Source of the DNA: Acutalibacteraceae bacterium
Lineage (GTDB): Bacteria > Bacillota > Clostridia > Oscillospirales > Acutalibacteraceae
Direction of reading: 5' to 3'
Length of the DNA stretch: 33,786 nt
NCBI GenBank assembly: GCA_045596185.1
Contig: JAZOBW010000071.1
Coordinates: 1-33,786, forward strand
This document shows, one piece after another, positions 1 to 33,786 of this stretch (the first letter of the stretch is position 1; every line of letters begins with the position of its first letter). Under the pieces are notes generated by a model. It was not told where the DNA came from, did not search any database, and saw only the letters and a program-made list of their open reading frames with translations. The translations under genes were made by a program, and so were the position numbers.

Positions 1-972
1 GCCGGATTTGATGCAAAGGAAAATTCACGCAGTAAAAACATAACAGATGCTACAATTGGCGGCATTCCCATCGTCGGCGCTTGCATCGGTGTGGCAATAA
101 TGGCCCTTACAGCACTTATAACGTTGGGCGGTCTTAAAAGAATTGCCAATGTTGCAGAAAAGGTTGTTCCCTTTATGGTAATCCTCTTTGTTCTGGGAAG
201 CCTTATTATCATCGGCATTAACTACGATTCCATTATTCCTGCATTCAGGGCTATATTCGCAAATGCATTCCGTCCTGAAGCATTTGTCGGCGGTGGAACG
301 GGTAGCATTATCATTGCAATAACACAGGGCTTTAAGCGTGGCGTTTTCTCAAATGAAGCAGGTCTTGGCTCTTCAGTTATGGTACACTCCAACTCTTCAA
401 TAAGAGAGCCTGTAAAGCAGGGTATGTGGGGTATTTTTGAGGTATTTGCAGATACAATTGTTGTTTGTACAATGACCGCTCTCGTTGTACTTACCTCTGG
501 TGTTCACGATTATACAAAGGCTGCCCCCGAAGGTGTTGATGCAACACTTGTAGGTGATGCATTCAACAGTGTTTTCCCCTGGGGCAATATCGGTAGCAAG
601 TTTATTGCAATTGCAATGTTCCTCTTTGCATTTACAACCGTTCTCGGTTGGTCGCACTACGGCACAAAGGCTTGGGAATATCTTTTCGGTACAAAGAGCA
701 CCTTCATTTTCAAGATTATACACATAATCACCATCATCTTCGGTGCTGTTATGACCTCTACCCTTGCATGGGATATTTCCGATACATTCAACGGATTTAT
801 GATGATCCCCAACCTTATCGGTGTTCTGGCGCTTTGCCCGCTGATAATCAAAATAACCAATAACTATGTACGCCGCAAGATAAAAGGCGAAAACATCAAA
901 CCAATGCTTTCGGCAGTTAATGAAGCACAACAGGAAGCAGAAGAAGCGCTCCTTACAAATCCCGATCTGTAA
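1..972 (+). CDS. Alanine/glycine:cation (sodium:alanine) symporter family transporter, 5'-truncated by the window edge
   Basis: Frame 1 is open from base 1 into the listed ORF at 91. The product is a polytopic membrane protein with AGCS-like segments (GFKRGVFSNEAGLGSS, VLGWSHYG). Stop at 970-972. Confidence 0.8.
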   Translation, partial: AGFDAKENSRSKNITDATIGGIPIVGACIGVAIMALTALITLGGLKRIANVAEKVVPFMVILFVLGSLIIIGINYDSIIPAFRAIFANAFRPEAFVGGGTGSIIIAITQGFKRGVFSNEAGLGSSVMVHSNSSIREPVKQGMWGIFEVFADTIVVCTMTALVVLTSGVHDYTKAAPEGVDATLVGDAFNSVFPWGNIGSKFIAIAMFLFAFTTVLGWSHYGTKAWEYLFGTKSTFIFKIIHIITIIFGAVMTSTLAWDISDTFNGFMMIPNLIGVLALCPLIIKITNNYVRRKIKGENIKPMLSAVNEAQQEAEEALLTNPDL

Positions 973-1009
973 ATTAACAATATAATACAAAAAAACACCA
1001 AAATATTTC

Positions 1010-1038
1010 TTTACACAAAAAAGGATTTCTGCTATACT
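1010..1038 (+). promoter_or_regulatory. Candidate SigA promoter for the GH20 gene (TTTACA-17-TATACT), embedded in the upstream terminator hairpin
   Basis: tttaca at 1010-1015, 17-nt spacer, tatact at 1033-1038. Located about 40 nt upstream of the RBS (GGAGG) and ATG at 1078. Confidence 0.35.
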
Positions 1039-1060
1039 AACAGCAGAAATCCTTTTTATT
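1019..1060 (+). terminator. Rho-independent terminator after the symporter gene
   Basis: Perfect 12-bp stem, aaggatttctgc (1021-1032) pairing with gcagaaatcctt (1043-1054), followed by a T-run. Confidence 0.8.
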
Positions 1061-1077
1061 TTGGAGGTTTTTTAATT

Positions 1078-2667
1078 ATGGAAAAAAATATGCTTGGCGT
1101 TATGCTTGATTGTTCAAGAAATGCAATCTACAAGGTTGAAACGGTTAAAAAATTCATTGATGATTTAAGTGCTATGGGCTATAACACCCTTATGCTTTAC
1201 ACCGAAGATACCTACGAAATTCCCGAACAACCAAGATTTGGATATCTGCGAGGCAGATATTCGCTTGATGAATTGAGAGAAATCGTAAACTACGGTGAAG
1301 AAAAGGGTATTGAGCTTATTCCCTGCATTCAGACCCTTGCGCATCTAAACCAGCTTTTCCGTTGGGGTGAATATTGCGCATATCGTGATATTGACGATAT
1401 TCTTCTTATTGACGACGACAGAACATACCGTCTTATTGATAATATGTTTAGTGCTATCCGCTCGGTTTTTAAGACCAACCGTGTACATATCGGTATGGAC
1501 GAAGCACACAACGTTGGCAGAGGCAGATATTTTGATATCCACGGTATGGAAAACCGTTTTGAGCTTATTAGCCGTCACCTTAAAAAGGTGCTTGAAATTG
1601 CCGATAAATACGATTTTAAGGCAATGATGTGGAGTGATATGTTCTTCCGCCTTGCAAACAGAGGTAACTATAACGTTTCAAGCCCCGAAATGATAACCGA
1701 TGAAATTATAGCCACCGTTCCTGAAAATGTTGAGCTTGTTTATTGGGATTATTACAGCGATGATTACAACCACTATACAAAAATGATTAAAGCACACCAG
1801 CGTTTTAATAATCCTACTATTTTTGCGGGCGGCGCTTGGAATTGGAGAGGTTTCACACCGCATAACAACTTCACGATAAACAACACCGAAAAGGCAATTA
1901 AGGCTTGCAACGATAATGGCGTTGATGAAATTCTGATAACTGTCTGGGGCGATAACGGCAACGAATCCCCCCTATACTCTGTTTTGCCTTCGCTGTTTTA
2001 TTCTGCACAGGCTGCACAGGGCAACTTTGATATGGATGATATCAAGGCAAAATTCAAAGCTATGTTTGGCATTGGATTTGACGATTTTATGAAAATCGAC
2101 CTGCCGTCATGCGTATTTGAGAATTCCGAATGCGGGGATGACAACACCGATAAAATAATGCTTTACGTTGACCCCCTGCTTGGAGTTTATGATTCCTTTG
2201 CCGATTACCGACCCGATAGCGCCGAGCTTTATACAGATTATGCAAAACAGCTTCGTGAAGTGGATGCAGGTGAGTATAACTATTTGTTTGAAAAATCTGT
2301 GGCGCTTTGCGATATGCTAAGTGTAAAGTTCTCGCTTGGCAGCCGTATCAGAAAAGCATATCAAAACGGCGATAAAAATGCTCTTGCCGAGGCGGGCAAG
2401 GATTGCCTTGAGGCAGTAAAACTGCTTGATATTTTCCGCGATAAGTTTTACGCCGCTTGGTGCGCCGAAAGAAAGAGCCACGGTTTTGATATTCAGGATA
2501 TTCGTTTGGGCGGATTGCACCGTAGACTTATTACTGCAAACGAATTAATTAATTCATATCTTAACGGCGATATTAAGGAAATTGAAGAATTAAACGAAAC
2601 AATTCTTCCCGAAAACCCCAAAAGCCATCTGTGGTGGAGAGAATTACCATCAGTCAATGCTTTTTAA
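1078..2667 (+). CDS. Glycoside hydrolase family 20-like beta-N-acetylhexosaminidase, no signal peptide
   Basis: 529-aa ORF with RBS GGAGG upstream. The N-terminus MLDCSRN...GYNTLMLYTEDTYE and the segments IPCIQTLAHL and HIGMDEAH are typical of the GH20 catalytic TIM barrel (recognised from memory). Confidence 0.7.
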   Translation: MEKNMLGVMLDCSRNAIYKVETVKKFIDDLSAMGYNTLMLYTEDTYEIPEQPRFGYLRGRYSLDELREIVNYGEEKGIELIPCIQTLAHLNQLFRWGEYCAYRDIDDILLIDDDRTYRLIDNMFSAIRSVFKTNRVHIGMDEAHNVGRGRYFDIHGMENRFELISRHLKKVLEIADKYDFKAMMWSDMFFRLANRGNYNVSSPEMITDEIIATVPENVELVYWDYYSDDYNHYTKMIKAHQRFNNPTIFAGGAWNWRGFTPHNNFTINNTEKAIKACNDNGVDEILITVWGDNGNESPLYSVLPSLFYSAQAAQGNFDMDDIKAKFKAMFGIGFDDFMKIDLPSCVFENSECGDDNTDKIMLYVDPLLGVYDSFADYRPDSAELYTDYAKQLREVDAGEYNYLFEKSVALCDMLSVKFSLGSRIRKAYQNGDKNALAEAGKDCLEAVKLLDIFRDKFYAAWCAERKSHGFDIQDIRLGGLHRRLITANELINSYLNGDIKEIEELNETILPENPKSHLWWRELPSVNAF

Positions 2668-2785
2668 AATAAAAAAATTCCCATCCTTTGAAGCTGTACC
2701 GCTCAGGATAGCTTTATTTGCCCGATTTGCTGCACCATAGGCTGCAATTAAGGGTATGGAATGATCTATCCAAATAAGTAAAATT

Positions 2786-2815
2786 ATCCGCTCGAGAAAT
2801 CGGGCGGATTTTTTA
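2786..2815 (+). terminator. Rho-independent terminator after the GH20 gene
   Basis: Stem tccgctcga, GAAA loop, tcgggcgga, followed by tttttt (2809-2814). Confidence 0.75.
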
Positions 2816-2824
2816 TAAAAGAAC

Positions 2825-2854
2825 TTGACAATAAAACAGGTGCAACATTATAAT
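2825..2854 (+). promoter_or_regulatory. SigA-type promoter (TTGACA-18-TATAAT) for the isomerase gene
   Basis: ttgaca at 2825-2830 and tataat at 2849-2854. It lies inside the N-terminal extension of the listed ORF, which argues for the downstream ATG as the real start. Confidence 0.6.
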
Positions 2855-2917
2855 TTACACTATAGAGACAAAGATATTCTTGACGGTTTTTCAAAAATTA
2901 TATTAGGGGGGTTATTG

Positions 2918-3781
2918 ATGAAAATATCAACAGAAATTGCATCAATAGCAAAAATAGTCGGTATGGAAAAGGCGGTTGAGCTATGTGCAAAAGCAGGTTT
3001 TGATGCCTGGGATTTCTCAATGTTTGATATGTGCACAATTGATTGGAAAACAAGGTTGCCTTTGCAAAACGAAAACCCACTTAATGGAATCCATTATCTT
3101 GAATTTTCAAGAAAACTCAAAACAATAGGACTTGATAACGGAATCGTATGCAATCAGTCGCATGCGCCCTTTCCTGTTGATGTGCCCGCTGTTCGCTCCT
3201 CTTTAAAGCTAGCTATTGAATGTACAGCGGAGGCAGGCGGTGAAATTTGCGTTATTCATCCCGATAACAATAAAACTGCCGAGCAAAATGCCGAAATGTA
3301 TGCCGAGCTTCTCCCCTTTGCCAAGAGCTGCGGTGTTAAAATCGCAACAGAAAACATGTGGAATTGGGACAATATAAAAAACAAATCTTCTTTTGCCGCT
3401 TGTGCAACAGGCGAAGATTTCAAAAAACATATTGACACTATTAATGATGATTTCTTTGTTGGTTGCCTCGATTTAGGTCATGCTGAAATGCGCGGTTCAG
3501 GTAACGGAGCTGTTAATATGATAAAAACATTAGGACATCGCCTTCAAGCCCTGCATATTCACGATAATGACCGTTGGCATGATAATCATCAAATTCCATT
3601 CTCAATGAATATTGATTTCGAAGAGATTATTAAAGCACTCAAAGAAATTGGTTACGATGGTTATTTCACTTTAGAGGCAGATGCCTTCCTGAATGATTAT
3701 AACAGGGATAACGTCTTGAACGGTGTGGTGAAGCTCAAAGAAAGCGCAAGAAAACTTGCCGATAAGTTCGAACAACTATAA
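2918..3781 (+). CDS. Sugar phosphate isomerase/epimerase (xylose isomerase-like TIM barrel, AP_endonuc_2 fold)
   Basis: ATG at 2918 is preceded by the RBS AGGGGGG. The segments ICVIHP, KIATENM, LDLGHA, LHIHDN and FTLEA match the metal-binding barrel pattern of this family. The listed TTG start at 2825 is rejected. Confidence 0.75.
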   Translation: MKISTEIASIAKIVGMEKAVELCAKAGFDAWDFSMFDMCTIDWKTRLPLQNENPLNGIHYLEFSRKLKTIGLDNGIVCNQSHAPFPVDVPAVRSSLKLAIECTAEAGGEICVIHPDNNKTAEQNAEMYAELLPFAKSCGVKIATENMWNWDNIKNKSSFAACATGEDFKKHIDTINDDFFVGCLDLGHAEMRGSGNGAVNMIKTLGHRLQALHIHDNDRWHDNHQIPFSMNIDFEEIIKALKEIGYDGYFTLEADAFLNDYNRDNVLNGVVKLKESARKLADKFEQL

Positions 3782-3904
3782 AACAATTTATTATCCTCCC
3801 CTTTTGCTGATTATGCCACAGGCAGAAATCAAATAGTTTTAGTTTTTCCTAACAGTGACATTTGGGCGCCGAAACGTTCTGATTGTTACGGTATAAGACA
3901 AAAT

Positions 3905-3939
3905 GAAAAGAAGCACGAAATTTTCGTGCTTCTTTTTTT
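3905..3939. terminator. Bidirectional terminator shared by the isomerase gene (+) and polC (-)
   Basis: gaagcacgaaa (3910-3920) pairs with tttcgtgcttc (3922-3932). It is flanked by an A-run on the left and a T-run on the right. Confidence 0.8.
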
Positions 3940-3980
3940 ACCGTCCTTTAGAGTACAATCCCTTAGATGGAATTTTTTGT

Positions 3981-6900
3981 TTAGAACAATGATATCTGAT
4001 TTGTTTCGGGCAGGTCGTCCATAGCGCCTAAATCTGCAAGGTTCTGGATTATTGTTTTGGAAACACCTGCTTCTATTGCAAAGTCTTCGCGAGAAACAAA
4101 GTTACCCTCCTGTGCGGCTTTATAAATAGAATATGCCGCCTTTTCTCCAACGCCTGAAAGCGCACCGAACGGCAGACGCATCTTGCCGTTTTCGGGAACA
4201 AACTTCATAGCGTGGGAGTGATTTATGTCTATAGGCAGAACCTCGATACCGCGCGCCATCATCTCGTTAAATATAAGAAGCGTGTTGTATGTATCGAGTT
4301 CCTTTTTACTTGCTTCCTTGCCCTTTGACTTGATTGCCGTCATCATACGGCGTACCGCCTGTCTACCCTGAATTATGGTGGGAACATCAACATCTTCGGG
4401 ACGGGCGGTAAAGTATGCACAGTAAAATTCCAACGGACGGTATACCTTATACCAAGCAACACGAAGCGCCGAAATAACATATGCTGCCGCGTGGGCCTTG
4501 GGAAACATATACTTTATCTTATAGCAGGATTCAATATACCATTCAGGAACACCTACTTTTCGCATACTTTCTTCCATAGATGCCCATTCTTCTTTAGAAA
4601 CCTTGCCTTTAGCGACAAGTCCTTTACGAACAGTCTCGGTTATCTTGAAGGCAAGGCCCTCCTCCATACCCTGATGTATAAGGTAAACCATTATATTATC
4701 ACGGGTACCTATAACCTCTGAAATAGTGCATATTCCCTTTTCAATAAGATCCTTTGCATTACCGAGGTAAACATCGGTACCGTGCGAAAGACCCGAAATT
4801 TGCAGAAGATCGGCAAAATTTTTAGGTTTACAGTCAAGCAACATTCCACGAACAAACTCTGTACCGAACTCAGGCAGACAGAATGTTCCGGTTTTTGATT
4901 CGATCTCTTCGGGTTCAACACCTAAAGCCTCGGTAGAAGTGAAAAGGCTGTACACCTTTGGGTCACTCATCGAAACATCGTTTACGGGAATTCCAGAATA
5001 CTCTTCTAAATACTTATAGGTAGTAGGTACAACATGACCGAGTTCATCGAGTTTGAGAATGGTATCATGGATAGAATGGAAATCAAAATGGGTTGTTATA
5101 ACATCCGATTCACTGTCATCAGCAGGATGCTGAACGGGACAGAAATCATATATTGTCTTATCTCTGGGCACAACTATCATTCCGGCAGGATGCTGACCAG
5201 TGGTCTGCTTTACCTGTGCTTTTTCTACCATCGATGCAAGGCGGTTAAGTTCCGCACCGCTAAGGGTGATACCCATATGTTCAGCATAAGCCTTCGAAAA
5301 ACCGTAGGCGGTTTTTTCGGCTATGGTGGTTATTGTTCCTGCCTTGAAAACATTCTCGCTACCAAAAAGTGTTTCGGTGTATTTCTGAACGGCAGTCTGT
5401 ACTTCATCCGAAAAGTTAAGATCGATATCGGGCACCTTGTCTCCCTTAAATCCAAGAAAGGTTTCAAAAGGTATATCGTGGCCGTTGCGATTCATAGGTG
5501 TACCGCACTTAGGGCAGTTCTTTTCGGGAAGATCAAATCCCGAACCGACAGAACCATCATTAAAAAACTCGCTTTCACAGCAGTTCGGACATACATAGTG
5601 CGGTGGCAGGGGGTTAACTTCGGAAATACCTGCCATTGTAGCAACAAATGAAGAACCTACCGAACCACGGGAACCGACAAGATAACCCTGTTCTTCACTG
5701 TAGGCAACAAGTTTCTGTGCCGAAATATACATTATCGAAAATCCGTTATTGATAATAGCGGTAAGTTCCTTATTAAGACGCTTTTCAACGATTTCGGGCA
5801 AAACTTCGCCGTATATCTTGTGGGCGTTTTCCCAACAAATGTCGCGAAGCAGATCGTCCGAGCCTTCAATAACCGGAGGATAGTTACCCTCCGGAACTGG
5901 GACAACATCGCCGCTTACCATTTCGGCTATTTTATTGGGGTTATCAATAACAAATTCTTTAGCGCGTTCACCGAAATAATCAAAATCATCAAGCATTTCC
6001 TGCGTGGATTTAAGATAAAGCGGCGCCTGATTTTCAATATCGGAAAATCCCTGTCCTGCCATTACTATCTGGCGGATAATGCCGTCGCTCTTCTTCAGGA
6101 AATGAACATCTCCTGTAGCGACAACCATTTTACCCAGTTTGTCGGCAAGTTCTACTATCTTGCGGTTAAAATTCTTTATAACATCAATCGTTTTAACATG
6201 GGCAAATCGGTTTTTAGTAACCTGACCGGATTTGGCATCAACCTTATCGGGGTTCATCGATTCCCTGACCATAAATTCATTATTTCCTATCGGCTGAATT
6301 TCAAGGTAATCATAATAATCGGCTATTTTAAGTAATTCTTCATCACTCTTGCCGTCCACCACAGCCTTATAAAGTTCGCCCTGCTCACAAGCCGAACCGA
6401 TTATAAGGCCTTCACGCAGAGCATCAAGTTTGCTTCGGTATGTAATGGGTCTGCCCTTAAAATCATGAACATGAGCCTCGGATACCAGTTTGTAAAGATT
6501 TTTAAGTCCCACGGAATTCTTTACAAGAATTATCTGGTGGTGGCGATATTTTGCAAGTTGCTTTGCATTAAGACCCGAAACATCGTTGTTTATATCATCA
6601 ACAAAATAAGCCTCCACGCCGTAGATGACCTTGAAATCGCCTCCTGCCTTTCTGATACCCTTTACAGCAGCGGCAGCAGCAGGATACGCCTGAACAACAC
6701 CGTGGTCGGTAATGGCAACCGCCTTGTGGCCCCATTTATAGGCATGATTGATAATGTCCCCTGCACTTGACACCGCATCTTTTGAAGACATATTAGTATG
6801 GCAGTGTAATTCCACTCTTTTTTCGCCATCATAAGAATCGGTCTCCTTGTATGGTTGCAAAAGGGCTATCGATTTTGGATTTACTATATACGCCTTTTTA

Positions 6901-7796
6901 TAATCATCAAATTCATAAACACCGTTAACAAGAATAAATGCACCGTTCTTTATGGGCGAAATTGTCTCCATCTTTTCGGGGGCAACAAACATACTTACAT
7001 CAAGTGAATTTGTATGGTCGCTGAAACTGAACTTAACTATATTTCGCTCACCGCGGCGTGTATTTATACTACGAACCTCGTAACCGAATACCTCACCCCA
7101 ACAAACGATGTCGCGGTCATCCTCGGTTATATTTATCATCGGCTTTGTATTATTGTCTATATTTCTACCATAAAAAAGTCTCGGATCATCAAGATATACA
7201 AGTCCGTTTGCAGGACGGTCAGTTCGATTTTCAAAAGTTATGCTCTTTTTCGGCGCACCGCTTTCTCTTTTGGGCGCCGCCGTATACTCCTGCACAGGGG
7301 GCGGTGGAAGTTCTATTTCTATATCCTCGGTCTGACCATCAAAACATACCATAAGTTCACGGGAAAATTTATCGAGCGCCTTGGCACAGAACTGACCCTC
7401 AAACCCATTTTCGATTATATGGGAAAGTCCTCCGTAACGCAGAGTTATTTTGACAGTATCGTCCTCTATTTCATAACAGGCAGAATTAAAATATCCGTTT
7501 AGCGCCACATTGGTGATACGGATCTCGTCTACCATATCGCTACAAGCCTGAACACAAAGTGCATCGGGTGCGAATGTTATATTTATTTCTACCGCGGTCA
7601 GCATAAGTGCCGAACGAAGTTGATTTTTGAAATCAAGAACCGTTTTTCTTGAAATATATACGGGTGAATATGTATCTATTTTCAAAGAACGGTCTTCGGA
7701 ATTCAGTTCACAACCGCTGAACTCAGCGGCAGCAAACGCCTCCTTGACCTTATCATCAACATATTGTGAAAACAATACATCAAAGGAAAACATCAT
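3981..7796 (-). CDS. polC: DNA polymerase III PolC-type alpha subunit, lacking the internal DnaQ-like 3'-5' exonuclease domain
   Basis: 1271 aa. The PolC N-terminal domain, OB fold, PHP motifs (HCHTNMS, ITDHG, GVEAY, ATGDVHF), Zn module (HYVCPNC...CPKCG), GSRGSVGSS, KGDKVPDIDLNF, KYMFPKAHAAAY and the C-terminal NQISLF are all present. No Exo I/II/III motifs occur between GVEAYFVDD and GLKNLYKLVS. Confidence 0.95.
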   Translation of the reverse strand: MMFSFDVLFSQYVDDKVKEAFAAAEFSGCELNSEDRSLKIDTYSPVYISRKTVLDFKNQLRSALMLTAVEINITFAPDALCVQACSDMVDEIRITNVALNGYFNSACYEIEDDTVKITLRYGGLSHIIENGFEGQFCAKALDKFSRELMVCFDGQTEDIEIELPPPPVQEYTAAPKRESGAPKKSITFENRTDRPANGLVYLDDPRLFYGRNIDNNTKPMINITEDDRDIVCWGEVFGYEVRSINTRRGERNIVKFSFSDHTNSLDVSMFVAPEKMETISPIKNGAFILVNGVYEFDDYKKAYIVNPKSIALLQPYKETDSYDGEKRVELHCHTNMSSKDAVSSAGDIINHAYKWGHKAVAITDHGVVQAYPAAAAAVKGIRKAGGDFKVIYGVEAYFVDDINNDVSGLNAKQLAKYRHHQIILVKNSVGLKNLYKLVSEAHVHDFKGRPITYRSKLDALREGLIIGSACEQGELYKAVVDGKSDEELLKIADYYDYLEIQPIGNNEFMVRESMNPDKVDAKSGQVTKNRFAHVKTIDVIKNFNRKIVELADKLGKMVVATGDVHFLKKSDGIIRQIVMAGQGFSDIENQAPLYLKSTQEMLDDFDYFGERAKEFVIDNPNKIAEMVSGDVVPVPEGNYPPVIEGSDDLLRDICWENAHKIYGEVLPEIVEKRLNKELTAIINNGFSIMYISAQKLVAYSEEQGYLVGSRGSVGSSFVATMAGISEVNPLPPHYVCPNCCESEFFNDGSVGSGFDLPEKNCPKCGTPMNRNGHDIPFETFLGFKGDKVPDIDLNFSDEVQTAVQKYTETLFGSENVFKAGTITTIAEKTAYGFSKAYAEHMGITLSGAELNRLASMVEKAQVKQTTGQHPAGMIVVPRDKTIYDFCPVQHPADDSESDVITTHFDFHSIHDTILKLDELGHVVPTTYKYLEEYSGIPVNDVSMSDPKVYSLFTSTEALGVEPEEIESKTGTFCLPEFGTEFVRGMLLDCKPKNFADLLQISGLSHGTDVYLGNAKDLIEKGICTISEVIGTRDNIMVYLIHQGMEEGLAFKITETVRKGLVAKGKVSKEEWASMEESMRKVGVPEWYIESCYKIKYMFPKAHAAAYVISALRVAWYKVYRPLEFYCAYFTARPEDVDVPTIIQGRQAVRRMMTAIKSKGKEASKKELDTYNTLLIFNEMMARGIEVLPIDINHSHAMKFVPENGKMRLPFGALSGVGEKAAYSIYKAAQEGNFVSREDFAIEAGVSKTIIQNLADLGAMDDLPETNQISLF

Positions 7797-7806
7797 TACA
7801 ACTCCA

Positions 7807-8862
7807 TTACATTTTTTCTATTTCCTCAGTAAGGCAATCAAGCAGTCTGCTCTCAGGAATGTTATTATACAGTATCTTTCCGTGTTTGAAGATAACGCCG
7901 CAACCGTTACCGCCTGCAATTCCTATATCGGCTTCCCGTGCCTCTCCGGGGCCGTTTACAACACAACCCATTATTGCAACGGTTATATTCTTGTCCACAT
8001 TACAAAGACGCTCCTGTGCGGCATTTGCAAGACCGATAAGGTCGATAGATGTTCTGCCGCAGGTAGGACAGGATACAAATCGGATACCGCCCTTGCGAAG
8101 CCCCAGTGCCTTTAGTAGATCCCGTGCAGCGGCGACCTCCTTGACAGGGTCGTCGGTAAGGGATATGCGGATGGTATCGCCAATTCCGCGAAGCAGAAGT
8201 CCGCCTATTCCTGCGGCAGATTTTATAATTCCGATACGCTCTGTTCCGGCTTCGGTAACACCCAGATGCAGCGGGTAACGACATTTTTCCGATGCAACTG
8301 TATATGCATCATACATACGCTGAGTATCCGAAGATTTCAGCGACAACACTATGTTGTTAAAATCAAATCTTTCAAGCAGTGAAATATGATAAAGTCCGCT
8401 CTCTACCATCGCTTCGGGAGTGGGAGAACCATACTTTTCAAGTATATGTTTTTCCAGCGAACCCGAATTTACACCTATTCTTATGGGAATATTCTTTGCA
8501 TTACAGGCATCAGCAACCGCCTTGACACGAATACTGTCGCCAATATTGCCGGGATTAATACGTATTTTATCCACACCGGCCTCTATACTTTCAATAGCAA
8601 GGCGCCAATCAAAATGAATATCAGCAACAAGCGGAATATCGATGGTATTCTTTATGGCATAAACGGTATCAAGAGTCTGCTTATCGGGGACCGATACACG
8701 CAATATCTCACAACCTGCATTTTGAAGTGCCACCGCCTGAGCAACATTTCCTGCTATATCATGGGCAGGAACATTGAGCATTGATTGCACCGTAACCGGT
8801 GAACCACCGCCGATTGCAGTATTACCTACAGCAACACGGACTGTATCTTTATTTGTGAACAT
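7807..8862 (-). CDS. ispG: 4-hydroxy-3-methylbut-2-en-1-yl diphosphate synthase (flavodoxin), MEP pathway
   Basis: The start is set at the ATG at 8862 (MFTNKD...), preceded by GAAGGTG. The C-terminal CPTCGR...GCVVNGPGE Fe-S motifs are characteristic of IspG/GcpE. Confidence 0.93.
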   Translation of the reverse strand: MFTNKDTVRVAVGNTAIGGGSPVTVQSMLNVPAHDIAGNVAQAVALQNAGCEILRVSVPDKQTLDTVYAIKNTIDIPLVADIHFDWRLAIESIEAGVDKIRINPGNIGDSIRVKAVADACNAKNIPIRIGVNSGSLEKHILEKYGSPTPEAMVESGLYHISLLERFDFNNIVLSLKSSDTQRMYDAYTVASEKCRYPLHLGVTEAGTERIGIIKSAAGIGGLLLRGIGDTIRISLTDDPVKEVAAARDLLKALGLRKGGIRFVSCPTCGRTSIDLIGLANAAQERLCNVDKNITVAIMGCVVNGPGEAREADIGIAGGNGCGVIFKHGKILYNNIPESRLLDCLTEEIEKM

Positions 8863-8879
8863 ATTTACACCTTCACATT

Positions 8880-9938
8880 CTAAAATATCAAAGACCATAT
8901 ATCTTTGGCCGTTACCAGTAACATAAATCCTATAAGCAACACAAAACCTACTGCGTGAATAATCGATTCGTACTTCTGGGGTACCTCACGGCGGAATATC
9001 ATTTCAAAAAGAATAAATATCAAGCGGCCACCATCAAGTGCAGGTATCGGGAAAAGGTTAAACAGACCCAGATTTATCGTTATAAGTGCCATTATTGGCA
9101 GCAGTGCTTTCAGATTCTGTTTTGCCACCGAGCCGATAACCGCCGTCATTCCTACGGGACCAGATACGGCACTGATGCCGTATTTACCCGAAATAAGGTC
9201 TACCAATGAGCGCCAAATAACCGCGCAATATGATGTGGCTGTTTTGAATGTGTTGCCGATATAGCTTGTAAAGGTCTTTTCCTGACCGTAAACATAAAAA
9301 TCAACGGTAAGATAACTTATTCCGTCCTGTACATCGCTTTTGAAGGTTACATCGGGAAGTTCTACACGTTTACCGTCACGAATAACGGTAAGATCCACCT
9401 TGCCATCGTCGATATTGGTGAATGCGTAACTAAGGTCATAAGTGCTGAAGATTCTTCTGGAATCCACCTCAATTATCTTATCATCGACACGAAGCCCCGT
9501 TGTGTCGCTTACCGATTGTTCGTGAAAACCTTCAACGGTGGTGGTTAAAAACCTTTCGGTAGGTGCAAGGATAATAGCAATCAATATAAGACCGAACAAC
9601 AGATTGAATACCGCACCCATAACAACGATAACAAATCTTTTCCATGCGCTTTTATTACAAAAGGCGCGGATATCACCGCTAGCCTCCTCCTCGCCCTCCA
9701 TAGCGCAGTATCCGCCCAGAGGAACAAGATTTACGCTGTATACCGTTTCGCCCAAGCGTTTTGAAAAAAGTTTGGGTCCGAAACCCACAGCAAACTCATT
9801 AACCCGAACGCCTACCGCCTTTGCGGCGATAAAGTGACCGAATTCGTGGATTATTATAAGAATCAAAAAAACCGCAACGGCCACCAGATACGGCCATACA
9901 TTGTTCCATACATTCAAAACGGTATCTATCGTAATCAC
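8880..9938 (-). CDS. rseP: RIP site-2 metalloprotease (M50, RseP/RasP family)
   Basis: HEFGHFIAAK (HExxH) sits in the first TM region. There is a central PDZ-like segment and a C-terminal NLFPIPALDGG motif. The apparent start is a GTG at 9938. Confidence 0.9.
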   Translation of the reverse strand: MITIDTVLNVWNNVWPYLVAVAVFLILIIIHEFGHFIAAKAVGVRVNEFAVGFGPKLFSKRLGETVYSVNLVPLGGYCAMEGEEEASGDIRAFCNKSAWKRFVIVVMGAVFNLLFGLILIAIILAPTERFLTTTVEGFHEQSVSDTTGLRVDDKIIEVDSRRIFSTYDLSYAFTNIDDGKVDLTVIRDGKRVELPDVTFKSDVQDGISYLTVDFYVYGQEKTFTSYIGNTFKTATSYCAVIWRSLVDLISGKYGISAVSGPVGMTAVIGSVAKQNLKALLPIMALITINLGLFNLFPIPALDGGRLIFILFEMIFRREVPQKYESIIHAVGFVLLIGFMLLVTAKDIWSLIF

Positions 9939-9972
9939 AACCTTTGAAAATTATCTGAACGGTGATAATGCA

Positions 9973-11109
9973 TCAAGCCGTCGCATCTATAACCGTTTGA
10001 CGGGCAAGTTTATCAGCCTCGAAAATATCATCAAGTGTATAATCTTTCATATCGGGAACCGAAAGCATAGCCTTTTCATTAAGTCGGGCTATATCAAGAA
10101 AACCTATCCTGCCCTCAAGGAAAAGCCTTACCGCCTCTTCATTTGCCCCATTAACGGCGGTGGGATAGAGTCCTCCCCTGTTTATAGCCTCTACACAAAG
10201 TGGCAGACAGCGGAAGGTGTCGGTATCGGGGCGCTCAAATGTAAGTGTGCCAACCGAGAACAGATCAAGTTTTTCAAAACCTGCCGCACGATAGGGATAG
10301 GTCAGTGCATACTGTATCGGCAGATGCATATCGGGGGTGCCTAGTTGTGCAATTACAGCGCCATCGGCAAACTGTACACCCGAATGAACAATACTTTGCC
10401 TGTGAACCAGAACCTCTATCTGAGAAGCGGTTACACCAAAAAGGTGAACCGCCTCGATAACCTCAAGACCCTTGTTCATCAGTGTGGCTGAATCAATAGT
10501 GATTTTTGCACCCATAGACCAGTTTGGGTGTTTTAATGCCTGAGCAGCAGTAACATTTTCAAGTTCGCTGCGGGTCTTGCCGAAAAACGGACCGCCCGAA
10601 GCGGTAAGCAGTATTTTTTCAAGACTGCCTTCAGGTGTACCCTGAAGGGACTGGAAAATAGCCGAATGTTCACTGTCTACCGGAAGAATGGCGACGCCCT
10701 TTTCCTTGGCGAGGCGATTGACAATCGTTCCGCCGGTAACCATAGTTTCCTTGTTTGCCAAAGCAATAGTCTTTCCTGAATTTATAGCGGCTATCGTGGG
10801 ACGCAGACCCGCTATACCTACGATTGCACTGAGCACAGTATCGCCCCTGCCCCGCGCTATTTCACATACGCCTTCAGCACCCGAAAGCACCCTGATATCG
10901 GTATCTTTGAGTGCTATTTTAAGTTCCCGTGCCGCTGTTTCATCGTTAAGTGCAACGGCAAGAGGTTTGAATTTTCGTGCCTGTTCTTCCAACAGTTTGG
11001 CATTACTACCGGCGGTAAGGGCGGTGACCCTTATGCCCATTTCCTGCGCAACATCTAGCGCCTGTGTACCGATAGAGCCTGTAGATCCTAAAATAATAAG
11101 TTCTTTCAT
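9973..11109 (-). CDS. dxr: 1-deoxy-D-xylulose 5-phosphate reductoisomerase
   Basis: ILGSTGSIGTQALDV NADPH-binding N-terminus, LANKE, DSEHSAIFQ, HPNWSMG. The start overlaps the cdsA stop (TAATG). Confidence 0.95.
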   Translation of the reverse strand: MKELIILGSTGSIGTQALDVAQEMGIRVTALTAGSNAKLLEEQARKFKPLAVALNDETAARELKIALKDTDIRVLSGAEGVCEIARGRGDTVLSAIVGIAGLRPTIAAINSGKTIALANKETMVTGGTIVNRLAKEKGVAILPVDSEHSAIFQSLQGTPEGSLEKILLTASGGPFFGKTRSELENVTAAQALKHPNWSMGAKITIDSATLMNKGLEVIEAVHLFGVTASQIEVLVHRQSIVHSGVQFADGAVIAQLGTPDMHLPIQYALTYPYRAAGFEKLDLFSVGTLTFERPDTDTFRCLPLCVEAINRGGLYPTAVNGANEEAVRLFLEGRIGFLDIARLNEKAMLSVPDMKDYTLDDIFEADKLARQTVIDATA

Positions 11110-11927
11110 TAAATTACCCCAAAAGAAGCATACATATACAACAGCGGTGCTATGAGAAGTATGCTGTCTACCCTGTCAAGCACACCGCCGTGACCAGGAA
11201 TAAGATTACCGTAATCCTTGATGCCCACCTTACGCTTTATGACCGATGCAAAAAGATCACCCAACATTCCTATCATACAGAAGGGAACGGTAAGCACAAG
11301 GGCAAGAAGTAGACGGTCCACCCTTCTAAAGCATAGTGCGAGAATGATGGTTACAATAAAACTAGATATTATTCCGCCGATAGCACCCTCTACAGTTTTC
11401 TTTGGGCTGATAGTGGGACAAAGTTTGCGTTTTCCCCAAATGGTACCGACAAAATATGCACCCATATCACATATCGACGAGAAATTGAGAAGCATCAGTA
11501 AATAGTATATTCCGCCCTCCATATGGATAATGCTGCCCAGTGAAATAAATGCATAACTTATAAATATAGGCATTGCGGCAAACATCACTATCTGTTCAAT
11601 GGAAAATTTATCGTGGTAAAATATTATAACAATAACGGCATAGAGGAAATATATCGCCGTGATACTTGCAAGGTTAAGAACGATGTTACTGAATTTAACC
11701 GCTCCCGAAATACTTGCATACACAGCAAGTGCAGAGTATATTGCCGCTCCGAAAACGGCAAGTTGGTTGTTTATCTTCGCCGCATTATGAAGAAGTTCAT
11801 AAATGCCAACTGCGGCAATTATTGATACTGCCAGTGTTATAACCCACGGCAACCACAACAGACCTATTGTTAGTATGGCGGCAATAATCACTGCCATAAC
11901 AACACCCGATATAATTCGTGTTTTCAT
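11109..11927 (-). CDS. cdsA: Phosphatidate cytidylyltransferase
   Basis: Polytopic membrane protein with the C-terminal signature SVIKRKVGIKDYGNLIPGHGGVLDRVDS. Confidence 0.92.
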   Translation of the reverse strand: MKTRIISGVVMAVIIAAILTIGLLWLPWVITLAVSIIAAVGIYELLHNAAKINNQLAVFGAAIYSALAVYASISGAVKFSNIVLNLASITAIYFLYAVIVIIFYHDKFSIEQIVMFAAMPIFISYAFISLGSIIHMEGGIYYLLMLLNFSSICDMGAYFVGTIWGKRKLCPTISPKKTVEGAIGGIISSFIVTIILALCFRRVDRLLLALVLTVPFCMIGMLGDLFASVIKRKVGIKDYGNLIPGHGGVLDRVDSILLIAPLLYMYASFGVI

Positions 11928-11939
11928 AATTCTACTCCT

Positions 11940-12656
11940 TTATACTCCACCGAAGCGACGGTTGCGACGGCTGAATTCTTCGATTGCACTATCCAAATGT
12001 TTAGGTGTAAAATCTGGCCAAAGAACATTGGAAAACCAATACTCTGCATAAGCTGATTGCCATATCAGATAGTTGGAAAGGCGGTATTCACCGCTGGGAC
12101 GAATAATAAAATCCGGATCGGGCTGTCCTGCCGTGTAAAGACGGTCGCTTACCGTTTGTTCGGTTATATCCTGTTCAGATATTCCCTCCGAAACTATCCT
12201 TCTTACGGCGTGAACAATCTCATCCCTTCCGCCGTAGTTAAGCGCGATGTTCAGTTTAAGACCTGTAGCATCTGCACTTTCCCTTTCGGCATCATCGATA
12301 AGTTCCTTTATATCATCTGCCAACGGAGCGAGATCGCCGATAAATTTAACACGGATATTTTCATCTTTGAAATTCTTTGCATCACGAAGATAATCGCGAA
12401 GAATGTTCATTATGTTATCAACTTCTTCCTTCGGCCGTTTCCAGTTTTCAGTGGAAAAGGCATAAACGGTGAGGTAATGAAGTCCAATTTTATTACAGTA
12501 ACGTGCTATATCCTTAAAATTTTTGGAACCTGCCGCATGACCTGCCGAACGCGGCAACGAGCGGTTTTTTGCCCATCTGCCGTTTCCGTCCATAATTATA
12601 GCAATATGCTCAGGCAAAACGATATCCTGCTTTTTCTTTTTCTTAAAAAAAGCCAT
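11940..12656 (-). CDS. uppS: Isoprenyl transferase (undecaprenyl diphosphate synthase)
   Basis: HIAIIMDGNGRWA, FSTENWKRP and the C-terminal RRFGG motif. Confidence 0.95.
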   Translation of the reverse strand: MAFFKKKKKQDIVLPEHIAIIMDGNGRWAKNRSLPRSAGHAAGSKNFKDIARYCNKIGLHYLTVYAFSTENWKRPKEEVDNIMNILRDYLRDAKNFKDENIRVKFIGDLAPLADDIKELIDDAERESADATGLKLNIALNYGGRDEIVHAVRRIVSEGISEQDITEQTVSDRLYTAGQPDPDFIIRPSGEYRLSNYLIWQSAYAEYWFSNVLWPDFTPKHLDSAIEEFSRRNRRFGGV

Positions 12657-12683
12657 ATTTTAACACCACCTATAGTTGCAAAA

Positions 12684-12705
12684 GCCTCCCATTGGGATGG
12701 GAGGC
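12684..12705 (-). terminator. GC-rich hairpin between frr and uppS, a possible weak terminator or attenuator
   Basis: gcctcccat (12684-12692), tggg loop, atgggaggc (12697-12705). Read on the minus strand it is followed only by a short TTTT. Confidence 0.4.
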
Positions 12706-12720
12706 CCTTTTTTAATGAAA

Positions 12721-13275
12721 TTAAATTTCCATTATCTCCTTTTCCTTGTCTGCACACATCTGGTCAACCTCTTTGCAGAACTTATCGGTAAGATTCTGGA
12801 TCTTCTTTTCGCCGTTGGATTCATCGTCCTCGGTTATCTGATTGGACTTTTTAAGACCCTTCAGTTTATCAAGTGCATCACGGCGAAGGTTACGCAGCGA
12901 TACCTTGGCATCCTCTGCCTTTTTGCGGACATCCTTTACTATTTCCTTACGGCGTTCCTCGGTAAGGGGCGGAAAATTAAGGCGGATAACACGACCGTCA
13001 TTCTGGGGATTGATTCCTATTTCGGAAGTAAGAATAGCCTTTTCTATTTCCTTGAGCGTGGAAGCATCCCACGGCTGGATAAGCAGGGTTCGTGCCTCCG
13101 GAACGGATACCGCCGCCATCTGCTGAACAGGTGTGGGTACGCCGTAATAATCGACCGTAACACGGTCTAAAACCGATACATTTGCACGGCCTGCTCTGAC
13201 CGCTTTATATTCTCTTTCCAATGCGGAAAGTGATTTTGTCATTCTTTCTTCGGTATTTTTAATAAGTTCTTGCAT
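12721..13275 (-). CDS. frr: Ribosome recycling factor
   Basis: 184 aa with RAGRANVSVLDRVTVDYYG and typical Frr length and composition. Follows pyrH as in most bacteria. Confidence 0.95.
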   Translation of the reverse strand: MQELIKNTEERMTKSLSALEREYKAVRAGRANVSVLDRVTVDYYGVPTPVQQMAAVSVPEARTLLIQPWDASTLKEIEKAILTSEIGINPQNDGRVIRLNFPPLTEERRKEIVKDVRKKAEDAKVSLRNLRRDALDKLKGLKKSNQITEDDESNGEKKIQNLTDKFCKEVDQMCADKEKEIMEI

Positions 13276-13297
13276 AATCTTAGCCTCCGTATTGAAA

Positions 13298-14023
<726 letters not shown>

Positions 14024-14035
14024 TTATCAATTATC

Positions 14036-14064
14036 ATTTTACAATATAAGTAGTTCAAAGTCAA
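14036..14064 (-). promoter_or_regulatory. SigA-type promoter for pyrH (TTGACT-17-TAAAAT on the minus strand)
   Basis: Reverse complement of agtcaa (14059-14064) and atttta (14036-14041) with a 17-nt spacer. The RBS AAGGAAG lies downstream. Confidence 0.5.
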
Positions 14065-14088
14065 TTATTTATAATAATAATTTTAATA

Positions 14089-15267
14089 TTATTCAATAAT
14101 ACGGCCCCGTTTTATACTGTCGTTTCCGAAACGGTCTCTTACCGACTGTATCGAGTCCTCTATCTGTTCCTGACGCATATCGTCCCTAGAAGAACCGAAA
14201 AGATCCTGCTGAACGGCAGGTTGTGCGGTCAGCCGTATCGCTCGTATTCCTACCGAACGAAGCGGCTGTTCAAACCGATAGTTTTCATCGAATATCTTCA
14301 TTCCCTTTTTGGCTATCGGTATTGCCGAATTCATCGCTTCGGGTATACTTTTTGAAAACTCTTTTACCTTAAGTGAAATATTACGCGTGTGTATCTGTAT
14401 TCCCATTGCATAAAGTCCCTTTTTGCGAAGTTGGCGTGATATGTCCTCCGAAAGTTCTAAAAATATCTTCCACACCTCTTCGCGGTCGGTTATATCGTGG
14501 TCGGGAGTCACGGAACGACCAACACTTTTCGGTAGGTAATCGTCACTCACGGGTGTTACCGGCGAACAATCAAGTCCCAATGCATAATCCCTTACCATCT
14601 GCCCCGATTTTCCCAATAACCGTGTAAGCATATCCGGATTGCACCTTGCCGCGTCGCCAATCGTAAATACGCCTAATTCCTTAAGCCGTTCGGCGGTACT
14701 GTTACCGACAAAGAGTAATTTCCTTATAGGATAATCCCATATCTTTTCCCTGAAATCTTCCTTTTTTATCGACATTATGCTGTTATAGCCTGCATTATCG
14801 GAGCCGAGTTTTGCAAATATTTTATTAAAACTCACCCCTATGGATACCGTGATACCAAGTTCGGTTTTTATATCGTTTTTTATTCTTTCGGCTATCGTTT
14901 CTCCCGAACCGAAAAGAATCGTGCTTCCCGTAACATCAAGCCAACACTCATCAATACCGAAAGGCTCAATAAGGTCGGTGTAGCGCTCATATATCCTGTG
15001 CGCCGACTGTGAATATTCAGAATACTTTTTATAATCGGGGGAAAGTGTTACAAGTGCAGGGCATTTGCGCTTTGCCTCCCACACAGCCTCTGCGGTTTTT
15101 ACACCCATAGACTTTGCTATCTCGTTCTTTGCAAGTACTATTCCGTGGCGATCCTCGGTGCTTCCGCATACCGCAACCGGAAGATCGTACAGCGTAGGGT
15201 TCGACAGTAATGAAACCGATGCAAAAAAATTATTAAGATCACAATGCAGTATGATCCTATCCTTCAT
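14089..15267 (-). CDS. Y-family (DinB/UmuC-like) translesion DNA polymerase
   Basis: The start is set at the ATG at 15267 (MKDRIILHCDLNNFFASV), preceded by a strong RBS (AGGAGG). Y-family motifs DLNNFFASV and GIDECWLDVTG are present. The listed 17-codon N-terminal extension is rejected. Confidence 0.9.
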   Translation of the reverse strand: MKDRIILHCDLNNFFASVSLLSNPTLYDLPVAVCGSTEDRHGIVLAKNEIAKSMGVKTAEAVWEAKRKCPALVTLSPDYKKYSEYSQSAHRIYERYTDLIEPFGIDECWLDVTGSTILFGSGETIAERIKNDIKTELGITVSIGVSFNKIFAKLGSDNAGYNSIMSIKKEDFREKIWDYPIRKLLFVGNSTAERLKELGVFTIGDAARCNPDMLTRLLGKSGQMVRDYALGLDCSPVTPVSDDYLPKSVGRSVTPDHDITDREEVWKIFLELSEDISRQLRKKGLYAMGIQIHTRNISLKVKEFSKSIPEAMNSAIPIAKKGMKIFDENYRFEQPLRSVGIRAIRLTAQPAVQQDLFGSSRDDMRQEQIEDSIQSVRDRFGNDSIKRGRIIE

Positions 15268-15318
15268 TACGCCGCCTCCTCTACGAATCGCGTTAAAATA
15301 ATTATACCACATAATCAA

Positions 15319-15639
15319 TCAGTTTTGAACACAAAATTTCTCCAGTGCCTTTATGTGCAACCTTTCTATCTGTCGTTTGCTGTAGTTGAATTGATAACTT
15401 ATCTCCTCAAGCGTTCTTCCGCATATATATTTCTGCGAAAGTATCTCGCTTAGAATATCGCCATCGGTGGCGTCGATACAGTCCTCGATAAGATTTCTAA
15501 ATCTGCGACACTCCCTTATGGACGCACGATATCTGTCTGCCCTTTCAGGACAACGTTTTCGCATCTCCTCAAGTCGCTGTATCTTGGATTGCTGTATCCT
15601 ATACTGCTTCAAAAAGCGCTTCTTTTCCTCAATCGTCAT
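15319..15639 (-). CDS. Small sigma-70 region-4-like HTH protein (phage/ICE-type, DUF1492/ArpU-like)
   Basis: 106 aa. An N-terminal coiled segment is followed by GRTLEEISYQFNYSKRQIERLHIKALEKF, a region-4-type HTH. Its start abuts the stop of the upstream zinc-ribbon gene (TGAATG). Confidence 0.6.
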   Translation of the reverse strand: MTIEEKKRFLKQYRIQQSKIQRLEEMRKRCPERADRYRASIRECRRFRNLIEDCIDATDGDILSEILSQKYICGRTLEEISYQFNYSKRQIERLHIKALEKFCVQN

Positions 15640-16026
15640 TCAGTGTCCTCCCTTTCCCGAAATGCTGGGTAATATCCTTGCGACATACTGTCCGTATGTA
15701 TAGCAGGTCTTGTTGCGGCGATTATAATCTTCGAGTTCCAATGTAATCATATTGATGGGATCAACTGCATTCCTGCGACGCCGCCGCTGCTCATATCGCC
15801 AAAGTTTCATTCCCGCATTTCTGCAGGAATCACTGCAAAAATCCCGTCGATCGGTCAGAATGATTCCGCAGTGATGACACCGCCTTATCTTATTTTCCTT
15901 TATTTTGCTGCTATTGCAAAAAGGACAGACCGCAACGCCTTCAAAAGGCGGTTCGTCAAAACCGTGTTCCTCAAAAAATAGATCAAATTTTTCAAATTTT
16001 CTACCACAGTCCGTACAAATGTACAT
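15640..16026 (-). CDS. Cys-rich double zinc-ribbon protein of unknown function
   Basis: The start is set at the ATG at 16026 (MYICTDCGRKF), after the RBS AAAGGAG. It has CxxC...CxxC, then CxxC...FCSDSC, then an Arg-rich tract (RRRRR). Confidence 0.6.
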   Translation of the reverse strand: MYICTDCGRKFEKFDLFFEEHGFDEPPFEGVAVCPFCNSSKIKENKIRRCHHCGIILTDRRDFCSDSCRNAGMKLWRYEQRRRRRNAVDPINMITLELEDYNRRNKTCYTYGQYVARILPSISGKGGH

Positions 16027-16052
16027 ACAATACACTCCTTTCAAATTTCCTC

Positions 16053-16081
16053 TTGACAATTACGAAAATTCGGTATATAAT
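16053..16081 (+). promoter_or_regulatory. Perfect-consensus SigA promoter (TTGACA-17-TATAAT) reading toward xre/immA/M/R
   Basis: ttgaca at 16053-16058 and tataat at 16076-16081. The spacer carries ttacgaaaattcggta, an imperfect copy of the TTACG-N6-CGTAA motif. Confidence 0.75.
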
Positions 16082-16180
16082 GCGAATTGCAAGGAAGATT
16101 TTTTCGAGTTCTCGTAATTACGATTACATTATATTACGCTTTTTCGTAAATGTCAAGTGCAATTTTACGAATTCGCGTAA
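16060..16180. repeat. Set of operator-like palindromes built on the half-site TTACG/CGTAA
   Basis: Four copies: ttacg-aaaatt-cggta (16060-16075), cgtaattacg (16113-16122), ttacg-cttttt-cgtaa (16134-16149) and ttacg-aattcg-cgtaa (16165-16180). Confidence 0.65.
16128..16156 (-). promoter_or_regulatory. Perfect-consensus SigA promoter (TTGACA-17-TATAAT on the minus strand) reading toward the zinc-ribbon/sigma4-like/polymerase operon
   Basis: The minus strand reads gcacTTGACAtttacgaaaaagcgtaaTATAATg. The 17-nt spacer is almost entirely the palindrome at 16134-16149. Confidence 0.75.
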
Positions 16181-16201
16181 AATTCGAAAGGAAGTATTTT
16201 T

Positions 16202-16534
16202 ATGCCGGATATCTACACTAGAATTGAGGAACTTTGCCGAAAGAAAGGAATCAATGTAACCCAACTTTGCACAGCCTGCAATATCCCCCGTGCATCGCTG
16301 TCGGATTACAAGACGGGAAGAAAAAAAACACTGTCCGCCGAAGTACTGTCAAAAATAGCAGACTTTTTCGGTGTCAGTGTCGATTTTCTGTACGGAAAGG
16401 AACCACGCTTTGCAGATGAACAATCCCTTAAAGTTGCACTTTTCGGTGGTAGTTCCGATGTTACTGATGAAATGTGGGACGAAGTTAAACGTTATGCGCA
16501 ATATATCAAGGAGAGGAATAATGGAAACCGCTAA
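16202..16534 (+). CDS. XRE-family HTH transcriptional repressor (ImmR/DdrO-like partner of the downstream metalloprotease)
   Basis: 110 aa. IEELCRKKGINVTQLCTACNIPRASLSDYKTGRKK is a classic Cro/C1-type HTH, followed by a C-terminal tail of about 45 aa. RBS AAAGGAAG. The 3' end overlaps the next gene by 14 nt. Confidence 0.85.
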   Translation: MPDIYTRIEELCRKKGINVTQLCTACNIPRASLSDYKTGRKKTLSAEVLSKIADFFGVSVDFLYGKEPRFADEQSLKVALFGGSSDVTDEMWDEVKRYAQYIKERNNGNR

Positions 16535-16916
16535 TCTTTACCGTATTGCCGAAAATAACGGTATAGCCGTAGACCGATTTCCCCTGCCCGAAAACCGCTC
16601 ATTAGCATTTATGGATGGTGACGCTATGTATGTAGCCATCGATAAAAACATACGCGGTGCAGAAGAACGGGTGTGCCTCGCACACGAGTTAGGCCACTGC
16701 CAAACCGCAAGTTTTTACAACATATATTCACCGCTCGATGTACGCCAAAAGCACGAAAGACGTGCCGATAAGTGGGCGATTAAGGCGCTAATCCCGAAAT
16801 CGGTCTATCGTAATGCTCTTAAACGGGGATACGACAACATCTATTCCCTTGCCGAATTTTTCGGCGTAACAGCCGATTTTATGAAAAAGGCTGTTGAATT
16901 TTATAGTAATTCGTAA
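16521..16916 (+). CDS. ImmA/IrrE-family (COG2856, M78) zinc metallopeptidase
   Basis: The start is set at the ATG at 16521 after the RBS AAGGAGAGG. HExxH is present in CLAHELGHCQT. Its size and its position just after an XRE gene are typical of ImmA/IrrE. Confidence 0.8.
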   Translation: METANLYRIAENNGIAVDRFPLPENRSLAFMDGDAMYVAIDKNIRGAEERVCLAHELGHCQTASFYNIYSPLDVRQKHERRADKWAIKALIPKSVYRNALKRGYDNIYSLAEFFGVTADFMKKAVEFYSNS

Positions 16917-16947
16917 AATATCTTTTGAAACAAAGGATGTGAATAAA

Positions 16948-17895
16948 ATGCCGCAAGAAAAGGCGCCACGCAACAAAACTATAGATACAACTGTATCTGA
17001 CGGCAAACACTATCTTGACCGTTGCATAAAAATAGAAACGGTTCAAAACGATCTTGACAAAATTCTCGACAAAACCATTCATGGAAATACATTTGAAGTT
17101 TCTTCGCTTTTACCACGTGAAAGCGTTGACTTGATAATCGCAGACCCACCATATAACCTTACAAAAAACTACAATGGAACTTTATTCAAAAAGAAAAATG
17201 CCTCCGAATACGAACTATATACAAGAAAATGGATAGAAAGTATATATCCGCTCCTGAAACCCAACGGTTCTATTTATGTTTGTTGTGATTGGGAGACCAG
17301 TTTAATAATCGGAAACATTCTTAATGAATATTTTACCGTGCGTAACCGCATAACCTGGCAACGCGAAAAAGGCAGGGGTGCGAAGGATAATTGGAAAAAT
17401 GGAATGGAGGATATATGGTACGCAACAAAATCAAATACATTCACATTTAATGTAGATCGGGTTAAAATCCGCAAAAAGGTAATTGCCCCATACAAAGTTG
17501 ATGGTGTGCCAAAAGACTGGGAAGAAACCGATAACGGAAATTTCAGGGATACATACCCTTCAAATTTCTGGGATGATATTACCATTCCCTTCTGGTCAAT
17601 GCCGGAAAACACTGCGCATCCCACCCAGAAATCAGAAAAATTGTATGCCAAAATCATTCTTGCAAGTTCAAATCCTAATGACATTGTATTTGACCCATTT
17701 CTTGGTTCAGGAACAACCAGTGTTGTTGCAAAAAAACTGGGTAGACATTACATTGGAATAGAAATAGAAGACCAATATTGTCTTTGGGCAGAACAGCGGT
17801 TGGAAATGGCGGAATCGCAACGCGATATACAAGGATTTACAAATAATGTTTTTTGGGAAAGAAATACATTGAACCAACAGTCTAAACAAAAATAA
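16948..17895 (+). CDS. Beta-class N6-adenine or N4-cytosine DNA methyltransferase (PF01555-type)
   Basis: Motif IV DLIIADPPYNL lies upstream of motif I FDPFLGSGTTSVVA (order IV then I, which defines the beta class). The start is set at the ATG at 16948. Confidence 0.9.
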   Translation: MPQEKAPRNKTIDTTVSDGKHYLDRCIKIETVQNDLDKILDKTIHGNTFEVSSLLPRESVDLIIADPPYNLTKNYNGTLFKKKNASEYELYTRKWIESIYPLLKPNGSIYVCCDWETSLIIGNILNEYFTVRNRITWQREKGRGAKDNWKNGMEDIWYATKSNTFTFNVDRVKIRKKVIAPYKVDGVPKDWEETDNGNFRDTYPSNFWDDITIPFWSMPENTAHPTQKSEKLYAKIILASSNPNDIVFDPFLGSGTTSVVAKKLGRHYIGIEIEDQYCLWAEQRLEMAESQRDIQGFTNNVFWERNTLNQQSKQK

Positions 17896-17913
17896 AAATA
17901 AGGATGTGTTATT

Positions 17914-18579
17914 ATGAATCCGATCTTAAGCGACGATACCATAAAAGAAGTAGAAAATAGTATAATAAACCGGCTAAACAAACTTCCAGATTTTCAAAAT
18001 CCTCGCATCAATAACAGTCCCCGTTCTATTGGAGATACCGTTCAAGATGTGATGGGAGAAATTTTACCATCGTGTTTTCCGGAAAAATTGTTAAAAAATT
18101 TCAGCGCTGATTTTGCAAGACGAGCGATGGCAGACCTTGCTTTTTCGGATGTAGATGACAACTACTATATAGTGGATATTAAAACACACAACACATCTAC
18201 CGATTTCAATATGCCCAATCTAACCTCCGTTGAACGACTGGCGCGATTTTACGAAGATGATAAAAACTATTTTATGGTTTTACTAGTCGAATATTCTGTT
18301 GTTAATGGAGTTTTGACATTTAATAATGCCAATTTTGTTCCCATAGAAAATTTGAAATGGGATTGTCTAACTATCGGAGCACTGGGTTGGGGACAGATTC
18401 AGATTGCAAATTCAAATATTGTTAATATTGACAGAAGTCTTAACCGAGTCGATTGGATGCTTTCGCTTTGTGACGCACTTGATATTTTCTACCCAAAAGA
18501 AATAGAAAAAATAACAGCAAGAATAAATCGATTTTGTTCCGTTCGTAAATTTTGGGAAAATAAAAAGAACAATTTATAA
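17914..18579 (+). CDS. Putative type II restriction endonuclease (PD-(D/E)XK-like), partner of the methyltransferase
   Basis: 221 aa, starting 19 nt after the MTase stop. The candidate catalytic core is D...YIVDIKT (D-x(n)-D-I-K, an EcoRV-like pattern). No other recognisable domain. The gene is A+T-rich. Confidence 0.5.
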   Translation: MNPILSDDTIKEVENSIINRLNKLPDFQNPRINNSPRSIGDTVQDVMGEILPSCFPEKLLKNFSADFARRAMADLAFSDVDDNYYIVDIKTHNTSTDFNMPNLTSVERLARFYEDDKNYFMVLLVEYSVVNGVLTFNNANFVPIENLKWDCLTIGALGWGQIQIANSNIVNIDRSLNRVDWMLSLCDALDIFYPKEIEKITARINRFCSVRKFWENKKNNL

Positions 18580-18582
18580 AAT

Positions 18583-18614
18583 AAAATCCTCCACTGTAGT
18601 GGAGGATTTTATTT
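18583..18614. terminator. Bidirectional terminator between the nuclease gene (+) and the SBP gene (-)
   Basis: aaaatcctccac (18583-18594), tgta loop, gtggaggatttt (18599-18610). It is flanked by A- and T-runs. Confidence 0.85.
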
Positions 18615-20098
18615 TACTCGTACTTTTCTATAAATGAAAAGTCGATATATCCGTTTTGGGGTTCGATAGAAATGTTTTTCAGGCCTTCATCAAATGCAAA
18701 ATTTGTACTTTCAAAAGCAAAGGGGGCAAGCGTATTATCCTTAAGCAATTCCTGCTGAACGGTAGCGGGATCGCCGCTATACTGACCGAAATTCTGAAGA
18801 TATTCCGATACAGATGTACTTTGCGCCTTTACGGGAAACACGGCAAACTGAAGGGTGCGTTCACCGAGTTCCGAGTTTAATGTTTCAAGTGAATCGGAAG
18901 GTTTAATATTTACAAACGCACTTACATTCTGCTGCCAATGACCCATAAGTGCCGTTACCGCAGGTTTTATAAATTCATTATCGTAGTAATAAAGGGTTGA
19001 TGCAGGAAACTTCTTATCCTCAAGCGATGACACCGCACCGGAGAAAACCGATTTTGCCGCAAACGCATCATAAGGCGTTACACCAACGCCGTTTGCTGAA
19101 CCGTTTATACCAACAATTATATCGGGGTAGAGAGAATCTGCCGCCGTAAAGCCGGCCGGCAATTGTTCGGAATAAATATCCGCAGAACGCAGCATCAAAA
19201 GCGACCTGCGTATATCCGCCGTGTATTCACGGCTTAGTGTAAGAACCCAGCAGATATTCTGTATACTTTCAATCTGCATACCGCCCTTACTTGCATCGGA
19301 TATTTCGTTACTGGGTAAAAAGGCGGCATCTACGCTGTTTTTTTCAAGCAACTGATAGGGCGTTTCCTCTTGATTGCAGGAAAGAAAGACCGCCGCATTT
19401 GATGCAACAAAATCGCCGTTATACTCCTCATTTTTATAAAGGCGTATACCGAAATCTTCTTTGTTCCACTTTGTTATTCTATATGAACCGTTAGACAAAA
19501 TATACTCGCTTTCAAGGCCGTATCTACCGGTAGCATCCTCGAAAAACTCTTCATTACAAGGCATACATATAGAGGTTGTAAGGGTTTCTTTGAAATTATC
19601 GTCCTCACGGCAAAGGGTTATTACCAGTGTCTTTTCATCGACCGCTGTTACTCCCAGTTCGGACGGATCCATTGAACTTTCATATATTTCCTTTGCATTT
19701 GATATTGCAAAAAGACGGCTTACAAAAGGTGCCTTGGTTTGCGGCGTTACCGCACGTCTTAAGCCGAATACAAAGTCGGCCGCGGTAAGCGGTGTGCCGT
19801 CACTCCAGCGGGCATCCTGCCTTATTGTAAATGTATAGGCAAGACCGCTAACCTGCACATCTTCGCAGACACCGTAAACAATTTCACCCGAAGCATCCCT
19901 TCGAAAAAGCCCTTCATAAATATTGCGCACAATAAGAAGTTCGGAATCAGTAGACGCCGTTTGTGCATCAAGAACTGCGGGTTTTTCGTTAACTTCAAAA
20001 TATATATATGCATCCTTGTGATTATCGCCGCATCCCACCGCCGAAGCAGCAAGAAACAAGCACATCACTACTGAAAGCAAACGGTATAAAAACTTCAT
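18614..20098 (-). CDS. ABC transporter substrate-binding lipoprotein, family 5 (peptide/nickel, OppA-like), with no adjacent permease or ATPase genes
   Basis: The start is set at the ATG at 20098 (MKFLYRLLSVVMCLFLAASAVGCG: signal peptide plus lipobox) after the RBS GGGAG. The family-5 SBP-like core includes ARWSDGTPLTAADFVF. Confidence 0.8.
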   Translation of the reverse strand: MKFLYRLLSVVMCLFLAASAVGCGDNHKDAYIYFEVNEKPAVLDAQTASTDSELLIVRNIYEGLFRRDASGEIVYGVCEDVQVSGLAYTFTIRQDARWSDGTPLTAADFVFGLRRAVTPQTKAPFVSRLFAISNAKEIYESSMDPSELGVTAVDEKTLVITLCREDDNFKETLTTSICMPCNEEFFEDATGRYGLESEYILSNGSYRITKWNKEDFGIRLYKNEEYNGDFVASNAAVFLSCNQEETPYQLLEKNSVDAAFLPSNEISDASKGGMQIESIQNICWVLTLSREYTADIRRSLLMLRSADIYSEQLPAGFTAADSLYPDIIVGINGSANGVGVTPYDAFAAKSVFSGAVSSLEDKKFPASTLYYYDNEFIKPAVTALMGHWQQNVSAFVNIKPSDSLETLNSELGERTLQFAVFPVKAQSTSVSEYLQNFGQYSGDPATVQQELLKDNTLAPFAFESTNFAFDEGLKNISIEPQNGYIDFSFIEKYE

Positions 20099-20128
20099 TT
20101 GTACTACTCCCAAAAACTTTATGGATTC

Positions 20129-20157
20129 ATTATAAAACAAACCGTAGTTTATTTCAA
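20129..20157 (-). promoter_or_regulatory. SigA-type promoter for the SBP gene (TTGAAA-17-TATAAT on the minus strand)
   Basis: Reverse complement of tttcaa (20152-20157) and attata (20129-20134) with a 17-nt spacer. Confidence 0.55.
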
Positions 20158-20187
20158 CAATAAAAAATAAACTGTAAAGAATAAAAC

Positions 20188-20216
20188 TTGACATATAGAA
20201 TGTATGGTGTTATAAT
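20188..20216 (+). promoter_or_regulatory. SigA-type promoter for ylxM-ffh (TTGACA-17-TATAAT with an extended -10 TG)
   Basis: ttgaca at 20188-20193 and tataat at 20211-20216, preceded by tgt. Confidence 0.65.
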
Positions 20217-20254
20217 ATCGGCTGTAAAGATTTTTCCTTGACAGGAGAACGGAT

Positions 20255-20557
20255 ATGGCTAAAGATTGGTATATATCTGCCCTTTTGGATGTTTATGGCG
20301 AATTTTTAAGCGAAAAACAGCGCGATCTGGTTGCCCTTTACTACAACGACGACCTTACGCTTAGCGAAATTGCAGAAAACGAAGGCATAACCAGACAGGG
20401 TGCTTCCGACCTTATCAGACGCGCCGAACAGCAACTTTTGCGTTTTGAAGAAAAATGCGGTTACTGCAAAAATTTTATGCGGCTTAAACAGATTTGCGAA
20501 AATCAGCATCCGGAGGAAAACCTTGACGAAATAATATCTATTATCAACGATTTATAA
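20255..20557 (+). CDS. ylxM: UPF0122/YlxM putative DNA-binding protein (sigma region-4-like), upstream of ffh
   Basis: 100 aa with LSEKQRDLVALYYNDDLTLSEIAENEGITRQGASDLIRRA. Conserved position directly before ffh. Confidence 0.9.
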   Translation: MAKDWYISALLDVYGEFLSEKQRDLVALYYNDDLTLSEIAENEGITRQGASDLIRRAEQQLLRFEEKCGYCKNFMRLKQICENQHPEENLDEIISIINDL

Positions 20558-20570
20558 GGAGTGTGAAATC

Positions 20571-21920
20571 ATGGCTTTTGATGCCCTTTCCGATAAGTTG
20601 AACGGCATATTCAAAAAACTTCGCTCACGCGGAAAATTAAGCGAATCCGATGTTAAAACAGCGATGCGAGAAGTGCGTCTTGCCCTTCTTGAAGCCGATG
20701 TTAACTACAAAGTTGCCAAAGATTTCACCAATAAAGTAGCCGAAAAATGCATCGGTGAAAATGTTATGGAAAGCCTCACCGCCGCACAAACGGTAATTAA
20801 AATCGTTCGCGAAGAACTTACCGAACTGATGGGTAGCGATCAGGCGCGTCTTAAAACATCATCAAAACTTCCCACCGTTATTATGATGTGCGGTCTGCAG
20901 GGCTCGGGTAAAACCACCCACTCTGCAAAACTTGCAAAATATCTTAAATCAAAGGGTCACCGCCCGATGCTGGTAGCCTGCGATATCTATCGCCCTGCCG
21001 CCATAGAACAGTTGAAGGTGGTAGGTGCCGCAGTAGACACCCCCGTTTTTGACAAGGGTACACAATCCCCCGAAAAAACCGCTAAAGAAGCGATTGCATA
21101 CGCCAGAGATTACGGTTACGACTTTGTAATTCTGGATACCGCAGGACGACTTCATATAGATACAGAACTGATGGACGAGCTGCGCCGCATAACCGAAACG
21201 GTAGAGGTTCACAACATTCTTCTTGTTGTTGACTCGATGGTGGGTCAGGATGCGGTAAATATCGCCAAATCTTTCGATGAAATACTTGCTATCGACGGTG
21301 TTATCCTTACCAAACTTGACGGTGATACGCGCGGCGGTGCCGCACTTTCGGTCAGAGCAGTAACCGGCAAACCCATTATGTTTACCGGTGTGGGCGAAAA
21401 ACTTGACCAACTTGATGAATTTCACCCCGACCGTATGGCAACAAGAATTCTCGGTATGGGCGATGTCCTTTCCCTTATAGAAAAGGTTGAAAATGAGATC
21501 GACGAGAAAAAAGCCGAAGAAACCGCCAAAAGACTTCAGGAAAACAAATTTGATATGAACGATCTGCTTGACCAGTTCCAACAGATAAAGAAAATGGGCA
21601 GTCTTAAAAATCTGCTTTCGATGATTCCGGGAATGGAAAGACAGATACGCGATGTTGACATCGACGACCGCCAGATGCTTAGGGTTGAAGCGATAATTCA
21701 GTCGATGACCAAAAAAGAACGCTCTAAACCTGATATTATAAACGCTTCAAGAAAGCGCCGTATCGCTGCCGGTTCCGGCATGAGTGTTGAAGATGTAAAC
21801 CGTCTTTTAAGGCAGTACGAACAGATGAAAAAGATGTTCAAGCAGATGAATTCCAAGGGTGGCAAACGCAAGATGATGCGTGGCATTAAACCCGGCAATT
21901 TCGGCAATTTTGGTTTTTAA
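20571..21920 (+). CDS. ffh: Signal recognition particle protein Ffh
   Basis: GLQGSGKTT P-loop, DTAGRL, TKLDGDTRGGAAL and a Met-rich C-terminal M domain. Confidence 0.97.
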   Translation: MAFDALSDKLNGIFKKLRSRGKLSESDVKTAMREVRLALLEADVNYKVAKDFTNKVAEKCIGENVMESLTAAQTVIKIVREELTELMGSDQARLKTSSKLPTVIMMCGLQGSGKTTHSAKLAKYLKSKGHRPMLVACDIYRPAAIEQLKVVGAAVDTPVFDKGTQSPEKTAKEAIAYARDYGYDFVILDTAGRLHIDTELMDELRRITETVEVHNILLVVDSMVGQDAVNIAKSFDEILAIDGVILTKLDGDTRGGAALSVRAVTGKPIMFTGVGEKLDQLDEFHPDRMATRILGMGDVLSLIEKVENEIDEKKAEETAKRLQENKFDMNDLLDQFQQIKKMGSLKNLLSMIPGMERQIRDVDIDDRQMLRVEAIIQSMTKKERSKPDIINASRKRRIAAGSGMSVEDVNRLLRQYEQMKKMFKQMNSKGGKRKMMRGIKPGNFGNFGF

Positions 21921-21968
21921 GGTTATCCTTAATAATATAATAATTATTTTATTTGGAGGTGTTTTCGA

Positions 21969-22211
21969 ATGGCAGTTAAGATCAGACTTCGCAGAATGGG
22001 CGCTAAAAAGGCTCCTTTCTACCGTGTAGTTGTTGCTGATTCCCGCTATCCCCGTGACGGTCGTTTCATCGAGGAGATCGGTTATTATGATCCGACCAAA
22101 AATCCCGCCGATGTAAGCATTGACGCTGAAAAGGCAAAGAAGTGGATCGGCAACGGTGCTCAGCCTACCGATACCGTTAAGGCTTTGCTCAAGAAGAACG
22201 GCGTTCTCTAA
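21969..22211 (+). CDS. rpsP: 30S ribosomal protein S16
   Basis: [26 protein letters not shown] is a canonical S16 N-terminus. Confidence 0.97.
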
Positions 22212-22232
22212 TATTTTTTCAGGAGTACAGGT

Positions 22233-22466
22233 ATGAAAGAACTTCTAATTGCTATTGCTGCCGGACTCGTTGAAAATCCGGACGCAGTAACAGCCACAGT
22301 AGACGAACCCAACGAAGAGGGTGTGACTGTCTACCACCTGCATGTCGCTGAAAATGATGTCGGCAGAGTTATCGGTAAACAGGGTCGTATCGCTAAGGCT
22401 ATCCGCGTTGTAATGCGCGCTGCCGCAAATCGTAACGACCAAAAGATTGCTGTGGAAATCGATTAA
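22233..22466 (+). CDS. khpA: KH-domain RNA-binding protein (YlqC/KhpA family)
   Basis: 77 aa with a GxxG motif in VIGKQGRIAKAIR. Conserved position between rpsP and rimM. Confidence 0.85.
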   Translation: MKELLIAIAAGLVENPDAVTATVDEPNEEGVTVYHLHVAENDVGRVIGKQGRIAKAIRVVMRAAANRNDQKIAVEID

Positions 22467-22470
22467 ATGT

Positions 22471-22496
22471 AATACCCCCGCATTTGTGGGGGTATT
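22471..22496 (+). other. Stable hairpin between khpA and rimM, a possible intra-operon attenuator or processing site
   Basis: aataccccc (22471-22479), 8-nt loop, gggggtatt (22488-22496). No T-run follows. Confidence 0.35.
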
Positions 22497-22532
22497 GACA
22501 TATTTAGGCTATATTAGGCTGATGAGGATATT

Positions 22533-23045
22533 ATGAAAAAAGAATTTCTTGAAACAGGAAAAATCGTGGGTACGCACGGTGTTCGCGGAATGGTGCGTAT
22601 TCAACCTTGGTCCGACAGTTGCGAATTTTTGTCGGATTTCAGAACACTTTATCTTGACGAAGGAAAAAATTCCGTTAAAATTAAAAAGATTCAACCCCAC
22701 GGCAGAATAGTTATCGCTCTGTTCGACGGTATCGACACCATCGAGCAGGCCGAAACACTGCGCGGCAAGATACTTTACATCAAGCGTGACGATGCACATC
22801 TGCCCCAAGGCAGATATTTCATTGAAGAACTTATCGGATGCAAAGTTTTACACGCTGATACCAAGGAAACGCTGGGTATTTTAAGCGATGTTTCCCCCAC
22901 CGGCGCAAACGATGTATGGCATATTACCCGTGACGGTCGTGAATATCTGGTTCCTGCTATCGACGAGGTTATATCCGATATCGATATCGACAGCGAAACC
23001 ATCATTATTAAACCCTTAAGGGGGATCTTTGACGATGCGGATTGA
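22533..23045 (+). CDS. rimM: 16S rRNA processing protein RimM
   Basis: GKIVGTHGVRGMVRI N-terminus and a C-terminal PRC-barrel-like region. Lies upstream of trmD and overlaps it. Confidence 0.93.
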   Translation: MKKEFLETGKIVGTHGVRGMVRIQPWSDSCEFLSDFRTLYLDEGKNSVKIKKIQPHGRIVIALFDGIDTIEQAETLRGKILYIKRDDAHLPQGRYFIEELIGCKVLHADTKETLGILSDVSPTGANDVWHITRDGREYLVPAIDEVISDIDIDSETIIIKPLRGIFDDAD

Positions 23046-23757
23046 TATAATGACACTCTTCCCCGAAATGTGTGAAACGGTTATGAACGAAAGTATAATC
23101 GGAAGAGCACAAAAGGCAGGTAAGGTGGAAATACACTGCACAAATATCCGTGATTTTGCAGGTAATAAACACAATAAGGTAGATGATATGCCCTATGGCG
23201 GCGGAATGGGTATGGTTATGGCGGCATCTCCCATATACGACTGTTATAAAAGTTTATACACCGAAGACGAGCCTAAACCGCACCTTATATATATGTCTCC
23301 GAAGGGTAAAACACTCGACCAGAGTAGGGTTGTGGAACTGGCCGCACTTGACAGAATAGTTCTACTGTGCGGACATTATGAAGGAATAGACGAGCGTGTT
23401 ATCGAAGAAATAGTAGACGAAGAAATTTCTATCGGTGACTATGTACTGACCGGCGGTGAACTACCTGCACTTGTTCTGGCAGATGCGGTCTGCAGAATGT
23501 TGCCTGGTGTTCTGGCAGACGATTCCTGCTTTGAAGAGGAAAGCCACTTTGCCGGAACGCTTGAATACCCACAGTATACACGGCCTGCCGAATGGCACGG
23601 TAAATCAGTGCCCGATGTGCTTCTTTCGGGACACCACGCAGAAATTATGAAATGGCGCAGGAAACAGTCTCTTCTGATAACCAAACAGCGCCGCCCCGAT
23701 ATGTTTGAACGCATAGAACTTGATAAAACGGATAAAAAACTTTTGGGCATTGAGTAG
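23035..23757 (+). CDS. trmD: tRNA (guanine37-N1)-methyltransferase
   Basis: The start is set at the ATG at 23035 (MRIDIMTLFPEM) after the RBS AAGGGGGA. Motifs CGHYEGIDERV and SIGDYVLTGGELPA are present. Confidence 0.95.
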   Translation: MRIDIMTLFPEMCETVMNESIIGRAQKAGKVEIHCTNIRDFAGNKHNKVDDMPYGGGMGMVMAASPIYDCYKSLYTEDEPKPHLIYMSPKGKTLDQSRVVELAALDRIVLLCGHYEGIDERVIEEIVDEEISIGDYVLTGGELPALVLADAVCRMLPGVLADDSCFEEESHFAGTLEYPQYTRPAEWHGKSVPDVLLSGHHAEIMKWRRKQSLLITKQRRPDMFERIELDKTDKKLLGIE

Positions 23758-23903
23758 GCTGTTGCATATAATGTTAGAGACATAAAATACATTTTTGATG
23801 TCAAAATTTCCAAAAAGTCCCATTTATCATCATCATTTTAACCAAATCCGATGTTCAATTTTAATAAAAAGTTGAACAAATATTAGAAATTATAACTAAA
23901 AGA

Positions 23904-23931
23904 TTGACGATTTCGAGAAATGTGGTATAAT
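23904..23931 (+). promoter_or_regulatory. SigA-type promoter for ptsH (TTGACG-16-TATAAT)
   Basis: ttgacg at 23904-23909 and tataat at 23926-23931, with TG dinucleotides just upstream at 23921-23924. Confidence 0.6.
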
Positions 23932-23978
23932 ATGCATATCGGTTTCCCGATTCATTTCTTTATGAGGAGTTTTATTGA

Positions 23979-24242
23979 ATGTGTGTTAAAGATGTAGTTA
24001 TCCAGAATCAGGTTGGTCTTCATGCCCGTCCTGCCACTTTCTTCATCCAGAAAGCAAATGAATATAAGTCCTCAATTTGGGTTGAGAAGGATGAACGCAA
24101 GGTCAACGCAAAAAGTTTGCTTGGTGTTCTTTCTCTTGGCATCGAAGGCGGCGCTGCTATCAAAATTATTGTTGACGGCACCGATGAAAAGGAAGCCCTT
24201 GCAGATCTCGTTGCTCTTGTTGAGTCGGGCTTTGCTGACTAA
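23979..24242 (+). CDS. ptsH: Phosphocarrier protein HPr
   Basis: 87 aa. GLHARPA provides the active-site His, and NAKSLLGVLSLG provides the regulatory Ser46 context. Confidence 0.92.
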   Translation: MCVKDVVIQNQVGLHARPATFFIQKANEYKSSIWVEKDERKVNAKSLLGVLSLGIEGGAAIKIIVDGTDEKEALADLVALVESGFAD

Positions 24243-24252
24243 TTAAAAACCA

Positions 24253-24280
24253 TCCGAACTGCACACCGTTGCAGTTCGGA
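24253..24280 (+). other. Hairpin between ptsH and the tRNA, a possible processing site or weak terminator
   Basis: tccgaactgc, 7-8 nt loop, gcagttcgga. No T-run follows. Confidence 0.35.
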
Positions 24281-24294
24281 TACATATCACATAT

Positions 24295-24370
24295 CCGGGT
24301 GTGGCGCAGTTGGTAGCGTGCTTGACTGGGGGTCAAGAGGCCGCAGGTTCAAGTCCTGTCACTCGGACCA
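24295..24370 (+). tRNA. tRNA-Pro (anticodon GGG) with encoded CCA
   Basis: Manual cloverleaf. Acceptor ccgggtg/cactcgg. D-arm gcgc-agttggta-gcgt. Anticodon stem cttga/tcaag with loop cT-GGG-gg. T-arm gcagg-ttcaagt-cctgt. Discriminator A plus CCA. Confidence 0.85.
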
Positions 24371-24374
24371 AAAA

Positions 24375-24406
24375 CAGTGTCGACCATCTGGTCGGTGCTG
24401 TTTTTT
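24375..24406 (+). terminator. Rho-independent terminator after tRNA-Pro
   Basis: cagtgtcgacc, atct loop, ggtcggtgctg (stem includes G-U pairs), followed by tttttt (24401-24406). Confidence 0.7.
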
Positions 24407-24521
24407 GATTTTGAACAAGAATTTTTTATTAAAACCTATAAGTCTTTACCTGTCATCGCACCCTATGTGCAAATACCGAAATCTGCATTTCTCTTATATA
24501 AAAACGAGGTGATGTATTACT

Positions 24522-26021
24522 ATGCTGAAAAAAGAAAAAATCAGCAAATATCTGAACGCTTTTCTGAATTTATTTGCTGTTTCTCTTCCGTTGTTACTGT
24601 GCCGATTTATCAGCGGCGGAAGAATAATGCAATGGTTTACACCATTCGCCGTTTTTGGTGACGAGACCGGCTATTTCAGGGTTACGAAATCATTTGTAGA
24701 AGCGAAAGGATATTTCGGAAACTACGGTGTTACCCTTGGCAGTGATGTTGCCGCAAACTTCGGCGGTTTTTCAGCGCACGGGCCAAAATACATCTGGCTT
24801 TACGGTGTTTTAGGAAAACTATTCGGTTGGGAACTGTACAGTATTCTGGTATTCAATATCATTATTCTTACCATCGCTGTGGCTGTTTTCCTTTATCTTG
24901 TGAAATTTAACAACAAGCAACTTATCTGCTTCTCGGCGCTTTTCGTTTCCTTCTTCCCGATGCTTTATTTCCTGATATCCGGAATGGTGGAGACCCTGCA
25001 CTTCGCATTTATTCTTATTTTTATGGGTCTGTTTTACCGTTTTTATCAGACAAGAAGCATCAAATGGTATGCCCTTTCATTCCTTTTTGTGTTTTTCCTT
25101 GTCTTCTTCAGAATAAATTATTTTATTCTGTTCTTCCCCCTTATCATTCTTTACAGACAGAAAAACATCAAGATGACCGTTATCGATTCGGTCGTAGCGC
25201 TTATACTAAGTGCATTTTCCTACATCTTTATCGGGCAGTTCAGTGCGCCCTATCCTTCTTATCTGGACGACATTATCGGAGCACTTAAATCTTTTGATAT
25301 CTTCGGTATGTTCGGTATAGTATTTTCTCATGCAGGAGCACAGTTGAAATCCTTCTTTGTCGGAAGCGGTGATTCGATATTTGAAACCGTGTTCAAATAT
25401 TGCTATATTATCGTAATGATATTTACAGCGGTACTCGGTATAATAAAGGCACGAAAAGAAAAGAAATTCAATCTTATGCTTTTCAGTTCAATAATAATGT
25501 TTGCCGAATTTATCATTGTTATATTCCTGTATGAATTCCAGTATTTCAGAGGTTTCAGAACGCTGTCGGTATTCTTGTTCATACCCTTTATATGTGCGAT
25601 ACTCAAAAACAGAAAAGTTGCATATATTATGTGCGCACTGCTAGTTATAGTGAATGTTTCGGTATCTTCGTTCTATCAGACCTATAAAAGTCAGGCCACC
25701 AATCTGTATAGTCCCAATTCACCGATAACTATGCAGAACGAAGTTGATGAACTGTTCACGCATATCCCCTGTGACACCAGCGGCGACAGATGGAAAAATA
25801 CCATAGCCATACACAACAGACAGACCTATACCAGCAGCGTTATGTTCGGCTTCCCCGGATATGCAGGAATGAACTATGTGCTATCGGAAGATTTTTCAAA
25901 AATATCAAAATGTCAATACATTTTAGCAGACAGTGACGAAATCGAAGATTCAATAAATAAAGACCTTTACGAAAAGGTTTGCGACAGTGCTTTCGGTGTG
26001 CTGTACAGCAAAACAAAATAA
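24522..26021 (+). CDS. Polytopic integral membrane protein, possibly a GT-C-fold glycosyltransferase; function unknown
   Basis: 499 aa with RBS GAGGTGA. About 11-12 hydrophobic segments are followed by a soluble C-terminal tail of roughly 110 aa. An acidic DE pair (FGDETGYF) lies in the first loop. Confidence 0.45.
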   Translation: MLKKEKISKYLNAFLNLFAVSLPLLLCRFISGGRIMQWFTPFAVFGDETGYFRVTKSFVEAKGYFGNYGVTLGSDVAANFGGFSAHGPKYIWLYGVLGKLFGWELYSILVFNIIILTIAVAVFLYLVKFNNKQLICFSALFVSFFPMLYFLISGMVETLHFAFILIFMGLFYRFYQTRSIKWYALSFLFVFFLVFFRINYFILFFPLIILYRQKNIKMTVIDSVVALILSAFSYIFIGQFSAPYPSYLDDIIGALKSFDIFGMFGIVFSHAGAQLKSFFVGSGDSIFETVFKYCYIIVMIFTAVLGIIKARKEKKFNLMLFSSIIMFAEFIIVIFLYEFQYFRGFRTLSVFLFIPFICAILKNRKVAYIMCALLVIVNVSVSSFYQTYKSQATNLYSPNSPITMQNEVDELFTHIPCDTSGDRWKNTIAIHNRQTYTSSVMFGFPGYAGMNYVLSEDFSKISKCQYILADSDEIEDSINKDLYEKVCDSAFGVLYSKTK

Positions 26022-26035
26022 ATATCAATATTAAA

Positions 26036-26074
26036 AAAATGTGTCTTAAAGCGTTCGCTTTAAGACACATTTTA
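26036..26074. terminator. Bidirectional terminator (copy 1 of the atgtgtcttaa..ttaagacacat hairpin)
   Basis: atgtgtcttaaagcg (26039-26053), tt loop, cgctttaagacacat (26056-26070). It is flanked by A- and T-runs. Confidence 0.85.
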
Positions 26075-26081
26075 TTTTATT

Positions 26082-29000
26082 TTATACTTTTTTAAGTATC
26101 TTTATCTTAGGGCTTTTAAGAATACCAAACGGTTTAGTGCGATATTCATAACACCAGTTCCAACCTTCGGTGCGCCACGCTTCAGGACCGATCCACTCTG
26201 TAGCGGAGTTAACAAGATGAAGTGCACCAAAACTGTTATAGCGATTTCCGAAAAGGGTAAGAGAAAGTGTGTGCTTTCCTTTTGCAACGTTCTCTATAAC
26301 CGTTTCATATGGCGGAAGAACAATTCGGTTTACACGTTTACCATCAAGTCCTACGCCGATTAGAGAACCGCGATAAAACTCGCTTTGTATTGAAACGGCA
26401 CCATCTTCCGGCATCTCAATTTCAATATCATATGTGATATTGGCACCGTAAAACGGCATACCCTGCGAAACAATATCCGAAAAACCGACCTTTTCCTGCT
26501 TTGCGGTTATCACGGCATCTGCACCCATCAGTTTTACACCGAAATCGCCAAGGATATAGCACCATTCAATATTGGTTCGTTCACCGAAAGGAACATCTAT
26601 TTCAATAACATTCTTTCCCTTTTTAATAAGAGAAAGCGGTATTTTGCTTATCGCCTCATCGGTAAAATAACCCACGATATTATTCTGAACCTTTTGTCCG
26701 TTAAGGGTAATATCTATAATGTCGGCATCCTCAACGGCGAGAAATGCATCTGTAAGTTCCAATTCACTTTCAAATTCATATTTAAGGTGCACTGTGTGCT
26801 CGGCAGGTTTGTCTGAAAGTACATAGGGCTGATTGGAATTTGGACGCATTCCAAAAATTTCCCTTGCCTTTTTAGATACACGCAAAACCTCTTCTGCACT
26901 CTGCCACTCGCCGTCGTCACAAGCGTATTCGGCACGGTCAAGAAGCAACACATTCGGTTCGCTGAGTGTATAAGGCACCGGCTTTTTAATATCAAATGCC
27001 GAAATGCACTCATACTGTGCGGAATCGGTATTCTCACAAACCGTGTCGTCAGACAATTTCAGCAAAAGGCTGGTGCAGGTGTGAAAATGCTTTTTGATAA
27101 GTGTTTTGCCGTCTTGATGTGTGTATTCGATAGGCATGATATTGCCCGACAGTGTATCATATTCGGTAGGGACAAATTCACCTTCAATAGTTATGGTAAG
27201 TTCATCACAATGCAGAGAATCCTTAACGCCGCAATACATTTCGGGATCCTTACTGTGTGCAATAAACAACCAACGGCAATCATTATCCTGACGGTAGTTA
27301 TAAATAAATCTGTCGGCCTGTCTGCCGTCATTATATGTAATCCCTATATTACGGATATCTTCCAAAGAATCTGAAAGCGACGACTTATCAAAACCGATAT
27401 TACAGCAGGCATTATACAGGTCCTCACATCCGTTTGATATAATGCCATCCATATATGTTGGCGCCTTGCCCATAAATATGACCCTACCGCCGGACTTTCT
27501 GAATCTTTCAAGAAAATCTACTGTGGTTTTGCGAAGTGTAATACAGGCAGGTACAATTATTACATCGTACTGCATTTTTCCTATCGCGCCAGGACGCTCC
27601 TCACAGGATAGTTGGGGAATAGTAGACTCACAGATAAAGTTAAAGTCGAAGTGTTCCTCCAAAAGCCACTCGGTAATATTTTTGAAGTTACTTTCGAGTG
27701 CAGCGATAGTTATAGCCGTTTGCGAATTTGGGCCCACGCTTATCCAGTAACTTTCAATCGGATGAATAACACCCAGTTTAACTATCGGTGTGCCTCGGGT
27801 AAGGGCGGTATTAAGACGTGCAAAGTGATCTTCTATATAAGGATATTCCTTATACCACGGTGACTGATAGCCTATTGCAGCAGGAAAGTCACGCTTTGCC
27901 TCACCCTTCATAGATACCCACGCAAGGTGTGGCACACGAACGGTAACACCCAAAGCCGCCTGCCAGTCGCCCTGAAGTTTATGACCCCTGAAATCAAAGT
28001 CCCAGTTGGTAACACCGTAAAGTTCGGAAAGCATACCCTCCTTGCCATACTGATGGACGGCAGACTGGGTCTGTTTTGCGGTTGTAAATTCGTGCCAGTT
28101 GCAAAGCATATCTATACCCGGTATAGTAAACTCTCCGTAACTGCGCATAGTTTCACCGCAGGTGGGTGCCTGACCGCCCAGTTGTGCTTCGCGAAGAAGA
28201 TGACCGGTCAGTGCGATACCGTTTTTATCACACCACTCACCCAACTGACCGCTGAAATTCTGTGAAAACTGATGCGCAAGAAAATCAAAATATCTGTATT
28301 TTATAATGGAATCGCTGTTATCCGCCTTTTTCCAAAAAAGTTCGGGAAGGCGGTCGAGAATATCCTCACCGTAATATTTTTGATACTCTTCTTCAAAATA
28401 GCGCGACCAACCGCACTTAATAACCCACCTGTATTCGGGGGTGGGAATTATCGCTTCACTGCCGTCCTGCATAACATTTGGCTCGTCGGTAAAGATGGCG
28501 GGTACGGTTTTATCAAAACGGTTGCCCACCTTTTCCTTATACCGCTCATGGGTAACATTTATAAACTCGGCAACCGATTCGCTGTCCATAGAGTCAAAAT
28601 AACTTCCGCCGTTATGCCACGCCGAATCCCACTCAACCTCGCAATAGGCGTACCACTTGTCGCCAAAGGCTTCATCATCAATAGAAATTCGACGACAGTT
28701 GGCAATAAAACCATCGCTGCCGATAGTAAGATCATAGGCGGCAAGAAAATATATGGTGCCTTTTTCGAGTGCTTCCTCTTTTGGAAGTGCCGATTCCACC
28801 TTATGGGGCAAAAGCACAAGCCTTTTTCTTCGAAATCTTTTGTTTTTAGTTACCTTGCCGCCGGCACCACCCGAAGGCCAACGGTCCTCGTCATAAAGCC
28901 ATGCAAGCATTTGTTCGTCTTCCGCTTTATCACAACAGGCCGCGACCATTTCCATGAACTCGTCCCCAAGGTATTCGGTAGCAAGACCGGTTCGGGAATG

Positions 29001-29171
29001 CATATGAAATCCGCCAAATCCCATCTGCTTCAAAAAGTCGATCTGACGCATAAGTTGAGCCTTATCGAGTTTGTTATTCCATGACCAGAAAGGTGTGGCA
29101 CGATATTCGCATGTTGGATTTTCAAAAAGTTCTTTGGAAAGTATTTGTTCACTATTTTTCTTATAAAGCAT
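26082..29171 (-). CDS. Large cytoplasmic glycoside hydrolase, family uncertain (possibly PF17132/GH106-related with a jelly-roll C-terminus)
   Basis: 1029 aa with no signal peptide. The N-terminal segment RATPFWSWNNKLDKAQLMRQIDFLKQMGFGGFHMHSRTGL resembles the start of a family of large bacterial glycosidases (from memory, unverified). Confidence 0.55.
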   Translation of the reverse strand: MLYKKNSEQILSKELFENPTCEYRATPFWSWNNKLDKAQLMRQIDFLKQMGFGGFHMHSRTGLATEYLGDEFMEMVAACCDKAEDEQMLAWLYDEDRWPSGGAGGKVTKNKRFRRKRLVLLPHKVESALPKEEALEKGTIYFLAAYDLTIGSDGFIANCRRISIDDEAFGDKWYAYCEVEWDSAWHNGGSYFDSMDSESVAEFINVTHERYKEKVGNRFDKTVPAIFTDEPNVMQDGSEAIIPTPEYRWVIKCGWSRYFEEEYQKYYGEDILDRLPELFWKKADNSDSIIKYRYFDFLAHQFSQNFSGQLGEWCDKNGIALTGHLLREAQLGGQAPTCGETMRSYGEFTIPGIDMLCNWHEFTTAKQTQSAVHQYGKEGMLSELYGVTNWDFDFRGHKLQGDWQAALGVTVRVPHLAWVSMKGEAKRDFPAAIGYQSPWYKEYPYIEDHFARLNTALTRGTPIVKLGVIHPIESYWISVGPNSQTAITIAALESNFKNITEWLLEEHFDFNFICESTIPQLSCEERPGAIGKMQYDVIIVPACITLRKTTVDFLERFRKSGGRVIFMGKAPTYMDGIISNGCEDLYNACCNIGFDKSSLSDSLEDIRNIGITYNDGRQADRFIYNYRQDNDCRWLFIAHSKDPEMYCGVKDSLHCDELTITIEGEFVPTEYDTLSGNIMPIEYTHQDGKTLIKKHFHTCTSLLLKLSDDTVCENTDSAQYECISAFDIKKPVPYTLSEPNVLLLDRAEYACDDGEWQSAEEVLRVSKKAREIFGMRPNSNQPYVLSDKPAEHTVHLKYEFESELELTDAFLAVEDADIIDITLNGQKVQNNIVGYFTDEAISKIPLSLIKKGKNVIEIDVPFGERTNIEWCYILGDFGVKLMGADAVITAKQEKVGFSDIVSQGMPFYGANITYDIEIEMPEDGAVSIQSEFYRGSLIGVGLDGKRVNRIVLPPYETVIENVAKGKHTLSLTLFGNRYNSFGALHLVNSATEWIGPEAWRTEGWNWCYEYRTKPFGILKSPKIKILKKV

Positions 29172-29332
29172 TTCCCTGCCCCCTAATAATTCCCTAATAT
29201 TTTATCTTACCGTTATTCTAACACACGAATAGCAATAAAACAAGGTGCTAATTTATCATCTTTAGGGTAATATTTTAACCCCCTACTTTCATAGTATCTA
29301 TTGGTATATATCGACCTGTGGGAGGGGTAGTT

Positions 29333-29581
29333 GTGAAGAGTATTACCTGGCATAGAGCAATAGAACTTGCAGAATACATTGTGGAAAATAATTCTACCGT
29401 TAGGGCAACCGCCAAGGAATTCGGTGTTTCTAAATCTACTGTACATAAAGATGTTACCGAGCGGTTAAGAAGAGATAATCCGCAACTTTACAAGAAGGTA
29501 AAATTGGTACTTGAAAAAAATAAGCAGGAGCGACATATACGCGGCGGTATGGCAACACGCAGAAAATACAAGGGTGGTTGA
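29333..29581 (+). CDS. spoIIID: Stage III sporulation transcription factor SpoIIID
   Basis: The start is set at the GTG at 29333 after the RBS GGGAGGGG. TVRATAKEFGVSKSTVHKDVTERL and HIRGGMATRRKYKG closely resemble B. subtilis SpoIIID. Confidence 0.9.
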   Translation: MKSITWHRAIELAEYIVENNSTVRATAKEFGVSKSTVHKDVTERLRRDNPQLYKKVKLVLEKNKQERHIRGGMATRRKYKGG

Positions 29582-29603
29582 GGTTTTACCGTATACCGAA
29601 AAC

Positions 29604-29641
29604 AAAAATGTGTCTTAAGCGATGCTTAAGACACATTTTTC
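29604..29641. terminator. Bidirectional terminator (copy 2 of the atgtgtcttaa..ttaagacacat hairpin)
   Basis: atgtgtcttaagc (29608-29620), gat loop, gcttaagacacat (29624-29636). It is flanked by A- and T-runs. Confidence 0.85.
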
Positions 29642-29652
29642 AGTATACAATA

Positions 29653-29796
29653 CTATTTATTTTTGCTCTTGAATATCTTGTTTAGCAATACGGTTAAAAG
29701 AATTATTACCGCGATAACTACCATTATCGCCAACATTCCTTTACCCATATAATGAAGATTATTTATAAATGCGCTTGGTTCAAATTTTTCTATCAT
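29653..29796 (-). CDS. Small (47 aa) single-TM protein, possibly an OadG-like gamma subunit; not in the supplied ORF track
   Basis: My own translation is MIEKFEPSAFINNLHYMGKGMLAIMVVIAVIILLTVLLNKIFKSKNK. The RBS AAGAGGTGA overlaps the stop of the upstream OadB-like gene. Confidence 0.45.
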   Translation of the reverse strand: MIEKFEPSAFINNLHYMGKGMLAIMVVIAVIILLTVLLNKIFKSKNK

Positions 29797-29808
29797 AACC
29801 GTCACCTC

Positions 29809-30933
29809 TTAAACATTCATAAAGAACTTCAGAATCAGTCCGCCGGCGATAACCGATGCAATCTGACCCGATACATTAACGCCCATCGAGTGCATAAGAA
29901 GGAAGTTCTGATTATCCTCTTTAAGCCCCATCTTATGAACTATTCTGCCTGCCATCGGGAATGCCGAAATACCTGCAGCACCAATCATCGGGTTAATCTT
30001 GTTTTTTGCAAAGATGTTATATATCTTTGCAAAAATTACGCCGCCTGCAGTATCAAATACGAATGCAAACAAGCCAAGTCCCATAATGAGCAGTGTTTTG
30101 GCATCTAAGAACTTTGTATAGTGCATCTGTGTTGCGATGGTTATACCCAGGAATATGGTGATAAGGTTTGCAAGAACCTTCTGTGCGGTTTCGGAAAGCG
30201 AATTAAGAACACCGCACTCCCTGATAAGGTTACCAAACATCAGGAATCCTACAAGCGATACCGACGCAGGTGCCACACATCCTGCGATAACGGTGATTAT
30301 TATCGGGAAGAGGATACGGGTAAGTTTTGAAACCTCTTTAGGCTGATATGGCATACGGATAAGGCGTTCCTTTTTAGTGGTTAAAAGTTTGATAACGGGC
30401 GGTTGAATAATAGGTACCAGCGCCATATATGAATACGCTGCAACCATTATTGCGCCCACATACTGGGATTCAAGTTTATTAGCAACAACTATAGAGGTGG
30501 GACCATCAGCAGCACCGATGATAGCAATAGATGCGGCATCCTTTATATCAAAGAATATCGCCGCCACGCATAGAGTAAAGAATATTCCGAACTGTGCCGC
30601 TGCACCGAATATCATAAGTTTCGGATTTGACAGTAACGGACCGAAATCAATCATCGCACCAATGCCGATAAACAGTATAAGCGGAAACAGTTCGTTTGCT
30701 ATACCGGCATTATATAGCACACTGAGTGCGCCCTCCTCATCCCCCTGCGTTATAGCGCCGGAAAGCGGAAGGTTGACAAGAATTGCACCAAAACCCATCG
30801 GCAAAAGCAGAGTAGGCTCCATATCCTTCTTGATGGCAAGGAATATAAGCAATCCGCCTATCGCCCACATAACGAGCATTCGCCAATCGAAATTTGTCAA
30901 TACATTTTCATACAGGATCTCTAAAAAATCCAT
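29809..30933 (-). CDS. OadB/GcdB/MmdB-family membrane protein (Na+-translocating decarboxylase beta-subunit homologue), stand-alone
   Basis: 374 aa with RBS AAAGGGGAG. The polytopic sequence (MEPTLLLPMGFGAILVNLP, GAADGPT, MIGAAGISAFPM) matches the beta-subunit family. Confidence 0.8.
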   Translation of the reverse strand: MDFLEILYENVLTNFDWRMLVMWAIGGLLIFLAIKKDMEPTLLLPMGFGAILVNLPLSGAITQGDEEGALSVLYNAGIANELFPLILFIGIGAMIDFGPLLSNPKLMIFGAAAQFGIFFTLCVAAIFFDIKDAASIAIIGAADGPTSIVVANKLESQYVGAIMVAAYSYMALVPIIQPPVIKLLTTKKERLIRMPYQPKEVSKLTRILFPIIITVIAGCVAPASVSLVGFLMFGNLIRECGVLNSLSETAQKVLANLITIFLGITIATQMHYTKFLDAKTLLIMGLGLFAFVFDTAGGVIFAKIYNIFAKNKINPMIGAAGISAFPMAGRIVHKMGLKEDNQNFLLMHSMGVNVSGQIASVIAGGLILKFFMNV

Positions 30934-30969
30934 ACATATATCTCCCCTTTACTAAAATTCGAGTAACAC

Positions 30970-31107
30970 AAAAAAGAAAAAAGACCCCGACTGCCCCACT
31001 GTGCAATCGAAGTCTTGCCCTTTAATACAGCGGCGGGTCAAAAAGACCGTACTGACGCCGGATGTAACGCACAAAGTCTTCCGTGCGCGGCTACTCCCTT
31101 CGGAAAG
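30970..31107 (-). promoter_or_regulatory. Candidate yybP-ykoY (Mn2+) riboswitch aptamer plus intrinsic terminator in the leader of the OadB-like gene
   Basis: The minus-strand RNA reads CGAAG-GGAGUAG-CCGCGCAC...GUGCG-UUACAU-CCGGCG...CGCCGCUGUAU-UAAAGGGCAAGA-CUUCG. Its hallmarks are GGGAGUAG and GCAAGAC, closed by a CGAAG/CUUCG P1 helix. The 3' P1 strand is also part of the terminator stem GACUUCGAUUG/CAGUCGGGGUC, which is followed by UUUUUUCUUUUUU. Confidence 0.6.
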
Positions 31108-31114
31108 TAATGGT

Positions 31115-31143
31115 ATTATAACATATTATTACCCATATTTCAA
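31115..31143 (-). promoter_or_regulatory. SigA-type promoter for the riboswitch/OadB-like transcript (TTGAAA-17-TATAAT on the minus strand)
   Basis: Reverse complement of tttcaa (31138-31143) and attata (31115-31120) with a 17-nt spacer. Confidence 0.6.
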
Positions 31144-31151
31144 TCATTTTC

Positions 31152-31180
31152 TTGCAAATTTGTTTGTTTTGATTTATAAT
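31152..31180 (+). promoter_or_regulatory. SigA-type promoter for mgtC (TTGCAA-17-TATAAT)
   Basis: ttgcaa at 31152-31157 and tataat at 31175-31180. It sits back-to-back with the minus-strand promoter. Confidence 0.55.
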
Positions 31181-31214
31181 TTTATATTATTATATTAGTC
31201 GGAGGTGGACTGTA

Positions 31215-31904
31215 ATGTTAAAAACATTAGAATTTGTTCTTAGCGTCATCAGCGAATTTAATATAATCTCGGTTCTGTTCCGTCTTATTCTTTCGGTAAT
31301 TATAGGCGGTGTTATCGGCAATGAAAGGGGCAAACACGGCAGTCATGCAGGACTGCGCACACATATACTGGTTTGTCTGGGTTCCACAATAACTGCACTT
31401 ACCGGTCTTTTCGTAAACGAAGCGCTGGGTATGCAGGGCGATGTTCTGCGTCTTGCCGCACAGGTAATATCGGGAATCGGTTTTCTTGGTGCCGGTATGA
31501 TAATTATTAAGGGTAGCAATATTATAACCGGTCTTACCACCGCTGCCGGTATGTGGACTACCGCCGCTATCGGTATCGCTTTAGGTTACGGTTTTTACAG
31601 TGCATCTTTTATCGGTATGTTGGCGTGTCTTTTTACCGCCCACTTCCTTACCAAACTTGAGCGCAAACGCAAGATGTCTCATCCTATTTACATCGAGGTT
31701 GACGACCCCAAAAAATCAGGCGACATCTGCAATCATATCCGCAATCTTGTTGACAATGATATGGCGCTTGAAATTGCACCTGCAAAAAGCGGTATCTCGG
31801 GTCACCTTGCCCTGTACATAACCCTTTCAAGGCCCAGAAACTTTGCCGATATCATCGAAAAAATCAAACATCTTGACGGCGTAAGTTTCGTAATCGTTGA
31901 GTAA
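31215..31904 (+). CDS. mgtC: MgtC/SapB family membrane protein
   Basis: RBS GGAGGTG. The N-terminal membrane domain carries RLILSVIIGGVIGNERGKHGSHAGLRTHILVCLGS, followed by a C-terminal ACT-like soluble domain. Confidence 0.85.
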   Translation: MLKTLEFVLSVISEFNIISVLFRLILSVIIGGVIGNERGKHGSHAGLRTHILVCLGSTITALTGLFVNEALGMQGDVLRLAAQVISGIGFLGAGMIIIKGSNIITGLTTAAGMWTTAAIGIALGYGFYSASFIGMLACLFTAHFLTKLERKRKMSHPIYIEVDDPKKSGDICNHIRNLVDNDMALEIAPAKSGISGHLALYITLSRPRNFADIIEKIKHLDGVSFVIVE

Positions 31905-31909
31905 ATTTT

Positions 31910-31945
31910 TGCCCGAGTGTATCCGCACTCGGGCAGATATTTTGA
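31910..31945 (+). terminator. Rho-independent terminator after mgtC
   Basis: gcccgagtg (31911-31919), loop, cactcgggc (26-34 of the 319xx series, i.e. 31926-31934), followed by a T-rich tract. Confidence 0.65.
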
Positions 31946-31994
31946 TTGTACGATATTTTTATCGTTTTTAAGCAAAAAAGTTCAGTGCAGGGTC

Positions 31995-32023
31995 TTGACT
32001 TTACCGTGATAAAGTGCTATCAT
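31995..32023 (+). promoter_or_regulatory. SigA-type promoter for yerC-hisZG (TTGACT-17-TATCAT with an extended -10 TG)
   Basis: ttgact at 31995-32000 and tatcat at 32018-32023, preceded by tgc. Confidence 0.55.
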
Positions 32024-32055
32024 ATTAACACAAAATTTTGAGAGGTTTAATTGCT

Positions 32056-32352
32056 ATGAGTAATATTCGCAATGAATCGGTGGACAGGCTGTTCAAAACT
32101 TTTCTGAATCTGGAAACCATAGAGGAATGTTATGCCTATTTTGAAGATCTGTGTACCATCAAAGAGATACAAGATATGTCACAGCGGCTTGATACCGCCA
32201 TACTTCTTGCAAAGGGACTCAGTTATCAGAAAATCACCGAGCAGGTAGATGTAAGTACCGCTACCATAGGAAGGGTAAGCAAGTGCTTCAATTACGGAAG
32301 CGGCGGTTATCGCTCTGCCATAGAAAAACTTGAAAAGGCGGAGGAAGAATAA
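32056..32352 (+). CDS. yerC: YerC/YecD-family TrpR-like DNA-binding protein (candidate histidine regulator HisR)
   Basis: The start is set at the ATG at 32056 (MSNIRNESVDRLF). LCTIKEIQDMSQRLDTAILLAKGLSYQKITEQVDVSTATIGRVSK is typical of the YerC/TrpR-like family. Its stop overlaps the hisZ start (TAATG). Confidence 0.8.
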   Translation: MSNIRNESVDRLFKTFLNLETIEECYAYFEDLCTIKEIQDMSQRLDTAILLAKGLSYQKITEQVDVSTATIGRVSKCFNYGSGGYRSAIEKLEKAEEE

Positions 32353-33470
32353 TGAACGGTTCCAATATTCCCCTTAACTTTAATGAAAAGGTCATTTTTT
32401 CACTGCGTTCGCTCTACAGTAAATGCGGATACCAACAGTACAAAATGAGCAAGTTTGAAGAATATGATCTTTATGCCCGAAACAAAGATTTTCTTATTTC
32501 GGACAGTGTTATAACCTTTACCGATACCAACGGAAAACTTATGGCGCTTAAGCCCGATGTTACCCTTTCAATAATCAAAAACATAAAAGAACAGCCAGAT
32601 TGCGTTCAAAAACTATATTACAATGAAAATGTATATCGTATTTCCAAGGGTACACGCTCGTATAAAGAGATAATGCAGATAGGTCTTGAATGTTTCGGAA
32701 ATATCGATAACTTTAACATTTGCGAGGTTATCACCCTTGCAGCACTCAGCCTTAAGAGCATCTCCGAAGAATGTGTGCTTGATATTTCGGACATTGGTCT
32801 GCTGGAGGATATAATCGACGGTTTTGAACTGCCCAAACAGGCGAAGAGTGAACTGTTCAAGCACATCGGCGAAAAGAACATTCATGAACTTATCAGCGTT
32901 TGTGCCCAACATTCGGTTCCCGAAAAGGATATCGCTGTACTTACAGGACTTATTGAAACATCAGGCAGCCCCGATACCGTTATCAACAAGATAGCAGAAT
33001 TGCTTGAAGGCAGGAATTCCTATGCCCTTTCGGTACTTTCCGATATTCTTAATGCCGTTGACAGCGATGTAAGAAATATGTTGCGAATCGACTTTTCAGT
33101 AGTAGGCGACACCAACTACTATAACGGCATTGTATTCAAAGGCTTTATTCAGGGTGTTCCCACTGCGGTTCTTTCTGGTGGACAGTATGATAAACTTATG
33201 CGCAAAATGCATCGCAAATCGGGAGCAATCGGCTTTGCAGTATATCTTGATGTTTTGGAAAGATTGCTTTGTTGCACCAATGAATACGATGTGGATATAC
33301 TTCTTCTTTACGACGATACCACTCCCCTTTCGGTTCTGAACGATTATATTAAGAATCTTGGGGACGCTGGTCGTATTATGGCACAAAGATGTGTTCCCGA
33401 AAACATCAAATACAAAAAACTCATAAAGATAAACAACGGTGAGGTGGATATTCTTGAAGACAATGCTTAA
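32352..33470 (+). CDS. hisZ: ATP phosphoribosyltransferase regulatory subunit (HisRS paralogue)
   Basis: 372 aa. Class-II aaRS-like motifs are present (LALKPDVTLS, YYNENVYR, QIGLECFG). It lies directly upstream of a short-form hisG and overlaps it. Confidence 0.85.
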   Translation: MNGSNIPLNFNEKVIFSLRSLYSKCGYQQYKMSKFEEYDLYARNKDFLISDSVITFTDTNGKLMALKPDVTLSIIKNIKEQPDCVQKLYYNENVYRISKGTRSYKEIMQIGLECFGNIDNFNICEVITLAALSLKSISEECVLDISDIGLLEDIIDGFELPKQAKSELFKHIGEKNIHELISVCAQHSVPEKDIAVLTGLIETSGSPDTVINKIAELLEGRNSYALSVLSDILNAVDSDVRNMLRIDFSVVGDTNYYNGIVFKGFIQGVPTAVLSGGQYDKLMRKMHRKSGAIGFAVYLDVLERLLCCTNEYDVDILLLYDDTTPLSVLNDYIKNLGDAGRIMAQRCVPENIKYKKLIKINNGEVDILEDNA

Positions 33471-33786
33471 TGTTGCACTGCCCAAGGGCAGACTTGGCGA
33501 AAAGGTCTACGCTATGTTTGAAAAGGCGGGTTTTGAATGTCCCTCCATCAAAGAAAACAACCGAAAACTAATCTTTGAAAACCAAGAAGTTGGAGTGCGC
33601 TATTTCTGGGTGAAACCATCCGATGTCGCGATATATGTCGAACGCGGTGCTGCCGATGTTGGCGTTGCAGGTAAGGATATTCTTCTTGAATACGAGCCGG
33701 ATGTATACGAACTTCTTGACCTTGATATCGGTAAATGCCGTATGGCTGTTGCCGCAAAAAAAGACTTTCGCGATGATGTGCAAAAG
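33463..33786 (+). CDS. hisG: ATP phosphoribosyltransferase catalytic subunit (short form), 3'-truncated by the window edge
   Basis: Not in the ORF track because there is no stop before the window end. My own translation is MLNVALPKGRLGEKVYAMFEKAGF...VKPSDVAIYVERGAADVGVAGKDIL, which is a classic HisG. Confidence 0.9.
   Translation, partial: MLNVALPKGRLGEKVYAMFEKAGFECPSIKENNRKLIFENQEVGVRYFWVKPSDVAIYVERGAADVGVAGKDILLEYEPDVYELLDLDIGKCRMAVAAKKDFRDDVQK

What the first reader, a model, noticed from the sequence alone, without database searches (positions are those of the whole stretch)
14089..18579. Composite accessory locus (XRE/ImmA switch + Y-family polymerase operon + R-M operon) between two core housekeeping blocks
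The locus lies between pyrH (the end of the conserved pyrH...polC block) and the SBP/ylxM-ffh block. It holds seven genes in two operons that face away from each other: zinc-ribbon -> sigma-region-4-like -> Y-family polymerase on the minus strand, and XRE -> ImmA/IrrE protease -> beta-class MTase -> PD-(D/E)XK nuclease on the plus strand. Genes within each operon are tightly packed, with overlaps or gaps of 0-50 nt. The MTase and nuclease half looks clearly more A+T-rich by eye than the flanking core genes. The rpsB-tsf pair that normally precedes pyrH in Firmicutes is absent from the window. No integrase, transposase or obvious att repeats were seen, so this is not a recognisable prophage or ICE remnant. 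Each part is a familiar family, but I do not recognise the combination as a described system: a cleavable-repressor switch wired both to a mutagenic polymerase and to an R-M pair. It could be a damage- or infection-inducible defence and mutagenesis module.
Basis: partly seen in the sequence, partly recalled or inferred. Interest (0 to 1): 0.8.

Follow-up and report, generated by a model that had tools for sequence, protein, structure and literature searches.

The report
Damage-switch polymerase module plus inserted restriction cassette
The seven genes are real, but they are two unrelated things: a five-gene repressor/protease switch with an error-prone DNA polymerase that is conserved in many gut Clostridia, and a small foreign restriction-modification cassette that landed behind it in this genome only.

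Summary
All seven genes, their families, orientation and tight spacing are confirmed. The seven-gene "system" is not.

**Conserved five-gene module.** It reads zinc-ribbon protein -> sigma-region-4-like protein -> Pol IV, facing XRE -> ImmA. It recurs as a unit in at least 36 other species-level genomes of Acutalibacteraceae/Ruminococcaceae-type gut Clostridia. It has host-like G+C and sits among different housekeeping genes.

**Conserved control region.** In 34/34 loci the intergenic region holds two near-consensus promoters that face each other. It also holds three or four 16-bp palindromes (TTACG-N6-CGTAA) at fixed offsets, two of them inside the promoter spacers. In 28/35 loci Pol IV also has its own promoter with a LexA box. 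The window lacks that box.

**Restriction-modification (R-M) pair.** The methyltransferase and nuclease form a 1.67-kb, 36% G+C insertion lying exactly between the immA stop codon and the old terminator. The closest relative lacks it at the same locus, as does every other module locus. Homologous pairs elsewhere are stand-alone cassettes.

**Best reading.** This is an ImmR/ImmA-type, damage-responsive switch controlling a translesion-polymerase operon. The R-M cassette has no promoter of its own and is probably read through from the xre promoter by accident of insertion.

New variant of a known kind; moderate interest.

The parts
14089..15267 (-). Y-family DNA polymerase (Pol IV/DinB-type, 392 aa). 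Catalytic D9 and D-E (IDECWLDV) are present, as is a QQDLF clamp-binding-like motif.
   Evidence: Pfam IMS/IMS_C/IMS_HHH. NCBIfam Pol IV models, below the equivalog cut-offs. Sequence. An orthologue follows sig4 in 32/36 module loci.
15301..15329 (-). Pol IV's own promoter-like site (TTCAAA-17-TATAAT with TG), overlapping the sig4 3' end. It has no LexA box in this genome.
   Evidence: In 28/35 related loci the equivalent promoter (TTTACA-17-TATAAT) is followed by GAAC-N4-GTT[CT].
15319..15639 (-). 106-aa sigma-70-region-4-like HTH protein (sig4), with a coiled N-terminal half.
   Evidence: Sigma70_r4 in the window copy and in 15/36 orthologues. phrog_36 transcriptional regulator, E 2.6e-11. 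No relatives in phage, plasmid or viral collections.
15640..16026 (-). 128-aa double zinc-ribbon protein (ZnR) with a basic helix and a conserved C-terminal YN...T.LSYGQ motif. It belongs to a small uncharacterised family.
   Evidence: Invariant C4, C7, C34, C37, C50, C53, C64, C68. Only 189 relatives among 1.84 billion representative proteins. No Pfam, PDB or fold match.
16053..16081 (+). P(xre): a 12/12 consensus sigma-70 promoter firing rightwards into xre-immA, and here on into the R-M genes.
   Evidence: Conserved at the same offset, with at least 11/12 matches, in 33/34 loci.
16060..16075 (.). Operator O1 (TTACGAAAATTCGGTA), inside the P(xre) spacer.
16102..16117 (.). Operator O2 (TTTCGAGTTCTCGTAA), between the two predicted transcription starts.
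16128..16156 (-). P(pol operon): a 12/12 consensus promoter firing leftwards into ZnR-sig4-Pol IV. It faces P(xre), and the two predicted 5' ends overlap by about 34 nt.
   Evidence: Conserved in 33/34 loci and face-to-face in 34/34.
16134..16149 (.). Operator O3 (TTACGCTTTTTCGTAA), inside the spacer of the leftward promoter.
16165..16180 (.). Operator O4 (TTACGAATTCGCGTAA), upstream of the leftward promoter and within the xre leader.
16202..16534 (+). 110-aa XRE-family repressor: N-terminal HTH plus a highly conserved C-terminal domain with invariant K77, A79, L80, F81, G82, G83 and W92.
   Evidence: Pfam HTH_3/HTH_26. PADLOC capH over residues 6-103. Alignment of 38 orthologues with 70% mean identity. 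Weak PDB matches to SinR, DdrO and ImmR, HTH region only.
16521..16916 (+). 131-aa ImmA/IrrE-type (M78) zinc metallopeptidase. It is the peptidase domain only, and overlaps xre by 14 nt.
   Evidence: PF06114 above cut-off. phrog_87 metalloprotease, E 9e-26. PADLOC capP, E 1e-7. Invariant HELGH and E79.
16917..18576 (+). Inserted R-M cassette (1.67 kb, 36% G+C), lying between the immA stop codon and the ancestral terminator.
   Evidence: blastn against L010: window 13783-16903 matches L010 1-3114, and window 18576-20902 matches L010 3124-5459. Junction sequences. Composition.
16948..17895 (+). Beta-class, probably N6-adenine, DNA methyltransferase (315 aa).
   Evidence: N6_N4_Mtase, E 8e-48. 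PADLOC MTase_II, E 8e-71. DPPY comes before FxGxG.
17914..18579 (+). Type IIP PD-(D/E)XK restriction endonuclease (221 aa) of the SwaI/HincII/EcoRV structural branch.
   Evidence: 4369 homologues, all unnamed. AF2 pLDDT 90.5. Foldseek hits: SwaI E 1.4e-6 with TM 0.64, HincII E about 3e-6. Always preceded by the methyltransferase elsewhere.
18577..18616 (.). Bidirectional terminator hairpin (19-bp stem), shared with the convergent SBP gene. It is homologous to the hairpin that directly follows immA in L010.

Best explanation
Two independent units lie side by side.

**(1) A conserved chromosomal five-gene module.** The XRE repressor is inferred to bind four palindromic operators. These cover two strong promoters that face each other. 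It would thereby hold down both its own xre-immA operon and the opposing ZnR-sig4-Pol IV operon. On DNA damage the ImmA-type zinc peptidase is inferred to cleave XRE in its conserved C-terminal domain, most likely near the invariant F81-G82. Both promoters would then fire. That would raise the translesion polymerase and the two small proteins of unknown role, and re-make the repressor for shut-off.

In most relatives Pol IV also has its own LexA-box promoter, so the polymerase integrates two damage signals. In this genome the LexA box is missing.

**(2) A promoter-less Type II R-M cassette** (beta-class methyltransferase, then a PD-(D/E)XK nuclease) of foreign composition. It inserted between the immA stop codon and the terminator in this lineage only. 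It is most probably transcribed by read-through from the autoregulated xre promoter.

**Shown:** gene content, conservation, insertion boundaries, promoter and operator patterns.
**Inferred:** operator binding, cleavage, damage induction, read-through.
For: **The module is a unit.**
- The same five genes in the same order occur in L010 (same pyrH/SBP locus, no R-M), in L007-9 (beside pyrH, different right flank) and in L011-13 (unrelated flanks).
- Of 80 species-representative loci found with ImmA, 32 are complete. Four have ZnR-sig4<>XRE-ImmA without an adjacent Pol IV.
- 16 loci found from sig4 give the same picture.
- Only these five genes are shared across loci.

**The control region is conserved.**
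- The window has two 12/12 promoters.
- They sit at fixed offsets and face each other in 34/34 loci. Four operators are present in 29 loci and three in 5.
- 107 of 112 operator matches lie in that intergenic region, against 5 in the other 420 kb.
- All three window matches lie within 16102-16180.

**Independent link between XRE and Pol IV.** In L079 an inserted gene separates Pol IV from the operon. There Pol IV carries its own TTGACA-[operator]-TATAAT promoter plus a second operator.

**LexA box** in 28/35 loci.

**The R-M pair is an insertion.** See the clean indel against L010, the 36.4% against 43% G+C, 0 R-M hits in all other module loci, and stand-alone M->R pairs in four other contexts. 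There is only a 31-nt leader with no promoter-like site, while other cassettes carry their own.

**Mechanistic precedent** for HTH repressor plus M78 peptidase pairs: Lau et al. (10.1101/2022.04.27.489752), 10.64898/2026.05.16.725639, PMC8072749.
Against: - No experiment exists. Operator binding, cleavage and induction all rest on analogy.
- ImmA here has 131 aa. It lacks the HTH and GAF domains that bind ssDNA in CapP and IrrE, so the sensing step is unknown.
- Profiles of ImmA and of the XRE C-terminal domain find no solved relative.
- Four or five loci keep ZnR-sig4 but have no adjacent Pol IV. One keeps ZnR-sig4-Pol IV without XRE-ImmA. The partnership is therefore strong but not obligate, and ZnR-sig4 rather than Pol IV may be the primary output.
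- Pol IV has its own promoter, so read-through from the switch may contribute little.
- A weak 5-bp hairpin with a T-run inside the immA 3' end (16861-16886) could reduce read-through into the R-M genes.
- No same-species genome was available to date the insertion.
Confidence: 0.75

Rival explanations
1. All seven genes form one selected, damage- or infection-inducible 'defence plus mutagenesis' system, in which the XRE/ImmA switch was recruited to control both a mutagenic polymerase and an R-M pair.
For: - The R-M genes sit 31 nt behind immA on the same strand, with no promoter-like site of their own. The only terminator lies after the nuclease.
- CapH/CapP-like pairs are known to regulate defence operons (10.1101/2022.04.27.489752).
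- XRE and ImmA match the PADLOC capH and capP models.
Against: - The R-M pair is absent from the orthologous locus in L010 and from every other module locus (0 of 39 and 0 of 16).
- Its composition is foreign.
- Its homologues never have XRE, ImmA or Pol IV neighbours in the four contexts examined.
- In CapH/CapP systems the controlled operon is divergent from the regulators. Here that position is held by the polymerase operon, not the R-M pair.
Confidence: 0.07
2. The five-gene module is the decayed immunity and early region of a prophage or integrative element. A Y-family polymerase is its cargo, as with yolD-uvrX of SPbeta or rumAB of SXT. On this view it is mobile rather than a host regulatory circuit.
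For: - ImmR/ImmA pairs and face-to-face or divergent promoter switches with several operators are typical of temperate elements (PMC8072749, PMC3675496).
- sig4 matches PHROG transcriptional-regulator families.
- The module sits in at least eight different neighbourhoods.
- More distant ImmA relatives (below about 50% identity) lie in other contexts, one of them phage-like (L046).
Against: - No integrase, recombinase or att repeats in the window, and no gene family beyond the five module genes shared across the module loci. The flank proteins of those loci were not screened for integrases.
- Host-like G+C and GC3.
- No relative of sig4 in 2.9 million viral contigs or 72,556 plasmids, and none of sig4 or ZnR in 50,697 phage genomes.
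- Flanks are housekeeping genes, and related genomes share synteny groups. This fits vertical descent with rearrangement.
- A host LexA box is embedded in the module in 28/35 loci.
Confidence: 0.1
3. The switch's real output is ZnR-sig4, a damage-induced transcription-factor pair acting on targets elsewhere. Pol IV is essentially a separate LexA-controlled gene that merely sits next to it.
For: - Pol IV has its own promoter in nearly all loci, with a LexA box in 28/35.
- ZnR-sig4<>XRE-ImmA persists without an adjacent Pol IV in L025, L027, L038, L039 and L103.
- sig4 is a sigma-region-4-type DNA-binding domain.
Against: - Pol IV directly follows sig4 in 32/36 loci, with no room for a terminator.
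- When separated in L079, Pol IV keeps XRE operators of its own.
- No operator or other conserved site was found outside the intergenic region in 420 kb of flanks.
Confidence: 0.2
4. XRE is the controller (C) protein of the R-M cassette, and ImmA is incidental.
For: C proteins are small XRE-type HTH proteins encoded just upstream of R-M genes (general knowledge of Type II R-M control).
Against: - XRE is 86% identical to the L010 orthologue, which has no R-M pair. It is conserved (70% mean identity) across 38 loci that all lack R-M genes.
- Homologous R-M pairs elsewhere have no HTH gene upstream.
- The operators lie 770 nt or more upstream of the methyltransferase, in the divergent region.
Confidence: 0.02

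Closest known systems
ImmR/ImmA of Bacillus subtilis ICEBs1 and phage phi105
   Same: - An XRE-type repressor gene is followed by a short, single-domain M78 (PF06114) zinc peptidase gene.
- The repressor operon opposes the operon it controls.
- Several operators overlap the promoters.
- Induction by DNA damage through repressor cleavage is the model adopted here.
   Different: - The controlled genes are a translesion polymerase operon, not excision or transfer genes.
- There is no integrase or mobile element.
- The promoters face each other rather than diverging back to back.
- The proteins are too distant for a PDB sequence match (ImmR HTH E 0.07; ImmA none).
CapH/CapP regulators of CBASS and other defence operons
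   Same: - PADLOC capH (E 7.5e-10, residues 6-103 of 110) and capP (E 1.1e-7) are the best defence-library matches.
- The repressor is about 100 aa, with an HTH and a C-terminal domain.
- The invariant F81-G82 lies at the position of the CapH F82|R83 cleavage site.
- The regulators are divergent from the controlled operon.
   Different: - CapP is about 280 aa: peptidase, HTH and GAF domains, with an ssDNA groove and a cysteine-switch loop. This peptidase has 131 aa and only the catalytic domain.
- The conserved cargo is a DNA-repair polymerase, not an immune system.
DdrO/IrrE (PprI) radiation response of Deinococcus
   Same: An M78 peptidase cleaves an XRE repressor to switch on DNA-repair genes independently of LexA. 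The DdrO HTH is among the weak PDB matches (E 0.003).
   Different: - IrrE has HTH and GAF domains and is unlinked to its targets.
- DdrO controls a dispersed regulon through a different motif (RDRM).
- Here the circuit is local, and it coexists with a LexA box on the same polymerase gene.
DUF955 (= PF06114) metallopeptidases linked to ImuB-C/DinB neighbourhoods (Aravind, Anand & Iyer 2013, PMC3765255)
   Same: This is a prior computational note that zincin-like peptidases of this Pfam family are genomically linked to Pol IV-type mutagenic polymerases, and may add a proteolytic step to the SOS response.
   Different: - That link was reported through stand-alone ImuB-C proteins. No ImuB-C was detected here.
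- The ZnR and sig4 partners, the XRE partner, the operator and promoter layout, and the LexA co-control were not described there.
LexA-controlled accessory-protein/Y-polymerase operons (umuDC; yolD-uvrX and yqjX-yqjW of B. subtilis; Timinskas & Venclovas 2019, PMC6511836)
   Same: Small genes sit immediately upstream of a Y-family polymerase. A Gram-positive LexA box (GAAC-N4-GTTC) precedes the polymerase in 28/35 related loci.
   Different: - The upstream proteins are not UmuD or YolD (no Pfam match).
- They are driven by an XRE/ImmA-controlled promoter.
- The window itself has lost the LexA box.
Type IIP R-M systems with EcoRV-branch nucleases (HincII, SwaI, EcoRV)
   Same: A two-gene M->R cassette. 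The nuclease model superposes on SwaI (TM 0.64) and HincII (21-23% identity over about 143 columns). The methyltransferase is beta class with DPPY.
   Different: - No sequence-level match to any solved enzyme.
- Recognition site unknown.
- No C protein.
- Here it has no promoter of its own and is embedded in a host regulatory operon.
Face-to-face promoter switches of coliphages 186 and P2 (PMC3675496)
   Same: Two strong promoters fire towards each other over a short overlap (about 34 nt predicted here). Repressor sites are spread across the region.
   Different: - That is a phage lysis/lysogeny switch with a different repressor family.
- Here the geometry is only predicted from consensus hexamers, though it is conserved in 34/34 loci.

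Membership tests
ImmR/ImmA-type repressor/peptidase switch (XRE HTH + PF06114/M78) | Adjacent, co-oriented genes for an XRE-family HTH protein and a PF06114 peptidase | tested here: met
   HTH_3/HTH_26 and Peptidase_M78 (36 bits against a cut-off of 22), with a 14-nt overlap. The pairing is kept in every locus found from the ImmA side that has the upstream sequence. Among loci found from sig4, one (L111) has ZnR-sig4-Pol IV without XRE-ImmA.
ImmR/ImmA-type repressor/peptidase switch (XRE HTH + PF06114/M78) | Zincin HExxH motif plus a downstream Glu ligand conserved in the peptidase | tested here: met
   H55, E56, H59 and E79 are invariant in 44 orthologues.
ImmR/ImmA-type repressor/peptidase switch (XRE HTH + PF06114/M78) | Repressor operators overlapping the promoters of the controlled operon and of its own operon | tested here: met
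   This is a sequence pattern only. TTACG-N6-CGTAA lies in both promoter spacers, with two more copies, at fixed offsets in 34/34 loci. Binding was not tested.
ImmR/ImmA-type repressor/peptidase switch (XRE HTH + PF06114/M78) | Peptidase-dependent cleavage of the repressor after DNA damage | not testable with these tools
   Only circumstantial. There is an invariant ALFGG motif in the XRE C-terminal domain, and a LexA box on the same polymerase gene in relatives.
CapH/CapP | CapP architecture: peptidase + HTH + GAF domains (about 280 aa) forming an ssDNA-binding groove | tested here: not met
   The protein has 131 aa and the Pfam match covers only the peptidase domain. Architecture as described in 10.64898/2026.05.16.725639.
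CapH/CapP | The regulator pair is divergent from an associated immune operon | tested here: not met
   The divergent operon is ZnR-sig4-Pol IV, with no PADLOC hit. The R-M pair lies downstream on the same strand, and only in this genome.
Type II restriction-modification system | DNA methyltransferase with AdoMet motif I (FxGxG) and catalytic motif IV ((D/N/S)PP(Y/F)) | tested here: met
   DPPY at residue 66 and FLGSG at 251, beta-class order. N6_N4_Mtase E 8e-48. PADLOC MTase_II E 8e-71.
Type II restriction-modification system | Adjacent endonuclease with a PD-(D/E)XK fold and catalytic residues | tested here: met
   AF2 pLDDT 90.5. Foldseek hits to SwaI, HincII and EcoRV. Invariant D74, D88 and K90.
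Type II restriction-modification system | The methyltransferase and nuclease travel together as a unit | tested here: met
   The M->R pair occurs in four other, mutually unrelated contexts.
Type II restriction-modification system | Sequence-specific cleavage blocked by the cognate methylation | not testable with these tools
   No REBASE or methylome data. Recognition site unknown.
LexA (SOS) regulon member | Gram-positive LexA box GAAC-N4-GTTC at the promoter | tested here: not met
   None upstream of Pol IV, nor anywhere else in the 33.8-kb window. It is present in 28/35 related loci.
Genomic island / prophage / ICE | Integrase or recombinase, flanking att repeats or a tRNA target, atypical composition | tested here: not met
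   For the five-gene module: no integrase in the window and no gene family beyond the five shared across loci (locus flanks not screened for integrases), host-like G+C, and no flanking repeats. For the R-M cassette: composition is atypical, but there are no repeats and no recombinase.
UmuD/YolD-type polymerase accessory proteins | An S24 peptidase (UmuD) or YolD domain in the gene upstream of the polymerase | tested here: not met
   ZnR and sig4 give only zinc-ribbon and Sigma70_r4 matches.

The most novel reading that the evidence does not exclude
The conserved module is a second DNA-damage circuit in Oscillospirales gut bacteria that is independent of LexA. A face-to-face promoter switch would be set by a cleavable XRE repressor and a minimal, GAF-less ImmA peptidase. 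It would turn on a new transcription-factor pair (the double-zinc-ribbon protein plus the region-4-only sigma-like protein). That pair would license or target error-prone Pol IV. Mutagenic synthesis would then need two separate damage signals (LexA and XRE) and might fire in only a subpopulation of cells. In this one genome an R-M cassette has tapped into that circuit, giving damage-inducible restriction.
Probability: 0.2. Interest if true: 0.65.

Novelty: new variant of a known kind. Interest (0 to 1): 0.4.

Why it matters
**What the result removes.** It removes an apparently exotic seven-gene "defence plus mutagenesis" system. It also shows how a promoter-less R-M cassette can lodge at the 3' end of a host regulatory operon.

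**What remains.** The remaining module is modestly valuable. It is a sharply defined, uncharacterised circuit found so far only in uncultured gut and rumen Clostridia:
- an XRE repressor and a minimal ImmA peptidase;
- four operators and two opposed consensus promoters;
- two unknown small proteins;
- Pol IV, usually with an added LexA box.

**If the inferred mechanism holds.**
- It would be a clean example of M78-peptidase control of translesion synthesis. That link was suggested from gene neighbourhoods in 2013 but never dissected.
- It would show how mutagenic polymerases can be gated by two independent damage sensors in abundant gut anaerobes.
- The operator and promoter layout gives ready-made reagents for testing.

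Tried and rejected
- **Exact look-ups** of the window's Pol IV and nuclease in the assembly index: not on record.
- **Nuclease:** no Pfam, NCBIfam, PHROG, PADLOC or PDB-sequence match. No source names for homologues. No hits in phage or plasmid collections. Only the fold comparison identified it.
- **ZnR:** the word-indexed search found only 3 proteins. The profile search against PDB gave only generic zinc-finger or ribbon hits. The AF2 model from a 3-sequence alignment was poor (pLDDT 64), and its fold search gave nothing below E = 1. I draw no functional conclusion. The alignment was too variable for a viral-contig scan.
- **sig4:** no PDB relative. None in phages, plasmids or IMG/VR.
- **ImmA and XRE profiles against PDB:** nothing for ImmA even at E = 10. 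Only HTH-level hits for XRE.
- **Flanking repeats** around the R-M insertion: only short chance matches.
- **Rfam** over the locus: only sub-threshold hits on the terminator hairpin.
- **C-protein idea** for XRE: rejected on comparative grounds.
- **Recognition site from site avoidance:** considered and not attempted. The insertion looks recent and the window is only 34 kb.
- **Literature:** nine full-text searches found no description of this module. The library covers open-access papers only.

Full report

Yes. The seven ORFs are present in the stated orientation.

- Pfam, NCBIfam, PHROG and PADLOC scans confirm six of them: a Y-family polymerase (IMS/IMS_C), a Sigma70_r4-like 106-aa protein, a cysteine-rich zinc-ribbon protein, an XRE HTH protein, a PF06114/M78 ImmA-IrrE peptidase and an N6_N4 methyltransferase.
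- The seventh has no sequence family and no PDB sequence match.
  - A confident AlphaFold model (pLDDT 90.5) superposes on the Type II restriction enzymes SwaI, HincII and EcoRV.
  - The alignment shows invariant D74...D88-x-K90.
- Reading the DNA corrects four start codons: Pol IV 15267, ZnR 16026, ImmA 16521, MTase 16948.
- Gene spacing is 0, 51, -14, 31 and 18 nt.
- The methyltransferase/nuclease half has 36.4% G+C. The other five genes have 43.1% and the flanks 44%. Only 0.9% of equal-sized stretches of the window are that low.
- The flanks are polC-ispG-M50-dxr-cdsA-uppS-frr-pyrH and SBP-ylxM-ffh-rimM-trmD, with no rpsB or tsf.

**2. The block is two things, not one.**

*Contexts of ImmA homologues.* The 131-aa ImmA has about a thousand homologues of very uniform length. 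Their contexts are decisive.

- The closest (76% identity, L010) lies on a contig with pyrH(fragment)-Pol IV-107 aa-132 aa<>XRE-ImmA-SBP-ylxM-ffh. That is the same locus without the two R-M genes.
- A 72% relative has polC...frr-pyrH-Pol IV-111-134<>XRE-ImmA, followed by unrelated genes.
- A 67% relative has the same five genes in an entirely different neighbourhood.

*The insertion boundaries.* blastn of the window against L010 aligns 13783-16903 and 18576-20902 at 74% identity. Window 16904-18575 is left opposite 9 bases. In L010 the immA stop codon is followed at once by the terminator hairpin. In the window the methyltransferase and nuclease sit between that stop codon and the homologous hairpin. 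No flanking repeats were found.

*The R-M pair elsewhere.* The nuclease family is large (4369 hits). In the four contexts examined it is always a methyltransferase->nuclease pair among unrelated genes, with no XRE, ImmA or polymerase nearby. This includes the two closest homologues at 73% and 71% identity.

**3. How general is the five-gene module?**

- *ImmA-side sample.* A scan of one genome per species (GTDB) with the ImmA alignment returned 80 loci. All the high-identity ones are gut or rumen MAGs labelled Acutalibacteraceae, Ruminococcaceae, Oscillospiraceae or simply Clostridia.
- *Module content.* phmmer of the window proteins against six-frame ORFs gave:
  - the complete module in 32 loci;
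  - ZnR-sig4<>XRE-ImmA without an adjacent polymerase in 4 loci;
  - 3 contigs cut off inside the module;
  - below about 50% ImmA identity, only XRE-ImmA pairs in other settings.
- *R-M and pyrH.* No locus has a methyltransferase or nuclease hit. None has pyrH nearby.
- *sig4-side sample.* An independent scan of metagenome contigs starting from sig4 gave 16 loci (two appear to be the same contigs as L018 and L050) with the same picture and again no R-M genes. One locus (L111) has ZnR-sig4-Pol IV without XRE-ImmA.
- *Flanks.* Clustering of all flanking ORFs shows that only the five module genes are shared. The flanks are housekeeping genes falling into several synteny groups, with no recombinase family.
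- *Mobile collections.* sig4 has no relatives in 2.9 million viral contigs or 72,556 plasmids, and neither sig4 nor ZnR has any in 50,697 phage genomes.

The module is therefore a chromosomal, lineage-wide feature and not an island.

**4. The control region.**

*In the window.*
- The 175-nt region between ZnR and xre holds two perfect sigma-70 consensus promoters.
- One on the + strand (16053-16081) points towards xre. One on the - strand (16156-16128) points towards ZnR.
- The rightward promoter lies to the left of the leftward one, so they face each other. The predicted 5' ends overlap by about 34 nt.
- Four 16-bp palindromes, TTACG-N6-CGTAA, lie at 16060, 16102, 16134 and 16165. The first is inside the P(xre) spacer and the third is inside the spacer of the leftward promoter.

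*Across loci.*
- Across 34 loci whose proteins are only 30-70% identical, both promoters keep at least 11/12 matches in 33 loci.
- The 17-nt spacers, the offsets (about 25 and about 127 nt from the ZnR start codon) and the face-to-face geometry hold in all 34.
- Four operators are found in 29 loci and three in 5, at offsets of about 32, 73, 105 and 136.

*Specificity of the motif.*
- The motif with at most one mismatch occurs 107 times in these intergenic regions. It occurs 5 times in the other 420 kb, where about 12 are expected by chance.
- In the window all three such matches lie within 80 nt.

*An independent link to Pol IV.* In L079 a 636-aa gene has been inserted between sig4 and Pol IV. 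The displaced polymerase has acquired its own TTGACA-[TTACGAAAAACCGCAA]-TATAAT promoter, with a second operator just upstream.

**5. A second input.**

- The short gap between sig4 and Pol IV contains another promoter. In relatives it reads TTTACA-17-TATAAT. In the window it reads TTCAAA-17-TATAAT.
- In 28 of 35 loci it is followed within a few bases by GAAC-N4-GTT(C/T), the Gram-positive LexA (Cheo) box.
- The window, L010 and five others lack it. The window has no such box anywhere.
- In most species, then, the polymerase can be reached both by LexA and by the XRE-controlled upstream promoter. This lineage has lost the LexA site.

**6. The proteins.**

- *XRE* is the most conserved member (70% mean identity). 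It has an HTH and a C-terminal domain with invariant K77, A79, L80, F81, G82, G83 and W92. The PADLOC capH model matches residues 6-103. The F81-G82 pair sits where CapH is cut (F82|R83, 10.1101/2022.04.27.489752). This is an inference from position only.
- *ImmA* keeps HELGH and E79 but has 131 aa. It lacks the HTH and GAF domains through which CapP and IrrE bind ssDNA (10.64898/2026.05.16.725639). In size it resembles ICEBs1 ImmA, whose activation depends on RecA or RapI (as summarised in 10.1101/2022.04.27.489752). How damage is sensed here is unknown.
- *ZnR* has eight invariant cysteines, a basic helix and a conserved C-terminal motif.
  - Its family has only 189 members among 1.84 billion representative proteins.
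  - It has no Pfam, PDB or fold relative.
- *sig4* is a region-4-only sigma-like HTH with a coiled N-terminal half. A region-4 domain alone cannot be a sigma factor, so a DNA-binding accessory or activator role is the most I can infer.
- *Pol IV* has the catalytic acidic residues and a QQDLF clamp-binding-like motif.

**7. Mechanism proposed.**

*Shown:* gene content, conservation, insertion boundaries and sequence patterns.

*Inferred, by analogy with ImmR/ImmA, CapH/CapP and DdrO/IrrE:*
- XRE dimers occupy O1-O4 and repress both promoters, including their own.
- DNA damage activates ImmA, which cleaves XRE.
- ZnR, sig4 and Pol IV rise, and so do XRE and ImmA, which resets the switch.

The R-M cassette has no promoter-like site of its own, whereas homologous cassettes elsewhere do. 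No strong terminator separates it from immA. It is therefore most likely expressed by read-through from the autoregulated xre promoter, low in the steady state and higher after damage.

However, it is absent from every other module locus. It is an accident of where a foreign cassette landed, and there is no evidence of selection for the coupling.

**8. Comparison with what is known.**

- The switch works like ImmR/ImmA and CapH/CapP. It is a member of the broad XRE + PF06114 class.
- It fails two CapP-defining features: domain architecture, and an immune operon as the divergent cargo.
- A genomic link between PF06114 (then called DUF955) peptidases and ImuB-C/DinB was noted in 2013 (PMC3765255).
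- The survey of Y-family polymerase neighbourhoods in PMC6511836 mentions no XRE, peptidase or sigma-like partners.
- Nine full-text searches found no description of this five-gene module or its control region.
- I therefore rate it a new variant of a known kind: real, sharply defined and untested.
- The seven-gene composite as a system is not supported.
- Interest is moderate (0.4). A specialist would not be astonished. The conserved opposed-promoter switch, the two unknown partners and the dual XRE/LexA control of a mutagenic polymerase in abundant gut anaerobes are nevertheless directly testable.

Noticed in passing
L007, L011, L014 and others (28 of 35 module loci). The equivalent position in the window is 15268-15318.: Relatives carry a Gram-positive LexA box (GAAC-N4-GTT[CT]) just downstream of a TTTACA-17-TATAAT promoter in front of Pol IV. 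The window and L010 have lost it, and the whole 33.8-kb window has no such box.
   Followed up: yes
L079:3735-3885 (- strand): Pol IV is separated from sig4 by an inserted 636-aa DUF4838 gene. It has its own copy of the operator-bearing promoter (TTGACA-aTTACGAAAAACCGCAA-TATAAT) plus a second operator 9 nt upstream.
   Followed up: yes
L025, L027, L038, L039, L103, and L111:3125-4714: Module variants exist. Five loci keep ZnR-sig4 (with XRE-ImmA where the contig extends far enough to see them) but have no adjacent Pol IV. One (L111) has ZnR-sig4-Pol IV directly behind a DegV-like gene, with no XRE-ImmA.
   Followed up: partly
L011, L018-L021 (ZnR orthologues): Some ZnR orthologues are about 93 aa and lack the first zinc ribbon. 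The conserved core is therefore the second C4 cluster, the basic helix and the C-terminal YN...LSYGQ motif.
   Followed up: no
window 16861-16886 (+): A weak terminator-like hairpin (5-bp stem, then TTTTATGAAA) lies inside the immA 3' coding region, at a conserved protein motif. It could attenuate read-through into the R-M genes, or it may be coincidental.
   Followed up: no
window 24522-26021 (+) and 26082-29171 (-): Two large ORFs (499 aa and 1029 aa) have no Pfam match at E <= 1e-5. They lie just downstream of tRNA-Pro (24295-24370).
   Followed up: no
window 18577-18616: A perfect 19-bp-stem hairpin overlaps the nuclease stop codon and abuts the stop of the convergent SBP gene. It is the homologue of the hairpin that follows immA directly in L010, so the insertion preserved the ancestral bidirectional terminator.
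   Followed up: yes
L046:4487-5791 and other loci L054-L093: ImmA relatives below about 50% identity are XRE-ImmA pairs with no ZnR, sig4 or Pol IV. At least one sits next to phage-like genes. The peptidase subfamily tied to the polymerase module is thus a distinct clade within a wider mobile-element family.
   Followed up: partly

What the first reader, a model, noticed from the sequence alone, without database searches (positions are those of the whole stretch)
14089..16026. Y-family polymerase co-transcribed with a zinc-ribbon protein and a sigma-region-4-like protein, apparently LexA-independent
The polymerase gene is the third gene of an operon. The first two products are a Cys-rich double zinc-ribbon protein with an Arg-rich tract and a 106-aa region-4-type HTH protein. 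I see no Firmicute LexA (Cheo) box, GAAC-N4-GTTC, in the promoter region. The only operators present are the TTACG palindromes next to an XRE/ImmA pair. By analogy, cleavable repressor systems control damage responses in other lineages (ImmR/ImmA in ICEBs1, DdrO/IrrE in Deinococcus). Small cassettes with Y-family polymerases plus tiny accessory genes are known in streptococci (the hdiR-umuC cassette), on pAD1 (uvr locus) and in SPbeta (uvrX-yolD). The two small proteins here differ from YolD/UmuD. They could be polymerase accessory or regulatory factors of a new type.
Basis: partly seen in the sequence, partly recalled or inferred. Interest (0 to 1): 0.65.

Follow-up and report, generated by a model that had tools for sequence, protein, structure and literature searches.

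The report
Phage-type switch cassette beside translesion polymerase
A translesion DNA polymerase gene sits in a cassette conserved across gut Clostridia, behind a phage-style repressor/protease switch and two small phage-derived regulator-like proteins; in this lineage the polymerase has lost the LexA (SOS) operator that most relatives carry.

Summary
On the minus strand, a Zn-ribbon protein (16026-15640), a sigma-region-4 protein (15639-15319) and a Y-family polymerase (15267-14089) follow one another. They lie divergent from an XRE repressor and a short M78/ImmA peptidase. TTACG-N6-CGTAA palindromes fill the promoter spacers, and the window has no Cheo box.

The cassette recurs in at least 80 Acutalibacteraceae-type genomes: ZnR in 73/73 loci, adjacent polymerase in 66/71, XRE in 62/73, ImmA in 40/73. 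In 64 of 76 relatives the polymerase has its own TTTACA-17-TATAAT promoter followed directly by a canonical GAAC-N4-GTTC box. Only this window's clade (4 loci) and a few others have lost it. LexA independence is therefore a derived, local trait.

The two small proteins are real genes (dN/dS about 0.3). They are homologous to a phage gene pair: a Zn-knuckle protein plus a phrog_36/LtrA-type late activator, encoded ahead of the packaging genes. This points to a regulator module, not UmuD/YolD-like polymerase subunits.

The polymerase carries a clamp-type QQDLF motif and a tail that resembles the RecA N-terminal (RecA-NT) motif; the tail match was judged by eye.

The target of the small pair remains unknown. 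I rate this a new variant of known damage-inducible cassettes, of moderate interest.

The parts
14089..15267 (-). Y-family DNA polymerase (392 aa from ATG 15267, RBS GAGGAGG 15281-15275). It belongs to the Firmicute YqjH/YqjW-like branch. The motifs CDLNNFFASV and GIDECWLDVTG are intact. It has a clamp-type QQDLF motif at about residues 354-358 and a RecA-NT-like C-terminal tail, IEDSIQSVRDRFGNDSIKRG.
   Evidence: The RecA-NT motif concept comes from PMC6511836.
15301..15329 (-). Internal promoter-like element in front of Pol: TTCAAA (inside the 3' end of SigL), 17 nt, then TGgTATAAT (extended -10). It is conserved in the window clade (L081, L083, L085).
15284..15295 (-). The place where relatives carry the Cheo/LexA box. 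Here it reads TAACGCGATTCG and is not a LexA site (PWM score far below that of true sites).
15319..15639 (-). SigL, 106 aa: an N-terminal helical hairpin (residues 3-58) followed by a sigma region 4-type HTH (62-101). It matches phrog_36, a phage transcriptional regulator family.
15640..16026 (-). ZnR, 128 aa: an N-terminal Cys4 zinc ribbon (1-44), a CxxCG...FCSxxC knuckle (50-68), an Arg-rich helix, and a conserved helical domain with the motif YN-x8-YGQYVA.
16128..16156 (-). Promoter of the ZnR-SigL(-Pol) operon: TTGACA-17-TATAAT, a 12/12 match to consensus.
16053..16081 (+). Promoter of XRE-ImmA: TTGACA-17-TATAAT, 12/12. It faces the ZnR promoter, so the two transcripts would overlap.
16165..16180 (.). 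Operator 3, TTACGAATTCGCGTAA, just upstream of the -35 of the ZnR promoter.
16134..16149 (.). Operator 2, TTACGCTTTTTCGTAA. It fills the spacer of the ZnR promoter.
16102..16117 (.). Operator 1, TTTCGAGTTCTCGTAA (1 mismatch), in the region transcribed by both promoters.
16060..16075 (.). Operator 4 (weak), TTACGAAAATTCGGTA (2 mismatches), in the spacer of the XRE promoter. It matches the position of the fourth site in relatives.
   Evidence: read; position by comparison
16202..16534 (+). XRE-family repressor, 110 aa (HTH_3/HTH_26; PADLOC capH 7.5e-10).
16521..16916 (+). Short M78/ImmA-type metallopeptidase, 131 aa from the ATG at 16521, which overlaps XRE by 14 nt. The HELGH motif is present. 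It has the protease domain only (PADLOC capP 1.1e-7, profile positions 24-142 of 242).

Best explanation
This is a compact chromosomal DNA-damage cassette, conserved in Acutalibacteraceae-type Clostridia. It combines three modules.

1. **A phage/ICE-type switch.** It consists of an XRE repressor and a short M78 (ImmA/IrrE/CapP-type) peptidase. The repressor most likely binds the phased TTACG-N6-CGTAA palindromes, which occupy the spacers of two face-to-face consensus promoters. It would thereby repress both its own operon and the divergent one (inferred). By analogy with ImmR/ImmA, DdrO/IrrE and CapH/CapP, the peptidase would cleave the repressor after DNA damage (inferred).

2. **Two small translationally coupled proteins, ZnR and SigL.** They descend from a phage pair: a Zn-knuckle protein plus an LtrA/phrog_36-type sigma-region-4 late activator. 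They are therefore most likely a transcription-regulator module induced by the switch. The homology is shown; the function and the target are inferred or unknown.

3. **A YqjH/YqjW-like Y-family polymerase** with a clamp-type motif and a RecA-NT-like tail.

In most relatives the polymerase has its own sigma-A promoter with a Cheo box, so it has two inputs: LexA at the proximal promoter, and XRE by read-through from the distal one.

In this window's lineage the -35 and the Cheo box have been deleted and only an extended -10 remains. Here polymerase expression should depend on read-through from the XRE-controlled promoter plus a weak internal promoter with no recognisable operator. In cis it is LexA-independent.
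For: **Synteny.** ZnR is present in 73/73 loci, Pol is adjacent in 66/71, XRE in 62/73 and ImmA in 40/73. The flanking housekeeping contexts differ between genomes, and there are no integrase or phage structural genes.

**Operators.** They are conserved in 61/67 intergenic regions at about 31-bp phasing; none of the 67 regions holds a LexA box.

**Promoters.** Two 12/12 consensus promoters are present, with operator 2 in the spacer of the ZnR promoter.

**Cheo box.** A box lies in front of Pol in 64/76 loci (36 exact), against 3.3% of background 150-nt windows (0.55% exact). It is retained where Pol is displaced. It is absent in the window and in L081, L083 and L085.

**Read-through.** A terminator-like hairpin in the SigL-Pol gap occurs in only a minority of loci (10/69 with z < -2) and not in the window.

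**Purifying selection.** dN/dS is 0.32 for ZnR, 0.27 for SigL and 0.15 for Pol.

**Phage origin of the small pair.**
- ZnR residues 47-125 match a family of 75-110 aa phage proteins (hhalign 99.6%, E 7e-25).
- Those proteins are followed by phrog_36 SigL-like genes in most of the IMG/VR loci that carry a clear ZnR-short gene.
- In one of the three phage loci examined (L094) the SigL-like gene is followed by three 8-nt direct repeats at 11-nt spacing and an extended -10, as published for Ltr activators; in L089 it is followed by looser TGTCAGT-like repeats; L092 and L131 showed no such repeats (PMC3753634).
- SigL matches the phage partner at hhalign 94.5% and phrog_36 at 2.6e-11.

**Switch.** XRE and ImmA match capH and capP. 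The mechanism of the class is described in 10.1101/2022.04.27.489752.
Against: - No expression data exist.
- Binding of XRE to the palindromes and cleavage of XRE by the peptidase are inferred from family behaviour only.
- The peptidase is missing in 22 of the 62 XRE-bearing loci. It lacks the GAF sensor domain of IrrE/CapP, so how damage would be sensed is open.
- No Ltr-type direct repeats or other candidate SigL target site were found in the cassette. The relatives' polymerase promoter looks like a self-sufficient sigma-A promoter. The regulator's target is therefore unknown.
- The internal extended -10 promoter could make Pol expression largely constitutive in this lineage, rather than XRE-dependent.
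- Whether the window's organism still has LexA cannot be seen from 33.8 kb.
Confidence: 0.55

Rival explanations
1. One reading: ZnR and SigL are accessory or regulatory subunits of the polymerase, functional replacements for UmuD/YolD, and act on the protein rather than on transcription.
For: - Adjacency with Pol is very strong (66/71 loci).
- No YolD or UmuD homologue is present in the cassette.
- Zinc ribbons and basic helices could bind DNA at lesions.
Against: - Both proteins are homologous to a phage regulator-type pair that sits at the boundary between the replication and packaging modules, with no polymerase nearby.
- SigL has a sigma region 4 DNA-binding fold.
- The pair occurs without an adjacent Pol (L088, L054) or 5-6 kb away from it.
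- In most relatives Pol has a separate promoter and operator.
- Pol has a RecA-NT-like tail and almost no tail beyond it, as described for YqjH-type enzymes that are not linked to YolD (PMC6511836).
Confidence: 0.12
2. Feed-forward activator model: SigL, with ZnR, binds at or near the polymerase promoter and activates it. Full polymerase expression would then need both LexA cleavage and XRE cleavage. In this lineage, with its -35-less extended -10 promoter, the activator would have become the main control.
For: - Ltr-type activators act on the promoter directly downstream of their own gene, which lacks a good -35 (PMC3753634; phage loci).
- The window clade's Pol promoter has exactly that architecture: TGnTATAAT with a poor -35.
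- The position of Pol directly downstream of SigL is conserved.
Against: - No direct repeats were found upstream of the -10 in the window clade or in relatives.
- In most relatives the promoter has a good TTTACA -35 and needs no activator.
- Displaced Pol genes keep the promoter without the SigL 3' end upstream of it.
Confidence: 0.2
3. The XRE/ImmA-ZnR-SigL block is a decaying remnant of a prophage or ICE regulatory region. It happens to lie beside an ordinary SOS polymerase gene and has no functional link to it.
For: - All four proteins have their closest functional analogues in phages or ICEs.
- The cassette sits in different genomic contexts in different genomes.
Against: - The block is conserved in at least 80 species-level genomes (127 matched), under purifying selection, with translational coupling and conserved operators.
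- No integrase, att-like repeats or structural genes are present in any locus inspected.
- Linkage to Pol survives changes of genomic context.
Confidence: 0.08

Closest known systems
ImmR/ImmA (ICEBs1, phage phi105), DdrO/IrrE (Deinococcus) and CapH/CapP (CBASS and other defence operons)
   Same: An XRE-type HTH repressor is encoded next to an M78/COG2856 HEXXH peptidase, divergent from the controlled operon, with palindromic operators over the promoter. XRE matches PADLOC capH (7.5e-10) and the peptidase matches capP (1.1e-7). In the known systems the peptidase cleaves the repressor after DNA damage.
   Different: - The peptidase here is 131 aa, with the protease domain only and no GAF or sensor domain.
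- It is absent from about a third of XRE-bearing relatives.
- The controlled operon is neither a mobile-element excision module, nor the Deinococcus RDR regulon, nor a defence system. It is a phage-derived regulator pair that runs into a translesion polymerase.
- No association of such switches with Y-family polymerases is mentioned in the papers read.
Ltr superfamily of phage late transcriptional activators: RinA, ArpU, LtrA (Sigma70_r4) and LtrB (DUF1492); Quiles-Puchalt et al. 2013, PMC3753634
   Same: SigL is a roughly 100-aa protein with a sigma region 4-type HTH. It matches phrog_36 and phrog_248 (regulator and activator). Its phage homologues lie between the replication and packaging modules; one of those examined (L094) is followed by three clean direct repeats plus a -10, and another (L089) by looser repeats. 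As with ltr genes, its expression would be under a cI-like repressor.
   Different: - The gene is chromosomal, with no late operon downstream; a polymerase gene stands in that place.
- No repeat-type binding site was found.
- SigL is always paired with a Zn-ribbon/knuckle partner, which is not part of the published Ltr description.
- Direct homology to the experimentally tested LtrA (phage 37) was not tested.
LexA-regulated Gram-positive Y-family polymerase units: B. subtilis yqjH (polY1), yqjX-yqjW (polY2), and SPbeta yolD-uvrX
   Same: The polymerase is of the Firmicute YqjH/YqjW-like branch and has a clamp-type motif and a RecA-NT-like tail. In 64/76 relatives a Cheo box follows its promoter directly (PMC6511836).
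   Different: - There is no YolD-like gene.
- In this window the Cheo box is gone.
- An XRE-controlled operon reads into the gene from upstream.
Streptococcal hdiR-umuC-orf3-orf4 cassette and lexA-imuA-imuB-dnaE2 / lexA-imuY-imuB-C-dnaE2 cassettes
   Same: A self-contained mutagenesis cassette that carries its own damage-responsive repressor next to a translesion polymerase and small genes of unknown function. (The streptococcal cassette is recalled from my own knowledge; the imu cassettes are described in PMC8072749.)
   Different: The repressor here is an XRE type that would be cleaved in trans by a metallopeptidase, not a self-cleaving S24 LexA/HdiR-type protein. The small genes are unrelated to ImuA, ImuB-C or YolD.

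Membership tests
XRE/M78 (ImmR-ImmA, DdrO-IrrE, CapH-CapP) damage switches | An XRE-type HTH repressor gene adjacent to, and co-oriented with, an M78/COG2856 peptidase gene. | tested here: met
   HTH_26 2.3e-11 and HTH_3 5e-10; Peptidase_M78 6.9e-9; phrog_87 metallo-protease 8.9e-26; capH and capP hits. The two genes overlap by 14 nt.
XRE/M78 (ImmR-ImmA, DdrO-IrrE, CapH-CapP) damage switches | An intact HEXXH zinc site in the peptidase. | tested here: met
   The sequence ...CLAHELGHC... is present in the translation of 16371-16916.
XRE/M78 (ImmR-ImmA, DdrO-IrrE, CapH-CapP) damage switches | Repressor operators over the promoter of a divergent target operon. | tested here: met
   Three to four TTACG-N6-CGTAA palindromes, one of them filling the spacer of the ZnR promoter. 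They are conserved in 61/67 relatives. Binding itself was not tested.
XRE/M78 (ImmR-ImmA, DdrO-IrrE, CapH-CapP) damage switches | A C-terminal sensor (GAF) domain, as in IrrE and CapP. | tested here: not met
   The peptidase is 131 aa and covers capP profile positions 24-142 of 242 only. In this respect it resembles short ImmA-type enzymes rather than IrrE or CapP.
XRE/M78 (ImmR-ImmA, DdrO-IrrE, CapH-CapP) damage switches | Damage-stimulated cleavage of the repressor by the peptidase. | not testable with these tools
   This needs biochemistry or in vivo assays.
LexA (SOS) regulon of Firmicutes | A Cheo box, CGAAC-N4-GTTCG, at the promoter. | tested here: not met
   In the window there is no site with up to 1 mismatch near the locus. 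The best PWM score in the locus is 6.7 bits, against a median of 20.5 for true sites. The feature is met in 64/76 relatives.
Ltr-type phage late activators (LtrA, Sigma70_r4 family) | A small protein with a sigma region 4-like HTH. | tested here: met
   Sigma70_r4 at 22.2 bits (cutoff 24.1), with 22/32 family members hitting the model. Foldseek gives probability 0.99-1.0 to region 4 of sigB, sigL, sigD and sigE. phrog_36 matches at 2.6e-11.
Ltr-type phage late activators (LtrA, Sigma70_r4 family) | Encoded in a phage upstream of terS and the late operon. | tested here: not met
   The cassette is chromosomal, with no phage structural genes in any locus inspected. The feature is met by its phage homologues.
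Ltr-type phage late activators (LtrA, Sigma70_r4 family) | Direct-repeat binding site upstream of a -35-less promoter downstream of the gene. | tested here: inconclusive
   A -35-poor extended -10 promoter is present in the window clade, but no direct repeats were seen. Clean repeats are seen in phage locus L094 and looser ones in L089, but not in L092 or L131.
UmuD / YolD polymerase accessory proteins | An S24 peptidase fold (UmuD) or a YolD (SH3-like) domain encoded next to the polymerase. | tested here: not met
   ZnR and SigL give no Pfam or NCBIfam hit to Peptidase_S24 or YolD. The models show a zinc ribbon plus helices, and an all-helical sigma-r4 protein.
Y-family DNA polymerase (DinB/PolY) | IMS catalytic core, little-finger domain and catalytic acidic residues. 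| tested here: met
   IMS 1.7e-43, IMS_C 1.4e-18, IMS_HHH. The motifs CDLNNFFASV and GIDECWLDVTG are invariant in 70 homologues.
Y-family DNA polymerase (DinB/PolY) | A beta-clamp binding motif and a RecA-NT-like C-terminal motif. | tested here: met
   Qxx[LIMV]F lies after residue 330 in 62/70 homologues (QQDLF in the window). The tail ...IQSVRDRFGNDSIKRG resembles the RecA N-terminus (FG..SI), but this was judged by eye against the published motif, not scored (PMC6511836).

The most novel reading that the evidence does not exclude
A domesticated phage regulatory cascade forms a second DNA-damage response that is independent of LexA in Acutalibacteraceae. The cascade runs from a cI-like XRE repressor with an ImmA-type peptidase to a two-protein Ltr-type activator made of a Zn-ribbon partner and a sigma-region-4 protein. 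A translesion polymerase would be its first and physically linked output. In this window's lineage the cascade has replaced LexA control of the polymerase altogether. The Zn-ribbon/sigma-r4 pair would then be a new two-component activator class shared by phages and hosts.
Probability: 0.25. Interest if true: 0.75.

Novelty: new variant of a known kind. Interest (0 to 1): 0.55.

Why it matters
Error-prone polymerases are normally kept behind LexA. Here a widespread group of gut Clostridia places one behind an additional phage-type repressor/protease switch, together with a phage-derived regulator pair of unknown target. One lineage has dropped the LexA operator entirely.

If the switch really senses damage, this would be a natural case of rewiring of mutagenesis control from LexA to an XRE/M78 system. 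It would also be an example of a phage late-gene activator module recruited by the host.

The work also defines two uncharacterised protein families: the ZnR family, with 37 representative clusters at E up to 1e-30 and many short relatives, a sampled set of which lie in phages; and the SigL family, with 130 or more members. Both now have a clear genomic context and testable partners.

Tried and rejected
- **Expression data.** I looked for public RNA or DNA runs holding the locus and none can be listed, so co-transcription stays untested.
- **GenBank phages.** tblastn gave only 3 weak SigL hits and none for ZnR. The phage link came from the profile search and IMG/VR instead.
- **Fold searches for ZnR.** The PDB and BFVD searches gave only partial zinc-ribbon or YacG-like matches, with no informative whole-fold match. 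PDB sequence searches gave trivial C2H2-like similarity.
- **Defence models.** PADLOC gave nothing for ZnR, SigL or Pol, so I dropped the reading of the small pair as a known defence system.
- **General terminator between SigL and Pol.** A strict scan found 2/76 and folding gave z < -2 in 10/69. I rejected this as a family-wide feature.
- **Ltr-type direct repeats upstream of the Pol -10 in the cassette.** None are evident.
- **The TAACGCGATTCG stretch (15295-15284).** I considered it as a remnant LexA box or an XRE operator. It has 3 or more mismatches to either and is not conserved in L081, L083 or L085, so I treat it as neither.
- **RNA elements.** Rfam on the L020 insertion gave nothing.
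Full report
**What is in the window.**

On the minus strand three genes follow one another. ZnR runs from ATG 16026 to 15640 (128 aa). SigL occupies 15639-15319 (106 aa) and starts on the base after the ZnR stop. After a 51-nt gap comes a Y-family polymerase (ATG 15267 to 14089, 392 aa, RBS GAGGAGG). Downstream on the same strand lie pyrH, frr, uppS, cdsA and dxr.

Divergently, on the plus strand, lie an XRE repressor (16202-16534) and an M78 peptidase. By comparison with its 131-aa homologues, the peptidase starts at ATG 16521 and overlaps XRE by 14 nt. In this window only, a type II methyltransferase and a putative restriction enzyme follow.

Pfam and NCBIfam confirm the polymerase (IMS 1.7e-43; PRK03103 1.7e-96), the HTH, and the peptidase, which has HELGH. 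SigL gets a near-threshold Sigma70_r4 hit (22.2 bits against a cutoff of 24.1), and ZnR gets nothing above threshold.

**The control region.**

The 175-nt XRE-ZnR spacer holds two perfect TTGACA-17-TATAAT promoters that face each other (minus strand 16156-16128, plus strand 16053-16081). It also holds TTACG-N6-CGTAA palindromes at 16165, 16134 and 16102, spaced 31-32 bp apart. The middle palindrome fills the spacer of the ZnR promoter. A weaker fourth site (16060-16075, 2 mismatches) fills the spacer of the XRE promoter.

No GAAC-N4-GTTC with up to 1 mismatch lies near the locus. A PWM built from 45 distinct sites of relatives scores those sites at a median of 20.5 bits (5th percentile 15.7). 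The best hit in the locus is 6.7 bits and the best in the whole window is 11.8, which is the level of shuffled sequence.

**Conservation.**

SigL has 130 homologues, all unnamed. A scan of species-representative genomes found 127 matches. The 80 best are all from Acutalibacteraceae, Oscillospiraceae or uncultured Clostridia MAGs.

- Where enough sequence is available, ZnR precedes SigL in 73/73 loci.
- XRE is divergent in 62/73 loci, with the peptidase in 40/73.
- The polymerase follows directly in 66/71 loci, is displaced by 5-6 kb and inverted in 4, and is absent in 1.
- One more locus (L088) has the four regulatory genes and no polymerase.
- ZnR and SigL usually overlap by 4-28 nt.
- Flanking genes differ between genomes and are housekeeping genes. 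No integrase or phage structural gene was seen.
- dN/dS is 0.32 for ZnR, 0.27 for SigL and 0.15 for Pol, so both small ORFs are real genes.
- The TTACG palindromes recur in 61/67 XRE-ZnR spacers at the same phasing, and none of the 67 holds a LexA box.

**The key correction.**

In most relatives the SigL-Pol gap holds a dedicated promoter, (c)TTTAC(a/t)-17-TATAAT. It is followed within a few bases by a canonical Cheo box with consensus AAGAACAAATGTTCGG. A box with up to 1 mismatch is there in 64/76 loci, 36 of them exact. The background rate is 3.3% of 150-nt windows, or 0.55% for exact boxes.

The polymerase keeps this promoter and box even when it is moved 5-6 kb away. Ancestrally, then, the polymerase is an ordinary LexA-boxed unit.

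The window and its three closest relatives (L081, L083, L085; SigL 65-69% identical; L081 has the same pyrH context) lack both the -35 and the box. They have a short gap with TTCAAA (inside the SigL coding end), 17 nt, then TGnTATAAT. A second group (L005, L006, L008, L011, L015) and L025, L059 and L073 have also lost the box.

Terminator-like hairpins in the gap occur in only a minority of loci, and none is in the window. Read-through from the XRE-controlled promoter is therefore plausible. "LexA-independent" is correct for this sequence, but as a derived loss and not as the nature of the system.

**The two small proteins.**

*SigL.* The model (pLDDT 96.2) is a long helical hairpin (residues 3-58) followed by three helices. 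Those helices superpose on sigma region 4 of sigB, sigL, sigD, sigE and sigF (Foldseek probability 0.99-1.0, rmsd 1.6-1.9 A over about 54 residues). SigL matches phrog_36 (transcriptional regulator, 2.6e-11) and phrog_248 (activator).

*ZnR.* The model (pLDDT 90.7) has a Cys4 ribbon, a second CxxCG...FCSxxC knuckle (weakly YacG/NinG/DUF2116-like), a long basic helix and a two-helix domain carrying the invariant YN...YGQY motif. There is no informative fold match.

*Phage relatives.* A profile search of 1.84 billion representatives found 37 full-length clusters and many 75-110 aa proteins that match only residues 43-127 or so; hhalign gives 99.6%, E 7e-25.

One of these short proteins lies in a phage. 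There it overlaps by 4 nt a 137-aa protein that matches the SigL family (hhalign 94.5%; phrog_36 2e-20), just ahead of the large terminase.

In IMG/VR, most loci that carry a clear short-ZnR gene have a phrog_36 SigL-like gene 0-1.1 kb downstream, between the replication and packaging modules. Many of these loci come from one metagenome, so they are not independent.

In one of the three phage loci examined (L094), three 8-nt direct repeats at 11-nt spacing and an extended -10 follow the SigL-like gene. L089 has looser TGTCAGT-like repeats, and L092 and L131 showed none. That is the architecture published for Ltr late activators, one family of which is defined by Sigma70_r4 (PMC3753634).

The pair is therefore best read as a phage-derived transcription-regulator module. 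It is not UmuD- or YolD-like, and PADLOC has no model for it.

**The switch.**

XRE and the peptidase match PADLOC capH and capP. The class (ImmR/ImmA, DdrO/IrrE, CapH/CapP) works by damage-stimulated cleavage of the repressor by the peptidase. CapP is activated by ssDNA, and ImmA acts through RecA or RapI (10.1101/2022.04.27.489752; PMC8072749).

Here the peptidase is short (protease domain only) and is absent from 22 of the 62 XRE-bearing loci. The sensing step is therefore the weakest inference.

**The polymerase.**

The catalytic motifs are invariant. A Qxx[LIMV]F clamp-type motif (QQDLF) is present in 62/70 homologues. It is followed by a tail...IQSVRDRFGNDSIKRG, that resembles the RecA N-terminal motif described for many bacterial Y-family enzymes. 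Almost nothing lies beyond that tail, as reported for YqjH-type enzymes that are not linked to YolD (PMC6511836). The tail match was judged by eye and not scored.

**Model and rivals.**

The most likely model (about 0.55) is a damage cassette with two inputs in most species: LexA at the proximal promoter and XRE/peptidase at the distal one. In this lineage the LexA input has been lost. The ZnR-SigL pair would be an induced regulator whose target is unknown.

- A feed-forward variant, in which SigL activates the polymerase promoter, fits the -35-less promoter of the window clade. However, it lacks a visible binding site, and most relatives would not need it (about 0.2).
- The accessory-factor reading is weaker (about 0.12).
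- The inert-remnant reading is weaker still (about 0.08).

No paper found in the searches describes this cassette.

**Verdict.**

This is a new variant of known damage-inducible polymerase cassettes and XRE/M78 switches, of moderate interest.

Noticed in passing
window 16948-18579 (+): A type II N6/N4 DNA methyltransferase (PADLOC MTase_II 8e-71) and a 221-aa putative restriction enzyme (weak HincII-like hit) follow XRE-ImmA on the same strand with almost no gap. None of the relatives inspected has this, so it looks like a restriction-modification island inserted behind the switch. It might be co-transcribed with the switch.
   Followed up: partly
L020 8291-14612 (also L030, L038, L069): In four genomes a 5-6 kb block sits between SigL and an inverted Pol-LytR segment. 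The block has its own strong promoter and encodes three proteins without Pfam hits, a PqqD-like protein and a weak S24-like peptidase, which could be a RiPP-type cluster. Pol keeps its promoter and Cheo box.
   Followed up: partly
L020, L030, L038, L049, L067-L071, L073, L074 (about 170 nt upstream of ZnR): Eleven of 73 loci have no XRE gene. Their ZnR leader has a conserved GTTTACA...TTTTTTCTTT stretch followed by palindromes that vary in sequence but keep their symmetry. Some pair with the RBS (for example L071, CTCCTTT...AAAGGAG), which suggests a different control mechanism.
   Followed up: no
L005, L006, L008, L011, L015, L016, L024, L026, L033, L040, L043 (ZnR genes): A subgroup of ZnR proteins (about 90-97 aa) lacks the whole N-terminal Cys4 ribbon and so resembles the short phage form. 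Several of these loci (L005, L006, L008, L011, L015) have also lost the Cheo box in front of Pol.
   Followed up: partly
SigL-Pol gap of L001, L003, L007, L026, L027, L040, L044, L076, L086: In some relatives the -35 of the Pol promoter is embedded in an inverted repeat whose arms differ between loci but stay complementary (TCCGC/GCGGA, GCTTTAC/GTAAAGC, CTCTT/AAGAG). In some cases a T-run follows. This could be a weak terminator or attenuator that overlaps the promoter.
   Followed up: partly
L094 about 4940-5010; L089 6698-6760: Directly after the SigL-like gene, L094 has three 8-nt direct repeats at 11-nt spacing (GTTCCTAT x2, ATTCCTAT) ahead of an extended -10 (TGCTATAAT). L089 has looser TGTCAGT-like repeats. 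L092 and L131 show no such repeats. The L089 gap also contains a sequence that looks like a tRNA, but this was not checked.
   Followed up: partly
window 16013-16026 (-): The first codons of ZnR (ATGTACATTTGTAC) form a GTAC-N4-GTAC palindrome. It gave the best, still very low, LexA-PWM score in the locus. It is probably a by-product of the conserved MYxC coding sequence.
   Followed up: no

What the first reader, a model, noticed from the sequence alone, without database searches (positions are those of the whole stretch)
16026..16202. Face-to-face perfect-consensus promoters with TTACG-N6-CGTAA operators: a genetic-switch architecture
The sequence directly shows a plus-strand TTGACA-17-TATAAT (16053-16081) and a minus-strand TTGACA-17-TATAAT (16128-16156). 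They point toward each other, so the two transcripts should overlap by roughly 30 nt at their 5' ends. This resembles the convergent lytic/lysogenic promoters of P2/186-type phages. Four palindromes share the half-site TTACG/CGTAA. One fills the spacer of the minus-strand promoter (16134-16149). An imperfect copy fills the spacer of the plus-strand promoter (16060-16075). One sits at the predicted minus-strand transcription start (cgtaattacg, 16113-16122). One lies just upstream of the xre RBS (16165-16180). Two consensus promoters with operators inside their spacers imply strong default expression that is held off by a repressor, presumably the XRE protein, plus possible transcriptional interference.
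Basis: seen in the sequence. Interest (0 to 1): 0.75.

Follow-up and report, generated by a model that had tools for sequence, protein, structure and literature searches.

The report
Face-to-face promoter switch controlling DinB cassette
Two perfect promoters that fire toward each other, with four repressor sites in and around them, form a control region of about 130 bp that is conserved in about 80 gut Clostridia species, where it most likely lets an Xre repressor and its ImmA protease switch on an operon that includes an error-prone DNA polymerase.

Summary
The window has two 12/12 sigma-70 promoters, P(+) at 16053-16081 and P(-) at 16156-16128. They face each other, and the predicted start sites are about 33 bp apart. 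There are four 16-bp TTACG-N6-CGTAA sites at 16060, 16102, 16134 and 16165.

The layout recurs upstream of xre in 76 of 80 related loci from Acutalibacteraceae and other Oscillospirales genomes. The spacer is 17 bp. The -10 boxes lie 45-47 bp apart in 74 of 80 loci. Operator spacing is about 41/32/31 bp. The sequence between these elements is not conserved.

The region sits in a fixed cassette, dinB <- sigma-region-4-like gene <- Zn-ribbon gene <- [switch] -> xre -> immA, among housekeeping genes. It is not in a phage.

Best explanation: Xre represses both promoters, the cargo promoter tightly and its own more weakly. ImmA cleaves Xre after DNA damage. The head-on promoters add mutual interference. 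Five out-group cassettes carry a LexA box at the cargo promoter, which supports a link to DNA damage.

Binding, cleavage and transcription starts are untested. I class it as a new variant of the ImmR/ImmA, DdrO/IrrE and CapH/CapP kind.

The parts
16053..16081 (+). P(+), the promoter of xre-immA: -35 TTGACA at 16053-16058, 17-bp spacer, -10 TATAAT at 16076-16081. Predicted start about 16088.
   Evidence: 12/12 match. It is the only rightward promoter-like site in the 175-bp intergenic region. Among 80 related loci it is 12/12 in 50 and 11/12 in 25, always with a 17-bp spacer.
16128..16156 (-). P(-), the promoter of the znr-sig4-dinB operon: -35 TTGACA at 16156-16151, 17-bp spacer, -10 TATAAT at 16133-16128. 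Predicted start about 16121.
   Evidence: 12/12 match. It is 12/12 in 68 of 80 related loci plus one 16-bp-spacer case, and the -10 boxes lie 45-47 bp apart in 74 of 80.
16060..16075 (.). O1, a weak operator inside the P(+) spacer (TTACGAAAATTCGGTA).
   Evidence: 2 mismatches. The family consensus is TTACGaaattaTGTAA. The right half is TGTAA in 51 of 76 loci, and the site is perfect in only 16 of 76.
16102..16117 (.). O2, an operator in the segment transcribed from both promoters (TTTCGAGTTCTCGTAA). It lies at about +14 to +29 of P(+) and +5 to +20 of P(-).
   Evidence: 1 mismatch. The position is conserved, 41 bp after O1 and 32 bp before O3, and the half-sites carry high information content.
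16134..16149 (.). O3, an exact operator that fills the P(-) spacer (TTACGCTTTTTCGTAA).
   Evidence: It is the only operator retained in the LexA-box variants.
16165..16180 (.). O4, an exact operator (TTACGAATTCGCGTAA). It lies just upstream of the P(-) -35 and just before the xre ribosome-binding site.
   Evidence: It is perfect in 53 of 76 loci and lies 30-32 bp after O3.
16088..16121 (.). Predicted region where the two transcripts overlap head-on. RNA polymerases bound at the two promoters should clash here.
   Evidence: Inferred from the positions of the -10 boxes. No transcription-start data exist.
16202..16534 (+). xre: a 110-aa repressor with an XRE helix-turn-helix domain and a two-helix C-terminal domain that carries an invariant ALFGG (residues 79-83).
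   Evidence: Pfam HTH_26 and HTH_3. PADLOC CapH, 7.5e-10, matched over the full length. Family alignment. AlphaFold2 model. Fold matches to SinR, DdrO, ImmR and CapH.
16521..16916 (+). immA: a 131-aa M78 (COG2856) metallopeptidase consisting of the peptidase domain only. It overlaps the end of xre by 14 nt.
   Evidence: Pfam Peptidase_M78. PHROG 87. PADLOC CapP, matching profile positions 24-142 of 242. HEXXH is present in 80 of 80 homologues, which are 105-144 aa long (all but one 129-144), and immA overlaps xre in 79 of 80.
15640..16026 (-). znr: a 128-aa protein with two Zn-ribbon-like Cys clusters and a basic tail. It is the first gene of the leftward operon; its ribosome-binding site GGAG is at 16038-16035.
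   Evidence: Weak Pfam match to Zn_Ribbon_TF. Present in 79 of 80 loci. Conserved CxxC motifs. Function unknown.
15319..15639 (-). sig4: a 106-aa protein with a helical hairpin followed by a sigma-70 region-4-like helix-turn-helix. Its start abuts the znr stop codon.
   Evidence: Pfam Sigma70_r4, 1e-4, below the curated cutoff. PHROG 36, transcriptional regulator, 2.6e-11. AlphaFold2 model with pLDDT 95.8. Top fold matches are all sigma region 4. Present in 76 of 80 loci.
14089..15318 (-). dinB: a Y-family DNA polymerase (Pol IV-like). The likely true start is the ATG at 15267. The motifs CDLNNFFASV and IDECWLDV are present.
   Evidence: Pfam IMS and IMS_C. NCBIfam DNA polymerase IV models, below their equivalog cutoffs. 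Present in 68 of 80 loci.

Best explanation
This is the control region of a self-contained chromosomal stress cassette: dinB <- sig4 <- znr <- [switch] -> xre -> immA.

Proposed mechanism:
- Xre dimers bind four phased TTACG-N6-CGTAA operators. The consensus is TTACGAAATTTCGTAA. The sites are spaced about 41, 32 and 31 bp apart, which puts them on one face of the helix.
- O3 fills the spacer of the cargo promoter P(-). O2 covers its early transcribed region and O4 lies just upstream of its -35. The consensus-strength P(-) is therefore held off tightly.
- Xre's own promoter P(+) carries only the weaker O1 in its spacer, and its transcript must pass O2-O4. The result is negative autoregulation.
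- On a DNA-damage-linked signal, the short M78 peptidase ImmA cleaves Xre. By analogy with ImmR, the cut would fall in the linker after the invariant ALF81. Both promoters are then freed.
- The two start sites face each other only about 33 bp apart, so polymerases at the two promoters should exclude or collide with each other. This couples cargo expression to resynthesis of Xre and ImmA.

Shown: the sequence elements, their geometry, their conservation and the gene content. Inferred: Xre binding, ImmA cleavage, the inducing signal and the interference.
For: - Two perfect convergent promoters and four operator sites are present in the window.
- The same layout occurs in 76 of 80 loci from different species. 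The spacer is 17 bp in 79 of 80. The distance between -10 boxes is 45-47 bp in 74 of 80. Operator spacings are 41/32/31 bp.
- In the alignment, the promoter hexamers and the TTAC/GTAA half-sites are the conserved columns, and the sequence between them is not conserved.
- 154 of 155 exact sites in 580 kb of related loci lie in this region.
- In some genomes all four sites have shifted together to TTACT...AGTAA, for example L036 with 7 of 8 half-sites. This implies that one factor reads all four.
- The half-sites lie one helical turn apart, as expected for an XRE dimer. Xre matches CapH over its full length and ImmA matches CapP, PHROG 87 and M78, with HEXXH in 80 of 80.
[quoted passage not shown] ImmA cuts ImmR at the equivalent place, F95-M96 (PMC8960796).
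- The cassette is conserved: immA in 80 of 80 loci, znr in 79, sig4 in 76 and dinB in 68.
- Five out-group cassettes carry a Cheo/LexA box (CGAACnnnnGTTCT) directly against the P(-) -10, in place of O2. This ties the cargo operon to the DNA-damage response.
- O1 is consistently the weakest site.
- There is precedent for RNA polymerases at close convergent promoters excluding each other (Ecl18kI, PMC2760811; phage 186, PMC3675496).
- An earlier gene-neighbourhood study noted DUF955 (M78) peptidases linked to DinB (PMC3765255).
Against: - There are no transcription-start, binding or cleavage data.
- The attempt to link Xre to operator specificity by covariation failed its control. Xre residue 41 (K/T versus I) explains 74% of the variance in half-site type, but DinB positions do equally well, so the signal reflects clade membership.
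- ImmA lacks the GAF and helix-turn-helix sensor domains through which IrrE and CapP sense single-stranded DNA. The inducing signal is therefore unknown.
- The window itself has no LexA box, so its link to DNA damage rests on analogy and on out-group loci.
- sig4 is also a DNA-binding protein and could be the operator reader, or a second one.
- About 8 loci lack dinB, so the polymerase is not the obligatory output.
Confidence: 0.6

Rival explanations
1. A true two-repressor toggle. The sigma-region-4-like protein sig4, possibly with znr, made from P(-), binds the same or overlapping sites, or the -35 elements. It shuts off P(+), so Xre and sig4 antagonise each other as CI and Apl/Cox do in phages 186 and P2.
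For: sig4 is a confidently modelled helix-turn-helix protein with a coiled-coil hairpin that could dimerise. It matches a phage transcription-regulator family. It belongs to the invariant core of the cassette, even where dinB is absent. The face-to-face layout is the one used by phages 186 and P2.
Against: Only one operator family is visible in the alignment, and no second conserved motif appears. Sigma region 4 domains normally read -35-like elements as monomers, not 16-bp palindromes. Both promoters are consensus strength, unlike the strong/weak pair in phage 186.
Confidence: 0.15
2. An autoregulated XRE-COG2856 toxin-antitoxin-like or selfish two-gene module. Its operators serve only autoregulation, and the leftward operon is an incidental neighbour.
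For: XRE-COG2856 pairs have been classed as candidate type II toxin-antitoxin modules or mobile stress modules (PMC2701414, listed). The cassette sits at different chromosomal positions in different species.
Against: The linkage to znr and sig4 is nearly invariant. The best-conserved promoter and three of the four operators serve the leftward operon. Out-group loci place a LexA box on that promoter. Composition matches the host genome.
Confidence: 0.1
3. A lysis-lysogeny or excision switch of a prophage or integrative element. This is the membership reading of the first reader's P2/186 comparison.
For: The Xre/ImmA pair is homologous to phage repressor/antirepressor pairs. An IMG/VR contig, L088, has an xre-immA pair with the same LKIALFGG motif next to a cro-like gene. 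One metagenome variant, L090, has a tyrosine-recombinase-like ORF beyond dinB.
Against: The flanking genes in the window and in relatives are housekeeping genes: pyrH, frr, polC-type polymerase, ffh, pheST, glyS and scpAB. Only 3 distant hits (36-40% identity) occur in 2.9 million viral contigs, against 166 in bacterial genomes. The one phage relative examined has back-to-back promoters, not face-to-face ones.
Confidence: 0.04
4. Xre is a controller (C) protein for the adjacent restriction-modification genes at 16948-18579.
For: A type II methyltransferase gene starts 32 nt after immA. C proteins are small XRE-type proteins that bind palindromic boxes.
Against: The methyltransferase and the following ORF are absent from all 80 relatives. 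They have a distinctly lower GC content, 0.35-0.37 against about 0.44. immA lies between xre and the methyltransferase gene.
Confidence: 0.02

Closest known systems
ImmR/ImmA of the Bacillus subtilis element ICEBs1
   Same: [quoted passage not shown] A short M78 peptidase with no GAF domain, encoded just downstream. Several repressor sites spread over two oppositely directed promoters. In ImmR the cleavage site, F95-M96, lies in the linker between the C-terminal helices (PMC8960796). Xre has an invariant F81-G82 at the equivalent place.
   Different: In ICEBs1 the regulators control excision and transfer genes of a mobile element, and its two promoters are described as counter-transcribed. Here the cargo is a chromosomal operon (Zn-ribbon protein, sigma-region-4-like protein, DinB), the promoters are convergent with overlapping transcripts, and there is no integrase. 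Sequence similarity is confined to the generic XRE fold (E 0.05).
CapH/CapP, DNA-damage-responsive regulators of CBASS and other immune operons
   Same: These are the best profile matches: Xre to CapH at 7.5e-10 over the full length, and ImmA to CapP at 1.1e-7. The repressor sits on the promoter of a neighbouring cargo operon and is cleaved in its C-terminal dimerisation domain after a Phe, at F82-R83 (bioRxiv 10.1101/2022.04.27.489752).
   Different: CapP has central helix-turn-helix and GAF domains that form the groove for single-stranded DNA, and in many homologues a cysteine switch (PMC13228613). The ImmA here is 131 aa and consists of the peptidase domain only. The cargo is a translesion polymerase operon, not an immune system.
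DdrO/IrrE (PprI) radiation and desiccation response of Deinococcus
   Same: A chromosomal, LexA-independent DNA-damage response run by an XRE repressor and a COG2856 peptidase (PMC8072749). The Xre model matches DdrO structurally.
   Different: DdrO controls a dispersed regulon through a different motif, and IrrE has a GAF-like domain. Here every detected operator is local. The two genes overlap and sit beside their target.
Face-to-face promoter switches: coliphage 186 pR/pL (and P2 Pe/Pc), and the Ecl18kI restriction-modification system
   Same: Divergent genes are driven by convergent promoters, so transcripts and polymerases meet head-on. A repressor acts on the promoter region. Interference between the promoters is part of the regulation (PMC3675496; PMC2760811).
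   Different: Those systems pair a strong promoter with a weak one, and the repressor relieves interference on its own promoter. Here both promoters are consensus and both carry operators. The starts are only about 33 bp apart. The context is neither a phage nor a restriction-modification system.
LexA-controlled dinB and mutagenesis cassettes (SOS response)
   Same: A Y-family polymerase operon under a repressor that can be inactivated by cleavage. Five related cassettes carry a canonical Firmicutes LexA box on the same promoter.
   Different: The window and 76 of 80 relatives have no LexA box. A separate metallopeptidase, not RecA-stimulated self-cleavage, would do the cutting.

Membership tests
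XRE repressor + M78/COG2856 peptidase regulatory pairs (ImmR/ImmA, DdrO/IrrE, CapH/CapP) | The repressor has an N-terminal XRE-type helix-turn-helix domain. | tested here: met
   Pfam HTH_26 at 2.3e-11 and HTH_3 at 5.1e-10. Fold matches to SinR, DdrO, ImmR and CapH N-terminal domains.
XRE repressor + M78/COG2856 peptidase regulatory pairs (ImmR/ImmA, DdrO/IrrE, CapH/CapP) | The partner is an M78 zinc metallopeptidase with an intact HEXXH motif. | tested here: met
   Pfam Peptidase_M78 at 2.7e-9. HELGH is present in the window protein, and HEXXH occurs in 80 of 80 homologues.
XRE repressor + M78/COG2856 peptidase regulatory pairs (ImmR/ImmA, DdrO/IrrE, CapH/CapP) | The two genes are adjacent and co-oriented. 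| tested here: met
   immA overlaps the 3' end of xre by 14 nt in the window, and overlaps xre in 79 of 80 loci.
XRE repressor + M78/COG2856 peptidase regulatory pairs (ImmR/ImmA, DdrO/IrrE, CapH/CapP) | The repressor has a C-terminal dimerisation region that carries the peptidase cleavage site. | tested here: inconclusive
   The model shows two C-terminal helices (73-80 and 89-108) with the invariant ALFGG in the linker, but pLDDT there is only 54-71. The CapH profile matches the full length. Cleavage itself cannot be tested here.
XRE repressor + M78/COG2856 peptidase regulatory pairs (ImmR/ImmA, DdrO/IrrE, CapH/CapP) | The repressor binds palindromic operators at the regulated promoters and is inactivated by the peptidase under stress. 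| not testable with these tools
   Conserved palindromes sit in and around both promoters. Binding and cleavage need experiments.
IrrE/CapP subtype (single-stranded-DNA-sensing peptidase) | Central helix-turn-helix and C-terminal GAF domains form the groove that binds single-stranded DNA. | tested here: not met
   ImmA is 131 aa, and its homologues are 105-144 aa (all but one 129-144). It aligns only to positions 24-142 of the 242-position CapP profile. Domain roles are taken from PMC13228613.
P2/186-type temperate-phage lysis-lysogeny switch | Face-to-face promoters drive divergent regulatory genes. | tested here: met
P2/186-type temperate-phage lysis-lysogeny switch | The switch lies in a temperate phage, between lysogenic (repressor, integrase) and lytic operons. 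| tested here: not met
   Housekeeping genes flank the cassette, and no integrase or phage genes are present. Only 3 distant relatives occur in viral contigs.
P2/186-type temperate-phage lysis-lysogeny switch | A second, antagonistic DNA-binding regulator (Apl/Cox) is made from the opposing promoter. | tested here: inconclusive
   sig4 is a helix-turn-helix protein made from P(-), but no second operator motif is conserved.
LexA (SOS) regulon of Firmicutes | A Cheo box, CGAAC-N4-GTTCG-like, lies at the promoter. | tested here: not met
   No site with at most 1 mismatch exists anywhere in the window. The box is present only in the out-group cassettes L067, L076, L078, L079 and L090.
Restriction-modification controller (C) proteins | The C gene is conserved together with, and just upstream of, the restriction-modification genes it controls. 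| tested here: not met
   The methyltransferase gene and the 17914-18579 ORF are absent from 80 of 80 relatives.

The most novel reading that the evidence does not exclude
A family of gut Clostridia (Acutalibacteraceae and relatives) may have replaced LexA control of a mutagenic polymerase cassette with a compact, self-contained Xre/ImmA module. In this reading the two head-on consensus promoters exclude each other physically. Each DNA copy would then express either the repressor side or the cargo side, giving pulsed or bistable, cell-to-cell variable expression of DinB and of a sigma-region-4-like factor. That factor may in turn switch on further genes. A peptidase-only ImmA would have to sense damage by a route different from the single-stranded-DNA/GAF mechanism of IrrE and CapP.
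Probability: 0.3. Interest if true: 0.75.

Novelty: new variant of a known kind. Interest (0 to 1): 0.6.

Why it matters
If the model holds, it matters for four reasons.
- A large, uncultured group of human and animal gut bacteria would control an error-prone polymerase through a repressor/protease pair instead of, or alongside, LexA. That bears on how mutagenesis is induced in the microbiome.
- The region is an unusually clean natural example of head-on consensus promoters with operators placed in the spacers. Its geometry has been held to within 1-2 bp across dozens of species, which makes it a good system for studying transcriptional interference and roadblocking outside phages.
- It pairs a minimal ImmA, consisting of the peptidase domain only, with a defined substrate and a candidate cleavage motif (ALF|GG). 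This could show how peptidases without sensor domains are activated.
- The roughly 130-bp element is a ready-made bidirectional, repressible promoter part for Firmicutes.

Tried and rejected
- Covariation between Xre residues and operator half-site type. Xre position 41 (K/T versus I) explains 74% of the variance in G-type versus T-type half-sites. The control shows DinB, ImmA and sig4 positions doing as well. I therefore reject it as specific evidence for Xre binding.
- RNA structure in the two 5' leaders. The z-scores are only about -1.8, and the pairing segments are not conserved in the family alignment. I dropped this line.
- A small upstream ORF or a 5' Shine-Dalgarno-like stabiliser after P(+). 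The ATG arises only where O2 reads TTATG, and a Shine-Dalgarno-like motif is present in 30 of 76 loci. It is not a core feature.
- Defence-system membership. PADLOC matched only the CapH/CapP and RmrA regulator profiles and the methyltransferase; no effector was found.
- Restriction-modification controller reading. Rejected, because the restriction-modification genes are absent in relatives.
- Sequence search for znr homologues. It found only 3 proteins, because of the word-index limit. I aligned znr from the loci instead, and its function remains unknown.
- Sequence searches of solved structures. These gave only generic XRE and sigma region 4 hits.
- Literature searches. I found no description of this cassette or of its promoter layout in the held library. 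The nearest is a gene-neighbourhood remark linking DUF955 peptidases to DinB (PMC3765255).
Full report
1. OBSERVATION

The 175-bp gap between a leftward ORF (ATG at 16026) and the rightward xre (ATG at 16202) contains two perfect sigma-70-type promoters.
- P(+) is TTGACA-17-TATAAT on the + strand at 16053-16081.
- P(-) is TTGACA-17-TATAAT on the - strand at 16156-16128.
- Matches with at most one mismatch occur 5 times in the window against 0.31 expected, and none of 100 shuffles reached 5.

P(+) lies to the left and fires rightward. P(-) lies to the right and fires leftward. They are therefore convergent although they serve divergent genes. If transcription starts 7 nt after each -10, the starts are at about 16088 and 16121, and the two transcripts share about 33-34 nt. 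No other promoter-like site fits between either promoter and its gene, so these are the only candidates for the two operons.

Four 16-bp sites of the form TTACG-N6-CGTAA are present:
- O1 at 16060-16075, 2 mismatches, inside the P(+) spacer.
- O2 at 16102-16117, 1 mismatch.
- O3 at 16134-16149, exact; together with one extra base it fills the P(-) spacer.
- O4 at 16165-16180, exact.

That 10-mer occurs in only 1 of 76 related loci, whereas the 16-mer position is conserved.

The window-wide count of sites is not remarkable by itself. The clustering and the spacing (42, 32 and 31 bp from start to start) are.

2. GENES ON EITHER SIDE

Rightward:
- xre, 110 aa, XRE helix-turn-helix.
- immA, 131 aa, M78 peptidase with the motif HELGH. 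It overlaps xre by 14 nt.

Leftward, as one tight operon:
- znr, 128 aa, with two Zn-ribbon-like Cys clusters.
- sig4, 106 aa.
- A Y-family polymerase of the Pol IV type.

An AlphaFold2 model of sig4 (pLDDT 95.8) is a helical hairpin followed by a three-helix helix-turn-helix. Its best structural matches are all sigma-factor region 4. It also matches a phage transcription-regulator family.

The rest of the window is core housekeeping:
- a PolC-type polymerase, ispG, rseP, dxr, cdsA, uppS, frr and pyrH on the left;
- ylxM, ffh, rimM and trmD on the right.

A type II methyltransferase gene and an unannotated ORF (16948-18579) follow immA. They have a lower GC content, 0.35-0.37 against about 0.44.

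3. COMPARATIVE EVIDENCE

The Xre protein belongs to a tight family, 59-85% identical and about 110 aa long, from uncultured gut Clostridia. A scan of one genome per species found 166 encoding stretches. I examined the best 80, which are mostly Acutalibacteraceae, Oscillospiraceae and Ruminococcaceae metagenome-assembled genomes.

Gene content in these 80 loci:

| Gene | Loci with it |
|---|---|
| immA | 80 |
| znr | 79 |
| sig4 | 76 |
| dinB | 68 |
| methyltransferase, following ORF, pyrH, frr | 0 |

- The absences of znr and sig4 are in loci where the contig ends short of that position.
- About 8 loci with enough flank truly lack dinB.
- Neighbours elsewhere are unrelated housekeeping genes (pheST, glyS, scpAB), and no integrase or phage genes appear.

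The conserved unit is therefore dinB <- sig4 <- znr <- [switch] -> xre -> immA. The restriction-modification genes are a window-specific insertion.

The intergenic architecture is conserved to a striking degree:
- The P(+) score is 12/12 in 50 loci and 11/12 in 25.
- P(-) scores 12/12 in 68 loci, plus one more with a 16-bp spacer.
- The spacer is 17 bp in 79 of 80 loci.
- The two -10 boxes are 45-47 bp apart in 74 of 80.
- Operator spacings are O1-O2 41 bp (58 of 76), O2-O3 32 bp (55 of 76) and O3-O4 31 bp (42 of 76). These equal about 4, 3 and 3 helical turns.
- In a 76-sequence alignment the information content peaks at the four promoter hexamers, the TTAC/GTAA half-sites and the ribosome-binding sites. 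The segments between them are unconserved.
- The consensus operator is the perfect palindrome TTACGAAATTTCGTAA.
- In 580 kb of these loci, 154 of 155 exact TTAC[GT]-N6-[CA]GTAA sites lie between -170 and -20 of the xre ATG.
- In some genomes all four sites have moved together to TTACT...AGTAA, for example L036 with 7 of 8 half-sites. This implies a single reader for all four.
- O1 is systematically the weakest site. Its right half is TGTAA in 51 of 76 loci, and it is perfect in 16 of 76, against 39-53 of 76 for O2-O4.

4. LINK TO DNA DAMAGE

Four out-group cassettes (L067, L076, L078, L079) and one metagenome contig found by pattern search (L090) have the same five genes. They keep O3 in the P(-) spacer. 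In place of O2, directly against the P(-) -10, they carry a canonical Firmicutes LexA (Cheo) box, CGAACnnnnGTTCT. In these loci the -10 boxes are 28-29 bp apart. No exact GAAC-N4-GTTC site was found upstream of xre in the other loci, and the window has no Cheo-like site with at most 1 mismatch.

This is the only direct sequence evidence that the leftward operon belongs to a DNA-damage response. In the main group the operators occupy the place that LexA holds in the out-group.

5. THE REGULATORS

- Xre matches the CapH profile over its whole length (7.5e-10). ImmA matches CapP (1.1e-7), but only its peptidase part, positions 24-142 of 242.
- All 80 ImmA homologues are short (105-144 aa, all but one of them 129-144) and keep HEXXH.
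- They therefore lack the helix-turn-helix and GAF domains that form the single-stranded-DNA groove of IrrE and CapP (PMC13228613). In this they resemble ICEBs1 ImmA.
- The Xre model has a five-helix helix-turn-helix domain, a low-confidence linker and two C-terminal helices (73-80 and 89-108). The invariant K77-x-A-L-F-G-G83 sits at the junction between them.
- ImmA cuts ImmR at F95-M96, in the linker between its two predicted C-terminal helices (PMC8960796). CapP cuts CapH at F82-R83.
- By analogy I predict cleavage after F81. This is an inference.

A distant phage relative in IMG/VR (L088) has an xre-immA pair with LKIALFGG next to a cro-like gene. Its promoters are back-to-back. The face-to-face layout is therefore a feature of the chromosomal cassette and was not inherited as such from that phage module.

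6. MECHANISM

Steps marked as shown or inferred:
- Shown: the geometry. O3 occupies the P(-) spacer. O2 lies at about +5 to +20 of P(-) and +14 to +29 of P(+). O4 lies just upstream of the P(-) -35 and just before the xre ribosome-binding site. O1 occupies the P(+) spacer.
- Inferred: Xre dimers, possibly cooperating across sites on the same helical face, hold P(-) off through three good sites.
- Inferred: Xre throttles its own synthesis through weak O1 and through roadblocks at O2-O4.
- Inferred: ImmA cleaves Xre on a damage-linked signal.
- Inferred: once freed, polymerases at two consensus promoters whose starts are about 33 bp apart cannot comfortably coexist, because open-complex footprints reach about +20. 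Occupancy or firing of one promoter then interferes with the other. This has been shown for Ecl18kI (PMC2760811) and for phage 186 pR/pL (PMC3675496).
- Inferred: this couples cargo expression to resynthesis of Xre and ImmA, and it could sharpen or pulse the response.

7. WHAT I COULD NOT ESTABLISH

- That Xre, and not sig4, reads the operators. Xre residue 41 tracks half-site type, but the control shows equally strong associations in DinB, ImmA and sig4. The signal is phylogenetic.
- The case for Xre rests on three points: the half-sites are one helical turn apart, relatives with an XRE/M78 pair regulate themselves and their cargo in this way, and no second motif is present.
- The inducing signal, the role of znr and sig4, and any real interference are all open.

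8. COMPARISON WITH KNOWN SYSTEMS, AND NOVELTY

- The regulators are members of the XRE + M78 class that includes ImmR/ImmA, DdrO/IrrE and CapH/CapP. They are of the short, ImmA-like subtype.
- The promoter layout works like the face-to-face switches of phages 186 and P2 and of Ecl18kI. The locus fails the membership test for a phage switch.
- A link between DUF955 (M78) peptidases and DinB was noted from gene neighbourhoods in 2013 (PMC3765255).
- I found no description of this cassette, its operators or its promoter geometry in the held literature.

I class it as a new variant of a known kind. It is of moderate to high interest because of the exceptional conservation of an unusual promoter geometry and the likely LexA-independent control of a mutagenic polymerase in gut Clostridia.

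Noticed in passing
L067, L076, L078 and L079 (about -90 to -79 of the xre ATG); L090 5274-5315: Out-group versions of the same five-gene cassette carry a canonical LexA/Cheo box, CGAACnnnnGTTCT, directly against the -10 of the cargo promoter. They have lost O2 and O4, and most have lost O1, but they keep O3. This suggests dual control by LexA and Xre in those species.
   Followed up: partly
window 16948-18579: A type II N6/N4 DNA methyltransferase gene and a 221-aa ORF with no family match (a possible restriction enzyme) start 32 nt after immA. Their GC content is 0.35-0.37 against about 0.44 around them, and they are absent from all 80 related loci. This looks like a recent insertion, and it might be read through from P(+).
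   Followed up: partly
window 16436-16450 (Xre residues 79-83): [quoted passage not shown] This is the same position as the ImmA cleavage site in ImmR (F95-M96). It is a candidate cleavage site, after F81.
   Followed up: partly
window 16091-16097 and 16188-16194: AAGGAAG followed by a T-rich run occurs twice: once right after the predicted P(+) start, and once as the xre ribosome-binding site. A Shine-Dalgarno-like motif sits at the first position in 30 of 76 relatives. It could be a 5' stabiliser or chance.
   Followed up: partly
window about 16085-16092 and 16118-16127; related loci: A semi-conserved YTTGCR lies 4-9 nt downstream of both -10 boxes, around the predicted starts, in many relatives. 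No explanation so far.
   Followed up: no
L003, L016, L018, L031, L036, L038, L043, L074: These cassettes have znr and sig4 but no dinB, with unrelated genes following. The invariant output of the switch is therefore the Zn-ribbon protein and the sigma-region-4-like protein, not the polymerase.
   Followed up: partly
L006, L007 and relatives (znr): The N-terminal CxxC...CPxC ribbon of znr is missing in one clade. The central CxxCG...YCxxxC cluster, the basic tract and the C-terminal YN..h.T..SYGqF motif are kept.
   Followed up: no
L088 5521-6720 (IMG/VR contig): A phage relative has an xre (LKIALFGG) and immA pair beside a 66-aa cro-like gene, with back-to-back promoters instead of face-to-face ones.
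   Followed up: partly
L090 7435-8679 (-): A tyrosine-recombinase-like ORF lies just beyond dinB in this metagenome contig. It is the only hint of mobility seen near any cassette.
   Followed up: no
window 20129-20216: A third perfect consensus promoter (20188-20216, +) precedes ylxM-ffh. An 11/12 divergent partner (20157-20129, -) lies before the start of the solute-binding-protein gene. This pair is an ordinary back-to-back arrangement, in contrast to the face-to-face one.
   Followed up: no
window 24522-26021 and 26082-29171: Two large ORFs, 499 aa and 1029 aa, have no Pfam match at E <= 1e-5.
   Followed up: no

What the first reader, a model, noticed from the sequence alone, without database searches (positions are those of the whole stretch)
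16202..18579. Restriction-modification pair placed downstream of an XRE repressor and ImmA/IrrE protease instead of a classical C-protein
Many type II R-M systems use a small HTH controller (C) protein. Here the HTH gene is translationally coupled to a COG2856 metalloprotease through a 14-nt overlap. The MTase follows 31 nt later and the nuclease 18 nt after that, with a single strong terminator only after the nuclease. If this is one transcript, R-M expression would be gated by a protease-cleavable repressor. That would make it inducible by DNA damage or a phage-derived trigger, rather than following C-protein timing logic. Alternatively, the XRE/ImmA pair is a leftover mobile-element immunity module that the R-M pair inserted behind. 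The nuclease assignment rests only on position, size and a D...D-I-K motif.
Basis: inference. Interest (0 to 1): 0.65.

Follow-up and report, generated by a model that had tools for sequence, protein, structure and literature searches.

The report
Restriction cassette riding a repressor-protease operon
A foreign DNA-cutting and DNA-marking gene pair, with no promoter of its own, sits at the tail of a conserved repressor-protease operon whose usual partner is an error-prone DNA polymerase operon, so it probably borrows that operon's switch; this looks like a one-off insertion, not a designed control system.

Summary
In detail: xre (16202-16534), immA (16521-16916, 14-nt overlap), a beta-class m6A methyltransferase (16948-17895) and a 221-aa ORF (17914-18579) lie head to tail, with one strong hairpin terminator after the last.

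- **Nuclease:** the 221-aa protein is a PD-(D/E)XK restriction endonuclease. Its AlphaFold model (pLDDT 90.6) matches R.SwaI, R.HincII and EcoRV, and D74 and D88-I-K90 are invariant. The predicted site is TTTAAA.
- **Insertion:** the closest relative (L010) is syntenic but lacks M-R; there immA's stop codon is followed directly by the same terminator. M-R is therefore a 1,663-bp, low-GC, promoterless insert between immA's stop and its terminator, so co-transcription from P_xre is very likely.
- **Not an R-M controller:** xre-immA belongs to a conserved chromosomal module found in 15 species-level loci. It faces a Zn-ribbon / sigma-like / DinB polymerase operon across two face-to-face consensus promoters and four TTACG-N6-CGTAA operators.
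- **One-off pairing:** none of those 14 relatives carries M-R. None of about 90 M-R loci carries an xre or immA like the window's.

The parts
14089..15318 (-). Y-family DNA polymerase (DinB/Pol IV-like). The likely true start is ATG 15267 (392 aa). It is the distal gene of the divergent operon.
   Evidence: Pfam IMS, IMS_C and IMS_HHH; NCBIfam DNA polymerase IV. Orthologues of 392-398 aa occupy the same position in L005, L008 and L010.
15319..15639 (-). 106-aa sigma-70 region-4-like small regulator, the middle gene of the divergent operon.
   Evidence: Pfam Sigma70_r4 at E 1e-4, below the cut-off; PHROG 36 transcriptional regulator, E 2.6e-11. Conserved in all 14 related loci.
15640..16059 (-). 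Zn-ribbon protein with two CxxC pairs, the first gene of the divergent operon. The likely true start is ATG 16026, with an AAAGGAG ribosome-binding site 8 nt upstream.
   Evidence: ORF; weak Zn_Ribbon_TF hit. Orthologues in all 14 related loci. The start was read from the sequence.
16053..16081 (+). P_xre: TTGACA-17-TATAAT (12 of 12 consensus positions). Operator O1 fills the spacer.
   Evidence: The promoter is conserved in position in 15 loci.
16128..16156 (-). P_div, the promoter of the Zn-ribbon / sigma-like / dinB operon: TTGACA-17-TATAAT (12 of 12). It lies face to face with P_xre, and operator O3 fills its spacer.
   Evidence: Conserved in 15 loci.
16060..16180 (.). Four 16-bp palindromic operators, TTACG-N6-CGTAA, at 16060, 16102, 16134 and 16165. 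They are the presumed XRE binding sites.
   Evidence: Spacings of 41-42/32/31 bp recur in the loci that show all four sites. The only matches with one mismatch or fewer in the whole window are here. Some species carry the symmetric variant TTACT-N6-AGTAA.
16202..16534 (+). xre: 110-aa HTH repressor with a conserved C-terminal tail (LKVALFGG...VTDEMW.EVKRYA).
   Evidence: Pfam HTH_26/HTH_3; PADLOC capH, E 7.5e-10, full length; alignment of 15 orthologues.
16521..16916 (+). immA: 131-aa single-domain M78 (COG2856) Zn-metallopeptidase with HELGH at residues 55-59.
   Evidence: Pfam Peptidase_M78. H55, E56 and H59 are invariant in 26 homologues. The model's best PDB match is the PprI/IrrE N-terminal domain. 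The PADLOC capP match covers profile positions 24-142 of 242 only.
16917..18579 (+). Inserted promoterless M-R cassette, 1,663 bp, GC 0.361 against 0.44 in the flanks. TAAAAT is repeated at both junctions (16914 and 18577).
   Evidence: Empty site in L010; junction alignments; GC content.
16918..16940 (+). 10-bp hairpin (-7.7 kcal/mol) that sequesters the MTase Shine-Dalgarno sequence and starts 2 nt after the immA stop. It may couple MTase translation to immA translation (inference).
   Evidence: It is not conserved in other cassettes.
16948..17895 (+). Beta-class N6-adenine DNA methyltransferase, 315 aa.
   Evidence: Pfam N6_N4_Mtase, E 7e-48; PADLOC MTase_II, E 7e-71. Best PDB match is M.BceJIV (8URK), E 6e-36. 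DPPY and FLGSGTT were read from the sequence.
17914..18579 (+). Type IIP PD-(D/E)XK restriction endonuclease of the SwaI/HincII/EcoRV blunt-cutter branch, 221 aa. Predicted site TTTAAA.
   Evidence: AF2 model pLDDT 90.6. Foldseek: SwaI E 1e-6 and TM 0.61, then HincII and EcoRV. D88-I-K90 aligns with the DVK motif at HincII chain residues 124-126. Invariant residues; TTTAAA depletion.
18577..18616 (.). Bidirectional intrinsic terminator. It is the ancestral terminator of xre-immA and of the convergent SBP gene.
   Evidence: It is homologous to the hairpin directly after immA in L010.

Best explanation
A two-gene type IIP restriction-modification cassette has been inserted, without a promoter or terminator of its own, exactly between the stop codon of immA and immA's intrinsic terminator. 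The cassette encodes a beta-class m6A methyltransferase and a SwaI/HincII-like PD-(D/E)XK blunt cutter. Its predicted site is TTTAAA, which would make it a DraI-type enzyme.

The host operon, xre-immA, is half of a conserved chromosomal module of gut and rumen Oscillospirales. In that module an XRE repressor presumably binds four TTACG-N6-CGTAA operators spread over two face-to-face consensus promoters. That would shut off both its own operon and a divergent Zn-ribbon / sigma-like / DinB (translesion polymerase) operon. By analogy with ImmR/ImmA, DdrO/IrrE and CapH/CapP, the single-domain ImmA metalloprotease would cleave XRE on a stress signal, probably DNA damage.

Because of where the cassette landed, M and R are most likely made from the xre-immA read-through transcript. 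Their expression would then be low and self-limited in normal growth, and would rise together with the polymerase operon when XRE is cleaved.

Shown here: the anatomy, the insertion, the nuclease fold, the conserved module and the operators. Inferred: co-transcription, XRE binding, ImmA cleavage, the trigger and the TTTAAA specificity.

The coupling is most likely an accident of promoter capture. This cassette family often sits a few bases behind unrelated host genes, which fits that reading better than an evolved substitute for a C protein.
For: Insertion:
- L010 has ImmA 76%, XRE 86%, PyrH 93% and YlxM 86% identical to the window. It has the same gene order, pyrH-dinB-sig-Zn | xre-immA | SBP-ylxM, but no M-R.
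- In L010 the immA stop is followed immediately by a hairpin homologous to the one after R in the window. Homology resumes at R's stop codon.
- The insert has GC 0.361 against 0.44 in the flanks.

No own promoter:
- Only 31 nt precede M.
- The scan finds no + strand site with 9 or more of 12 consensus positions between P_xre (16053-16081, 12/12) and 17066.
- The related cassette in L001 does have its own TTGAAA-17-TATAAT about 80 nt upstream of M.

R-M identity:
- M has N6_N4_Mtase and DPPY.
- The R model has pLDDT 90.6, and its best PDB matches are R.SwaI, HincII and EcoRV.
- D74, D88 and K90 are invariant, and D88-I-K90 aligns with the DVK motif of HincII.
- M-R linkage holds in 76 of 80 loci.

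Host module:
- 14 distinct related loci have Zn-ribbon and sigma-like genes divergent from xre-immA. DinB is present in 12 of the 13 loci with enough sequence.
- Promoters and four operators are conserved, with 41-42/32/31-bp spacing wherever all four sites are detected.
- Operator matches occur nowhere else in the window.
- HEXXH is invariant.
- PADLOC gives capH and capP similarity, and the ImmA model matches the PprI/IrrE peptidase domain.

Hitch-hiking habit: about a quarter of cassette loci have an unrelated co-directional gene (RecF-like, AlkZ-like, KduI, another MTase) ending 60 nt or less upstream of M.

TTTAAA:
- The window has 2 sites against 15.7-34 expected, ranking first or second of about 2000 hexamers, although TTTAA occurs 49 times and TTAAA 53 times.
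- L001 has 0 against 9.9 expected.
- Cassette loci total 65 against 177 expected; control loci total 271 against 349.
Against: - No transcript data exist. No public run holding this sequence could be listed, so co-transcription is structural inference.
- A weak junction promoter cannot be excluded. TAAAAT at 16914-16919 could act as a -10, but the only -35-like hexamer, TTGAAT, is 14 nt away.
- The SD-sequestering hairpin at 16918-16940 could damp MTase translation.
- The arrangement is seen only in this genome, so there is no evidence that selection favours it.
- ImmA lacks the GAF/ssDNA-sensing domain of CapP and IrrE, so the trigger is unknown.
- TTTAAA is also absent from L008 and L010, which have no cassette in the stretches held. 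The depletion could therefore come from another system in this lineage.
- The MTase's best structural relative, M.BceJIV, recognises GTWWAC, and HincII recognises GTYRAC.
Confidence: 0.7

Rival explanations
1. M and R are driven mainly by an independent, non-consensus promoter, either at the insertion junction or inside the 3' end of immA. In that case XRE/ImmA would have little influence on restriction.
For: A -10-like TAAAAT is created at the junction (16914-16919), with TTGAAT upstream. Low-GC Firmicutes tolerate weak -35 elements. A weak hairpin inside immA (16861-16876) could reduce read-through.
Against: The TTGAAT-TAAAAT spacing is 14 nt and there is no TG extension. The scan reports no + strand promoter-like site between 16082 and 17066. 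The 16861 hairpin lies in translated sequence and has only 5 bp. There is no terminator between immA and M.
Confidence: 0.2
2. XRE/ImmA would be an evolved, dedicated controller of this R-M system that replaces a C protein and makes restriction inducible by design.
For: The genes are co-directional and tightly spaced, with one terminator. Defence operons controlled by XRE plus IrrE-like protease pairs do exist (CapH/CapP).
Against: The pair is conserved with the DinB operon and never with M-R in 14 related loci. About 90 cassette loci have no xre or immA like the window's. The operators lie only in the xre/dinB intergenic region. The empty site in L010 shows a simple late insertion.
Confidence: 0.05
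3. XRE/ImmA would be a decaying remnant of a prophage or ICE immunity module, behind which the R-M pair happened to land.
For: XRE and ImmA match phage families: PHROG 8 and PHROG 87 metallo-protease. More distant ImmA homologues (51% identity or less) lack the DinB operon and may be element-borne.
Against: The flanks are core genes (dxr, cdsA, uppS, frr, pyrH / SBP, ylxM, ffh). No recombinase or phage genes are adjacent. The five-gene module, its promoters, four operators, the 14-nt (some species 23-nt) gene overlap and the HEXXH motif are conserved across family-level divergence.
Confidence: 0.05
4. The cassette is transcribed but functionally dead or reduced to methylation only. On this reading the 221-aa protein is not an active endonuclease in this host.
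For: There is no biochemical evidence. No Pfam, NCBIfam, PHROG or PADLOC model recognises the protein.
Against: The ORF is full length. All 66 family-invariant residues are present by definition of the alignment, including D74, D88 and K90. The fold is predicted with high confidence. The strong TTTAAA depletion suggests ongoing or recent restriction pressure.
Confidence: 0.1

Closest known systems
ImmR/ImmA of Bacillus subtilis ICEBs1 (XRE repressor plus COG2856/M78 anti-repressor protease)
   Same: The gene order is repressor then small single-domain protease, co-transcribed and divergent from the regulated operon. The repressor is presumably autoregulatory, with operators over both promoters.
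   Different: The module here is chromosomal and not inside an ICE or prophage. The regulated operon encodes a Zn-ribbon protein, a sigma-like protein and a Y-family polymerase in place of excision and transfer genes. The promoters are face to face, not back to back. ImmA here is 131 aa, against 169 aa for ICEBs1 ImmA (that figure is from my own knowledge).
CapH/CapP regulators of CBASS, DISARM and other defence operons (Lau et al., bioRxiv 10.1101/2022.04.27.489752; PMC13228613)
   Same: An HTH repressor plus a Zn-metallopeptidase that cleaves it, giving DNA-damage-inducible expression of a defence system. XRE matches the PADLOC capH model over its full length.
   Different: CapP has a C-terminal GAF domain and a cysteine-switch loop that sense ssDNA. 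ImmA here covers only the peptidase part of the profile (positions 24-142 of 242). The capH and capP genes lie upstream of and opposite to the defence operon. Here R-M is appended downstream on the same transcript, and the opposite operon is a polymerase.
DdrO/IrrE (PprI) radiation-desiccation response of Deinococcus
   Same: A chromosomal, LexA-independent switch in which an XRE repressor is cleaved by an M78 protease, and which controls DNA-repair genes. The ImmA model's best PDB matches are PprI and IrrE.
   Different: IrrE has three domains (peptidase, HTH, GAF), and its gene is not in an operon with ddrO (the latter from my own knowledge). Its regulon is large and its operator motif is different.
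C-protein-controlled type II R-M systems (for example PvuII, Csp231I; reviewed in PMC3874152)
   Same: A small HTH protein encoded upstream of R-M genes on the same strand.
   Different: C proteins are dedicated activator-repressors that bind C-boxes just upstream of C-R and travel with the cassette. Here the HTH protein belongs to the host module and binds sites about 800 bp upstream of M. It is paired with a protease and is absent from all other members of the cassette family.
R.SwaI (ATTT^AAAT) and R.HincII (GTY^RAC), EcoRV-branch blunt-cutting PD-(D/E)XK enzymes (PMC5415892)
   Same: The fold matches: Foldseek E 1e-6, TM 0.61 to SwaI, probability 1.0 to HincII. The catalytic D...D-x-K is in place, and a KT-N...PN-(I/L)-S stretch is shared with HincII.
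   Different: Sequence identity is only 11-22%, and no sequence-family model recognises the protein. The specificity is untested. TTTAAA is predicted only from site depletion.
R-M gene complexes as autonomous mobile units that insert without mobility genes (Furuta et al. 2010, PMC2853133)
   Same: A bare M-R unit is inserted relative to a related genome, flanked by a short direct repeat (TAAAAT), with no transposase or integrase.
   Different: Here the unit lacks a promoter and terminator and uses those of the host operon. The repeat is only 6-7 bp in AT-rich sequence and could be chance.

Membership tests
Type II (IIP) restriction-modification system | DNA methyltransferase with a catalytic (D/S)PPY motif and an AdoMet-binding FxGxG motif | tested here: met
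   Pfam N6_N4_Mtase, E 7e-48; PADLOC MTase_II, E 7e-71. DPPY comes before FLGSGTT in the sequence.
Type II (IIP) restriction-modification system | Adjacent separate endonuclease with a nuclease fold and catalytic residues | tested here: met
   AF2 pLDDT 90.6. Foldseek matches SwaI, HincII and EcoRV. D74, D88 and K90 are invariant, and D88-I-K90 aligns with the DVK motif of HincII.
Type II (IIP) restriction-modification system | M and R genes inherited together as a unit | tested here: met
   76 of 80 metagenomic loci have M directly upstream of R. The same holds in L001-L004 and L128-L134.
Type II (IIP) restriction-modification system | Site-specific cleavage that is blocked by the cognate methylation | not testable with these tools
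   There is only indirect evidence: TTTAAA depletion.
C-protein-controlled R-M system | A small HTH controller gene that travels with the R-M cassette | tested here: not met
   tblastn finds no xre or immA like the window's in any other cassette locus. No HTH gene was called next to M in the loci with gene calls, and the ten upstream neighbours scanned are unrelated genes or have no Pfam match. XRE orthologues occur without M-R.
C-protein-controlled R-M system | Operators (C-boxes) immediately upstream of the C/R unit | tested here: not met
   The palindromes lie only at 16060-16180, between xre and the divergent operon.
ImmR/ImmA-type repressor / anti-repressor-protease module (XRE + COG2856) | An HTH_3-type repressor gene directly followed by an M78 peptidase gene in one operon | tested here: met
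   Pfam hits. The genes overlap by 14 nt here and by 14 or 23 nt in all 15 loci.
ImmR/ImmA-type repressor / anti-repressor-protease module (XRE + COG2856) | Intact HEXXH zinc site | tested here: met
   H55, E56 and H59 are invariant in 26 homologues.
ImmR/ImmA-type repressor / anti-repressor-protease module (XRE + COG2856) | A divergent target operon with repressor sites over the promoters | tested here: met
   Operators O1 and O3 fill the 17-nt spacers of P_xre and P_div, conserved in 15 loci. Binding itself was not tested.
ImmR/ImmA-type repressor / anti-repressor-protease module (XRE + COG2856) | Site-specific cleavage of the repressor by the protease on a signal | not testable with these tools
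   The conserved XRE tail LKVALFGG...VTDEMW is a candidate cleavage region only.
CapH/CapP defence regulators | CapP architecture: peptidase plus C-terminal GAF domain with a cysteine switch | tested here: not met
   ImmA is 131 aa. It matches capP profile positions 24-142 of 242, and it covers only about 30% of PprI/IrrE (TMt 0.29-0.31).
CapH/CapP defence regulators | Regulator genes upstream of, and on the opposite strand to, the defence operon | tested here: not met
   R-M is downstream on the same strand. The opposite operon encodes a polymerase.
LexA/SOS-controlled translesion polymerase | A Firmicute LexA box (CGAAC-N4-GTTCG) at the promoter | tested here: not met
   There is no match with 2 mismatches or fewer in 16027-16201, and matches in the window are fewer than in shuffles.

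The most novel reading that the evidence does not exclude
Restriction in this bacterium is truly stress-inducible. DNA damage, or a phage-derived signal, would activate the minimal ImmA protease, which would cleave XRE. M-R would then be induced together with a translesion polymerase from the same operator set.

Cleavage of incoming unmethylated DNA could itself generate the activating signal, which would give a positive feedback loop. Behind this would sit an undescribed LexA-independent XRE/ImmA regulon for error-prone repair that is widespread in gut Oscillospirales.
Probability: 0.25. Interest if true: 0.7.

Novelty: new variant of a known kind. Interest (0 to 1): 0.45.

Why it matters
- It is a clean natural example, with the empty site in hand, of a promoterless R-M cassette capturing the transcription signals of a host operon. 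The cassette family appears to do this habitually.
- The captured operon is a protease-cleavable-repressor switch. That makes the strain a ready-made test of whether a type II R-M system tolerates or benefits from stress-inducible expression, a question so far addressed for CBASS and BREX-type systems but not for classical R-M.
- The work uncovers a conserved, apparently undescribed XRE/ImmA-controlled Zn-ribbon / sigma-like / DinB module in gut Clostridia, with an unusually regular four-operator, face-to-face promoter design.
- It also uncovers a large restriction-endonuclease family (more than 4,000 sequence clusters) that current domain libraries do not recognise.

Tried and rejected
- **Exact look-ups.** The window's XRE and ImmA are not on record elsewhere, and one cassette look-up failed for technical reasons.
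- **Sequencing runs.** Searches for runs holding the locus or its flank listed none, so co-transcription could not be tested on reads.
- **Sequence libraries.** Pfam, NCBIfam, PHROGs, PADLOC and PDB sequences gave nothing for the 221-aa protein. Only the fold search and a profile search identified it.
- **Plasmids and phages.** tblastn of R found no match, so there is no evidence for a plasmid or phage vector.
- **GTTAAC/GTYRAC/GTWWAC specificity.** The M.BceJIV and HincII similarities suggested it. It is rejected for this clade: GTTAAC is 5 observed against 5.8 expected in the window and 4 against 2.1 in L001. GTTAAC is somewhat depleted in the more distant cassette loci.
- **LexA control of dinB.** No LexA box was found.
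- **SD-hiding hairpin as a family feature.** It is not conserved in other cassettes.
- **Internal + strand promoters.** None reached 9 of 12 consensus positions between P_xre and 17066.
- **Literature.** Searches for R-M behind XRE/ImmA, and for an XRE/ImmA plus Y-family polymerase cassette outside Deinococcus, found nothing relevant.


Full report
**1. The observation**

- xre is 16202-16534 and encodes a 110-aa HTH_26/HTH_3 protein.
- immA starts at ATG 16521, 14 nt before the xre stop, and ends at 16916. It encodes a 131-aa Peptidase_M78 protein (37.3 bits, cut-off 22).
- The MTase starts 31 nt later, at ATG 16948, and runs to 17895. It encodes 315 aa with N6_N4_Mtase (E 7e-48). DPPY lies ahead of FLGSGTT, so it is a beta-class N6-adenine enzyme.
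- The last ORF starts 18 nt later and runs from 17914 to 18579 (221 aa).
- A -23.5 kcal/mol hairpin with a U-tract follows at 18577-18616.

Nothing between xre and that hairpin looks like a terminator. The 5-bp hairpin at 16861-16876 lies in translated immA sequence. The 10-bp hairpin at 16918-16940 has no U-tract, but it covers the MTase Shine-Dalgarno sequence.

**2. The 221-aa protein is a restriction endonuclease**

No sequence library recognises it. It belongs to a family of at least 4,369 clusters at 90% identity, none of which carries a Pfam domain or a name.

An AlphaFold2 model built on 43 homologues is confident (pLDDT 90.6, pTM 0.84). Its best PDB matches are all type IIP blunt cutters:
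- R.SwaI: E 1e-6, TM 0.61 over the whole chain.
- About forty HincII chains, probability 1.0.
- EcoRV.

SwaI and HincII are described as structural homologues that encircle DNA and cut blunt (PMC5415892).

D74, D88 and K90 are invariant in the family. They sit at the start of strand 2 and within strand 3 of the core sheet. A profile search aligns D88-I-K90 with the DVK motif of HincII, at chain residues 124-126 in that alignment. From my own knowledge this is the catalytic D127/K129 pair. The same alignment places P-N102 on HincII's PN-I-I-S.

In 76 of 80 metagenomic loci the MTase homologue lies immediately upstream on the same strand. The pair is therefore a true R-M cassette.

**3. Likely specificity**

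The MTase's nearest solved relative is M.BceJIV (8URK, E 6e-36). It methylates GTWWAC, and HincII cuts GTYRAC. Yet GTTAAC is not depleted in the window (5 observed, 5.8 expected) or in L001.

TTTAAA is depleted:
- The window has 2 sites in 33.8 kb against 15.7-34 expected under Markov orders 1-4. That ranks first or second of about 2000 hexamers.
- TTTAA occurs 49 times, TTAAA 53 times, and every one-mismatch neighbour 5-41 times.
- The cassette-bearing locus L001 has 0 against 9.9 expected.
- All cassette loci together have 65 against 177 expected. Control loci have 271 against 349.
- The related species L005 has nine TTTAAA sites in the region syntenic with the window, where the window has none.

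SwaI's site, ATTTAAAT, contains TTTAAA, and both enzymes would cut blunt at the centre. I therefore predict a DraI-type specificity with about 0.5 confidence. The caveat is that L008 and L010 have no cassette in the stretches held and also lack TTTAAA.

**4. What xre-immA belongs to**

Homologues of ImmA are numerous (1,034 clusters).

I examined 14 distinct loci whose XRE is at least 57% identical to the window's. These are L005, L008, L010, L012-L020, L027 and L030: Acutalibacteraceae and other Clostridia MAGs from gut and rumen. In each, xre-immA faces a divergent operon. That operon encodes:
- a Zn-ribbon protein;
- a 106-aa sigma-70 region-4-like protein (PHROG 36);
- a Y-family polymerase. 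It is present in 12 of 13 loci with enough sequence, is separated by about 2 kb in L027, and was not detected in L013.

In the window these genes are at 15640-16026, 15319-15639 and 14089-15267 on the minus strand. The flanks are housekeeping genes: dxr, cdsA, uppS, frr and pyrH on one side, and an SBP gene, ylxM and ffh on the other.

More distant ImmA homologues (51% identity or less) have unrelated XRE partners and no polymerase. They may be element-borne.

**5. The regulatory region**

The 175-bp intergenic region has the only two 12/12 sigma-70 matches in the stretch scanned (15600-18800):
- P_xre at 16053-16081 on the + strand.
- P_div at 16156-16128 on the - strand.

They point towards each other, so the two 5' UTRs overlap.

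Four 16-bp palindromes, TTACG-N6-CGTAA, lie at 16060, 16102, 16134 and 16165. O1 and O3 exactly fill the 17-nt spacers of the two promoters.

Promoters and palindromes are conserved across the 15 loci. Spacings of 41-42/32/31 bp recur wherever all four sites are detected. In several species both half-sites change together, to TTACT-N6-AGTAA.

In the whole window the pattern, allowing one mismatch, occurs only here. There is no LexA box.

This is the signature of a dimeric HTH repressor that shuts both promoters. XRE is the obvious candidate, though that is an inference.

XRE has a conserved C-terminal tail, LKVALFGG...VTDEMW.EVKRYA. ImmA keeps H55-E56-x-x-H59. Its model (pLDDT 70) best matches the peptidase domain of PprI/IrrE.

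PADLOC's capH model matches XRE end to end. Its capP model matches ImmA only over the peptidase half, positions 24-142 of 242.

The module therefore works like ImmR/ImmA, DdrO/IrrE or CapH/CapP. It lacks the GAF/ssDNA-sensor domain, so the trigger is unknown.

**6. How M-R got there**

L010 is the closest relative, with ImmA 76%, XRE 86%, PyrH 93% and YlxM 86% identical to the window. It has the same gene order but no M-R. There the immA stop codon is followed at once by the hairpin AAAAAAATCCCTCACCGTACGGTGAGGGATTT and then by the convergent SBP gene.

In the window the homologous hairpin and SBP 3' end follow the R gene. Alignment with L010 resumes at R's stop codon.

The insert is thus 16917-18579 (1,663 bp). 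Its GC is 0.361 against 0.44 for the flanking operons, and TAAAAT occurs at both junctions. It brings only 31 nt upstream of M and no terminator.

Twelve of 14 related loci end the operon at immA with a terminator. Two others carry different co-directional cargo: a mannose-6-phosphate isomerase in L008 and a membrane protein in L018.

Elsewhere the cassette has its own promoter, for example TTGAAA-17-TATAAT about 80 nt upstream of M in L001, near a tRNA gene. In other loci there are intergenic gaps of 230-390 nt. In about a quarter of loci it sits 60 nt or less behind an unrelated co-directional gene: RecF-like, AlkZ-like, KduI or another MTase.

None of these loci has an xre or immA like the window's, and none of the neighbours looked at is an HTH regulator. 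R has no match in plasmid or phage collections.

Bare R-M units that insert without mobility genes are known (PMC2853133).

**7. Mechanism proposed**

Shown here: a promoterless R-M cassette lies inside the transcription unit of xre-immA.

Inferred:
- M and R are translated from the P_xre read-through transcript.
- XRE autorepression keeps that transcript at a low steady level, enough for methylation and basal restriction.
- When ImmA cleaves XRE, M-R rises together with the Zn-ribbon / sigma-like / DinB operon.
- The hairpin over M's Shine-Dalgarno sequence begins 2 nt after the immA stop. It might make M translation depend on ribosomes finishing immA. This is speculative, and the hairpin is not conserved in other cassettes.

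The arrangement is unique among 14 related host loci and about 90 cassette loci, and the cassette commonly hitch-hikes on unrelated genes. I therefore read the coupling as accidental promoter capture, not an evolved alternative to C-protein control.

**8. Comparison with what is known, and novelty**

Each component is of a known kind:
- a type IIP R-M pair;
- an ImmR/ImmA-like switch;
- R-M mobility without mobility genes;
- defence systems under protease-cleavable repressors (CapH/CapP).

What is new:
- The combination: a classical R-M system embedded as the distal genes of such a switch.
- The host module itself: I found no description of an XRE/ImmA-controlled Y-family polymerase cassette outside Deinococcus.
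- The endonuclease family, which current domain libraries miss.

I found no paper on R-M behind XRE/ImmA.

**9. Verdict**

| Item | Assessment |
|---|---|
| Observation | Confirmed |
| Novelty | New variant of a known kind |
| Interest | 0.45 |

The decisive missing evidence is a transcript map and an induction experiment. No public reads for this organism could be found.

Noticed in passing
window 14089-16534 (and L005, L008, L010, L012-L020, L027, L030): A conserved five-gene module, dinB <- sigma-r4-like <- Zn-ribbon | xre -> immA, occurs in gut and rumen Oscillospirales. It has face-to-face consensus promoters and four evenly phased TTACG-N6-CGTAA palindromes. It looks like a LexA-independent switch for a translesion polymerase. 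I found no description of it in the searchable literature.
   Followed up: yes
whole window; TTTAAA at 2663 and 3202 only: TTTAAA is extremely depleted: 2 sites against 16-34 expected, although TTTAA occurs 49 times and TTAAA 53 times. L008 (0 against 16.5 expected) and L010 (0 against 5.7) are also depleted, although no cassette lies in the stretches held. That part is unexplained.
   Followed up: partly
window 16918-16940: A 10-bp hairpin (-7.7 kcal/mol) starts 2 nt after the immA stop and pairs with the MTase Shine-Dalgarno sequence. It may couple MTase translation to immA translation or damp it. Other cassettes do not have it.
   Followed up: partly
L049, L053/L054, L076, L102, L127 and others: The M-R cassette family often lies 25 nt or less behind unrelated co-directional host genes (RecF-like ATPase, AlkZ-like glycosylase, KduI, another MTase). 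This suggests a general habit of inserting at the 3' ends of host operons without a promoter.
   Followed up: partly
L001 4478-4570 and 4930-4960: In the 69%-identical cassette of L001, a tRNA gene read by eye (Ser or Leu type, not run through ARAGORN) and its terminator lie about 480 nt upstream of M. A TTGAAA-17-TATAAT promoter lies about 80 nt upstream of M. This is a different mode of residence for the same cassette.
   Followed up: no
L008 7422-8387; L018 6396-7259: Two other lineages have unrelated co-directional genes appended right after immA: a type I phosphomannose isomerase and a Zn-ribbon membrane protein. The tail of this operon therefore seems to be a recurrent landing site for cargo.
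   Followed up: partly
window 16914-16920 and 18577-18583: TAAAAT(A) occurs at both insert junctions. R's stop codon occupies the position of immA's ancestral stop context. This could be a short target duplication, microhomology or chance in AT-rich DNA.
   Followed up: partly
window 16861-16876: A short GC-rich hairpin followed by TTTTAT lies inside the immA coding sequence and is also present in L010. It is probably a by-product of the conserved FFGVTADFMKKA peptide and not an attenuator.
   Followed up: no
L013 and L027: In L013 no DinB match lies beside the sigma-like and Zn-ribbon genes. In L027 DinB is about 2 kb further away. The polymerase end of the module is therefore less fixed than the regulator end.
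   Followed up: no

What the first reader, a model, noticed from the sequence alone, without database searches (positions are those of the whole stretch)
29653..31143. Mn2+ (yybP-ykoY)-like riboswitch controlling a stand-alone OadB-family membrane protein
A TTGAAA-17-TATAAT promoter lies upstream of the OadB-like gene on the minus strand. It is followed by a leader of about 140 nt with the hallmarks I associate with the yybP-ykoY Mn2+ riboswitch. These are GGGAGUAG near the 5' end, a UUACAU element, and GCAAGAC near the 3' end, closed by a CGAAG/CUUCG P1 helix. The 3' strand of P1 is shared with an 11-bp terminator stem followed by a U-tract. That is the arrangement expected for a ligand-stabilised ON switch. 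The regulated gene encodes a homologue of the Na+-translocating decarboxylase beta subunit. No carboxyltransferase (alpha) or biotin-carrier gene is nearby; there is only a 47-aa single-TM ORF downstream. The neighbours are spoIIID and a divergent mgtC. A beta subunit without its catalytic partners, under a metal-sensing riboswitch and next to mgtC, suggests this OadB paralogue has been recruited as a cation (Mn2+ or other metal) transporter rather than as part of a decarboxylase.
Basis: partly seen in the sequence, partly recalled or inferred. Interest (0 to 1): 0.65.

Follow-up and report, generated by a model that had tools for sequence, protein, structure and literature searches.

The report
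Three-way-junction manganese-type riboswitch before OadB
The leader is a real, conserved metal-sensing RNA switch of the manganese (yybP-ykoY) kind, in its three-helix form already described in Streptococcus. What looks new is that it controls a lone sodium-pump-type membrane protein (OadB) and a tiny partner protein in many gut Clostridia.

Summary
On the minus strand lie a near-consensus promoter, a 99-nt structured leader (31104-31006), an intrinsic terminator that shares the 3' strand of helix P1, then OadB and a 47-aa one-helix ORF.

Rfam does not call the leader. RF00080, the Na+ model and the Li+ model give nothing, even at E<=10.

Comparative evidence identifies it instead:
- The same RNA precedes 38 of 80 OadB orthologues from other species, with strong covariation.
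- A covariance model trained only on 60 leaders of other genes (Na+/Ca2+ exchangers, P-type ATPases and others) hits the window at 62.6 bits, E 5e-14.
- One family member reaches the Rfam threshold for RF02617 (Streptococcus 'SSRC10').
- An orthologous leader that has a P4 hairpin gives a sub-threshold RF00080 hit.

The architecture matches the published S. pneumoniae mgtA riboswitch: L1 GGGAGUAG/AAGA, L3 UCAGUAC, and P4 replaced by UUAAA. [quoted passage not shown]

OadB is 'stand-alone' in all 80 species. It nevertheless keeps all six residues needed for Na+-coupled decarboxylation, so recruitment as a Mn2+ exporter is unproven. The mgtC adjacency is not conserved.

Verdict: a new member of a known riboswitch kind, with an apparently unreported gene association.

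The parts
31115..31143 (-). sigma-70-type promoter TTGAAA-17-TATAAT with an extended -10 TG
   Evidence: 11 of 12 matches, the best site in the region. A consensus match only; transcription was not tested.
31006..31104 (-). Aptamer of a three-way-junction yybP-ykoY-type riboswitch. P1 31102-31098/31012-31008; P1.2 31091-31089/31019-31017; P2 hairpin 31088-31067; P3.1 31066-31056/31035-31026; P3.2 hairpin 31048-31036.
   Evidence: R1 71.7 bits. Independent model R2 62.6 bits, E 4.6e-14, the only hit in the window. Covariation. Helices read and the alignment.
31092..31097 (-). 5' side of loop L1 (GGAGUA of GGGAGUAG). The 3' side is AAGA at 31016-31013.
   Evidence: Invariant in 28 of 28 aligned leaders. 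Corresponds to the metal-site L1 of yybP-ykoY (PMC6649816).
31049..31055 (-). L3 bulge UCAGUAC. Its C-A is the equivalent of L. lactis C40-A41, where the N7 of A41 binds Mn2+.
   Evidence: G, C and A of CGUCA are invariant. RF00080 aligns the equivalent stretch in L056. Roles of the residues come from PMC6649816.
31021..31025 (-). UUAAA junction in place of helix P4 (the 'UNAAA' of the three-way-junction subtype)
   Evidence: conserved as UUAAA or UGAAA in the alignment; described in PMC6649816.
30971..31016 (-). Intrinsic terminator: 14-bp stem, 8-nt loop, U-tract. Its 5' arm overlaps L1-3' and P1-3', making it the expression platform.
   Evidence: -20 kcal/mol, z -4.8; forms in the MFE of the whole leader, where P1 does not.
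29809..30933 (-). OadB-family gene (374 aa), beta subunit type of the Na+-translocating decarboxylases. RBS GGGGAG at 30947-30942.
   Evidence: PF03977 501 bits, TIGR01109 421.8 bits. 6IVA match at E 3e-97, with D203/Y229/N373/G377/S382/R389 equivalents kept.
29653..29796 (-). 47-aa one-helix ORF ('mini-OadG'), 12 nt after the OadB stop codon, with RBS AAGAGGUGA
   Evidence: A conserved ORF follows OadB in nearly all 80 loci. 29 of 66 members hit NF040909 OadG_rel_small, best 1.4e-8. The window copy itself scores only 15.9 bits against a cut-off of 25.
29604..29640 (-). Terminator-like hairpin that closes the two-gene operon
   Evidence: 17 pairs, loop of 3.

Best explanation
The leader is a transcriptional ON riboswitch of the yybP-ykoY (Mn2+) family, in its three-way-junction form. 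Helix P4 is replaced by UUAAA, as in the S. pneumoniae mgtA riboswitch.

How it works:
- Without ligand, the 14-bp terminator forms. It uses the AAGA of loop L1 and the 3' strand of P1, and transcription stops before OadB.
- When a divalent cation bridges loops L1 (GGAGUA/AAGA) and L3 (UCAGUAC), helix P3 docks on P1. The cation is Mn2+ by analogy; Ca2+ also binds the characterised relative.
- Docking holds P1 closed, the terminator cannot form, and the OadB-plus-47-aa-ORF operon is transcribed.

Shown here: the RNA family identity, the conserved structure, and the mutually exclusive terminator.

Inferred: the ligand and the direction of the switch.

The product is most likely a Na+-translocating membrane module that belongs to the cell's divalent-cation efflux response. 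It could, for example, remove the Na+ that Na+/Ca2+(Mn2+) exchangers let in. This last step is inference from residue conservation and gene associations.
For: Family identity:
- The RNA is present upstream of 38 of 80 OadB orthologues plus the window.
- On a structure-blind MAFFT alignment, 85% of cells pair, against 35-48% when partners are slid. Twenty of 27 pairs show compensatory change.
- On 76 distinct sequences from other genes, 91% pair against 29-44%, with a covariation score of 0.66 against about 0.1. That alignment is fitted to the model.
- R2, trained only on leaders of non-OadB genes, hits the window at 62.6 bits, E 4.6e-14.
- Family member L131, which lies before a 922-aa P-type ATPase, scores 68 bits on RF02617, whose gathering score is 56.
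- L056, an orthologous leader that has a P4 hairpin, gives RF00080 20.8 bits, E 3e-4. L1, P2, P3 and L3 are aligned.

Match to the published relative: the three-way junction, UNAAA, invariant AGA, the C-A in L3 and the following terminator (PMC6649816).

Switch architecture: the terminator forms in the MFE of the full leader, whereas P1 forms when the aptamer is folded alone.

Gene associations: in 120 metagenome instances the same RNA precedes about 46 Na_Ca_ex genes, about 34 type-II P-type ATPases, 6 OadB, 5 TerC, and single or double cases of NptA+PhoU, CitMHS and AI-2E.

OadB: the six coupling and Na+-site residues are kept in 80-81 of 81 orthologues.
Against: - RF00080 does not detect the window leader at all, even at E<=10. 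None of 40 related loci reaches its gathering score. RF02617 gives the window only 18.8 bits.
- No binding, termination or expression data exist for this RNA. No usable RNA-seq run was found.
- 42 of 80 orthologues lack the RNA, so it is dispensable for the gene.
- The role of OadB is not shown. No Na+/Ca2+ exchanger lies in the window.
- The energy source of a beta subunit without alpha and biotin-carrier partners is unknown.
Confidence: 0.7

Rival explanations
1. This OadB paralogue, with its mini-gamma subunit, works without a carboxyltransferase and has been recruited as an exporter of Mn2+ (or Ca2+ or another metal). That would match most genes under this riboswitch.
For: - No alpha or biotin-carrier gene is found next to the gene in the window or in any of 80 species, and there is no conserved neighbour at all.
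- The small subunit is only a membrane helix with a basic tail. It lacks the Ala/Pro linker and the C-terminal region that tie alpha to beta in OadG/GcdD (PMC7145394).
- Most genes downstream of this RNA family encode cation exporters.
- OadB has a CPA/AT-superfamily transporter fold (title and abstract of PMC8396727).
- Operon partners, where present, are secondary transporters: AI-2E in L005, L007, L018 and L080; NptA in L074; PiT in L069.
Against: - D203, Y229, N373, G377, S382 and R389 equivalents are kept in essentially all 81 orthologues. Identity to Salmonella OadB is high across the core. This pattern is expected for a working Na+-coupled carboxybiotin decarboxylase.
- Partner genes could lie elsewhere in the genome, which could not be searched here.
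- No OadB-family member is known to carry divalent metals (my knowledge).
Confidence: 0.2
2. The physiological ligand of this three-way-junction subtype in gut Clostridia is Ca2+ rather than Mn2+. The regulon would then be a Ca2+ efflux and Na+-cycle regulon.
For: - The commonest downstream genes in the sample are NCX-type Na_Ca_ex exchangers and type-II (Ca2+-ATPase-like) P-type ATPases. TerC is rare, and no MntP-type exporter was identified among the downstream genes annotated.
- The characterised three-way-junction member binds Ca2+ more tightly than Mn2+ (PMC6649816).
Against: - In the same study Mn2+ was the much better activator of read-through, half-maximal at 0.23 mM against 1.1 mM, and Mn stress induced the gene.
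- The A41-equivalent adenine, which gives Mn2+ selectivity, is invariant here.
Confidence: 0.25
3. The leader is a Na+ (DUF1646) or Li+ (nhaA-I) riboswitch. Na+-I riboswitches are known to precede oxaloacetate decarboxylase genes.
For: Na+-I riboswitches do associate with oxaloacetate decarboxylase genes (PMC9337991; PMC5737381).
Against: - RF03071 and RF03057 give no hit on the leader, even at E<=10.
- The sequence and structure are those of yybP-ykoY.
Confidence: 0.03
4. The leader is not a ligand sensor. It is a structured leader with a constitutive or protein- or pause-controlled terminator.
For: No binding data exist. About half of the orthologues do without it.
Against: The unpaired loop nucleotides L1, L3 and UNAAA are invariant while the helices covary. 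That pattern is the signature of a tertiary binding site. The family contains an experimentally validated member type.
Confidence: 0.05

Closest known systems
S. pneumoniae mgtA riboswitch (SN44; three-way-junction yybP-ykoY; the type Rfam files as sRNA RF02617 'SSRC10')
   Same: - L1 GGGAGUAG...AAGA.
- L3 bulge with C-A.
- P1/P1.2, P2 and P3.1/P3.2 helices.
- P4 replaced by UNAAA.
- A terminator that overlaps P1-3', giving an ON switch.
   Different: - The downstream gene is OadB plus a mini-OadG, not a PII-type ATPase.
- The window reaches only 18.8 bits on RF02617.
- P2 is longer, and P3.1 carries a small internal loop.
- The host is an uncultured Clostridia (Oscillospirales-like) bacterium.
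Canonical yybP-ykoY Mn2+ riboswitch (RF00080; L. lactis yoaB, E. coli mntP/alx, B. subtilis yybP/ykoY)
   Same: The metal-site loops L1 and L3, the P1-P2 and P3 legs, and ON regulation of membrane transport genes.
   Different: - Four-way junction with P4, against a three-way junction here.
- The Rfam model does not score the window.
- Some OadB-orthologue leaders (L025, L056, L059, L068, L073) do carry a P4-like hairpin. L056 gives 20.8 bits.
Na+-I riboswitch (DUF1646 motif, RF03071)
   Same: It also precedes oxaloacetate-decarboxylase-type genes, and it activates by anti-termination (PMC9337991).
   Different: An unrelated RNA fold and sequence; no hit here.
Na+-translocating biotin decarboxylases (OadABG, MmdABCDE, GcdABCD)
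   Same: The beta subunit is a full-length, high-scoring family member with the catalytic and Na+-site residues. It is followed by an OadG-related one-helix protein.
   Different: - No alpha or biotin-carrier genes lie nearby in 80 species.
- The gamma-like protein lacks the linker and the alpha-binding C-terminus.
- The gene is under a metal riboswitch.

Membership tests
yybP-ykoY (Mn2+) riboswitch, RF00080 | Reaches the Rfam RF00080 gathering score (45 bits) | tested here: not met
   No hit in the window at the gathering score or at E<=10. None in 40 related loci. The best is 20.8 bits, E 3e-4, for L056.
yybP-ykoY (Mn2+) riboswitch, RF00080 | Conserved L1 internal loop: GGGAGUAG on the 5' side and AGA on the 3' side | tested here: met
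   31098-31091 and 31015-31013. Invariant in 28 of 28 leaders.
yybP-ykoY (Mn2+) riboswitch, RF00080 | L3 bulge in P3 with the C-A pair (C40-A41 in L. lactis) that contacts the metal | tested here: met
   UCAGUAC at 31055-31049. C and A are invariant. Aligned to the RF00080 L3 in L056.
yybP-ykoY (Mn2+) riboswitch, RF00080 | Helices P1/P1.2, P2 and P3.1/P3.2 supported by covariation | tested here: met
yybP-ykoY (Mn2+) riboswitch, RF00080 | Four-way junction with helix P4 | tested here: not met
   UUAAA (31025-31021) stands where P4 would be. Literature accepts three-way-junction members.
yybP-ykoY (Mn2+) riboswitch, RF00080 | Binds Mn2+ and switches gene expression | not testable with these tools
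   Needs in-line probing, ITC or termination assays.
Three-way-junction yybP-ykoY subtype (S. pneumoniae mgtA type; RF02617) | P4 replaced by UNAAA, followed by a terminator that overlaps P1-3' | tested here: met
Three-way-junction yybP-ykoY subtype (S. pneumoniae mgtA type; RF02617) | Scores with a covariance model of the subtype | tested here: met
   R2 (60 non-OadB leaders, including L131, which passes RF02617 at 68 bits) gives 62.6 bits, E 4.6e-14. RF02617 itself gives only 18.8 bits against a gathering score of 56.
Na+-I (RF03071) and Li+-I (RF03057) riboswitches | Covariance-model hit | tested here: not met
   No hit at E<=10 on 30900-31230.
Na+-translocating decarboxylase beta subunit (PF03977 / TIGR01109) | Family model above its cut-off, over the full length | tested here: met
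   501 bits (cut-off 31.6) and 421.8 bits (cut-off 190.6).
Na+-translocating decarboxylase beta subunit (PF03977 / TIGR01109) | D203, Y229, N373, G377, S382 and R389 (K. pneumoniae numbering) present | tested here: met
   They correspond to D143, Y169, N314, G318, S323 and R330. Kept in 80-81 of 81 orthologues. The roles of these residues are from my knowledge of the Dimroth-laboratory mutagenesis.
Na+-translocating decarboxylase beta subunit (PF03977 / TIGR01109) | Works with a carboxyltransferase (alpha) and a biotin carrier | tested here: inconclusive
   None in the 33.8-kb window or in +/-3 kb of 80 loci. The rest of the genome could not be searched.
OadG-related small subunit (NF040909) | Model hit above the cut-off (25 bits) | tested here: inconclusive
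   The window copy scores 15.9 bits, E 0.0099. 29 of 66 orthologous small ORFs match at E<=0.01, best 1.4e-8.

The most novel reading that the evidence does not exclude
The three-way-junction yybP-ykoY subtype, largely missed by Rfam RF00080, is a widespread Ca2+/Mn2+ sensor in gut Clostridia. Its regulon couples divalent-cation efflux to the sodium cycle. Within that regulon, a conserved OadB plus mini-OadG pair works without carboxyltransferase or biotin partners as a self-standing cation transporter. It would carry out Na+ extrusion, or M2+/Na+ exchange. That would be a new function for the decarboxylase beta-subunit fold.
Probability: 0.2. Interest if true: 0.7.

Novelty: new member of a known kind. 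Interest (0 to 1): 0.5.

Why it matters
- It adds a gene class, OadB plus a mini-OadG, to the regulon of the Mn2+-type riboswitch. No paper in the searchable library links the two.
- It gives a concrete handle on a very conserved 'orphan' beta subunit. The subunit is 74-92% identical across the close relatives retrieved from many uncultured Clostridia species, and its partners and role are unknown.
- It exposes an annotation gap. The three-way-junction clade is common in gut metagenomes, yet RF00080 does not call it, and its Streptococcus form is filed as an sRNA (RF02617).
- Its gene associations are mainly Na+/Ca2+ exchangers and Ca2+-type ATPases. They reopen the question of whether Mn2+ or Ca2+ is the physiological signal.

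Tried and rejected
- **Rfam at the gathering score.** Searched the window and 40 related loci. No riboswitch was called for the leader. One P-type-ATPase leader, L131, reached the threshold of RF02617, which Rfam files as an sRNA.
- **Rfam at E<=10 on the leader.** Only weak sRNA hits (SSRC10, rli60). This rejected the Na+-I and Li+-I models.
- **RNAalifold on the MAFFT alignment.** It gave a poor consensus because the hairpin lengths vary. I replaced it with a hand-derived structure, which was tested.
- **mgtC as a functional partner.** Rejected: 3 of 80 loci. spoIIID is adjacent in 0 of 80.
- **Conserved neighbours of OadB.** None found; the largest cluster holds 5 of 80.
- **Transcript evidence.** No run holds the window. 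Runs for L005 are contigs of unknown kind, so termination could not be read.
- **Papers not held.** Dambach 2015 and Price 2015 are not in the library. I therefore could not check whether their gene lists include OadB.
- **Profile of the small ORF against PDB sequences.** Only chance-level hits.
Full report
**1. What is in the sequence**

All features lie on the minus strand.
- A promoter-like site, TTGAAA-17-TATAAT, at 31143-31115. It matches 11 of 12 positions, has TG before the -10, and is the best site in the region.
- A leader.
- A terminator-like hairpin at 31016-30981 with a U-tract. It folds at -20 kcal/mol, z -4.8.
- An RBS (GGGGAG, 30947-30942) and an ORF at 30933-29809.
- A second ORF, 12 nt after that ORF's stop codon, at 29796-29653 (47 aa from its ATG).
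- A closing hairpin at 29640-29604.

The long ORF is a full-length OAD_beta protein: PF03977 at 501 bits and TIGR01109 at 421.8 bits. The neighbours are SpoIIID and a divergent MgtC. Pfam scans of the other large ORFs of the window found housekeeping genes only: PolC, IspG, RseP, Dxr, CdsA, PyrH, DinB, Ffh, TrmD and others. None is a carboxyltransferase or a biotin carrier.

**2.

Rfam 15 finds only a tRNA in the window at gathering scores. At E<=10 on 30900-31230, RF00080, RF03071 and RF03057 give no match. The only hits are weak ones to two 'sRNA' families, one of them RF02617 SSRC10 at 18.8 bits.

**3. Comparative evidence shows a real, conserved RNA**

- A scan of one genome per species returned 80 loci whose OadB is 74-85% identical to the window's. 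All are uncultured Clostridia, mostly labelled Oscillospiraceae, Acutalibacteraceae or Ruminococcaceae.
- About half carry GGAGUAG, then GCRAGAC 70-85 nt later, then a terminator, upstream of OadB.
- I tested a hand-derived structure (P1, P1.2, P2, P3.1 with a small internal loop, P3.2) on a structure-blind MAFFT alignment of 28 leaders.
  - It pairs 85% of cells, against 35-48% when partners are slid by 1-3 columns.
  - Compensatory changes occur in 20 of 27 pairs.
  - The covariation score is 0.395 against about 0.1.
- The loop nucleotides GGGAGUAG, C-G-U-C-A, U..AAA and AGAC are invariant or nearly so.
- Covariance model R1 finds the RNA in 38 of 80 loci and once in the window.

**4. What family it is**

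- A pattern taken from the invariant parts was searched in metagenome contigs.
- Only 6 of these precede OadB. About 46 precede Na_Ca_ex (PF01699) proteins of roughly 300-340 aa. About 34 precede type-II P-type ATPases and 5 precede TerC. Others precede NptA+PhoU, CitMHS and AI-2E family transporters.
- R1 recognises 98 of 100 of them. On 76 distinct sequences the structure pairs 91% of cells against 29-44% for slid partners. That alignment is fitted to the model.
- Model R2 was built only from 60 leaders of non-OadB genes. It hits the window at 31104-31006 with 62.6 bits, E 4.6e-14, as the only hit in 33.8 kb. It finds the same 38 OadB loci.
- None of 20 such metagenome loci reaches RF00080. 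L131, which lies before a 922-aa ATPase, scores 68 bits on RF02617. The RF02617 consensus shows the same elements.
- An OadB-orthologue leader that carries an extra hairpin at the P4 position (L056) gives a sub-threshold but significant RF00080 match of 20.8 bits, E 3e-4. It aligns through L1, P2, P3 and L3.
- Martin et al. [quoted passage not shown]
  - P4 is replaced by an invariant UNAAA, followed by a terminator.
  - The riboswitch has invariant AGA in L1 and C-A in L3.
  - It binds Ca2+ and Mn2+, and Mn2+ is the stronger activator of read-through.
- The window has UUAAA at exactly that place (31025-31021).

I conclude that the leader is a member of this three-way-junction subtype. The true L3 is UCAGUAC (31055-31049).

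**5. Mechanism**

In the MFE of the whole leader, P2 and P3 form as in the model and the 14-bp terminator forms, but P1 does not. The aptamer folded alone does form P1. The terminator's 5' arm is AAGA (L1 3' side) plus CUUCG (P1 3' strand) plus 5 more bases. Metal-dependent docking of L3 on L1 would hold P1 closed and block the terminator. That makes an ON switch, like the validated relatives. The ligand and the direction are inferred, not shown.

**6. The regulated genes**

- OadB followed by a 40-60-aa ORF with one membrane helix is a conserved two-gene unit in nearly all 80 loci.
- 29 of 66 small ORFs hit NF040909, 'OadG-related small transporter subunit'.
- They lack the Ala/Pro linker and the C-terminal region that connect alpha to beta in OadG/GcdD (PMC7145394).
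- No neighbour is conserved across loci. mgtC is adjacent in 3 of 80 loci plus one close relative.
- Where there are operon partners, they are transporters.
  - An AI-2E family gene follows the pair in L005, L007, L018 and L080.
  - NptA+PhoU precedes OadB in L074.
  - In L069 the riboswitch precedes an ORF that, from its sequence, looks like a PiT-type phosphate transporter, then a PhoU/DUF47-like ORF (neither scanned against Pfam), then OadB and the small ORF.
  - A Na_Ca_ex gene sits just upstream of the riboswitch in L059.
- Against a loss of decarboxylase function: the equivalents of D203, Y229, N373, G377, S382 and R389 of enterobacterial OadB are all present, and they are kept in 80-81 of 81 orthologues.

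The evidence therefore favours retained Na+ chemistry. A Na+-extruding module induced together with Na+-coupled divalent-cation efflux fits both observations. A direct metal exporter remains possible. A normal decarboxylase whose partners are encoded elsewhere cannot be excluded.

**7. Novelty**

The riboswitch kind and its three-way-junction form are published. The link to OadB was not found in the searchable literature. The 2015 founding papers were not available to check. The finding is a new member of a known kind, with a new gene association and a useful annotation lesson.

Noticed in passing
L081-L200 (metagenome loci), e.g. L131:4050-4155: Rfam RF00080 misses a large three-way-junction clade of Mn2+-type riboswitches: 0 of 40 loci reach its gathering score. 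RF02617 'SSRC10 Streptococcus sRNA 10' has the same consensus and looks like the Streptococcus form of this riboswitch rather than an sRNA.
   Followed up: partly
L081-L200: In this pattern-limited sample, the commonest genes after the three-way-junction riboswitch are NCX-type Na_Ca_ex exchangers (about 46) and type-II P-type ATPases (about 34). TerC is rare (5). This hints at Ca2+ and the sodium cycle as much as at Mn2+.
   Followed up: partly
L069:1113-4260: Here the riboswitch precedes a four-gene operon: a PiT-like phosphate/metal-phosphate transporter, a PhoU/DUF47-like protein, OadB and the small ORF. The first two assignments are from reading the sequences, not from a Pfam scan.
   Followed up: partly
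L025, L056, L059, L068, L073 (leaders near 2800-2950): Some OadB-orthologue leaders carry an extra hairpin where P4 would be. Both three-way and four-way forms therefore occur before the same gene.
   Followed up: partly
window 26082-29171 (-): A 1029-aa ORF next to spoIIID has no Pfam match at E<=0.01.
   Followed up: no
window 32038-33470 (+): A Trp-repressor-like small protein (PF01371) overlaps by one base a 372-aa HisRS-like protein (PF13393, HisZ-like).
   Followed up: no
window 16371-18579 (+): An M78 (IrrE-like) peptidase, an N6/N4 DNA methylase and an unknown 221-aa ORF lie in a row, next to a DinB-type polymerase and two unknown small ORFs. This may be a mobile or defence islet.
   Followed up: no
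window 24295-24367 (+): A tRNA gene at 63.5 bits, the only Rfam gathering-level hit in the window.
   Followed up: no
L046:64-231 and L025:4831-5037: A lysine riboswitch and a cobalamin riboswitch lie in the flanks of two OadB loci. They are unrelated to the finding.
   Followed up: no
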